From Vermamoeba vermiformis (taxonomy: Eukaryota), in the NCBI GenBank assembly GCA_045837725.1, contig JBEWZL010000056.1, positions 434,001 through 498,000 of the forward strand: DNA of 64,000 bases, given 5' to 3'. Under the pieces are notes generated by a model. It had not been told where the DNA came from and ran no database searches. It saw only the letters and a program-made list of their open reading frames with translations. Positions 1-64,000 of this stretch are shown one piece after another. A program made the position numbers and the translations under genes. The first letter of the stretch is position 1. Each line of letters starts with the position of its first letter.

Positions 1-1
1 T

Positions 2-478
2 TTGGCGGCTCAATTAAAAACATTGGTGTTCCCTGACAAAACTTTTCCGAAGATCGGAGCTGTATCTGCTTACATGGCTTTAGCTTGGTCTCCAGTATTC
101 TTCATGACTATATTCTTTACTCGTATGCTCAGCACACGCATTCATCAGCTGTCTTATGTGATTGCTGCTTTGATTTCGAGTTTGATTTTATTCGTGGCGG
201 AAGCAGATCCTGTGCACTTGAACATGTGGAAAGCAACGCACATCGAGCACACAATGTTTCACAAGAACATTGCAGCCTACGTTCTCTTGCCAGAAACCCT
301 ACTAGGAGTCGTCGCGTTTGCTGTGTACAATTGGACGAGCTTGGCCAAGGCAGGGCTCGACAACATTTTTGCCAAGCTTTTTGGTGGCTTGTTTGTGATG
401 TTGTCGTACACTGGGGCCTTGGTACTATCTTATTTCTTCATAGAATCGCATGGAAGAGCTTTTCTCCCGCTCAATTGA
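2..478 (+). CDS. 3' part of a multi-pass membrane protein of unknown function (5'-truncated by the window)
   Basis: Frame is open from the window edge to TGA at 478, with about four hydrophobic segments. No family motif recognised. Confidence 0.55.
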   Translation: MAAQLKTLVFPDKTFPKIGAVSAYMALAWSPVFFMTIFFTRMLSTRIHQLSYVIAALISSLILFVAEADPVHLNMWKATHIEHTMFHKNIAAYVLLPETLLGVVAFAVYNWTSLAKAGLDNIFAKLFGGLFVMLSYTGALVLSYFFIESHGRAFLPLN

Positions 479-774
479 ACACGTAATCGGTCACGTGGTG
501 TCTCGAGTGGATGGGCTTGCCCAACTTTCGTAACGTGAATGGGCGCCATAAACACCACCTTCACAATCAAGTAAGCCATTCGTGTACAGATATATTAAAT
601 CTTGTCGTTGTTAGCACCATTTACACGTCGGTCTCCGTTTCTCTCCGGCTGACAGTTTGAAATGCGAGATAAAATCAGATTGTGTGAATTACAACGAGTA
701 AAATCAAAATCGATTAATAACAATAACTTATTTGACAGTCACAACGAAAGCGGAGACGCTTTTGGCAATTAAAA

Positions 775-3732
775 ATGCGGATCGCAGCCCTGTGTTGCTT
801 TATCTTATGGCTAGATCTGTGTTTCTCTGCACCGAGTAAGTACCGTTATTTATTTAATTATACTCTATTTAATTATATACGAAAATTCGCTTCCGTAGTT
901 GCGAATTAAATTCTTGCTTCCATGTCTAACCGTAAATCCACCACTAAAATTATTATTTTAATTTTAGGTTTCATGTTTGTGACATCTATTCCTAAATCTT
1001 CGACCTACGGAACTCTGCGCGAGATACGAATTGTCGCCCAAAATTACTCTTCGTGGGAATACAAAGCATGCGTGGCAGACGCTTATCATGGGATTGGAAA
1101 GGTGTACAGCCTAAATATAAACTCAAACTATAGCTATGAATTGCTCCCCGAAACGGCCCCGAACAATGGGACTATGAACTACGCTTTGACCTCGATCCAA
1201 GGTTTGACAGAATGCGGTTACGCTGCATTAGTGGTATGTGTATATATTAATACTAGTGCTCCATTTAATTTATTTGACGTAGAATACATCGCTATACAAT
1301 GTGATCGACGGAGACACAAGTGTTGCAGATCTCGCCGCAAGTACCAATTGGCAGCCACCGTTTTACGCAGTATGGATAAACAATCAAGTGGAAACTTTTC
1401 TGTTTACAGGGGTACGTGGCGCCGATAAAATGACGCAACTCAGCTAACACTATTCTAATTAGCAAGGTGTTGTCAGCCGTTTGAACACGACTACTCTCGG
1501 CGCATACAATTACTCTGTATTTTCTGACGGAATGGAGTTGATCAAGAGCTGGGAGCTCTATCAGGAGCCTATTAGTAAGTACTGGTTGTTGAAGCGGGAT
1601 TATAGTCGTTAACATCGTCTGTTTAGCCAAGACATCGTACATCGCCTACTCAATGAGCCTCATCGATAACAGTGCTTGGAAGGCAGTTGTGGACAAGTGT
1701 AATCCCGATTGCACGAGAGATACGACGTTAGGAGACTCATTAGGGTTTCCTACCATCACGGCTAACAGCACGCATTGGTTCTCATGCTACAAAAGTTTGT
1801 TCATTTACCAAAATGTCCTTACATCTGGCACGCATCATTGCACTGTCGCTGGACTTACGGATTCCAGAATGTTGCAGATTGACGCGGACTACCCAATTGA
1901 ATCGAGCAATGCCGAGGACCCGATGTACAGTTGCGTGATGGACGACACAACGATGATGCTCTTAGTGTTTGATTCCAACAGTTTCAAATACACTGTGTAC
2001 GCTCTGGACTCCACAGCTGATTTTTCCATTCAGTCGGCGATCAACGGCAGTGGATACGCTACATCTATGTCATGTGCGGATCAAGTCATTTTAGTGGCCA
2101 CGTGGGACGGCATCTTTTATTACGTTTGGGACAACGGTGTAAGTAGGCCAGAATCGCTATCGATATGTGAACTAACGTCTCTTGAAGACTGGAGTTGTGT
2201 TTCCATATCCTTTCGTTCCCGCATCGAACTCGCCTGTGGCTGAGCCCACAAGTGCTGGTGAACCCAATAGCACGCCTGCTGATGTGCCAGTATTCATTGA
2301 TACACCTCTTGTGACGCCTACTAGTGCCGTCAATTCAAACAACACAGGCGAGCTAACAGCAAATGACAAAGTCCTCGTAGGTGTGCTGGTCGGAGTTGGA
2401 GTGCCAGTGATTGCAGGCGCGATTGTGTTGATTGTCTTCCGCAACAAGTTGATCATGAAGAAGAAGCAAGCTAAAGAAAAAGAAGGATCAGTCTACACCG
2501 CCATCAATTCGTTGCACAAAATCATACCATTCAATGAGCTCAAGTTCACCAAAGAAATTGGAGCCGGAAGTTACGGCAAAGTATTCTTGGGGTACGTTGG
2601 TTTCTGAGCGTAAAATGAATAGCACAGCGATATTTACACGATATTTTACCAGGACATGGGAACGCAAGAAAGTAGCCATTAAAATGAACAATCAAGTTGC
2701 AGACACTGAGAGCTTCATGGCCGAGGCTAGACTGACACTGTAAGCTATTTGTATCGATTAGCGCAGACGTGATTCTGATCTTTGGATGCCTTAGGTCGGT
2801 GCCGTTACACCCCAATCTCGTGCAAACCTACGGCATCAGCATGGACGCGAACACGCCGTACATTGTGCTTGAGTACTGCGAGGGTGGCAGTCTCGATCAG
2901 ATCGTGTTCAACCAAACGATTGGACACAAAGAACAACGAGCTCTTGTGTTGGGCATTGCGCAAGGACTGCTGCACTTACACGCGAACAAGATTGTGCACC
3001 GTGACTTGGCAGCTCGAAATATCTTGGTACGCGTCTTATTGCAGCTGTTTGGTACATTACTAATTGATGTTACGTAGCTCAAAGACGGTATTCCGAAGAT
3101 ATCTGTAAGTTCAAATCAACCGTTTGACACGTGTCATTTGACGATGGATTAATGCTGTTATCGAAACAGGACTTTGGCATGTCACGAGTGCTCAAAGATG
3201 AATCAGCACAAGGCAAGACGAAGAATACAGTGGGACCTATTCGCTGGATGGTACGTCGGAACCCTCGCGCTCAATATGAACTCGTTTTGTCTCATGTAAC
3301 ATTCTAGGCACCAGAGAGTATCGACGACATGACTTACAGCCCGAAGTCTGATGTGTGGACCTTTGGCATTGTTGGTACGTTGCTGTTGCTATCTATGACA
3401 ATTATGGCCAGCTAACGTGATACTATTCAGTGAGTGAAATTGTTCTCGGTCATGAGCCACACCACGACAAGAACCAACTTGACATTGCCGTGAAAATTCG
3501 AGATCAAGGCTTCGCACCAACAATACCTGATGACAGCGATCCAGTGCTGAAAGAACTGATGCACATGTGTTGGAAGTTCAATCCTGATGACAGGCCGGTA
3601 AGTTCAAAAGATCTTAAGATCGTTAAGATGAAAATATATATGAAATGTTACTAACATTGGCTTTTTACTCGCTCTTAGACCATGCAACAAATCATTGAGT
3701 TTTTGTCCGATAATACTTACTCAGAGGTATGA
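775..3732 (+). CDS. Single-pass receptor protein kinase, tyrosine kinase/TKL type (multi-exon)
   Basis: Candidate signal peptide MRIAALCCFILWLDLCFSA from 775 (its splicing is not resolved). Ectodomain exons, a Pro/Thr stalk and TM VLVGVLVGVGVPVIAGAIVLIVF follow. Spliced kinase exons contain GAGSYGKV, VAIK, HRDLAARN, KIS-DFGMSR, GPIRWM-APE, KSDVWTFG and CWKFNPDDRP; TGA at 3730-3732. Confidence 0.85.
3124..3137 (+). promoter_or_regulatory. Intronic motif TTGACACGTGTCAT, copy 1
   Basis: Exact 14-mer in an intron of the kinase gene; function unknown. Confidence 0.5.
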
Positions 3733-3988
3733 AGTTGGTGTGGCCAGATTGCACTCGCGACTTTGATCGCGTGAAAAGACGCTTTTTGTACGAACGGCAC
3801 GTCACTATTGTCGATATGGGCAACATCGAACCGTTACAATCTTTTCTGTCCAGCATAAACAGATTCAGTCGGAACAATTTTCACCGAAACATAAATACTG
3901 ATATTTCCTGACACGTGGCGCTTAATAACGAAAAAGATCTCAGAGTATTTAGTGAAAAAAAAATAAAACTTGTTTACTGCAAAGCTAA

Positions 3989-6816
3989 CTAGACCACAAA
4001 TGAGAGTACAGCTACCAAAACGATCAAGGACACAGCGGTTGTGCGCGCGCCAGTTGAAGTAGTCGTACTGCCCTTTGGTGTATTGGTCGTGGTGGGTACG
4101 ACTTGACTGTTTGGCGGACTAACCACTGGAGTAGCTTTCGGAGGAATAGTGCCGGAGATTTCGGTGTCAAGTGGCACACCATCGACATCTGTCAAGCAAA
4201 CCAAAGTTAGACAATTAGTCGCGACAAAAATGATAGCGAGAACGAACCAAGAAGCGTGATGCCTGCAGTGGAGTAGGTCGCGTCTTGTGCCAGCTGCGTG
4301 TTGAACGTGACGATTTGTTCGTTGGCGAAGAGTTGCGCAGCTTGTTCGGGAGTCAATTCTTGGTTCGAACCATCTGCACGGCATGTTAGATCGTTATCAA
4401 TGAAGCTACCAATCAATACTAACCTGCAGCTATTTGCAACTTGACTTGAAAGTTTGTAGCCAACGCGCTTCGTTTGTTGCCCGCGACAACAGTGACGCGT
4501 GACCCAGCGATGGCCGTGAATGTGGCGAAGTTTTGACGCGTCCATTCGCTGAAGTTAGAATCAGGGGCAGTAGTTGAATTGAAATACAAAACAATCGTCA
4601 CGTCTAAACATCAAGCGTTAGTTGTCGACTTGACATGTTTGCACCAGTTGATGCGACGGACTCACTTTGAGGACATCTCAGCTGTTGTGTAGTTGAGAAC
4701 GACAGCACGTAGTCTTCAAGTTTCCAAGTGAACGAGCTCGTGGTGTTGTCGAGCGTGACACGTGATGACAGCGGGAAGTACTTGCCTCGTTGATTGGCTC
4801 TGAAGTCCGTCGTTGGTGCGATGCCCTATAAACACCAGTTAAAGGCTGGCTTCCAACAAAGAATAAAGTGTTTTTGCCTTACCATCGGCTCCAGGTTGTT
4901 TCTGTCGCTGACAAAAGGAATGGTGATACGTTTGTCTTCCAAGTTGTTGTACGAGAAGTAACCGACACCATCAGCGTTAATGCACTCAGCAATAGGCACA
5001 ATGTTTGAGATAGGCAGTGGCTTGAACGACAAGAGTACTCCCGGATAGTTCGTGTAATCGTCGTAGAACGCGTACACAGTGCAGTCATCGCCGACGAGCG
5101 GAGGAGACTGCGAGATGTGTTAGTGAGCAAGAGCCATTAAATTAAATAATATAATATTGAACTAATGTACTCACCAGAACAATGTCGCTGTATAAACCAT
5201 CAGCTGGAAAACTGCCGACAGCATTGATCATTTGCGTGTCCCAATCAAAGCTGATGAGTTGTTGTGGCTTGGAAGGGCCCGAATTACTCGCATCACTCGC
5301 AGAAATCAAGACGGTATTGTCAGCTAGCATTCAAATTCGTAAGAAATCCTGGAAGAAATTTCCGAGAAAATTTTTAATCACTTACGAATGGAATGTAACG
5401 GAGCACTTTGAATGTTCACATTGTTCGCGAGCGATTTGTTGTTCAGGAAATCAACGAGAAACATCTGAGGACCGTCAGTGATTAGTTGCAAGAGTTTTAT
5501 ACGAGGATCACTTACTCCAGAAGCTACGGAAATTACGGCGATTGAATTGCTGCCAAATACATGCGGGAAGTTGAGAGACACTACGGGCGAGCCTTGCCAT
5601 GTCGCGAGACTGACGTTACGCAACAACACTCCAGTATCCTGTGTACATAGTCAGACAAAGGTAATGAGATCATAATATTTCAAAATGAAGTCTTACGGCG
5701 TTATAAAACAGCACGAAAAAAGTGTAGGCAGGAGTGGCGCAGTGGATCACGAGCTGATTGTCTTGCACGTAGGCAGCAGTGCGGAAGTAACTGTTCTCAA
5801 TGGTGAATTGATAGTTCGGAGACCAGACCGTGACGGGATTGCCGAAAGTGCCATAAACAGTGATCGGAATTTCGACGTTACTGCTGTTTTTGTACACGAT
5901 GACGTCACTCGGATTTGCACCGTTGCCGTTCGGTTGGTTAGTTTCAAATTGATAGGCCGACGTATTAAGGTATGTAAATAGGTTGGAGATATCGCCAGAA
6001 GTGAGCGACGAGACCATCAAATCGTTGCCAAAAGGCGCGAAACTGCCAGTGGCAAGGGTCTGGCCAAGATCCAAATTTACAATCTCCTGCATGTTCGTTG
6101 TGTTGACGACAGCGACCCTCGATCCGGCAATGAGATACATTTTGTTTCCTTGGACGTGCGTAGCTTCAGAAAAGGCACTGAACGTGAAGCTGGATGTGTC
6201 AAAAATAAAATTAATTCAAAATAATTCAGTTTAAAAACCGTTGTTAAACTTTACATCGAATCTGCATTATGTGACCCGTCAGTGCCGCTAACTTTGAGAT
6301 AGCTAGGTTGGTTGTTGACGTATCCTTGCAAGTAAATAAATCCCTAAAATTTAAATCATTAACTGGTGGACCGGATCTGGTCGAGTAACTTACTTGGTCA
6401 TCTTGGGTAAGCACGCCACTGTCATAATATGAAAAACCAACGTCAGCTGGATTGATTTGCCAATCGATATTCCAAACTTGAGTTCGTTCTGGCGCTACCT
6501 CAGGACACAAAAACTAGAATAGAAAGCATTAATCTTAAATATTATTTCAAATTAAGCGTATGACCATAGTCGTATGAGGTGAATAATCAATTATTAATTG
6601 ACTCGAAATTTAAAAATTAATGTTTAAATTGATACTCGCAACGGTTATTTTTATGTAAAGAAGTCAATACCGTACCTTTTTATTTACTTGATTATTACGT
6701 TGAGGATTGACGGCTCTCATTGGATTGCCAGAGTTAGCCAAAACTTCTGCCATAGCAAATCCGACAACAGAAAGAAGGCAAAACAATAGCAAACGTACTG
6801 ATACCTTTGGAATCAT
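3989..6816 (-). CDS. Secreted, probably GPI-anchored cell-surface protein (multi-exon)
   Basis: Signal peptide MIPKVSVRLLLFCLLSVVGFAMA, a beta-rich ectodomain across several minus-strand ORFs, a Thr/Pro stalk, and hydrophobic C-terminus TTAVSLIVLVAVLSFVV. Confidence 0.65.
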
Positions 6817-7042
6817 TTTTGAAACTGCTACGCTTCGTCCACCTTGCAACGACTTTTTAAAAATGAATCAACCATAAATCGATCCATTTTTAGTCCCAAC
6901 GTGTCACAAAACAAAATCCTGATTATTGATACCGACCTAAAGCTCCAAGTGTCACAATATAACTAGTTATAACATTTTTGGCTGCCGAACAGCGCGTTAT
7001 TTAAAGATTTTGTTACAATAAGTTGGTGAGACAAGATCTAAT

Positions 7043-8657
7043 CTAAATAGTACCCCATTGTCTAATCTTCTTCGAAAATTCAGGGTCATTTTGATACTTA
7101 ATCGCGCGGCAATTGACCTTGTGCTCACGGAACAAGTCTTTGAATTCTTTTGTGGTATCGAGCAAACCTGACGTAGTTACATTAGCTTTAAAACCATTAT
7201 AAGTAACTTCAACATGACTTACCTAAGCTATAGAACAACTTGGCTGAGTTTCCAGACAAAAGCACGTCCAGGCTGAACGGATGTGGGATTGAGTGAGGTC
7301 GGATCTTGTTGACATGCTAACGTCGAACAGTGAGCCATTAAATATTTAATATGTATATATATAACTTACGCGCACGACGTTCATAATGCAGCTGTTAAAG
7401 ATCGTGTTGTACCATTCAGTTTTCGTTCGCAAAGTATTAGCTCGCTGTACAGTGCGAGTTAGTTTTCAATATGACACGTGTCAAACACCGTACTGCACGA
7501 ACTTACTTCCAACATCTCCACGAAGACTTGGCGGAACAACTCTTTGCCGACCTCTTGAGCTGCGGGCAGCAAGTAGACGTTGTTGTCCCGTAACACTGCG
7601 CGCAATGTGATAATGTCGCGCTCATCGACAACTTGATATATCAAATGGTACTATAGTAATACATTAATATGCATCATGGTAAACTAAATCTTGAGTGCTC
7701 GAGACCTAGATCTTGAAGCATCATAAGCTCGAGTGGTACCTTATTAAACAGGCCAGATAACAAGCTCACTTCTTCCCCCTTTCGAGCACGTGCCTCCACT
7801 GAAATGCTGACTGCCTCACCGTTCTCGAATTCGAACGTCAGCCACACGTGAGCACCGGATGAGATTTCGGGATATACTCCAAGAACGTAGTAGACCTAGT
7901 ATAACAATAAATACTTATGACTAAACCTCTCAAGTTGATTAAAAAGGGAGTATACAGAGGCCGGAGCTGGTTCCCGCGGAAAAACCAAAAATAGCTCTAG
8001 ATATTTTATCTCGAATGAAATGTTGTTGATGTTTATGATGTTGGTAAATCGAATACCGCACCTGCTTAATTTGATCGACATTATATGTTTTTTTGTAGTA
8101 TTGAGGCACGGCGTGATGTTCGTCGTAATTAGGATAACTGAAGTTACGAATATTTGAGACCTAAAATCGTAAATAAATTCGTAAATATAAGAATAATGCG
8201 GGCAAAGTCTGCATATATATTACCGTTACTAAAGGCAAATTAAATTCCGCTACTGGAAAAGTCTGGCTCAAGGGATCCCACACAATCTGTTCAAAAAAGT
8301 TACTCCTTGTCGTTTAAAATAAAATCTGCGTTACAATATCCAAAATGCCTATTAAATAACAAATAGTATGATGAAACGATATAAAATTAGCAATAAATTT
8401 GTAACGGTCAGTAAAATGACAGATCTTACCTGCTGATCCACAGAGGTCCCGCTAAAATAAATAGAAGCGGATGCTAATATCAATAAGACAGTAGCAGCAT
8501 TTGCGAAGACAGTCCAGGCAAACACGGTCACTTCCATGCAATGCAGAGCCTTCTTTCTCCGAGACACCTTTGGTTGAACATTGACGGTAATGTTCGGCTG
8601 AACAACAGCTCGTTTTGGTTGCGGTGAAGCAGATCCTTGCGCTTTTTTTGTCTTCAT
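7043..8657 (-). CDS. DUF4105 (Lnb_N-like) family membrane-anchored protein (multi-exon)
   Basis: Hand-spliced exons give an N-terminal TM segment, then VTVSNIRNFSY...YYKKTYNVDQIKQ, GAHVWLTFEFENGEAVSISVEARARKGEE, IYQVVDERDIITLR, ANTLRTKTEWYNTIFNSC, and LLSGNSAKLFYSLGLLDT. This matches the motif order I recall for bacterial DUF4105 proteins. Confidence 0.75.
7471..7484 (-). promoter_or_regulatory. Intronic motif TTGACACGTGTCAT, copy 2
   Basis: Exact 14-mer on the sense strand in an intron of the DUF4105 gene. Confidence 0.5.
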
Positions 8658-8848
8658 CTGCGTCGGAAAATAACACTAAAGAAAACTGCGTTGTGAATCG
8701 AATTTATCGCAAGCGACGAGTCAACCACACGTCAACGAGATTAAAATATTATTTTTTATATAAAACTATTTTGTGGTATCACTCGAGTGTTAGGCAGCCG
8801 CGAGGAAGAGATCTTTAAAGCAAATCCGCTCAAATATTAATTCAGACA

Positions 8849-10436
8849 ATGGCGACAACAAATGTTGAAAAAGAATACGTGCATGAAGTATATGAAGCTA
8901 TAGCGCCGCACTTCAGCGAAACTAGATATAAGGTGAGTGAAACGAGGACTTGAGAAAATTAATGTAAAAAGCCAAAAAATCTACTAAGGCTCTAACCAGT
9001 ATATTTAATTACAAAATAATATTTTATACTATTATTCTTATTATTTGCAATTTTCGTTGGCTGTGGAACAAGATCTGACCTGCGAAATCTTTAAAATTTG
9101 CTACCAGGCTAATTTAAATAAAAATCACTAATTAATTTTCATTAGCCATGGCCCTTAGTCGAACAATTTATTAAGGACTTGCCTATTGGTTCACTTGTTG
9201 CGGATGTCGGATGTGGAAATGGCAAATACATGGGTGTAAATCCTTTAACTCATTTCACTGGCTCCGATAGGTACGTTACTCATACTAAAAATAATTATTA
9301 TAGCTATAAATTCTGATTTTATTTCTTTAGGAGTTCAAATCTGATCTCGATCTGTAAAGAGCGAGGTTTTGAAGCAATGGTCGCCGATAATTTATACTTG
9401 CCTTATCGAGACAATATGTTTGTGCGTATTTATTAATAATATTACGACGATCATCGTTATTCTAATCGATTTTAGGACGCTGTCATTTCGATCGCGGTCA
9501 TTCACCACTTTTCAACAGTTGAAAATCGTTTGGCAGCAATAAGAGTACGATCATATTAATATAAATAATATTATTATATGCTTATAACGATGCTCGTATA
9601 GGAATTGACGAGGATATTGAAACCTGGAGGAAAATTATTGGTGACAGTTTGGGCCACCGAACAGGTACGCAAACAAACTGATTTATCCTTATTTGGAAAT
9701 ACTCGTCGATATAAATTATGTAAAACGTTAATAAGACCTTTAACGACGCTTTAAATCACTTCTTAATGCGAAGCGTTAAAAATTTCACGAGTTTATTGTC
9801 GCTCGTAGCGGGCTACGTGACAATAGATATTAATTTATTTCCTTATTTAGAAAGGAAAAGTATACGAGGAGCAGGATGTGATGGTACCGTGGAAATTGAC
9901 GAAAAAATTCGATAAAGAATTTCAAGAGAAGAAATACACGAAGAAAAATAATAATAACAACGATTCTGAGAATAATAATGATGAAAAATCGAATGAAAAT
10001 GCATCTAAAAACGATAATAAGGAAGAAAATAAGACAGAAATTAAAATCGAACAAAACAATAATAATTCGAATGCGGATCTGCCCGTTCAAGAACAAAAAG
10101 AGCCGCAAAACGAAGAAAATACAGCTGCGAATGACGCGGAGAGTAAAAAACAGCGAAATAAATTGCAGAAAAAATTGAAAAGGCAGCAATTAAAAGAACA
10201 AAAACGATTGGAGAAGAAAAATATTTACGAAGACGAGCCTGTCGTCGAAGAAAAAGTATTTAAAAGGTAATATACCATATATCTATACTACGCATACGTA
10301 TTAATATTTTTCTAGATACTATCATATGTTCGTCAAAGGAGAGCTGGATGGGCTCGCATCCAACATTTCCGAACTTACAATCGAAGATTGCGCTTATGAT
10401 CACGACAATTGGTACTTAAAGGCTTTAAAAAAATAA
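8849..10436 (+). CDS. TRM9: tRNA (carboxymethyluridine34-5-O)-methyltransferase, Trm9/ALKBH8 methyltransferase-domain type
   Basis: [65 protein letters not shown] and YDHDNW across spliced exons. An N/K/E-rich insert lies at 9940-10230. Confidence 0.9.
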
Positions 10437-10614
10437 AACTCATAGTAATTTTATTAAACTTAGCATTTATTTACCAACGCCACGACCTCGTTAATTATTG
10501 CAACTCCGCACGAGTTCACCGAAACTGCCTGCAAATTTTGTTTTTTTCTCGCCAAAACCAAACCACGATGCAGTTATTTCTTATTCGTTACAGTTCAAAA
10601 CACCGTAAGGCTGG

Positions 10615-12990
10615 ATGTCGACTCCAGGTAATAATTAATTAATTCAATGCAAAAATTAGGCTTAAGATAATTGCTAAAATTACGTAGTTACTGAAACAAA
10701 GTAGAAAAAAATTATTAATTATTAATTTAAAAATTAACCGCGGAAATTATCTAATCCTGCAGCTAACATCTTTTTGAAGCTCAATCAGACGTAGACGAGA
10801 TTCTTCGATTTTTTTCAGGCTGCACGGCCCTTGGAATAGAGGAAGGGCGTTATTTTTCGGCTACAATTCCACGCGAGGCGACCACACGAGAGATCTGCGA
10901 CGCTGCTACAAAAGTTCTCGCCATACCAGCGTGCGACGCGACTAAGCACTCATGGGAACTGCCGTGCTTATTCAACGGCTACGGTACAGGAAAGACTTTC
11001 ACCAATTTTTTCGCCACATCTTCGATCCGCGACTACTTGGCACGAAATCCGGTAAGGAACTAAAACAATTATAAAATCTAAATGTCTTATTAATCTGAAT
11101 TTAATAGTTGGAATATCCTGAGCTCAGAAATACGTTTGCAAATTGTTTTCGTATCTACTTAAAACAACAACCCTGTCAGATCTCGTACGACAATTTCTGC
11201 AGCGATGTACGCGAACAATTAGAGCCCAGTGTCGGATTATATCTCAAGTGGGCTATTGCCTCACAGTTGCTATATCCGCAAGATGATTTTATCATTCGCC
11301 GACCACGCAATTGCGGGTATATGATGCGGCAAGTGGTGAAAGAGGGCTTATTGGACAAGCTGCAGTACCCTGCTATCTTTGCAGCTTTCAGACAAAAGCA
11401 CAACATCGCCTCCGAGTAAGTTCATCTCCGTAATCATTTCGTTCACCGAACTTACTTGTTGTTTAGTGCACCAATTTGGATCTTCATCGCACACGATGGG
11501 ATGCAAGGGTTAACGGGCTACGACACACTTTTGAACCTCAAGGCCAAGTCAGAACCAAACACCATCAGAAATACAGAACTGCATCAGTATCTGATGGAAT
11601 CTATTGCGTTTGCTCAGGCAGCAAAGCAAGTTGGCATTAATGTGCTCAACATCTACTCTGGATCATTCCCACTCTACGTCACAGGGGTCTTAGAGGGTAC
11701 TGGACACCAATGGCGACCACTGACACTAGAGCCAATGTCAGTTGATGATGGCATAAAGCTTCTCTCCACAAAGCACCCACTGTTAGCAGACAAAATGAAC
11801 ACTGGTCCATTTAAACAAATGCTGTCACACCTTGGCAACATACCAGGCTTCTGGAAAGTGCTCTCTGAGATTATTGGCAAGAAAGTCAACCTAACCTTTG
11901 ATGCAAATACACTTGCAGATCTGAAGGAGCAACTAATCAGCAAGGTAAAAAGAAAGGCTCCCACTAGAGAAGTAATTAACACAATTATTTGTAGGTCAAT
12001 TGCATCTTTAGCTCAGAATGTAACCTGAATCTCCTATTGCTGCTTACAATTCAAGCTTGGACTTTTGATGAAGCCAGACAGCTGTTGCCAGCCACTAAAA
12101 TGCTCCATGCCTGTAGCCGACAACATGCAGGACATTCATTTTTACTCAACATGAGCTATTATGTACCTCCCATTCTGCTGCAGAGCCTGGCTGCAAGTTT
12201 TGAAATTGCTATTAAACGAATTGTGGAATACTTTCCAAACAGAATGCTGGCAGGTGAGTTCACATCAGACAACTTTAAAGAGTTCTGCATGGTCTTTTTT
12301 ACCTTAAAATGCAACCTGTTGCTGTCCCAAGGCATTCACAAGGTGTCTGTCAAAGAATTTTTCAAAGGTGCATGGATCCAACCAGAAGCTGTGGACATGG
12401 AAATCATGTTAGCACAAGATAATCACAAAGATCATGCTAAGCTGCACCACACTGATTCAGCCAAACTCCTGTCATTGACAAATGTCAAAACTGTTCTAGG
12501 TGAGGTGCTGGACTTGACAACAGATGCACCTGTGGCCATGCAGATGAGAAAGGATCAAACTGGAATCTTGCTCCTTGCTGATACATTGCTTCAATTCAAA
12601 ATGATGTATTTTGGCATTGGTGACGCTTTTGGGATAAATGATTTATCTTTTGAAAGTGAACAAAGACTGGCAGAGAATAGTCCATTAAGAAGTCAAGTCA
12701 AAGGCCACAAGTTCTTTGTTTACCTAACAAACTGTCAGATGACAAATGATGAACTGAAGAGAAACAACATTCAGCACAGCAATTCCATAATCATTTGTGC
12801 AAATAACCTCAAAGCAGTTTTTTCACCAACATTTGAGTATGCTACAGCCCATATCACAAGCACAGCAGTTGTTTCACTTGAAGACAGAACATCAACTGAA
12901 GAACTGTGCAAACCAAAAAAGCTCAAAAGAAGAAATACTGCTGAATCAGAATGTGATGACAGACAAAATAAGAAGCAAAAGGTCAAATAA
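10615..12990 (+). CDS. Crinkler-type P-loop NTPase with a PD-(D/E)xK-like C-terminal domain (multi-exon; start 10615 or 10568)
   Basis: Walker A LFNGYGTGKT near 10970-11000 and a degenerate Walker B IFIAHDG. C-terminal motifs FKEFC..FFTLKCNLL, VKEFFKGA, LLQFK and FFVYLTN; basic NLS-like tail. Resembles the gene at 35729-38820. Confidence 0.6.
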
Positions 12991-13030
12991 TTTGCGAGGT
13001 TTGGCTGTCTTTGTAACATTTTGTTTTATT

Positions 13031-24964: not shown

Positions 24965-26969
24965 TTATTTCCACAAGGCTTGTGAGTACGTGATCAAGGG
25001 CACAAAGATAATTCTCCAAGTGGGTCCTAATGTGTCAGCCAGGGCTTGAATGGTCATTTTGTTTTTGTTCGCGCGCAACGAGATACGGTAAAGATGACAG
25101 CTCAATTCTTTTAATAACAGTTGATTGGAGGCAGGCAACTTCGGTAGTAAGTTCTATCGGACAAAAGGATCACGTTAGTTATTTACATCGACAATCGCTG
25201 GAATTTTTTTACCTTCAAGGTGGCAATTTGCTCGTTCTCGGACAACTCTATAATAAGATTAATATTAGTACTATTAATGGAACATAATAGTAGGCGGGGC
25301 CTGTGTATTGTATATGAGATTGTACGTACTTGACACGTCCATAAAATTCTGTTTTAGGTCACCAAAGATGCTGTCGGGCACTGATTGCAAGTACGCGAAT
25401 ACGACACCACACGCATTGGCAACATCAGCTAGACCATCGTATTGAGGAATAGCACCTATATGTAATATTAATAATAAGTTACACGTATTGAACGGATTCA
25501 TACCCGAATTGAAGATGTATTTGAACTCTTTAATTTTTGCGACGGATCCGCTCTCTTTGTAAACATCTTCTTGGTCAATACCTATAATAAAGTTAATTCT
25601 AATGTATTGTTATTCGAGTATCGGCGTACCAATCCTCTCAATGAATTCAAAGCTGGCCTTTAATGGCAATGGCAACCCGTTGGATCGTCGAAAAGCTTCT
25701 TCGAGCGGTACTCCAAATAAAATTGTTTCTGGGAATAATCTAATAATTTATTGTTAGAATCTGCCTTTTCTTGGCTAAGTGTACTTAAATCGAAAAATTA
25801 AGTGCACGTAATTAGAAAATTTACTCGTTCGTGGTTTTCGGATCCAGCGATTAGGTCCGAGGAATTAATTCGAGCTTCAATATATCTATAGTATATATTA
25901 ATACGTACCCTTCAGATAGCACTTGACAAATGAACGGAATTGTGTTCGAGAATGAAGGTCCAAAACAAATGCCGAGATTATCGATCGTCATCTTGTTCTT
26001 GTCCGATTGCTCCGCAATTCTGCGAAAATAAGCACAAAATTAATACAACAAAATGTAAATGCTCGCTGAAGGAATTTTTACCTGAGTAACAATCTGCAGA
26101 GCATTTTGAACATTTCTCTGCTGCATAATGACAGGCTTTTTAAAGCACGAACCATTGCTTGTTTGTCACGAGAGTCTATTTAAATACATATTAATAAATT
26201 CGGTCAAATTCAAATTTAAAAAACAGATCCGATCTCCTTAAAAATTCGCGACAAGTATGGTTGGAGTTCAGGATATCTCTTGGCTTTGTATAATAATAAT
26301 ATGTAATTATAGGACGTACTTGCAGCAGCGGCAAATTGATCGTAGCTGTTGTCAAATAAAGACGAAGGACTTTGTTGCAAGAATTTAATCATTAGTGACG
26401 CGACTGTATCGATGTCTTTCAGCTCAAATGTGACTGGCTGGCCTATTATTAAAATTAAGAATTAAAAATAGCTCCAAGTTATAAACAATGAACCTCAAAT
26501 GTTCAACTGTAAGTAACAGTTAACCGATCTGAGCCATAAACGTTGTATAAAATGATGCTAAATATTATTGATTACCTCTATTATACATTTCAATGAATCT
26601 GTTCGTATCCATAAGCGAGCCAGGAATCTTGAAAAAGAAATTGAATCAATAAATAAAAATAAAATTTCAATTGTTAATTTAACCTACTCTAAATATGCCT
26701 TCTGAGTCGGTGCCTAAACAGTTTAAACAAATATTAAAAAAATTAATCTGAAATTTAAGTTTGAATTTAACGCCGAAAAATTTACCGTGTGCTTCCAAGT
26801 ACGAGATGCACTCGCGCCAAGGCCTAGGAATGATCCAATCAGGGTCTGACCTACGGGCAGCATCTTCAAAAGTAACGCCGTAGAGCATTTTATTCGGATC
26901 TAACGGTTCTGGTTGAGGCGCATTGTTGTTCTTTTTGTCTTTCTTGTCTTTTTTATCCTTTTTCTCCAT
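24965..26969 (-). CDS. Tandem RhoGAP-domain protein (multi-exon)
   Basis: Domain 1: YGVTFE...IPRPWRECISYLE, EGIFRIPGS, DKNKMTIDNLG. Domain 2: FGVPLE...LPLPLKASFEFIE, GIDQEDVYKESGS, NKNKMTIQALADTLG. Confidence 0.85.
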
Positions 26970-27501
26970 ATTTGATTTTAATATGTGGTTTTACTATGAA
27001 TTATATTACTAAGACTCAAACTTCGAGCGCAGTTACGTTAGCTGAAAAAATATGAAAAAAATTGAAATCTCCCATGAACAAGGCGCTTTTTCGTTTTTAT
27101 TATTTTGGTAGCACGCAACGTAGATCAATAACGAGAAACGTGCGAGTCATATAATTTTTCGCTGGTTATTGGCGTAGAGCAGATGTGGATCAGACAGTAA
27201 AAAAAGAAAGTAAAATACGAGTAAGCCTGCAGCAACAGATTAAAATAGCAAATATTGATATACTTAATTATTTGAAGCTTAAATTAAATTGATAATTTTA
27301 TTAATAAGCGAACTAAATTTGATCGCGATCTGCCATTTCGTGAAAATAGCTAAAACGCAATGGAAATCACTTAATTATTTCAAAAATATTATTCAAAGTG
27401 TTTATTCAACATATTCAGACCCTTTCCCCGATAGTAAACTTCGATCGAAAAAGTTTCGGTTACTAATTTTTCCGGATCTCAGACGAAAATCTGCTATTGA
27501 A

Positions 27502-29545
27502 ATGAAGTTAAACGATCAAATAACGCCACTGCCATGGGCCAAAGTTATACCAGTATATTTAACGCTACTGGCTGAAAGCATCAATGGGTACTCGATCTTC
27601 GCTTACGTTGGCTACATGGTCGCAGATCTGCTTCCAGAATTGCAAGACGATCTTAGAAAATTAGGGTAATATTATATATAAAGTTGCATATAATGTATAA
27701 GGTTATTAATAGAATATTATCAGATATTACGCTGGTTTACTTGGATCTTCCTTTTACGTCGGCCAATTTTTGAGCAGGTAAGGCTCAAAATTAATTAAAT
27801 TAAAATTAAAATTAATTACGTTTATATTAAGCTTCTTTTGGGGCAAAATGTCAGATAAATACGGACGACGGCCAATCATGCTGATCGGAACTTTTGGAAC
27901 GATGATTTCAACGGTCATTTTTGGATTTAGCAAATATTATTGGCTAGCAATTACAGCGAGATTTATCAGCGGCCTATTAAACGGTAATTATCGTATTAAT
28001 ATAATGAGACAGTGGATCTGTGTTGGAACTTGTGAGTTAATTGTTTTTGCCTTTTTAGGAAATATTGGTGTCGTGAAGACTTATCTCGGTGAAGTCACAG
28101 ATTCGACCAATCAGACGCGAGCATTTAGTTACTTTTCATTAACGAGTGGCATTGCTGGCATTAGTAAGTAAAAACTTTTAATTAAAGTACAAAAAAGTAC
28201 AAAACTAATTAAATTGCGTTAATATCATGATATTAATTAATTATATGATTTTAGCTGGTGCCCTTGCTGGCGGATATCTCGCTCGTCCCGCAGGTAAAAT
28301 AAAATTGATAAAATGTGATTTTTTCAATAATTAACCCGATAATTTTTAGTTCAATATCCCGATGCATTTGCAGCTACTGGCATATTCGGAGAATTTCCTT
28401 ATTTGTTAGTGAACAGCTTGACAGGCTTCTGCCTATTTGTCGCGCTTGTTTTGACCTATTTTTATCTCACCGAAAATCCACGCAATAATTTCACGGCATT
28501 GAACAACCTCGAAAATGGCGATAATAGCTTGGAAATGAGTACGGACACAAATGACGAATCAGATTCGATTTATTCGATGAAATCTCTCAGCAAGAGTTTC
28601 GAGGAAGATGATCTGGTAGTCTCAAATTACTATAATCAACAGTCTTGGCCTAAAAAGACGTTGACGAAGATCAAAAAAGCATTTTACAACACTTTTTTGA
28701 AGCCTACGACAGACAAAGACTGGTCCATACTTCGCGATCACGTGGCTTCGTTGGCATGCTGGGTCTATGCCTTATTAGGCTGGATCTTTATTATGCTCGA
28801 TGAAATCTTCCCAGTATGGAGTATAAACAAGACCGAGGACGGGGGGTTGAATTTTCTCACGAAGGACATTGGCACGGTCAGCGCAATTGGTGGGGTCGCG
28901 ATAGTCATCATACAACTGTTCATTTATCACCGTGTGGCCAACAAAATCGGCTTGAAGAACACATTGACCTTCGGATTGTTAGTCACTATTCCGACGTTCT
29001 TTGCGTTCCCGTTCTTGAACTACATCAGATCTAATACCGTGTTGTTTTGGATCTGCATGGGCCTAGTTTACATCGTCAGAAATCTCTGTGGACAGCTGAC
29101 TTTCACTGCGATTATACAAATGATCAATAATAGTGTTTATCCTGAGCATATGGGTGCTACTAACGGACTCGGTAAGTATTACCTATTAAAATTTTTTTGC
29201 CTCAAAATCGCGGATCCACAAACGAAATTTTTCACGAGGAATTTAATTTATTGTTTGGTACCTACGCCTAATAACTTAAATATTACAGGTCAAAGCTTAG
29301 TAGCGTTTTTCCGTATGATTGGTCCGACTATCGGAGGAAGTTTGACATCGTGGAGTTTGCAGCTCAGCATTCCGTGGCACGTTAATCATTTTATTCCATT
29401 TTTGGTGCTGATGGTATTGTTGTTCGGTTTGTACGTGTTGACCGTGGCTAAATTGCCCGCACGATTGAACAAACCGAAACAAGAACAAGATCTGCGAGAA
29501 GCACTCAACGAATTGAATTTCATTGCGTCATCTGAGGAGAATTAA
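27502..29545 (+). CDS. MFS transporter, ZIFL/TCR-like (multi-exon)
   Basis: TPLPWAKV, SIFAYVGYMV, WGKMSDKYGRRP, GLLNG-NIGVVKTYLGEVTD and MGATNGLG-QSLVAFFRMIGP. Confidence 0.88.
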
Positions 29546-29744
29546 TCACCTCAATGAACTTCTTGGAAATTTTCAGCTATTTTGAAAGCGAATAAACTGT
29601 ACATAGTCAAATTAATCAAAGTAAGTCCTGAAACTGACATTTCAAGAGGTTGACGGCAGTATACGCCCTGTGATGACGAAATGAAGTTTATTGACTAACA
29701 ATGAAAGCTTAGGCTTATCAAAAGCTCTACAAGGCTATGATAAG

Positions 29745-30471
29745 TTAGAGAAACAAGTACGCTAATAAATATGAAAAGCTCGCTACTAGAACAGTTCCGG
29801 AAGATTGCGCGTTCGAAGAACCAACAGTGGCGGGCAATAAGTTAGCAGGAACAGCAATGGGGCCTTCAGTGCCAGGGTTGGAAGCGGTAGGAGTTACTTG
29901 AGTTGAAGGGGTAGTTGTGGTGGTAGGAGCTCCGCCAGCCAGTACGCAATCTGAAAAAAATTAGAAATAATTTCTACGAATTTTTAAATCGCATTCAACT
30001 CACCGACGCCAGCAGGAGAGGCAACAACGTAGCCTTGTTGGCACCTACAATTAATTTGGTTTAAGTACGAGCAATTCTTTCAAAAGTATGAAATGGGACT
30101 AAGGTCGTACTTGCAGCCACAGCAGCCGAGACCACCGTCGCATTCTTCGCCAGTGACTACCTTTCCATCGCCGCAAACTAAAGTCCGAAAGTTATTTTTG
30201 GCTCTGCGATCCGACGTTTTGCGATCGTTTTTCGAAAAGACGACTTACTGGGCTCGCACGAGTTTGAGACTGGGAAAGTTGATCTCCAACCATCAAGACA
30301 TAAGCAATCACCTGCTTGGCAACCAGTGTATCCTTTCTCGCATTGGAATCGACCTGGTTCGCACCCTACATCCGCTGTCAAAATGGTTCTATCTCACGAT
30401 TGTTACGTACAAGCACTGGTATAAGCGACGAAGAATAATTGAAGGGCAATGAGGACTAAGAGACCGCGCAT
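29745..30471 (-). CDS. Small cysteine-rich, probably GPI-anchored surface protein (multi-exon)
   Basis: Signal peptide MRGLLVLIALQLFFVAYTSA, EGF-like Cys segment, CGDGKVVTGEECDGG repeat, Thr/Pro stalk and hydrophobic tail VLVASFSYLLAYLFL. Confidence 0.7.
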
Positions 30472-30756
30472 TGTGACTTACTAAGAGTTTTTGTTTTGTT
30501 TTGTGTAGTTTGAGTTTGTTAATGAAATGAGGCACCAGCGACGTTGCTTTTAAGCCTTGGAAGTCATGTGGTGCCTTGATATCATTGCGCAGGCATGACT
30601 TTTCCTCGATAAACTCAAAGCTTTTCCGCACTAGGTAATTTTTTGAACAGATTGCTGAAATTTCTAACGATCGGCTAAAAGTGCCAAGATCAGTTTCGGA
30701 ACTTGTCCGAACACCACAATACTGCTATGCTACTGTATATCCGAGAGTAACAGTTA

Positions 30757-31788
30757 TGTATCATTTGGTCTCTACTGTGCGACGCGCCGGATCAGCAATA
30801 ACAGGTAAGTTCGATCGAGTTAATAACATTCGTGCAAACGCGCCCGAAAAATATTAGGCGAAATGTTTCGGCAAATATTAAATTTAAGGCGGCACTTTTG
30901 ATTCGTTTTGTGTCGCTAGATGTTTTTCCTGATTTTTCGTAAATTTTTCTAATTTATTCTAGTTTACCCTGTCTTGTCTAAGAAATACCACGGCAGTTGC
31001 AAATTGCGATCACAAAATCCAAGCTTTGATGACAAAAATTATTGGGATCATAGATACGCCAAGTAATAATATTCAGTGTTTGGATCGAATCATTGCTGAC
31101 TTACAATCGCAGGGAAAGTGACGTCACCGAGTGGTATTCGGCAGATTATACCAGTTTCAAGCATATTTGGAAGAAATTAGTGCCGAAGAAAGCGCAGATC
31201 TTGCATGTCGGATGCGGCAATTCCGGTTGGTACCGAAGTTTTGATTATAACGATTGCTAACTTGGAGAATAGTTGTCCCTCAGCAAATGCACGACGATGG
31301 GTATTTAAACGTGATGAGCATAGACTATTCAAGTGTTGTCATTGACCAAATGAACAAAAAATATTCAGCATCGCATCCGGATCTAAAATGTAAGCCTGAT
31401 AATTCCAAAAGTAATTCGTATATTAAATGACTACTTAGTTGGAGTCATGGACGCATTAGAGTTACAAGAAATTTCGAACGCGTCAGTGGATGTCGTGTTT
31501 GACAAGGGGATGTTGGATTCGATTCTCGCTGGCACAACAGTAATGAATGACAATACGCTGCAAGATATAGAAACTAAAGCTAGAAAGTATAGCGAAGCTA
31601 TTTATCGGGTCTTAAAACCAAATGGGTTCCTATTTTTAATGACCTTCTGTCACGAATCGGATGTGTTTCCAAAATTCGATATTAAAATCAACAAATCTCC
31701 GCGAGTTAATCAAAATGAGCGATGGAGTGCTACAAAAATCTCCGAAAAAGGAAAAGTTCCGTTAATTTTTAAAATCAATAAACGATAA
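30757..31788 (+). CDS. Class I SAM-dependent methyltransferase, EEF1AKMT4/METTL13-like (start uncertain)
   Basis: FDDKNYWDHRY, EWY, ILHVGCGNS, IDYSSVVIDQM, DVVFDKGMLDSI and IYRVLKPNG. Confidence 0.8.
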
Positions 31789-31846
31789 AAATTTCATCGT
31801 CAAAGATGTTTCAGAATTTAGTTCAGTAATGTTTAAACGGTAGCAA

Positions 31847-34800
31847 ATGCGGCCACAAGTCATATTATTCGCGTTGCTATTTGCTGCCGTGCTCGCTTGT
31901 GCACATGGACAAGTCAAAGTCAAGTTCAGAGTGTTAGATGGGACTCCAAGCGCAACGAGCGTCGCATCTAAACTCTTAAGCGATTATAACAATGGATTAA
32001 TTAATAGCAAATTTGCATATGAAGTGCTCAGCTTAACAATGGACTTGCAGCAAGGAGCGTATCCGTACCCTCCACGACCAAGAGTTGCTAGCAGCGCATC
32101 TGGAAATTTTCCAGGCTTACTTGCAGTCTGCTCGCTGTTTTATTTCATGACCAGATCAAAATACAGCAGTTTTTGGTTATTTGTTGGCTTGATGCTTTGC
32201 AATCACTTGTCTTCAGCTTTGATCGGAAGTTATTCAAATTGCAAATTATTAAACGACGAAATTCAATATTGTTAACCGGGCTCAAATCCCCCCGTAAACC
32301 GTTTTATAAAACTGTTCAAATTAAATTTAAGTTTTGATTTTATGCAATTGTTTAATTTCCGAAGCGATTTAGAACTTTTTAATTTATTTTGTTGAAAGAA
32401 TTCGATAAATTAAAAATTTTAATAATAATTAAACATTTTAATTAATCAATACTGGCGGTGCGATGCATTGCCCTCGCCCGTTAGCAATAGTAATATCACA
32501 CGTATTTAGGGAAGTATATAATATTTATTTAACGTTGCAATACAAATATACAGTACGATCAGCGGGACAGCTGTTGTGCACTTGTGAGTGTCAGTAGCGG
32601 TGGTAGGTTCACTTACCCAAGGCGCCGTGTATCGTGTGGTTTTGTGGCTTACTTCGTGATTAAACTTTGAAAAATGAACGGAAAAGATTCTGCGGTGACG
32701 TCAAGCTCCTTCCAAATATGGTCAAAATGGCCAAATTCATAGGAAATTCTTGTCCGAAAACTAGAATGACCAATCGTTAGCGAGCTTTGATTCGTTGTCA
32801 CCGCAAGTCATGTTTTTCATTGTCAAAGTCAGCACAAGCCACGTAGCCACACGACGCACTGCACTTGGGTAAGTTTATCGCTAATGACACACGAGCAAGC
32901 AGAGCAACCAGCCGCCTTGAACTGTCGTACTGTGCATTGTAATTGCAACGCTAAATAAAATTACGTTCACTAAATACTAGTGTCTTATTCACTGAAGCCA
33001 CGTGCCGAACGTGACCGCGAGCACCGCTGGTATCAATTAATTAAAATGTTTAATTATTATTAACATTTTAAATTTACAAATTCTTTCAATAAAATGTAGA
33101 AATCGAAGTTCTAAATCGCTTCGCAAATTAAACATTTGAATAAAATTAAAACTTTAATTTAATTTGAACAGTTTTATAAAACAGTTTACGGGGGGATTTG
33201 AGCCCGGTTAACAATATAAATTACATTGGACTATTAAGTAAGTATTTATAAATATAATATGATGCGTCTTTAAGTTGATTTAATTGCTGTAATTTATTGA
33301 CACGAAATTATTTATGCTTTGTTTTGATTTTATTTAATGCTGCTGCTCTGTATTAATTATTAATATTTAGCGATGGATATATTGAAGGTGCTATTGAGGC
33401 TAACGTAGTTGGCTGGATCGGTTTTGGATTCTCTGCTAACGGTTACATGGATAGCGTAAGCATATTTAACGTCCCATATGCATTTAAAACAATAATATGT
33501 CATAACATAAAAGATCTTCGTAATCTAAGAATATCTACATTGCAAGGCACGAATCATTTATTTTTCCGAGCGCTGATCTTGCTAACAAAATCAATCGTTT
33601 AATTTAACAAATCTGCTAATACTATTATACAGGGAGGTGAAGCGCCTGGCTCTGACATATTGATGGGCTATTTAGACCCCAACTCGACTGAGTGCGCTGA
33701 CGGCTGCGTGACAGATTATCATACATTGCAGTACGCGATGCCGATCAAAGACGACGTGCAAAACGTTGACAAAGTGGCTGTAACATTAAGTATGCTATAT
33801 ACCAATAGTTTACAATATCATACCGAAATTTTGATTCAATATTTCAATTTTGGATCTGCTTAGGAGGAACTTCGAGAAAACTTCGATACTAATTTTTGGT
33901 TATAAATAGCTACTGGTCATTTATCCGTAGAATTCCGCAAGCCATTGAACAGCTTTGATACGACGCAAGATCGAGTCATTGACATCAATGCACAGACATT
34001 TATTTTGTGGTCCGCGAATCATCACACCACGCCGAAGAGTCCGACTTCGTTCTCCAAACACACCATTCAAGCGACTCCACCAATCTCCATCAAGTTCTCA
34101 GAGCCATGTAAGTGACACCTGTCATCCATTTTGACACTTGCAAGTCGTGCTAAATGCTTCCTTGTTGCAGCTACATGCGTCGAAGACACGACCGGAGCGG
34201 TGGACGGTGTCATCGAAATCAACACCTCGTTGAAGAATTTTTCAGAGGCAGCGTTTGTAGAGTCTATGGCTAATATTATGGGCATCGATTCTAACCGCGT
34301 CGTCGTTGTCGAAGTCGATGGTACGTGCCACCTAAAATTAACACTTTCCATAAAAGGAAATAGGACTCATCCTTCCATTTAAAAGATGTTTCACCGCCAT
34401 TCTGCCCCGAATGCTCTACTATCGAACTCTTAGCTAGCAATTATTCGATCCCTGCTTCTTCTACGTACTACATGTGCCGCGGATTTGAAGTAAACGTGAC
34501 TAACGATCAAATCATCAAAATTGAACCAATGAAAGATAACACTCTCATTCTCCATCATATGGTACGTCATTGACAAGGTGAATATATTAATGTCCTAATC
34601 AATTGCATCAGCTCTTGTTCTACTCGAGTCAGCCCGTCTCGCTGAACAACTGGACCGCGTGCTTTAGCATGCCTTATAATGCGATGCCAATCTACGGCTG
34701 GGCTCCAGGAGGTGACAGTTTAATCATGCCCGACAACGTTGGCATTACCGTAGATAATGCAAAGCGATACTTTGTTATTCAATGTACGTACATGACACGA

Positions 34801-35573
34801 GATCCGATCCAGAACTAACCTCTATTTTTAGATCACTATTCCAACCCGCAGAGCTTAGAGGGTCTTACTGATAATAGCGGTTTCAAAATATATACCACAA
34901 AGGACTCGCGTCAATATCAAGCTGGTTTGTTCGTGCTAGGATTGCCGCCAGATCAAACACTTCAGATCCCGCCAAACGAGACTGATTGGCATCAACTCGG
35001 TACATGCCCCGAACAATACACTCAATTAATTCAAAATTTCTCGCCGTTGGGAAAGCTGATCGTTTTTGCAACTGGTTTGCACGCACATTATTTAGGCAGA
35101 CAGATCTGGACCTCGCACTACAGAAACGAAACCTTCCTTGGTTATCTCGGCAAAAACGAGTACTATAGCTTCGTAAGTACATATCTATACATCCAGTGCG
35201 TATTTATCTAACAAATATACAAAGAACAATCAACGCTTTGTTGACTTGCAGACTGAGATCTTGCCCGGAGATCGATTAGTCACGCATTGTGTATGGGACT
35301 CGACAGGACGCGAGACAATAACTTCTGGTGGCGAGGGCACTCAGGATGAAATGTAAGTCTAAGTTTAACGTGGATGTGGTGGTTCTGATCTCTTTTTGTT
35401 CTAGGTGCTTAAACGCAGTTTTGTACTATCCTAGCGGTAAGATTAATAATTAATTTGATTGTTACGCCAAGCTAATACTGTTGTTTGTAGTACCTGCGCC
35501 AGGTTGTTACGTTAACCACAGCCCCGGTGAGCGTTGTACATTCCCTTGTTCCGAACTTGATTTTCAATATTAA
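31847..35573 (+). CDS. DOMON plus copper type II ascorbate-dependent monooxygenase (DBH/MOXD1-like), interrupted by an insertion in exon 1; possibly a disrupted allele
   Basis: DOMON motifs YKLHWTINDGYIEGAIEANVVGWIGFGFS and GSDILMG. Copper-ligand motifs ILHHM, FVIQYHY, GLHAHYLGR and QDEMC. The frame is broken at 32270-33213 and restored when the insertion is removed. Confidence 0.8.
32270..33213. mobile_element. Non-autonomous foldback/TIR DNA transposon (MITE-like), 944 bp
   Basis: Left end TGTTAACCGGGCTCAAATCCCCCCGTAAACCG matches the reverse complement of the right end with 1 mismatch in the first ~58 bp. Similarity is high for ~190 bp and patchy further in. Flanked by ATAT at 32266-32269 and 33214-33217. 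No long ORF. Confidence 0.9.
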
Positions 35574-35728
35574 ATTGTAGTGTTTTGTTGATAAGAAATT
35601 GTTATGCCGAAACAGTGCAACGAAATCTATCAATATCAGTAATAATAGTATTTCAATAGTTTTATTTATTTAATAGCTATACAAGTTTGAGTTTTGATTT
35701 AAATCAAGTACACTAACTCTAACAAACA

Positions 35729-38700
35729 TCAAAATTTGATTACAAGACCATCCTGTTCAGTAGAAATGCCAGGCACACGTTGTCTTAAATCATTCCAGCC
35801 ACCAAAGGGTTGTCTCTGTCTTTCTTCAATCATTTCTGCTGCTTTGTTGGCAGTAACACCCTTAAGCTTCATCAGTTTCGTAGTGTCATCTGTGTTGACA
35901 TTGATGGCTATGAATGCTGCAACCTATGGTTAGAAGTGTTGTCAATACGTCAAGTTACTTACACTTAATCTGTGCTACTGCAGCAAGTGAGCGACCATAA
36001 TAGGCTTCCATATTTCTTTTGTGCACAACATACATATTTGGTTTGAGTCTCAAATATGCTGGTGATCTGTTTGAGATCAAGCCAAAGACAAATTTGAAGT
36101 TATACTTGGCTAAGTACTTATCAAACAAGACTTTTGCCTTTTGATATTCACTGTCCAAGTCATGTTGAGTCAATATTGTTGGATTTTGTGAGTTATCATT
36201 GGCCTGAAATTGTTGAAATTCAATAACATCTTCTGACAGCCAATAGAAGGCATTAATTCCAGTAGTGTTTTTGCCATTCAAACACACTGTCTCCATGTAT
36301 GAAGAAGGATGTTTGGATCCATCAACCATTGAAGTCATGAAGTTTGAAGTCATCTTGCCATCAAAGCATGCAGGGAATTGATGCAAGTGCGTTACTGGTG
36401 TAGTAGGTCTGAGCTGTACAGAATAGGTTGCACACTCATCTCCAAATAATGCTCCAGAGTGAAAAGTGCCTAAGAAAAGTGTTAGAATGAGTATTTTAAC
36501 AGTACAATACCTACAAAGTGGAACTGATTTGGTTTGTTCTCCAGAAAGCAAAGTCAATTTGAATGATGTGTACTTGACATTGAATATCTCCCAAGCTGAT
36601 GGACCAATGGCAGTTGGATCATTCCATGAAAACTTGAAGAGATGTGCTGCACAGCCAAAGACCCTTGTATTGTTCTGCAGCCAATGATAAAGTAGGAAGA
36701 AAGGCACTGAAGTTGGCATTCCTTTTAAAGCTTGTGTAGGTTTTTCAGCAAACACATAGCCCTCCTGAGCTGCATGCTCAATAGTCTTTCCACTGGGCAG
36801 AATCCTTTCAGGCTGAACAGGTTGCTTTGCAATGCAATACTCAATGAGGGCCTTTGCATCCTCTGGAACTCTTGCCATCTTGTGCTTTGCCTTGAAAACT
36901 GCATTGTCAATGAATGTTGTGTATGGTAATGTCCACAAGTTCATTTCCTTGTCCTTGTTATTCTTGATATAATCATGAATTGCCATCATCAGATAGTCAA
37001 AAGCACGAGGAGGATTCAACATGTCTGCCACACATTGTCTGAAAGCTCCAGCACATTGCCAACCAGCAAGATACGAATATTCTGGTTTGGCAGCCAATCC
37101 TATTTACTGGTTAGTATTAGTTACTTCTAAAGTATTATTACCATTAAGTATTGTTTGCATATCAGAGAGAGACAACATGGATGGTGAAATGCTAACAGGG
37201 ATGCCCAGATCCTTGATTACAGATTTTAGAGGACTATAGATTGTGCCTTTAATCTTGGTTAGCCAATTCAATGTAGGATGCCTTCTTACCTGCAAATAGC
37301 ACAAACAGATTGTTGCAGTATTCAAGCATTAACTGACTGATTGAAGTTGTGAAATGCTGAAATTTCTGTTTGTTATGGCCATCAGCATAGAGCATATTCA
37401 TTTCATCAATTGGTAAGACAATGTATTTGACACCAATCTTCATTAATCGATCAATCAACAGATCAAGCTGCAAAGAACAGTTAATATGACAATAACCAAA
37501 GAACTCTCATACAGTTAAATACTTGGCCATTTTCTTTGTGATAGTGATGCGTCCAAGCTTAGTACGCCGAAGTGGATAAAGGAAGTACTTCCATATTATT
37601 CTGATTGCCAAAATGCCACTGCAATCTGCACACTTCCAAAATACTTCATCTTCATTGGCTGAAGTAGCTGTTAGTATCAGAAATAAACAAAATGTTGCTA
37701 AACATACTCAATCCACTTCCAAAACTTGTGTACAGTACTGTGCATCTTTTTGGGTTGGTTAATACTTTCTTGAAGTTGCTTTCAAAATCATCTGTATCCT
37801 CATGTTGTTGTGCAGCACATTCCTTACACATGAATGAATTAAAAGAGAAGAGAACTAACACAAATACACAAACCTGTAAAATGTTCAAGGATTCCAAGAG
37901 CATGCGAGTTTTGCCAATACCAGGAGCACCAGTGATGATAGGAATGTGCAGTTTCTCTTTGTTAAACCTTATCGCTCGTTGTGTCTCAACTGCTGCTCGA
38001 TAAATTTGGTTTTTGGTTGGCTCAGGCACACAGTGAGGAAATTGAGCCCCAACAGTTGACAAGACCTGTATCGCATTAGATGAATGTAATACTAACAATC
38101 CTGTAATACGCTTGAAACTTGAGCATTTGGAATTCTGTTGACAACTTTCTTAAGCCAGTTTACGACTGCTTCTTCGGAATTCAAATCTCTGGTAGCAAAC
38201 AATTCGTCGTAGCCGTCCGACCCAGCACTGGCATCACTGGCTTTGCACTCTGTAGGAACGGGCGTCTTTTCGTCACTGCTTCCTTGACTCTTCAACTTAG
38301 GCGTTGTTTGGTGTTCATCTACGGTAATTGAAAGTTCTGCCTTCGGGTTTGAAGCAGATCGTTGAGCGGCAAAGACAAGACGGATTGTTTTGTCGGATAA
38401 CTTCGTGTGACTTTGTAGATCGCGTTCTGAGCTGCTCAACAACTGCTCTAACGTGAATACACTGGCCACGTAGTCTGCTTGCGACGGCGCGATGCCATTA
38501 TTTACTGCCCACTCGCGCACATCTGCAGAGGGTCCAGATTGCGAACCTTGAAAAATAAAATACGAGGTTAGTTAATATCCGAAAAATTAACTCAATAGAG
38601 TGGCTTAGAATTTACTATTTTTGGGTCGCGTTTCCGAACTATTGGCAATAAATTTTCCGGATGCAAATTTTCAGATCAAAAGAGAGAATAATTGTGGATA

Positions 38701-38820
38701 AGTTAGGTAAATTAAAATTATTACCTGATAATTTCTTTTGCCGTTTTGGCGGATTTTCGTCTTCGGAAACGCGATCTGAAACAACATCCGTAACTTTTCT
38801 CTTGCCTCGGGTTAGCACTA
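35729..38820 (-). CDS. Crinkler-type protein: SAM-like header, P-loop NTPase, REase-like domain, C-terminal helix-hairpin-helix (5' end unresolved)
   Basis: NLS-like PPKRQKK; SAM-like VREWAVNNGI...TLEQLL; Walker A IITGAPGIGKT; Walker B IVLPIDE. REase-like motifs AWEIFN, FHSGA, CLNGKNTTGINAF, EFQQFQ and FVFGLISN. Last exon INVNTDDTTKLMKLKGVTANKAAEMIEERQRQPFGGWNDL is ComEA-type HhH. Confidence 0.7.
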
Positions 38821-39042
38821 TGTAAAGACTATTAACCAGCCCGTTGCCGAACAATAAATGTGTATGCTACTTACTGGTGTTGTGCTTGTTCGTAAATTTG
38901 CCTATGCATTGATAAAATTGCCCAGAAAAGTTAGCCCAATTTCTTCGAACCAAGCATTACTTGCCCAGTCCAATAAAACAAACACAACTCACCAGAATAT
39001 TTGGATTATATTATTTGAACTATTTTCTAATTGTGTATCGTT

Positions 39043-42000
39043 ATGTCGTTTACGTTGGCCTCTACCGAAGAAGATCCGATTGAATTACAATTAAAGTAAG
39101 CAAATAATTTTCTTATTGATATATTTGGTACTTCCTTCGCAAATACACGTACATTTTGCTTGAAATTAGAATAAATAAATATTTATTTTTAATTTTTTGC
39201 AGCGAGAATGCTCCGATCCAGCTAGGCCGCACGTTCCTCAATATTCATGATACCAAAGTTAGCAGACAACAAGTTGAAATTTCCTTACAAGACGGCAAGG
39301 TCGTTGTAAAACAGGTTTGTTCGATCAGAAAATGAATCCTTCGATCGGTGTCACTTACAAATATTTTTAGCTTGGTATTAATCCTAGCGTCGTAAAAAAG
39401 CCCGATGGTAAAGCCTGGCTATTAAAAAAAGATGAATCAACGACGTTAGATCCCAACGATCATCTTTTATTAATCGCTACAGCGACTACGGATAAACACG
39501 TAGAATTTAAATTGATCAAGAAAGGAGGTAATTATTATTTTAGTTAAAATTTATAAGATAGATTTTAAATCGGATCTGCAGGCACCAAAAGAAAAATTCA
39601 AGAGGAAGACGAAGCGGATGTGGCTGAAGTTGTGCCTAAAAAGAAGTTTAAAGTCGAAGAAGATTTAAACACGACCATTGAAGACGAGAAAAAAGAAGAT
39701 AAAAACAATAACGAAGCCAAAAATAACGCTGAAAAAAATACTAATGGTGACGCTGTTTACGAAAAAGAGGTACGAGCAAATATTTATGCAATCAAGTACT
39801 TTTACTAATTAGGAAATATTACGTTTAGATTAAAGAGCTGCGTTCTATTCTACCCGAAATCTCGTTAGAAGAGATTCAAACGGCGATTTTATTGGCCGAA
39901 GGATCCGTTGAAATGGCGCTTCAAAGTCTGTTAGATAACAAAACTAAGGCCTCAGAACCCATCAAAGAACCTGCCAAAGACGGTGACAAGAAGGATCAGG
40001 CTAAGAACAATCAAGACGAGAATAAGAAGGACGTTGTTATGGTCGACGATGCACCACCTGCTTTGACACCGCCGACATCACCTTTGCGCGAGGAAAGTAA
40101 CAAAGAAGGGGCCGCTGAAAACAACAAACCGGCCATGTATCGATCGGACTCAGAACTTGCTTTGGAATTGCAACGTCAATGGGAAGAAGAGCTGCGAAGT
40201 AAGTGTGAAAAAGTGTCGCGGATCTGCTCGAACAAAAAAAACTAAATCTTTTTTTCCACTTTAGATGCGCCGCAAGAGTACAGTAACAACGAAGTCAAAA
40301 CAGCACAACAAATTATTGCCGAAGAAGTTGAAAAGTTGACACTCGTGGCCGATAACTGTGGCATGTTTTACGATGAACTTTCGTTCCCAAGTACGTTACT
40401 GACACTTTGATACTTTCATACTCACCCTTGTTCAATATGATCATATTATTATTATGCTATGAGTTATCGTGTTGCTTGTTAACGGGGTTGACTAACAAAC
40501 CGTTCTGTAGCTGCATTTGGAGTTCGCATGGCACTGGACGTGAAATCAATCGATAAATGGAAAGCCAAACAACTCGGCATCAATCCAAGCAAGCCAATCG
40601 TTATTCAGCTCAAGTTCTCGTCGGAATTCACGGACGACAAGGACCCACCAAACTTTTTGATCTTCCAATCGGGCGACAAAGATTTGTCCGCGTTGAGTCT
40701 TAAAGACTACGAGACGGACTTTGGCGCCATGCAATGGTTCTTGGAGACTCGTTTGACCAAAGTTTTGTTGAAGAATTGGGCCAACAAACCTGTCAAGTCT
40801 GTCAAACGCGACGAAGAAGATAAATCGAAGGATAACGATAAAAATAAGCCCGCGCAAGTCAAGGTCGAGAAGAAAGAAGAAAAGAAAAATGCGGCCAAAG
40901 AAGCAGGTGTGGACGAGAACAAATTGAATCAATTGACGGCGATGGGATTCACTGAAGCCAAGTCGATTGAGGCCTTGGTCAAGTGCAAAGGCAATTTGGA
41001 CTCCGCCACTGAAATGCTGTTGACCGGAAAGGCCCCTGCAGCGTAAGTCTTATTCCATATTTGCACGGTTTTGGGCTTTACCTAAAAAGGAAATCAGTAC
41101 TTAAGTCGCGATGGCGCTAATTGTTGTGAATGTAGTGAACCAGAAGACCCGCCAGCAGTGACGCAACTGATCAACATGGGATTCAAGCGCGCTGAAGCGG
41201 TCAATGCCCTCGCAGCATTCAACAACGACGTTAAGAAAGCAGTGGCGAGTTTGTTGGGTGAAGAAGTGCCTGACTCGCAAGAAGAAGTTGCTCCCGTAGG
41301 TCGTCCCAAGCATGGCAAACTGAAAAAGTACGGTCTTGGAAAATACAGCCATGCCAAGGGCGTCAAAGTCAAGGGCGTCAAAAATAGCGATCTTGATGTA
41401 CCACCTTCCGATGAAGAAGAAGACCCGATTGAGGCACTCGGTAAGAACACTGCGGAATAACTTTATTTTTTCATGAACGAGCGGAATATTTATATGACCT
41501 GAACTAACGTTGTCTGAACAGAATACAAATCGGACCAAGAACGATTATTTGCAGACGATGCGCCGTTCTTGGTGCGCCTTTACAACTACATGCTGTACCG
41601 ATTCACGACTAGTCCAAAGCACTGCATGATCTGCGACAAAGAAATCAATCTCGAGACTGGCTACAAGTTGCCTGTTTGCAACAGAAAATGTAAGAAAACA
41701 ATTATTTATTTTTCCTATTTGGGAGATTCGTTTGTCTATTTTTGGCAAATCACGTGACTAACAATAATTCGAACAGCTTGCAATAATGTTTACAATACGA
41801 ATGCCTGCGGTGGTAATATCATCAACGAGATTAAGAACCAGCCTGAAGTCGTCGAATTACTGTTGCATTTGCTGTCGTGCGCTGCGACTGGCAAAAACAC
41901 ACGTGGCTTCAACAGAAACGGCGTCGGATTGGCTCCGAAAACTCACGGCTACGGTCACATGTTCGGTGCTGCTGCAGCAGCTGCGCCAAAAAAGACGTTT

Positions 42001-43216
42001 GAACCATTCCCGCACAATCTTGGTTTCAATTATTCCGATGGCAGCCAAAACATCGATTTGTTGATTAGTACGCTGGAAAAGATTCCTTCCATCAAAGAGA
42101 TGCAAGCGTGTGCCAGCGACGAGCAGCTGAAAGTCATTCTGGACGACATTCATAACTTGTGCTTCCCGCTGTTGAAGTGGGTCATTAGAAGCAACAGAGC
42201 GCATATCAGCTACGTGCCTAAAGAAAAACAAATCGAGGTAAGTTTGGTCAACATTTGGTCAACGCTGGTCAACGCCAGTCAAAAACAAGTTTTTCATATT
42301 ACCTATAGTGGCCTAATTTTTTTACGTTATGTTCTATAACACTTTCATGAACGAGGCGTACTAACTGTCAGATAGTGCATGAAAACGCCGTATCAGTTCC
42401 AATTGGTCAATTCATTCCCCGAGCACGAAAAGAAGTTCTTGGAGTGGAAAGAACAAGCAGCAATTCTCAAAGCCAAACGAGGCCTGGACGACGTTAACGG
42501 CTCGTATTGGTCGTTCCACGGCAGTCCAGTGGAGAACTGGCACTCGATTATTCGTACTGGCCTGCGCTCCGGTTTCGTGCGAGGTATTTATCACGCACAA
42601 CAAGCAATGACGTCGTTGGGCTACATGCAAGTTGGTGTTGGGCAAGCGACTGGCTGGCAGAATGGCAGTTGGAAGATTAACAATCAGATCAGCTGCATTT
42701 CGTTGATTGAAGTTGCTGACTTCCGAAGCGAAAACGATGGCAAGGTACGATATATATATTAATAATTAGTTCTGTGAATTGTGAAAAAATTGCTTGACAC
42801 GTGTCATCGTAATGACACGATATTTTTCACTAAATGTCACCCCGTCAACTTTTTTTACGTCATTAAGTATTACCTTGTACTAATATAGTCATTAGATTAC
42901 GGGAGGCACAGGCAAAGGTGGTCCGGGCCCCATGGGTGCTTATGGTGAAGATATGGTCGTTAATGTCGCCATGATTGACAGTTTGGTCGTCACGCGATTT
43001 TTGTTCTTTTATCCTTCGGGACCAACATTCCAACCTCCTAACTATGGCATGCCGGCATTCGGAGGGTTCGGAGGCTATGGCGCAGCTTATAACCCCGCTA
43101 CTCTGGGTCCTATTGCCAACAAGTTGGGCGTGAAAGATTTTATGTTTATTCCGAAGAACGAAGAAAAATTCGATTATCCGTTTGGCGATTACGAATACAC
43201 CAAGGACGAGAAATAA
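39043..43216 (+). CDS. FHA + CUE/UBA + PARP6/8-like ADP-ribosyltransferase (multi-exon)
   Basis: FHA: IQLGR..LNIHDTKVSRQQV...QLGINPS. CUE-like IKELRSILPE. Two UBA domains (LTAMGF, LINMGF). Cys cluster HCMICD...PVC. Catalytic region YWSFHGSPVENWHSIIRTGL...GIY...SLGY and VVTRFLFFY. Confidence 0.8.
42794..42807 (+). promoter_or_regulatory. Intronic motif TTGACACGTGTCAT, copy 4
   Basis: Exact 14-mer in the last intron of the PARP-like gene. Confidence 0.5.
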
Positions 43217-43478
43217 TAGCGCCGTTATGATTTCATAAGTTTTATGTAAATAAATTTATTTTGTAACAAACACGTTGGTGCTTCATTAGGATTATATAAA
43301 AGGGCTGAAGACTCCAAGTACTTGCACTACCTCATTCGTATCATTTTTACGATTGGTGCCCCGAGTACCTGTCGGCCTTGAGTTGGTTAGCAAAAAGTTA
43401 ATACTAAGTACGGTGCTGTCTTATCATTGACGCAGTACATAAACGCTGCATCATTGCTCGATCTGAACTTTTGTTTAT

Positions 43479-45705
43479 TTACTGATTAGAATTATTGCTT
43501 TTGTTGCTATTGTTATGTTCAGCAAGACTTTTCAACACATTTTTGATCTCATCTTCGTTATTATCGTTAATCACGTGCACGCGCTTAAATCCTTCAGCGG
43601 GCGTTGGTTTCTTAAAAGTCTTAATTTGCGCGTCAAAATCACCGCTGTCAATGTGCTCTGTATTCTTTGCAGCTATTAATCGGTCTTTGCAGATTTCGGG
43701 CTTAGTATTCACAACAATAGCATCGCTTTCTAAAATTCCGAGTTTTTGGATCTCGCTCACGAATTCTTTTCGCTTGCGCGGGTTCACGTTGCACGTGTCA
43801 ATAACGACAGTGATGTTATTTTTAGCCTCTTTTAGTTTCTCCAATGCACTGGGCTTGGCTTTGTCTCCATCGAACACCACGCAATCAATACTTTCTTTAA
43901 TTCTTTTCGCGACACGGGACTTGCCTTATCGGGTAATAAAACATTAGTTTTCAACAAAAATTGTTTTTTTTACGTACCGCTGCCGTAAAGTCCGATCAAC
44001 ATGATCACGTGACGTTTGTCGTCTTTCACTGAAGGCAATGTTCCGCTCTTCGGCAACGACTCGACGTACTTCATAATATCTTGACCGAATCTGTCCCACT
44101 CTTTCGGGCCCATGTCCAGCTCTTCTTTAAATGACTGGGCATTGACAGGCTTCTCGCGTTCAACGATCTTTTCGAGGGCCTCGCGCACTCGTCCTTGCAT
44201 CGTGACGTCAAAATTGGACCAGTGCACTTCTTCGATGTCTTTCGGCTTGACTTTGTACATGGTGCGATCGATCAATCGGCCCTTCTCGTTCAGACAGTAC
44301 ATCACGCGACCTTCGCGGATGAAATGACCGCGCTCGTACTTGGCTTGAAGATTATTTGCTTTGCGGAATGCTTCGTTGGCTTCCAGATCTAACAATGATT
44401 TTTCATTAGCATACGTTAAAAATATAATTGCAGCCAATATATAATGCTATTTCCTTTTTTGGAAATATTGCAAAGTTTTTTCATGAATTAAATGACTTCA
44501 GTGAACGGATTTTCCTTATTTGGTAATATTTACCTTTTTGCTGGTATTCTTTGCAAATTTGAACGATTTTATCGGTGTCATAATCAATAGGCCCAAAATC
44601 AGTCTCTTTCAACTCTCCAATAGCAGGAGCAATAGATCCGTCAGTGAATGTATGGAACAACGGTTTCAAGTCTAGATCAAAGTCGTATTTGACCAGATGC
44701 GGTTCTTTTTGTCCGCACAACTCGAATGTTTTAGATTGCACGTCATCGCGTTCAAGAATAGTTAGCAATTTATGCGAGGTCGATAATACTTTTTTTGCTG
44801 AGACGCCAAATGCTTCTTTAGCGAGATCCAAAAAATTTCCAAACGGAGTGTTGCTTAAGAATGGAGTGCCTTTTGATTTGCAACTACAATATTAAAATTA
44901 ATAAAAATATTATTATTATTAATAAATACAGTTGCCTATTATGGAAATTATAATTTACCTCAAAAATACTTTTCCATCTGCGTCTTTATATTTATAGACT
45001 AGCACATTCATGCCGTTCCATTTGTTAGCTAATATAATATTAGTATTAAGTACTATAATTATATTTTGTTGACTTACAAAAGAAAACCTTGTCGCAGATG
45101 GGCACGATCAGCTCGTACGAATCAAAATCTTTGTAAGGATAGGCGAGTTTAGGAGTTCCATAAATAAGTATTTCTGGATTTAATTTTTTGCCGTTGACTT
45201 CGGTTAGGAATAAACTGCCACCCATCTTGCCGTCTAAAAAAGAAATTAATCAGAATTCTCGATCTCAGATGCGTCCCATTCAAAATGGTCCTACTTGTAC
45301 TAGTATATTTAAATATAGTATAATATGAAAATTACCTGCACGGCAAATGTAACCAGCGAGTTCATTTTCGGGATTGAACGGATCTTTCTTGCTGAAGTAC
45401 GACACTTGACCAGGAGCACAATCAAATTTCTTAGAAACTCTATTTAAAAATTAATTAATTAATATTTTTTGAGCTCGTGGGGCCACAAAATAACGCTAAA
45501 CCGTCAAAATAAAAAGTGCGAAAAAATATCGAATTAAATATCCAAGCTAAATAGCTCCTTCTTGTGCCTTAATTACATAATCACGATCATATTAATATAT
45601 TAAAACTATAGAAGCATTCTGAGATCTCGGCAATCAAAGTGAAGACAGACACGCGTCTACTTACTTGTGCAAATTGACGTAGCCACCCTTGCTCTTCTTA
45701 GACAT
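43479..45705 (-). CDS. ATP-dependent RNA ligase-like nucleotidyltransferase fused to a C-terminal polynucleotide-kinase-like P-loop domain (multi-exon)
   Basis: Spliced: DPFNPENELAGYICR, IYGTPKLAYPY, motif I NKWNGMN, motif III TFELCG, motif IV EGRV, motif V YKVKP. Then MLIGLYGSG-KS, VFDGD and VVIDTCNVNPRKR. Confidence 0.78.
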
Positions 45706-45955
45706 ATTAAATATACTCCTATAATTATAATCGATTCGATAGTTGTTGCTTCGTTGGGTGAAACAGGCAAAAATAGACAAAGCGGTTTTTGTTTGTATTC
45801 AACCCAAACGAAGTGCACAACAAGTCTTTTAAAATTATTTTATTTTATTAAGGGCTGTCCTCGAGATGTTAAACAACAAGCCCTTGTTGGCGCTGCAAAT
45901 AAGCTAGATTCGGATTTCGCTCAGATGGCGTATTAATCAGTTTGAAAGCAAGTCT

Positions 45956-47096
45956 TTAGCTTTGCATCGTGTAAATATCTCGCATAAATCGATCCAAAGT
46001 GTCGTTGAATTCGTTTGGACTCTCCCAATGAACTGCGTGGCCAGCATCTGGCAAGATAATAAATTCTCCGCGCCATAAAGACGAAGGAATATTATTATCT
46101 TGCTTGTGCTTATGTAGGTACGATGATTTTACTAAATAATATTTAATTAGAATTATTTAAGTTATTCGACATCTAAAAAATTTGATTTGTTAAAAGCAGT
46201 CTACTAACAGTCTTTTCGATATTAGGTCGATGAAGGGACTTAAATAAGTTAATACGTACCAATTGAGTCGTTTTCGCCGTGTAAGAAAGCAATTGGCTTG
46301 TCAATGTTTCTGAACACATACAACTCGTTCTTGAATCTGCTTTCAGCAAGCGACTTTGCGTATAAAGCTCGTGCTGTGCCATCAGCATTGAGAAAGTCGT
46401 CGAGGAAATTCACAGGAACTTGCAAGCCTATGAAAGAGTGGTAAGATCGCTAAATTTCTTTAGGAACCAGATGCACCGCACCTTTCTCGAAAAATGCATT
46501 AGTGGCCTCAAGAGCTTCTTCGTAAGTAACCTTCTCTTTCCACAAGTATTGAATTGCTGGATTTTCTTGATTTAAAGCTTGCGGCAGATCATTTGCGTCG
46601 CGGATCAATGGCGTACCAAAAATTAAGAGCCCACGCAATCTGTCCTTGATCAAATCATATGCCTCTAGTAGTACTCGGCCTGTAGAAGATGAAGACGTAA
46701 GCGAAATATTTCTTAACTTTCGAGTAAATTAAGATTCGATTTCAGATCTGATCGCGTACCACCGGTGCCCCATCCGACAACAACAGCGTCTTTAACGTCA
46801 GTGACCGTCAAGAACGAGTTCAATACACGTGCGTAGCCTTGGATAGTGTAGGTATCAGGCTTGGATGCCTTATGAGACTTTCCATGGCCCGGCAAGTCGA
46901 TCGCCATCATGCGGTACTTTGAGTTCAAAAAGCTGCTGTTCAATTGGTGCTCGAAGGATGAACTCGATGAAGACGTCGTGTGCACGAAGATAATAAGAGG
47001 GTGCTGCACGCTATTTGGATCTGAACACGCATCGTTCTTGCGCACCCAAATGGATTGATCTTCGTCCAAACGGTAAAATTGGCCTTTTTCTGACAT
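45956..47096 (-). CDS. Alpha/beta-hydrolase fold protein with a degenerate nucleophile motif
   Basis: IIFVHT, AIDLPGHGKS, VVVGWGTGG and DAGHAVHWESPNEFN. Confidence 0.85.
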
Positions 47097-47962
47097 AGTG
47101 GTTGGTGAGTATTAAATTGAAATAGAATAATGAAAATGATTTTAGTTTCATGTTAATCCTTTAATTGGAGCCGGAAAATATCTTTAAAATTAAAGCAGAT
47201 CTCTGACATTTATTGATTCAAATTGAAACAAATGTTTCATGCACGGTTCAAGTGGAGGTCCGAAAATCATTGCTATCTCCTCTTTTTTTTTATTACCAAG
47301 CTAACTGGCCTTTGATTTTTCTTCGAAGAAAGCTGATTTCGCAGCGCTGACGTGCAAGAAGAATAATGATGAACCTGGAGACAACGTGCCGTGCTTGGTC
47401 TAGTTAGTGGCCCAAGAAAAGCACAAAGAGAACAGAAGTAAATGAAAGAGTACCAAATCTGGTCAGTAAGTCTATTGAACCGACTTGGAGCTTTGACCGA
47501 AGAGGCAGATCGGATGTTGCCAACACCACGAGGAAAAGAGTAAGTCGTCTGCGAAGACCTTAAGTTACAGTGAACCTTTTTAAGCTTATTTTTAGCGAGA
47601 TTTAGTGAGAAAGCCGCATTATTAATGCTAATGGACCGCTAGCTAAGCATCTAATGGACTTTAAGACCCGAGATCTGTAAGTAATGCAAATCCGGCTAAT
47701 TTTCCAGATTTGGTATTTTGGCACGCGGTTGTTAGTGAGTTCATAACATTTAATTCAAAAATAGTTGAGAAATGAACTCAGACGTTCGAAAAAACGCAAA
47801 AGGAAATTTTCGACAGCACGTCAGATCCATTTTTAGAAGGAGTACCTCTGATAAATTTTATAAACGGGTATTACAAATAATTGTTCGTTGAAGAGTCACT
47901 CTTTTTCAAGCTCAATTGAAGAACACTCGCGAGTATTGAAAGCTAATGAAGTAGAAGAAAGA

Positions 47963-50455
47963 ATGGCTAATCAACAACAGATCCCGAAGTGGGCTCCAAA
48001 TCCTTACCCTAATGCAATCCCGATGCAAGAAATGGTATAATAAGCTTTCTCATTAGCTTATATATCGCGCTAATTGCGTTAACTTGCTCGCTACAGAACC
48101 CACAACCAGGTTACGCGCCACAGTACTATCCTGCGCCTCAAAATTTCGGTCAAGGGCCAGCCGCGGTACCCCCTCGTAAGTACTACAATAGTCAAGCAAT
48201 TTCTATATTTAGAACGCATAAAGACAACTAAAACAAATTGATCGGATTCCGATCTAATCCCAAACAAAGTCTGAAAGTCGTTGATTACGTTTTGAAGTTT
48301 TAGCAGAGCGAGCACTACTTTAGTCCGTAGTTCGCTTTTACATGACGCAAAGTCTAAATCTTGTTGTTGTATTTAAATTTCTTCTTTTTCGAACCGTCAC
48401 TCACTGGATGTGATCCTTTAATAGAGCAACAAGATGCCTTCAATGCTGATGTGGACAAGCCTGCTCCAATTTCTACCAGTGCTGCTGCACCCGAGCCTCA
48501 AAGACCACCCAAGCCTCCGCGTAAAGAGATGCCGAAGAAGAAAAAGATCGCTATTATTGTTGGTACTATTGTGCCTACAGTAGTCGTTGCAGCGGTCATT
48601 TTAATGATCGTTTTCTTGCGAACCGAACTCGTCATTGTCCAATCCGCGAACACGAAGCAAGACTGGATGAATGCAATGGCTGTTGCTTTCAATGCTAAGC
48701 GTAAGTTGAGATTATTTATAAGAAATAATGCATAGATTAAATAACGCGTATTTTGTGGTTATAGAGTTTCGCTTTTCGGATGGCGCGATCATGCAAGTTC
48801 AAGTAACTCATACGGGCTCAACATTTAATGCCAATCTACAACCGACGATATACAGTCCGGCTATATCAACTTGGATCGATCTAACTAACGCGGTAAGGCA
48901 CAAATTGATTTGTTTTTTGTGGCGTAAATTCTGATCTCCTTTTTTAGCAATGGAACCAAAACTTCAGCACGAATTTAGTCGATAAGAGCAAGTGCAAGCC
49001 ATCCGTTAGTATCCCTATTGGCATTGCAATGTGGAAGCATATGGCGCAATACTTGGGCTGGCCAAACAAACAGATCGGATGGTCCGACATTGCGGATCTG
49101 GCGCGTAACAGCAGCATGTGGCCTTACGGAGAGTTCAAATACGGTCACGGTCAGCCCGAATCATCTAACTCGGGTCGATTATCAATTGTCGGACAAATCT
49201 ACGCTTTTACTGGCCAAAAGACCCAACTTACTGTAAACGACGTTTTGAATCCGGATGTTCGAAACCAAGTCGAATCAATTCAGCAAAGTAAGCCTATTAA
49301 TATAATTCGGGTTGAAATTATTTAACTATTTACTAATAATCTTACTTATCAGCGGTCTATCACTACGGCAAAATTGATACGGATCTGCTCGACAGAATGG
49401 CGCAGCGAGGTGCTGACTATTTGACTGCTGCTACTAGCTACGAGTCAAACGTGATAAGATGGAACGCTAACTATCCCGACTTGATGTTCCCGTTCGTCTT
49501 GATCTACCCTCGTGAAGGCACGTTCTGGAACGAACACCCACTGTGCATCGTTGAAGGTGCTTCGTGGTCCACGCCTAAACAACGCGAGGCCGCGCAGAAA
49601 TTTATTGACTTTGTGCTGGAGAAAGATCAACAAGACGCGACAGTGCAGTATGGAATTAGACCTGCCAACTCAAACTTTGACCCGTCAACAGTGCCCAACA
49701 GCCCGTTCAAGGAGGCCAACGGTGTCTTGCCCGTCACTACAGAGACTATTTCGAGCTTGCCTTATCCCTCTGATGACGTCACCAATGCTATCATTCAGCT
49801 GTGGATCGACACGAAGAAACCTGCCTCGATCTTGCTGATCATGGATATCTCTGGCAGCATGAAAGACGAGGACAAAATCATTTACGCGAAACAAGCAGCA
49901 ACATCGTTCGTCAACCAAATGCACGACAGGGACGAGATCTACGTCATGACTTTTTCATCGTCGTACAACTACCTCTTGCCTACTGCAAAGAACAACACGC
50001 TCAGCGTCATTCGCAGCCAAATGGCAAACGAAATTTCTCTTCTTTATCCTGGCGGAGGCACGGCGTTGTACGACAGTACTGTCGCGGGAGTCACTTTCAT
50101 GAACAATTTGAAAAGTGGCCGCGTGGGAACTTCCCAGAAATACAACTACGCCGTTGTATTGATGACTGATGGTGTAGACACATCGAGCACACGATATAGC
50201 TTCGGTACTATGATGTCAACCTTGCCTGATGGCGAATCATCGGATCAGATCCATATCTTTACCGTCGCTTATGGTTCTGACGCAGACAAGGACTCGTTGC
50301 AGCAAGTAAGTACCAATGTGATAGTTGAGTATTCCCTATAATAGAAGATATTAATTTTTTCTTGCCAGATTGCCACTCGAACTAACGGCAAGGCTTACGT
50401 TGCCAGCACGACGAATATCTTGTCGATTTATTCTGATATTGTTTTGGAGTTTTAA
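47963..50455 (+). CDS. Membrane-anchored solute-binding-protein-like plus vWA domain protein (multi-exon)
   Basis: Pro-rich N-terminus, TM, and SBP-like motifs (IYSPA, FKYGHGQPESSNSG, YPREGTFWNEHP, YGIRP). vWA MIDAS motif DISGSM, GGTALYD and VLMTDG. Confidence 0.85.
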
Positions 50456-50798
50456 TCTTATTTTCTCCTTGAATTAAAGCAATTGACCGGAATCTTACCG
50501 TCCGTTGTAAATTTAACTACATTGCGAAAATGATACATCAGAATAGTGCACTTCAGCAACTCTGGTTAGACGTTCATAATTCAGCCTAGATCTTAAACCA
50601 ATTTACAACGCCTTAGTACAAAGCAGATCAATTCAGCGAATAATGTTACCGTTCAACGCAGTATGGCGGCTATTACCGCCCCGAGATTTGGCTTTGGTTA
50701 CGGTCCTTCACCAAAGAAATAAAAATCGATTCAACATTTCAAATGATTTGAGATACAACGAACACGATAAATATTCGATCATTCGAATTTATTATTGG

Positions 50799-52209
50799 TC
50801 AACACAAGTCAAAGACAAATGTTTTTGGCTTCGGATAAGGGGTCCATAATATCAATTGAGTACCACAAATATAATGCTTCCAACCGATAGCACTTCCTTC
50901 GATATATACGCCACTAACTTCTTGTTTGAACGACATCGGATGCACCGCGAATTTAGGCAGTAGATTAGTATCAGGATGGTCCTTGGAGTATTTGTAATTG
51001 CCTAGTACTTTGAATCTATCTGTTACTGCGTTCGTGGAAATAGTGGCTCGAGTTAATGGATTTTTTTCCGTGTTGTTGTCTATAATTCTATTTAATTCGT
51101 TAGTACGTTGTATATAATACTGATAATATTATTTATACCTATTATAAACAATTTTGTTAATCGTTGCATGCCCTTTGTCGAACTTAAGACTGTATGGTTG
51201 TGGAATGGCGACTACAATCAAATCGGATCCAGGTCTGTCCCAATAATAGACTCTATGATACTCTTCTACCGTTGAAATGTTATGCTCACTTAGTCCAAAA
51301 CATTTAAATCCAACAAAATGCTCCAAAAAAATAAGCTTGTCGTCGATCACGCCTAAAAAAAAATTAGGCAACCATAGAGGACTAATAAATTATTATTATA
51401 ATGCTTACGTTTAGCACAAGGTGGAAGATGGCCGTATGGACTATTATAAGTTTGAATGAGCTGATCTCGTTCGAGATCATAAATTTTGAGTTTCGAAATA
51501 CCGTCTTCTTGAACGAGTAAACAATAATAATGGGAACAAAAGAACCAATTTAGACTATTTAAGTCTATTTTAAGTTCGCTAGCCAATTTAATCCACTGTT
51601 TTGTTCGAAGGTCGTAACGATGCACAAATTCATCCATTAAAAAATAGATGAAATGCTTTGATACCATCAAAACGTGCCTGCCTTTCAATATAGGTATATC
51701 TTCGCTCTCCGTATTTCCTAATTTGAGGCCAAAAGTCATTAAAAATCGGCACATCTGTCTGAAGCTGGATTTGAATTTTGTTTCAAAGACGTAAGGTGCC
51801 TTAGCCAACCATTTAGTCGCTCCAATCGTTAACATAAAAATATGCTTCCACGCCAATTCAGATTTTCGCATTGCAGAAGCACTATAAAACATTAAAAATT
51901 TTGCCGTTGCGAATCTGACCAATAAATAATACTTACAATGCTTTGCACGTGACTGATAAATTAAATGCAGCTGTATATATTTGTTCTTGACGCTCAAACA
52001 TGCTAGATATTTTTGTGAGCCCATCTGGAACAGTTATAGGTCCTTGTTTAAGACGAGCTCGTGTCAGTTCATAAATTCTTTCTTCCTCATCATTATATTC
52101 TTTAAAAATGTATGCGAATATTATTTCTAATATTTCGACTGGGCAATTCTAAAGCGCAACGTTAATTTTACATCCAGAGTTCTTTACGACATACTGCGAG
52201 CCCATCCAT
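50799..52209 (-). CDS. F-box protein with a divergent beta-rich C-terminus (multi-exon)
   Basis: NCPVEILEIIFAYI...AFNLSVTCKAF...LAWK after splicing. The three ORF segments are joined by GT-AG introns. Confidence 0.6.
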
Positions 52210-52415
52210 AGTATATGTGTTTTGTCAGCTATATACGCATTGAGGAGGAGTGACTAATTTACTTGGTTTTCTTTTTTGCGCGCTTGAAAAGGGCAGGCGA
52301 TTTTTATCAAATTTACGAACAGCACGAAGCTTATTTGGCGTTCATTCATCTTTATTCATGTATTTTTATAACACATACGTCTTAGTATTTATTTAAACGA
52401 TTATAATCGAGCTAA

Positions 52416-54849
52416 ATGGCGAATCTAGATCAAATTCAATTGAATGGTAGTGGAAACTATTCAGAGCTTTTTATATCAGAACCTCCACCTCCTTATGTTC
52501 CTGGAACTAGTGCCACTTATTCTAATACTGTAACCGGTAACAGTGGCACACAATTCCACGTCACAGAAGTTCCATCTGGAAGTCAATCTGCGGTTCCAAC
52601 CGAGCAAAAAGGTATGTAGCATTATGTATCTCAATATTGTGTATATTATTATCTAATTTTCTTCTCTATTTTTAATATAAAAAGTCACAAATCTAAACTC
52701 AGCTTCACATTCAAATCAAACTACGACCTACGTAGTCAACCATATTACACAGCCAAATTCATATGATGCTAATTCACCAAATGATGATTCGCTACGTAAT
52801 GCTCCCTCGTTATTTATCGATCTCCAAGGTCTGGACGAAAAACCTGCATCTGGCAGCTCTCCGATCAAAAGCACTCCACTCGAAATTCCAATTCAAAACC
52901 CAGTGATAGCCAATTTGAAAGCATCAGGAACGACATATCCACCTCCCACGCTTACTGCACCTGTAGCAAGCAGTCCACCGCAGCAATCATTCATAAATCT
53001 GAATCAAGCAACGGGAAGCCAGCACAACTCACGCACCGCGACGCCTATTAATAGCGGAACACCTATTAACACCCCTCCCACTTCGTTGACAGCTCCTCTT
53101 CAAAAAGCAAACTTATTGCAAGGAGCGAACACATCTCCCGTGCAGATGCAACCCGCACCCATTACTATCAATATGGAACAATTACAAAACAATTTGCAAG
53201 CCCTCGGAATTTCACCAGCACAAAACGGACAATGGACTATGAATCCTAACTCGCAGTTAACGACAATTTTGAGTGCTTTGGGACAGCAACAAAATGTGCC
53301 ATTGGCTAACGTGACAGGAGCGCAATTGACCGGCCAACAAGCTAATCCTAGTCTAGCTGTCGCCCCTCAAGGTCTTCAATTAGCTCCACAACAAATGGTC
53401 GCTAGTAACCCCGTGGGCCTCATGCCAAGTACGTCCTCCTCGCAAGTTGTCTCGCAAGTTCAAGCTCCACAAACACCCGCTACTGTACCTCAAGTGCAGC
53501 AAACAGCGCAAGTCCAGCAGCTACAACAGCCTGTTCAAGCTCAACAACAAGTCGTACAAGTGCCACAAGTATCACAGGTTGCGCAAGTCCCCGTCATGCC
53601 GCAACAACAGCACGTCGTGCCGCAAGTCCAACAAACACAACAGATGCAACAAGCTGTTCAAAATCAGCAACACGCTCAAGTCCAACAAGTTGCGCAGTTA
53701 CAACAACACGGACAATTGACGCAAAACCAAATGCAACAACCACCCAACGGCATGGCAGTCCTGCAACAAGACGGCAGTATTATGACCCCTGCTTACGGTG
53801 CCTCGCTCATCAACAGCAATGCCGGTCAAATGCAACAATTTGCTGCGATGCCACTCAACAACAATCAGATTCCTCAAATGGCAATGTATGCCTCGAACCC
53901 AGTTCAGGTACCAAAACAAAATTTTCAAAAGTCAAAAGAAAATCTAATCATTTTCGCAGAATGTCAACGTTGCTGCGTTAGAACATCAATTGCAAGCCGA
54001 CACATTGACACTCATGATGCAGGTAAGGGTAATTACTTTTTGGACGCGTGATCTGGATCTCTTCGAAGCGAATAATTCTTTGACACTATAAAAGTCGAAC
54101 CAAGTTTAACAATATTATATTATAGATGATGAAGACTATGGGCGAGTTGAACAAGCGCATGGCCAATCTCGAAAATGAAGTAGACAGTCTGCGGCAACAA
54201 GTGCGCACGCAACAGCAACAAAACATGCAATTGCAACAAACATTAATGACCGTGCAACAACAGCAGCCAATCAATAGTGCGCAGAACCCTAACGGTATGT
54301 GTTACTAAAAATAGATCTGACATTTGGATCAATGATTTTAATCGGGCGTAGAAGCAGGACAAGAAGATAAAACGCGTGTTAATCGAACGAATAGCGCGAC
54401 AGCAACGAATAGCAATCAAATTATGTCACTGAATGAAGCTCCGCCTGTCAATTCATTGGGCACTAACCCGCGACCTGGGGTAGTGAACTCTCAATACTAC
54501 CAGACCCCGCAAAGTCAATATTATTATAGTAAGTATAATGACATTACACGCTTAATTTCGTCAAGCGGGACGAGATCTGATTCGACGTTTTTGACAAATG
54601 TCACTTTTTTGCTATTAATTTGTGCGCTTCAGAATGATTAATTCATGAACTAACCTTTGTTTGTTAGCTACGACCAACAACGGCATTGCATACATGCAAC
54701 CGATGGCTACGACAGGCGTGCCAATGCCCGTGCCTGTGGGCAGCCAAGTGCCTGGTTACCCAGGTCAAATGTATTATTACACCACCGCCCAACAACCTAC
54801 CGTTGTGCAGGGACAACAACGAATTGTGTATACTAACCAACGGCAATAA
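52416..54849 (+). CDS. Gln/Pro-rich low-complexity protein with a short coiled coil (multi-exon)
   Basis: PPPPY motif, long Q-rich tract, and heptad segment LNKRMANLENEVDSLRQQV. Confidence 0.6.
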
Positions 54850-55031
54850 TTGGGTAGTCGGTAGCAATTGTAGAATTAATTGAAGGAAAAATGTAAATAA
54901 ATCGTAATTTGCGTGTTTAAGTTCGAGCGTTTGAACGATTTATTTTTTTTGATCAGCTAGATCGGCAAACATGGTTTAAACCCAACAATTACAAGAATTA
55001 AGTAGCCAACAACGGTGAATTTATAAATTTA

Positions 55032-58000
55032 ATGGAGGGAGAGTCGTTAGATTTTGGGGTATTGCGGTATGTCAAATCCAAATCTGTCGAGATTTGGATC
55101 TGAAACGTTGAGCCAACTAATAAAATTATCTTTCCATTAGGGATGTTACATTTAATCACCAAGTTTCACTGGTGGCTCCGTAAGAATTTAGATGTTAATT
55201 TAAGGAAAATAAATAAATAATATAATTTTCTTGGCAGACTTCGTTACACGAGGGTAAAGAATGTTGGTGCCAAATTAACATCGAAAGAAGAACGAAACAA
55301 CAAAATAATCCAGATCGCACAACAGCTTCCTGCAGATCGTCGTCTTTCAGCAAGATCTGTTTATTGGTTCGTTTCTCGTGAGCCTGCAGAAATAATGTAT
55401 CAAGATGCGACTCTATTTTTCTGGAACGAAAATCTCCTATGGCAAGATGCCGAAGGAATTTGTCATCATTTGTATCAAATTGATTTTCATGCCAACAAAA
55501 ACGGGCTTCTCGTGTTCAAATTTCCTAATGGCCACGAAGAGACTGTATTCTGCTATTCGACAACTAACCCGAATATGAACGCGAACAAGAAAAGGAAGCT
55601 GTCGTCAAATGATATTCTTATGGAAGACGAATCTCAATCTGCGGAGCATTACAGCGAACTAAGTTCTCCGATTACATTCAACAACACGAACCAATTTCCA
55701 ATGCAAGTACAAACACCCCCGCAGATACTACAAAATGGCACGCAAGTTGCGTCGAATCGAGCACTTATCGTGAACATACTGCTCTTGGTTCCTGACAACG
55801 ACGAATTCATTAAACTGACCGAAGATGCGCTTATCGAGCTCGGTTTTATCAAAGAAGTTAGCTGCATTGCTAAACAAAGGCTTTATAGCCAGAAGAATAT
55901 GTTAAAGAAGATAAGACATGTTTTGATCTTTCCGTTCGGACGGATGGCTAGAGCATTCAAAGTTCAGGATTATCTTGACTATTCAAGTGAAGTTATCCTG
56001 CTAGTGGAGAACACAGCCGAACAAGCAAATGATTTGATGACTATTAACAGAGTGAACAATATCAACAACCAAGCCAACGAGTTCCGACAATTTTGGGTCA
56101 AGAATGGTCTTCGAGATTTTGGAACAATAGACCTCGATTATCCTACGCTTAATTCTTGCGTCAAATTTTTTCTAACTATGAAGGCTCTTGACGATGTTGT
56201 ACTCGGAGGGGCCAGTTGCAAACCCAACACCTATCCTCCAAATTTCTTGGAATTTCTACTGCAATGGAACAGCGAGAATGCGGATAAAGTAGTACAAAGC
56301 ATCTATCTCTGTTTCAAGTTTGAACAGAACAATGAAGCATTCACCGAGGACGCTGCAATTGCGCTCAAAACTTTCGGAATCGATTTTAATGTTGCTGTTG
56401 GAGTCAATGGCAGTGTGCTAGTTTACACTCGTTGTCCATCTTACACGATTTGGTACATCCTGCATCGCAAGGACGACCTCTTTAACGAATTCAAAAACGA
56501 CGGATTGACAGAAGTCTTCGAGTGCTTTATCAGCGACATTGACGAATCGATGCGACGATCAGATAATGCACAGTTTGTGGAGGAACTGAGCTACATGAAA
56601 GAACTAATGATTATCGATGGAGTGCCGGAACAACCAATCTTAAATCGGTAAGTAATTCGTAGTCGCTTTTCGGAAGATGCTAACGACGTATTTTCTTGTA
56701 GATTCAGAGTTCAAGCAAATAGGAATATTCAACGGCAACATGGCATTATGTTGGATGAAAGAGCCATTAATACAAACGACTTTGGCCTCAATGTTCGATA
56801 CCGATCGCAACTTGAGAAATTAAAGAGCGAGACAGTCGAATGGGCGCAAGCCAAAGCAAGCATCAAAGATCGACTTCTCTTGCTCTCTGATCAGCTGCTA
56901 GAAAATGTGGTTGCATTGATTAGACAGACAAATCATTTTGATGATATCGACGCCGAAGCTCTATTTCCGTACTGCTGGAAATGCTTACCAGACATCTCTT
57001 TCGTACAAGGAAATCGTTTCTCGGTCGACCTTGTCGCCAAAAGCTTCAATGAAGTGAAGGCCAAGTTCGCCAAGCCAGTGGTATCAATCAGCGATGCCAT
57101 CAAAATTTTCACCATGTTGCTTGACCTCGTGATTCAGAAGTCAATCCAAGAAGACGAATTCATCTATTTAAAGAAGACTTATCCAGGAGCAGAGCTAGCG
57201 ATGGCGCTCGGAATGGATAACACTCAGATCTTCTATGCTTTGGCGGATCTGAACGATGAACTTCCACACCCGTCACAGATGTTGCTTTGTACGAGCGCAA
57301 CGAAGAAAGACGACCTTCTTCGCTTCGTGGAATGTGCTTGCTTATTGCCGTGGTCGCTTTTCATTCTGGTTGAAGTCAACAACCTTCGAATGGAAGTTCG
57401 TGCCTCACTCATCGACAGACTATTGACTCTCGAGCAACAAAAGCAACGACACTCATTGAAGCTCGTGTTCACATCTCAAACAGGCATCTCTGGCTTCTCT
57501 TTCATACCAAAGCGAGATGTCACTGCGGAAACGCTTGGTCAAGTGAGGCGCTACTTGGTGAACGGATCAAGGCTCTTCAGGCCAGAAATCGCTCGAAATC
57601 GTTATTTTAAGACGTTGGAGATCGTTCAAGGAAATCCTGGCGAAGGAAAGTCAACTTCAATTCGACAGTATTTTGCGCGACAAAGCATCTACTGCTCGGA
57701 AATACCGTTGCAAGAAGACTTCACTGTTGCAAACTTCATCCACCGAGTGCAAATAGCTGTCGATGATGCTCGTAAGAGTGGTCAGAAGGACGTTGGTATT
57801 CACTTGAACATTCTGCCGTACATCGATTTCCCTCTTGTCCACGAGTTCTTGTATTCGTGGATGCTCTTTGGTGTGATTTACGACAGCAACATTGGTGGCA
57901 TGTACCAGCTGCCAACTGATTTGAATTGGCACGTCCTCGCGGAAATTGGCAGTGCTCCAGCCGAAGACAAAGAATACGGAAGCTACAATAGCCCTGCCAA

Positions 58001-61000
58001 AGTGTTGACCGCTCTGCCAGCGTTGAACTTTGTGGCTGAAAAGAAGGACAGACTGCTTAAGAAGCTGGTGTTGGACGACAACATTCGCTTGGCTTGTGCG
58101 TTCTACCATCACTTCCACAACAGCAATCAGGTCACCACAGCTCACATCATGGCTCTCGTGCCCGTAGCAAACGATGATGCTGCTTACAAGATTATTGCAC
58201 AGATTGTCCAACGAGAGCTAACGACTCTTGGTGAGCATCGTAATTTGTTCATCTTTCAACGCATGTTCCTTCACTTGTTGGCAGCTCGATGCAAATGGAT
58301 CAAGTCCTACGCTGAGCGATTGACTGTCTTGGCTCGAGAGTTGGCAACTCCTGACTACGTTATCCCAATCGAAGAGCAATTCTTCTTCAAGCAGTTCATG
58401 ACGTATTTCATCACCGAGGTCGCGCACTTTTGCAAAGCAAACATCAGCTTGAATATCAAGACACTGCCTGTAATTTCACTTTGTGAGGCCCACTCGTTCT
58501 GTTTTGTTGACTGTCAAGGCGATGGTTTCAAAGACAAGGCAAAGGCTGGCTCGCTGCATCTGACCGGAATCCACGAAACAATTCAGAACCCTAATGTCAT
58601 CTTTTCTGCTTTGGCACTGTCATTTGGCATCAAAGATACACGACACATGTTCAACGTCATTCGACAACAACGGTCCACCCTATCTTTTGATTTCGTTGTT
58701 CGGCTATTGCTTCTCAACGACAGAAGAGTTGCTGGTCAGAACATCATATTCGAAGGAGACACGGGCCTTGGAAAGAGCAAATGCCTTGAATTATACGCGT
58801 TGATACTCAACTGTAACACTGACTTGGTTCCCGACCTAATTAGTGATACAGCGCAATTCATTTCTGACAACATTCTTCGAGAGGATGGAGCGATTAGAAA
58901 TCCCGCTTGGAAGAAACTCTATGATGACCTTAACACGGGCAATCCTTCGGCCAACAAAATAATGTCCGCAATCCGTGAAGTTTGCAGCGAACGAAGGCTT
59001 GCAGTAGAGAATCAAGAAGTAGGGTTCAAATTTGTGGCAAGTCGTTTGCTGCAATTCATTCGCCAAATGCTCAACAAGCACTCGTTGATTGAGTTGACAC
59101 CGGTCTTGCGAAGAGTTTTGAAAAAGACAACCGAGGCAGTGAACACAAGCGAATTAATGCTATTGGTGGAAGAATTATTGAACGCGAAGATTTGTAGTTT
59201 ATTCCACAAGATCATTATGCATCGTGGAATTACAGCCAAACAACTCCGAACAAAAATCCAGAAACTCATAGCGCTCAGTATGAGAATTTCGAGGACTAAC
59301 CCAGACGTAAAATTAGTCGTGTACATCGATGAATTCAACACAACTTCGGTAAGCCTTCTCGTTTTGAGTGATATCGTTGTTATTAACTATTATTCAGATC
59401 ATGGGCATGGTGAAGAGCATTTTGTTCGATCACCGACTTGACGGAGAGCTCTTGCCGTCAAATATTTTCTTCGCTGCATCAATGAATCCGTACACCGTGA
59501 AGAAGACCTCCTATGAAATCAATTATACTGGACTAAAGAACAACGCAAGTTCATTGCCCTTCATTGTCCGACCGAATCCGCGGTCTCTTGGTTTGCTTGC
59601 GGTTGCATTGCCTGACTTTGACCAAGCCCAAGAGGAGCGATTCTTGACAGTCCTCAGCAAGACGAGAGACGATCTTGGTAGCCCAGAAGAAATGGAAATC
59701 GTCAAGGACTTCCTGTTGGCGAGTCAAAATCAACTGCGGGCTGCCAACATGGAGAGAATTCATGTGTCAATCCGAGACATCATGCGAGCCATCGATTTGT
59801 TCTTCTACTTCTCCAAGACGCCTGCAGGAGCAGCTCTACTCGGATTGGCCATAGATGACAACTCTTCTCAACGATTCTGGCTTTCGCTGTTCATGGCATG
59901 CAACATCGCTTACCGCATTCGATTGGCAGCAAGAAGTGATTTGCGCAGTGACTTACTCGCAATTTACAAAGCTTTGTGCTTGGCCAATGACTACCACGGC
60001 GAATCAATTGAGGATGTAATAGAACGATGCTACACTCACCTCTACAAGTCAACAGCAATACCCGATGGCATTGCTCGCACAAAGACTTTGATGGAGAATC
60101 TGTTCGTGCTCGTCACCTGCATTGACGCAAAGATTCCTGTGATGATTATTGGCCCAGCTGGCACATCGAAGACTCTCAGCTTCACTATTGCAGCAGACAA
60201 TATGCTCGGCGAAGCGTCGGCAAAGGAGCTTTACCGCTTGTGCAGCAAAGTTCATCCTTTCCGCTACCAGTGCTCCCTACATTCGACCGATACAGAAATT
60301 GATAATATCTATCAATCAGCAATCAAATACCAAAAAGTCATTGAAAGTCACGCTATTAAGAACACTGAGCGCAGTACAGTGTTTTTGGACGAAGCCGGCT
60401 TGCCCGACGACTTTGAAATGTCACTGAAGGTGTTGCACTATCATCTAAACGACCCAGTAGTATCGTCGGTTATAGTCAGCAATCGAATTCTGGACGCTGC
60501 AAAGACAAGCAGAGCTGTCGTGCTGCAAGTGCATCCAACGCTCACTCAAGAGGATGTGTACGCGTTAGCGAAGGGCAGTTTTGCAGTACCTGAATCCGAA
60601 TATAACAGACAACTATTCACGGCTCTTGGCAGTGCGCTTTTGAAGATCAACAGCGTTACAAAAGAATTTCATGATGGTTTCTTTCAGCAGCGCGACTTTA
60701 TCTATTTTCTACGCTACTTAAGAAGATATTCTGTGATCGAACACGACCTTATTCAGTTAACGCCAGAGCTTCTCATCAATGCTTTGGAGCGTAACTTCAA
60801 CGGCATTCCCTTCAACGTGTTCCGCAAGATCGTACAATTGTTTATTGAAGAGTTCAATCGCTTTATGATGCACAAAGAAGCTGCTTGGGATGTTGATAAG
60901 ATCGTTGGCTCTTTGAAGAACAGAACGATTCAACTAATCGAGGAGAGCTTGGCAGAGACTGTCAAACCTGACGAGAATCCCAATTTGGCACCTTTCCGTT

Positions 61001-64000: not shown

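Follow-up and report, generated by a model that had tools for sequence, protein, structure and literature searches.

The window considered here, the whole 64-kb stretch of DNA that was analysed, has an overall CpG observed/expected ratio (o/e) of 1.12, whereas its segment 35650-37950 contains 12 CpGs in 2301 bp, an o/e of 0.145. This corresponds to a loss of about 90% of the CpGs over a stretch of ~2.3 kb with sharp bounds. The question raised by this locus is what could have removed one dinucleotide so thoroughly from part of one gene, and whether the family to which that gene belongs has anything to do with it.

A sharply bounded CpG deficit

The depleted segment (island 2; 35622..37972, unstranded) was delimited by CpG counts, CpG spacing and the dinucleotide profile, and the spacing places its limits between 35621 and 35778 on the left and between 37905 and 37973 on the right. 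The window holds one comparison case, island 1 (11522..14496, unstranded), which has an o/e of 0.15 and 16 surviving CpGs. CpG density is 5.1/kb in island 2 and 5.1-5.4/kb in the islands overall, as against 49.4/kb in the remaining window. Neighbouring CpGs in the window are 15 bp apart in the median, and among the 25 largest gaps those longer than 150 bp, 14 in number, are all found inside the two islands; from 36390 to 37006, CpG is absent over 616 bp. The reverse dinucleotide, GpC, has a normal o/e of 1.28 at 35650-37950. Outside the islands, the o/e of 517 overlapping 2.3-kb windows averages 1.21 (sd 0.14) with a minimum of 0.94, compared with 0.11-0.15 in the islands. At the background o/e, 100 CpGs would be expected in 35650-37950, which gives a Poisson P of 8.9e-29, and 2000 mononucleotide shuffles of this segment yielded 82.6 CpGs on average and 55 at the minimum.

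These figures bear out the preliminary description, which had reported about a dozen CGs in ~2.3 kb (12 in 2301 bp by count), none in 36421-36960 (0 counted), and a return of CpG at ~38000 in the 5′ part of the same gene; the density recovers from ~37973 upward, which is the 5′ part of gene 2. The neighbouring gene, described as a monooxygenase of normal CpG content, is normal up to 35621 and matches the DOMON and copper type II monooxygenase domains of Pfam. Two further genes had been named as undepleted, an ‘F-box’ gene at 50799-52209 and an ‘RNF213-like’ gene. Their composition is as stated, with an o/e of 1.25-1.34 around 50.5-52.5 kb and of 1.02-1.19 for the large ORFs at 55-64 kb, but both labels remain unconfirmed, as ORF 51356-52033 has no Pfam match and the large ORFs give only a weak match to AAA_22.

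Gene 2, its relatives and evidence of transcription

The gene under island 2 (gene 2; coding region 35729..38875, minus strand) was delineated by tblastn with its relative P0007, by sequence reading and by translation. It comprises 11 exons encoding 851 aa, and its reading frame is intact, with no internal stops. Exon 1 is the A of a split ATG (38875), and is followed on the minus strand by exons 2-4 (38817-38725, 38546-38110 and 38065-37874), exons 5-8 (37822-37708, 37667-37513, 37467-37290 and 37246-37142) and exons 9-11 (37099-36515, 36469-35963 and 35916-35729, the last with the stop codon). Nine introns measure 40-57 nt and one 178 nt; all are bounded by GT..AG, and most contain a CTAAC-type branch site. 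An AATAAA-type signal at 35661..35670 (minus strand), ~60 nt past the stop codon, is the putative polyadenylation signal.

The N-terminus of the protein, with a basic, NLS-like start and a helical region, is encoded by the part of the gene in which CpG is normal (37973..38875, minus strand; 40 CpGs in a CDS portion of 624 nt, o/e 1.12). A Walker A motif (GAPGIGKT) and a Walker B motif (IDEMN) are present, and in the family K200 is found in 33 of 33 and D320 in 34 of 34 non-gap rows; the Walker A codons (GAPGIGKTR; 37904..37930, minus strand) are the site of the island's 5′ edge. A structure model of ORF 35955-37103 (pLDDT 86.5, pTM 0.87) was compared with known folds, and in a VIA-align wide search its residues ~151-380 matched AF1548 (Z 8.9, rmsd 2.6, 109 aligned), VC1899 (Z 7.6) and R.BspD6I (Z 7.0). 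Nucleases, judged by title, make up at least 27 of the 50 matches listed. As these Z values are middling, the assignment to the restriction-endonuclease (PD-(D/E)xK) fold rests on the uniformity of the match list; Foldseek of the same model against the PDB returned no match at E up to 0.001. In the corresponding motif region (36204..36254, minus strand), located by the family alignment and the fold match, the nuclease motif E...D...QxK is not conserved in gene 2, which has N at codon 36254-36252 where the family has D (D657, 31 of 33 non-gap rows) and Q at codon 36206-36204 where it has K (K673, 29 of 30 non-gap rows), both near-invariant positions. Judged from the fold, D657 and K673 would be catalytic in the family. 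The last exon (35729..35916, minus strand) encodes a helix-hairpin-helix (HhH; Pfam HHH_3, 2.8e-6, 27.8 bits, cut-off 27) and ends with the stop codon. Gene 2 is, in sum, a P-loop NTPase with a restriction-endonuclease (REase) fold and an HhH motif; an atlas search with its ORF was uninformative, with a best score of 0.76.

The family profile of gene 2 recovers 80 representatives at E up to 1e-3. Close relatives share 72-85% identity, and distant ones come from Rhizophagus, Gigaspora, Paraglomus and Haplosporangium, with one from the amoeba Willaertia; the NTPase-REase genes affected here are members of a family that derives from toxins and has expanded in arbuscular mycorrhizal fungi and their relatives. 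The Crinkler header PF20147 scored above the cut-off in 4 of 29 long relatives scanned (P0027, P0038, P0040 and P0054). It is absent from P0007, a full-length relative, and the N-terminal ORFs of gene 2 and of gene 1, the distant homolog in island 1, do not match it at E up to 0.05-0.1, so that, strictly speaking, neither gene encodes a Crinkler effector. The earlier label ‘Crinkler-type’ is apt for the C-terminal module, which is homologous to header-bearing proteins, but not for the header. Gene 2 thus resembles Crinkler (CRN) effectors in its P-loop NTPase, restriction-endonuclease fold, HhH motif and this homology, and differs from them in the missing header, in its basic NLS-like N-terminus and in the replacement of two near-invariant residues of the nuclease motif.

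Evidence of transcription comes from RNA run X5, whose contigs are spliced on the neighbouring gene and also contain gene 2 sequence. One piece covers 36590-36980 and differs at 9 of 391 letters, the intron 36514-36470 is skipped at one joint, another joint lies at the intron 37707-37668, and a loose end fits the junction of exons 1 and 2 at 38817; in all, X5 contigs skip, or end at junctions of, three gene 2 introns. Spliced contigs that carry such differences suggest that an ortholog or near paralog of gene 2 is transcribed and spliced in a relative, which does not fit simple silencing. Reads of runs X18-X20, which bear the same species label, are 90-99% alike, none reaching 99% or more, and have a depth of 0-7 on the flanks and none over 35304-38973; these runs were taken to represent a diverged strain at very low coverage and were used neither for nor against expression.

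Island edges, a possible family link and mutational signature

Island 2 extends from ~0.9 kb downstream of the gene 2 start codon to the transcript end, and its 3′ edge (between 35621 and 35778) lies between two convergent 3′ ends, the other being that of the DOMON and copper type II monooxygenase gene (33357..35560, plus strand; from Pfam and spliced X5 contigs, 3′ end approximate). In island 1, gene 1 (10767..12990, plus strand), with the P-loop NGYGTGKT and introns that include 11416-11466 and 11945-11994 (plus strand), has normal CpG up to 11521 and is depleted from there to its 3′ end. A candidate frameshift near 11972-12012 in gene 1 was rejected, since the 50-nt GT..AG intron at 11945-11994 explains it. 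The 3′ edges of both islands coincide with transcription-unit ends, and the 5′ edges lie within exons, are sharp (~70-300 bp), and fall in both genes about 0.8-0.95 kb from the gene start (from the coding start, ~0.9 kb in gene 2 and ~0.76 kb in gene 1). Relative to the protein motifs, the 5′ edge of gene 2 falls at Walker A, whereas that of gene 1 comes after Walker B; edges that are similarly distant from the start but differ in protein position fit a transcription-unit rule better than a sequence-family rule. Convergent with gene 1 and wholly within island 1 is an F-box gene (13243..14283, minus strand; Pfam F-box, 3.8e-6), for which the protein search found two relatives only, at 96% (a public assembly) and 61% identity. 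This gene is depleted up to its start, its 5′ kilobase not being spared, and hence a single ‘gene-body’ rule fails to fit all three genes.

The relationship of gene 1 to gene 2 emerged from a deeper profile (A3), with which the two families align at an hhalign probability of 98.5% (E 3e-15, 523 columns); shallow profiles gave a probability of 1.3%, and BLASTP an E of 0.002 over 46 residues. Gene 1 has a Walker A motif; in its Walker B, DG stands in place of the DE of its relative P0009, and at the nuclease motif it has KMM against EMK in P0009 (hhalign register). The cluster headed by P0009 comprises 8 sequences at 90% identity or above. An atlas search with the gene 1 ORF scored 0.95 against a mostly Mucoromycota cluster of low recognition (1438), which is a lead only. 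Profile scans of all six frames of the window found no third NTPase-REase member, so that two of two members lie in two of two islands. The two islands share no similarity by blastn or tblastx, no duplicate of either was found inside the 64-kb window, and neither of them is framed by terminal repeats, inverted or direct. Island 2 had been presented as an independent repeat of the pattern at 11550-14480, tying the mark to the NTPase-REase family. The repetition stands, as both islands carry the same signature (o/e 0.15 and 0.14) with no DNA or tblastx similarity, both over one NTPase-REase superfamily. The tie to the family is favoured by the two-of-two coincidence, but island 1 includes the whole of an unrelated F-box gene, which means that the mark is not confined to this family, and the link rests on two cases, which cannot establish it.

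The composition of the islands points to a mutational process. CG is down by 44/kb in the islands, and TG and CA together are up by 50-59/kb (TpG by about 28/kb, CpA by 22-31/kb); the GpC o/e is unchanged (1.27-1.28 against 1.25 elsewhere), and besides CG, TG and CA the dinucleotide profile is similar to that of the rest of the window. TG and CA are balanced in island 2 (213 versus 212) and in island 1 (271 versus 293, P 0.38), as methylation of both strands predicts. Read from this composition, the direction of change in the lineage would be from CpG to TpG. The six introns inside island 2 contain 0 CpG and the 3′ UTR of gene 2 is also depleted, which indicates mutation rather than codon choice.

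The CpGs that survive in coding sequence are unevenly placed. In the CDS of gene 2 inside the island, 8 of 11 lie at codon positions 1-2 (Arg CGN), 3 at positions 2-3 and 0 at positions 3-1, compared with 9, 13 and 18 in the gene's 5′ part (Fisher P 0.003). When the three island genes are pooled, 16 of 24 are at positions 1-2, versus 21 of 82 in exons of normal CpG (P 0.0004). Since these survivors are mostly Arg CGN codons, mutational decay under purifying selection is indicated. A comparison with P0007 as a protein proxy, in which 6 of the 13 Arg residues lost in the island part had become Q, C or H, as against 2 of 11 for changes the other way, was not significant, and scans of metagenome contigs for homolog DNA (alignment A1; P0007) found no relative. 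The contexts of the surviving CpGs depart from background as well, YCGR accounting for 3 of 28 (24% in the background, P 0.01) and RCGY for 13 of 28 (23% in the background, P 0.01). A reading of this bias as an enzyme preference was rejected, because the contexts are unequal between strands (RCGR 11, YCGY 1).

Possible causes and known systems

We consider it likely that island 2 is the mutational footprint of long-standing symmetric CpG 5-methylcytosine (5mC), bounded by the transcription unit and followed by deamination. Methylation over gene 2 would extend from ~0.9 kb past the start to the transcript end, and may persist at present, while the promoter-adjacent first ~0.9 kb would be unmethylated and would keep its CpGs. 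Deamination of 5mC to thymine would turn CpG into TpG on one strand and CpA on the other, and selection would retain those CpGs whose loss alters the protein, mainly in Arg CGN codons. As to why these genes were chosen, the host may handle gene 2, its distant paralog at 10.8-13.0 kb and the adjoining F-box gene as related fungi handle transposons and lineage-specific genes. Marks of this kind are already known from some early-diverging fungi.

Other processes could leave a similar deficit. Repeat-induced, CpG-preferring hypermutation of the basidiomycete type, acting on duplicated gene segments whose edges would be those of the islands, seems an unlikely source. In basidiomycete repeats, C-to-T changes are described as biased to CpG or TpCpG (PMC3318451), and in Rhizoctonia solani AG8 such hypermutation is reported to strike both repeats and genes (PMC4014442). 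The CpG-directed C-to-T change and the TpG/CpA surplus are shared with our islands. Gene 2 relatives at 72-85% and the P0009 cluster of 8 imply that the family could be multi-copy, and the deficit of YCGR among the survivors would agree with few pyrimidine-preceded CpGs being left, although its strand asymmetry makes it weak evidence for an enzyme preference. On the other hand, hypermutation as reported in those sources is tied to repeats or occurs genome-wide between nuclei, whereas here two blocks are bounded by transcription units, neither island has a duplicate inside the 64 kb, and the F-box gene has just two relatives. The edges track the ends of transcripts and a constant distance from the start rather than recognisable homology blocks, and the genes are intact and selected, whereas repeat-induced mutation usually wrecks reading frames. 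The CpA-to-TpA bias of Neurospora-type RIP, which leaves TpA in surplus and CpA and TpG in deficit, was not seen: in the islands CpA and TpG are elevated, and TpA o/e is 0.50-0.64, compared with 0.76 in the rest of the window.

Gene conversion or ectopic recombination, by which CpG-poor sequence from a methylated paralog or repeat array was copied in with the edges as tract ends, would account for sharp 5′ edges inside exons in a family that has close relatives. It is nevertheless improbable, because a single tract would have to span two unrelated genes, island 1 crossing an intergenic spacer and the F-box gene, and because both 3′ edges are transcription-unit ends; nor is any donor sequence known. 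Arrival of foreign DNA from a CpG-poor source, by horizontal transfer, as an integrated virus or as a mobile element, is brought to mind by a family that is reportedly transposon-derived and patchily distributed, with relatives in fungi and an amoeba. We regard it as very improbable, given that the 5′ edge of island 2 lies inside an exon with the P0007 homology colinear across it, that the introns are of host type, that terminal inverted or direct repeats are lacking at either island, and that dinucleotides other than CG, TG and CA resemble the rest of the window. Selection against CpG in transcripts, or chance, is hardly credible: introns and UTR are as depleted as synonymous sites, CpG is kept preferentially at constrained sites, the opposite of what such selection would do, and P is ~9e-29.

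Beyond the methylation footprint itself, it is conceivable, though doubtful, that in this organism, a fungus to judge by its intron signals and the relatives of the protein, a targeted, gene-body-like methylation programme picks Crinkler-type NTPase-nuclease genes together with their convergent-unit partners and leaves them transcribed. The marked copies would be those without the nuclease lysine, and the mark would reflect how a selfish family of toxin origin was domesticated or tamed, not the usual silencing of transposons; CpG o/e valleys would then be a genome-wide readout of the family members recognised by the host. Whatever its basis, a small, sharply bounded set of genes with a mutational history very unlike that of its neighbours is visible here from sequence alone. 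Should the family link extend to the whole genome, CpG valleys would offer a cheap map of the targets of the methylation system, and these genes would be expected to evolve faster because methylated CpG mutates quickly; if it fails, the locus would be another case of lineage-specific genes being methylated, as is already known.

In plants and invertebrates, gene-body methylation spares the 5′ end and marks the body to the transcript end, the gene being expressed and genes falling into two CpG o/e classes; the genes concerned are broadly expressed housekeeping genes, and the depletion is milder. The 5′ parts of gene 1 and gene 2 keep normal CpG. Unlike that type, the genes here are lineage-specific, the o/e is as low as 0.14, and at the F-box gene the depletion takes in the 5′ end as well. 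Gene-body methylation accompanied by loss of CpG in these two groups is mentioned in PMC12695648.

A Crinkler-like selfish gene under epigenetic control, AACRNL, is described in teleosts (PMC12957317), and is likewise a Crinkler-derived gene in a non-pathogen, at an epigenetically silenced locus. It differs in its ADP-ribosyltransferase toxin domain, its H3K27me3 silencing and its animal host, and it sheds no light on CpG decay. In Phycomyces blakesleeanus, CG 5mC is reported on transposons and repeats and on some silent protein-coding genes (Lax et al., 2024; PMC11258239), and there too CG-context 5mC is restricted to a small part of an otherwise unmethylated genome. The methylated genes described there are unexpressed, whereas here a relative has a spliced transcript of gene 2 or a near paralog, and the frame is kept by selection. 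In Rhizophagus irregularis, 18% of genes are reported to be highly mCG-methylated with a transposon-like profile, most genes having almost none (Dallaire et al., 2021; PMC8647823), and the methylated genes include orphan, transposon-domain and crinkler-domain genes, the last amounting to 0.4% of them (PMC8647823). As in R. irregularis, a minority of genes is affected here, and distant relatives of gene 2 come from that fungal group. Methylation was measured in R. irregularis, whereas the present case consists of a CpG-decay footprint alone, in a genome of ~40% G+C; further differences from what is reported there are that both of the two family members in the window are affected and that the 5′ ~0.9 kb is spared.

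Extent and signature of the CpG depletion

The preliminary description had counted, by eye, about a dozen CpGs between 35650 and 37950 and none in 36421-36960, and both counts proved accurate: the former interval (2301 bp) holds exactly 12 and the latter zero, within a CpG-free run from 36390 to 37006. The observed/expected (o/e) CpG ratio is 0.145 for 35650-37950 versus 1.12 for the whole window, where the median CpG spacing is 15 bp. All gaps of more than 150 bp between CpGs fall within two blocks, island 2 (limits by CpG spacing 35621|35778 to 37905|37973) and island 1 at 11.5-14.5 kb (11521|11607 to 14393|14497); outside them the lowest o/e is 0.94, with a mean of 1.21 (sd 0.14; 517 overlapping 2.3-kb windows). 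With 100 CpGs expected in the island 2 region, a count as low as 12 has a Poisson probability of 8.9e-29, the minimum across 2000 shuffles of 35650-37950 was 55, and the deficit of island 2 is not due to chance.

CpG drops from 49.4/kb to about 5/kb in each island, with gains of about 28/kb for TpG and 22-31/kb for CpA. The strands are balanced (TpG versus CpA, 213 versus 212 in island 2 and 271 versus 293 in island 1), and GpC is unchanged (o/e 1.27-1.28 versus 1.25 elsewhere). The pattern is that of C-to-T change at CpG affecting both strands. It differs from the CpA-to-TpA pattern of Neurospora-type RIP, and TpA is lowered rather than raised (o/e 0.50-0.64 in the islands versus 0.76).

The six introns within island 2 contain no CpG, and the 11 CpGs in the island part (1932 nt) of the coding sequence of gene 2, the minus-strand gene under island 2 (35729..38875), lie at codon positions 1-2 (8, all of them Arg CGN), 2-3 (3) and 3-1 (0), versus 9, 13 and 18 in its 5' part (624 nt; Fisher P 0.003). 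When gene 2 is pooled with gene 1 (10767..12990, plus strand, under island 1) and the F-box gene within island 1 (13243..14283, minus strand), 16 of 24 CpGs occupy positions 1-2, versus 21 of 82 in CpG-normal exons (P 0.0004). CpGs have therefore been lost where tolerated and kept where their loss alters arginine, which means that a high CpG mutation rate acts on genes still under purifying selection.

Gene 2 and its product

The relative P0007 (816 aa) is colinear with 38523-35732 on the minus strand, and our model, read from the sequence, has 11 exons encoding 851 aa with no internal stops. All introns are GT..AG, nine of 40-57 nt and one of 178 nt, most with a CTAAC-type branch site just 5' of the acceptor; the first (57 nt) splits the start codon (A at 38875, TG at 38817-38816). 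An upstream ATG at about 38909 (minus strand) opens a short reading frame overlapping this start.

RNA contigs of run X5, from a relative carrying a different label, contain several spliced introns of the neighbouring monooxygenase gene and also gene 2 sequence (9 differences in 391 letters at 36590-36980), with a joint skipping intron 36514-36470, another at intron 37707-37668 and a loose end that matches the junction of exons 1 and 2 at 38817; that relative therefore transcribes and splices an ortholog or near paralog. The three RNA-seq runs X18-X20, which bear the species label of the DNA source, match 32001-43000 at only 90-99%, with no match at 99% or above, so that label takes in quite diverged strains or cryptic species. 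These runs are nearly empty at gene 2, and at 90-99% similarity we draw from them no bearing on its expression.

On gene 2, Pfam found a C-terminal HHH_3 domain, weak AAA/STAND-type matches around the P-loop and nothing else. Searched against 1.84 billion representatives with an E limit of 1e-3, a close-family profile returned 80 proteins. Named relatives belong to Rhizophagus clarus, Gigaspora margarita, Paraglomus occultum and Haplosporangium sp., and one to the amoeba Willaertia magna. Among 29 long relatives scanned, a C-terminal HHH_3 was present in most and the Pfam Crinkler N-terminal domain exceeded its cut-off in 4. The ORF 35955-37103 gave a confident structure model (pLDDT 86.5, pTM 0.87), for which Foldseek yielded zero matches at E up to 0.001. 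In an exhaustive VIA-align search, its residues 1-150 hit the helical region that follows STAND/AAA+ ATPases and residues about 151-380 matched restriction-endonuclease-fold proteins, including AF1548 (Z 8.9), VC1899 (Z 7.6), R.BspD6I (Z 7.0) and, among others, FokI, Can2, Card1, MspJI and Hjc; these Z values are middling, and the weight of the assignment lies in the uniformity of the list, at least 27 of the 50 rows listed being nucleases by title. The proposed "NTPase plus REase, Crinkler-type" architecture is borne out as far as the C-terminal module is concerned; the Crinkler header is absent from gene 2, which is therefore, strictly speaking, no Crinkler effector. Crinkler modules were reportedly treated by Zhang et al. 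in 2016.

In the 37-row family alignment, Walker A is evident, D320 of Walker B is present in 34 of 34 non-gap rows, and there is a motif E560...D657...Q671-x-K673...E693, of which D657 and K673, to judge from the fold, are probably catalytic. In gene 2, N replaces D657 and Q replaces K673, pointing to a nuclease-dead protein. Gene 1 likewise lacks the motif lysine: in the register of its profile alignment to the gene 2 family, described below, it has KMM where its relative P0009 has EMK. Its Walker B has DG in place of DE. In the motif regions of both genes (36204-36254 and 12560-12620, respectively), the near-invariant lysine is gone with frames intact.

Island edges, family link and explanation

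The 3' edge of island 2 lies about 60-110 nt past the stop codon (35731-35729), adjoining an AATAAA-type signal (35670-35661), between gene 2 and the convergent monooxygenase gene, which is CpG-normal to 35621. The 5' edge is intra-exonic and falls on the Walker A codons (37930-37904), some 0.9 kb from the ATG; beyond it density recovers over about 300 bp, in line with the return of CpG noted earlier for the 5' part of the gene. In island 1, the 5' edge (11521|11607) falls after Walker B of gene 1, about 0.76 kb from the point where homology with the full-length relative P0093 begins. With similar distances at different motifs, the common factor is thus distance from the gene start, not protein position.

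In direct comparison, gene 1 and gene 2 look unrelated; A3, a deeper profile of the gene 2 family, matched gene 1 and P0009 with 98.5% probability (E 3e-15, 523 colinear columns). A third member was sought across the window with profile scans in all six frames, and none was found; the 64 kb therefore hold just two members, one under each of the only two islands. The complete F-box gene inside island 1 (Pfam 3.8e-6), whose product is 96% identical to a protein in a public assembly, is unrelated to the family, and CpG depletion reaches its start; the mark therefore extends beyond the NTPase-REase family. The family link first proposed is suggestive, with two cases behind it.

The best-supported explanation, and probably the correct one, is that symmetric CpG methylation was long maintained over the bodies of these transcription units and that subsequent deamination depleted CpG, the promoter-proximal ~0.9 kb having been protected. 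Composition, strand symmetry, intron depletion, the selection filter and edges bounded by transcripts are observed directly; that the DNA was methylated, and that a methyltransferase is present, we infer. As precedent, high mCG methylation with a transposon-like profile is described for 18% of Rhizophagus irregularis genes, crinkler-domain genes included (PMC8647823), and in Phycomyces the repeats and silent genes are marked by CG 5mC (PMC11258239). CpG-preferring repeat-induced hypermutation is reported from basidiomycetes (PMC3318451, PMC4014442) and is an unlikely source of the islands. Gene conversion from a methylated paralog is less likely still, a foreign origin of the islands highly improbable, and selection against CpG, or chance, the least credible of all. 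With methylation and deamination as the preferred reading, island 2 is a clean, strongly decayed example of an already known phenomenon; from the intron signals and the relatives of the protein, the source is probably a fungus.

Neighbouring sequence

An AT-rich stretch at 9000-10500 has an excess of CpG (o/e 1.8-2.0), and an Asn/Lys/Glu-rich ORF at 9851-10270, just upstream of gene 1, has the window maximum of 2.23. The gene upstream of gene 1 (8819-10270, plus strand) contains a methyltransferase-like motif, VADVGCGNGKY, in ORF 9146-9316. The monooxygenase gene (33357-35560, plus strand) encodes a dopamine beta-hydroxylase-like protein with DOMON and copper type II ascorbate-dependent monooxygenase (Cu2_monooxygen) domains, a family uncommon outside animals; spliced contigs confirm at least 8 short introns in the gene. 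ORFs at 40492-42336 (plus strand), some 2 kb away from gene 2, carry a UBA domain (3e-9) and match the ARTD15/PARP16 N-terminal domain weakly (1.2e-4). At 55221-63927 (plus strand) lie four long, nearly contiguous ORFs of 476, 929, 1343 and 176 aa, previously called an undepleted "RNF213-like" gene; Pfam gave only a weak AAA_22 match and did not confirm the label, and their CpG is indeed undepleted, with an o/e of 0.88-1.19 (0.88 in the 176-aa ORF), far above the 0.14-0.15 of the islands.
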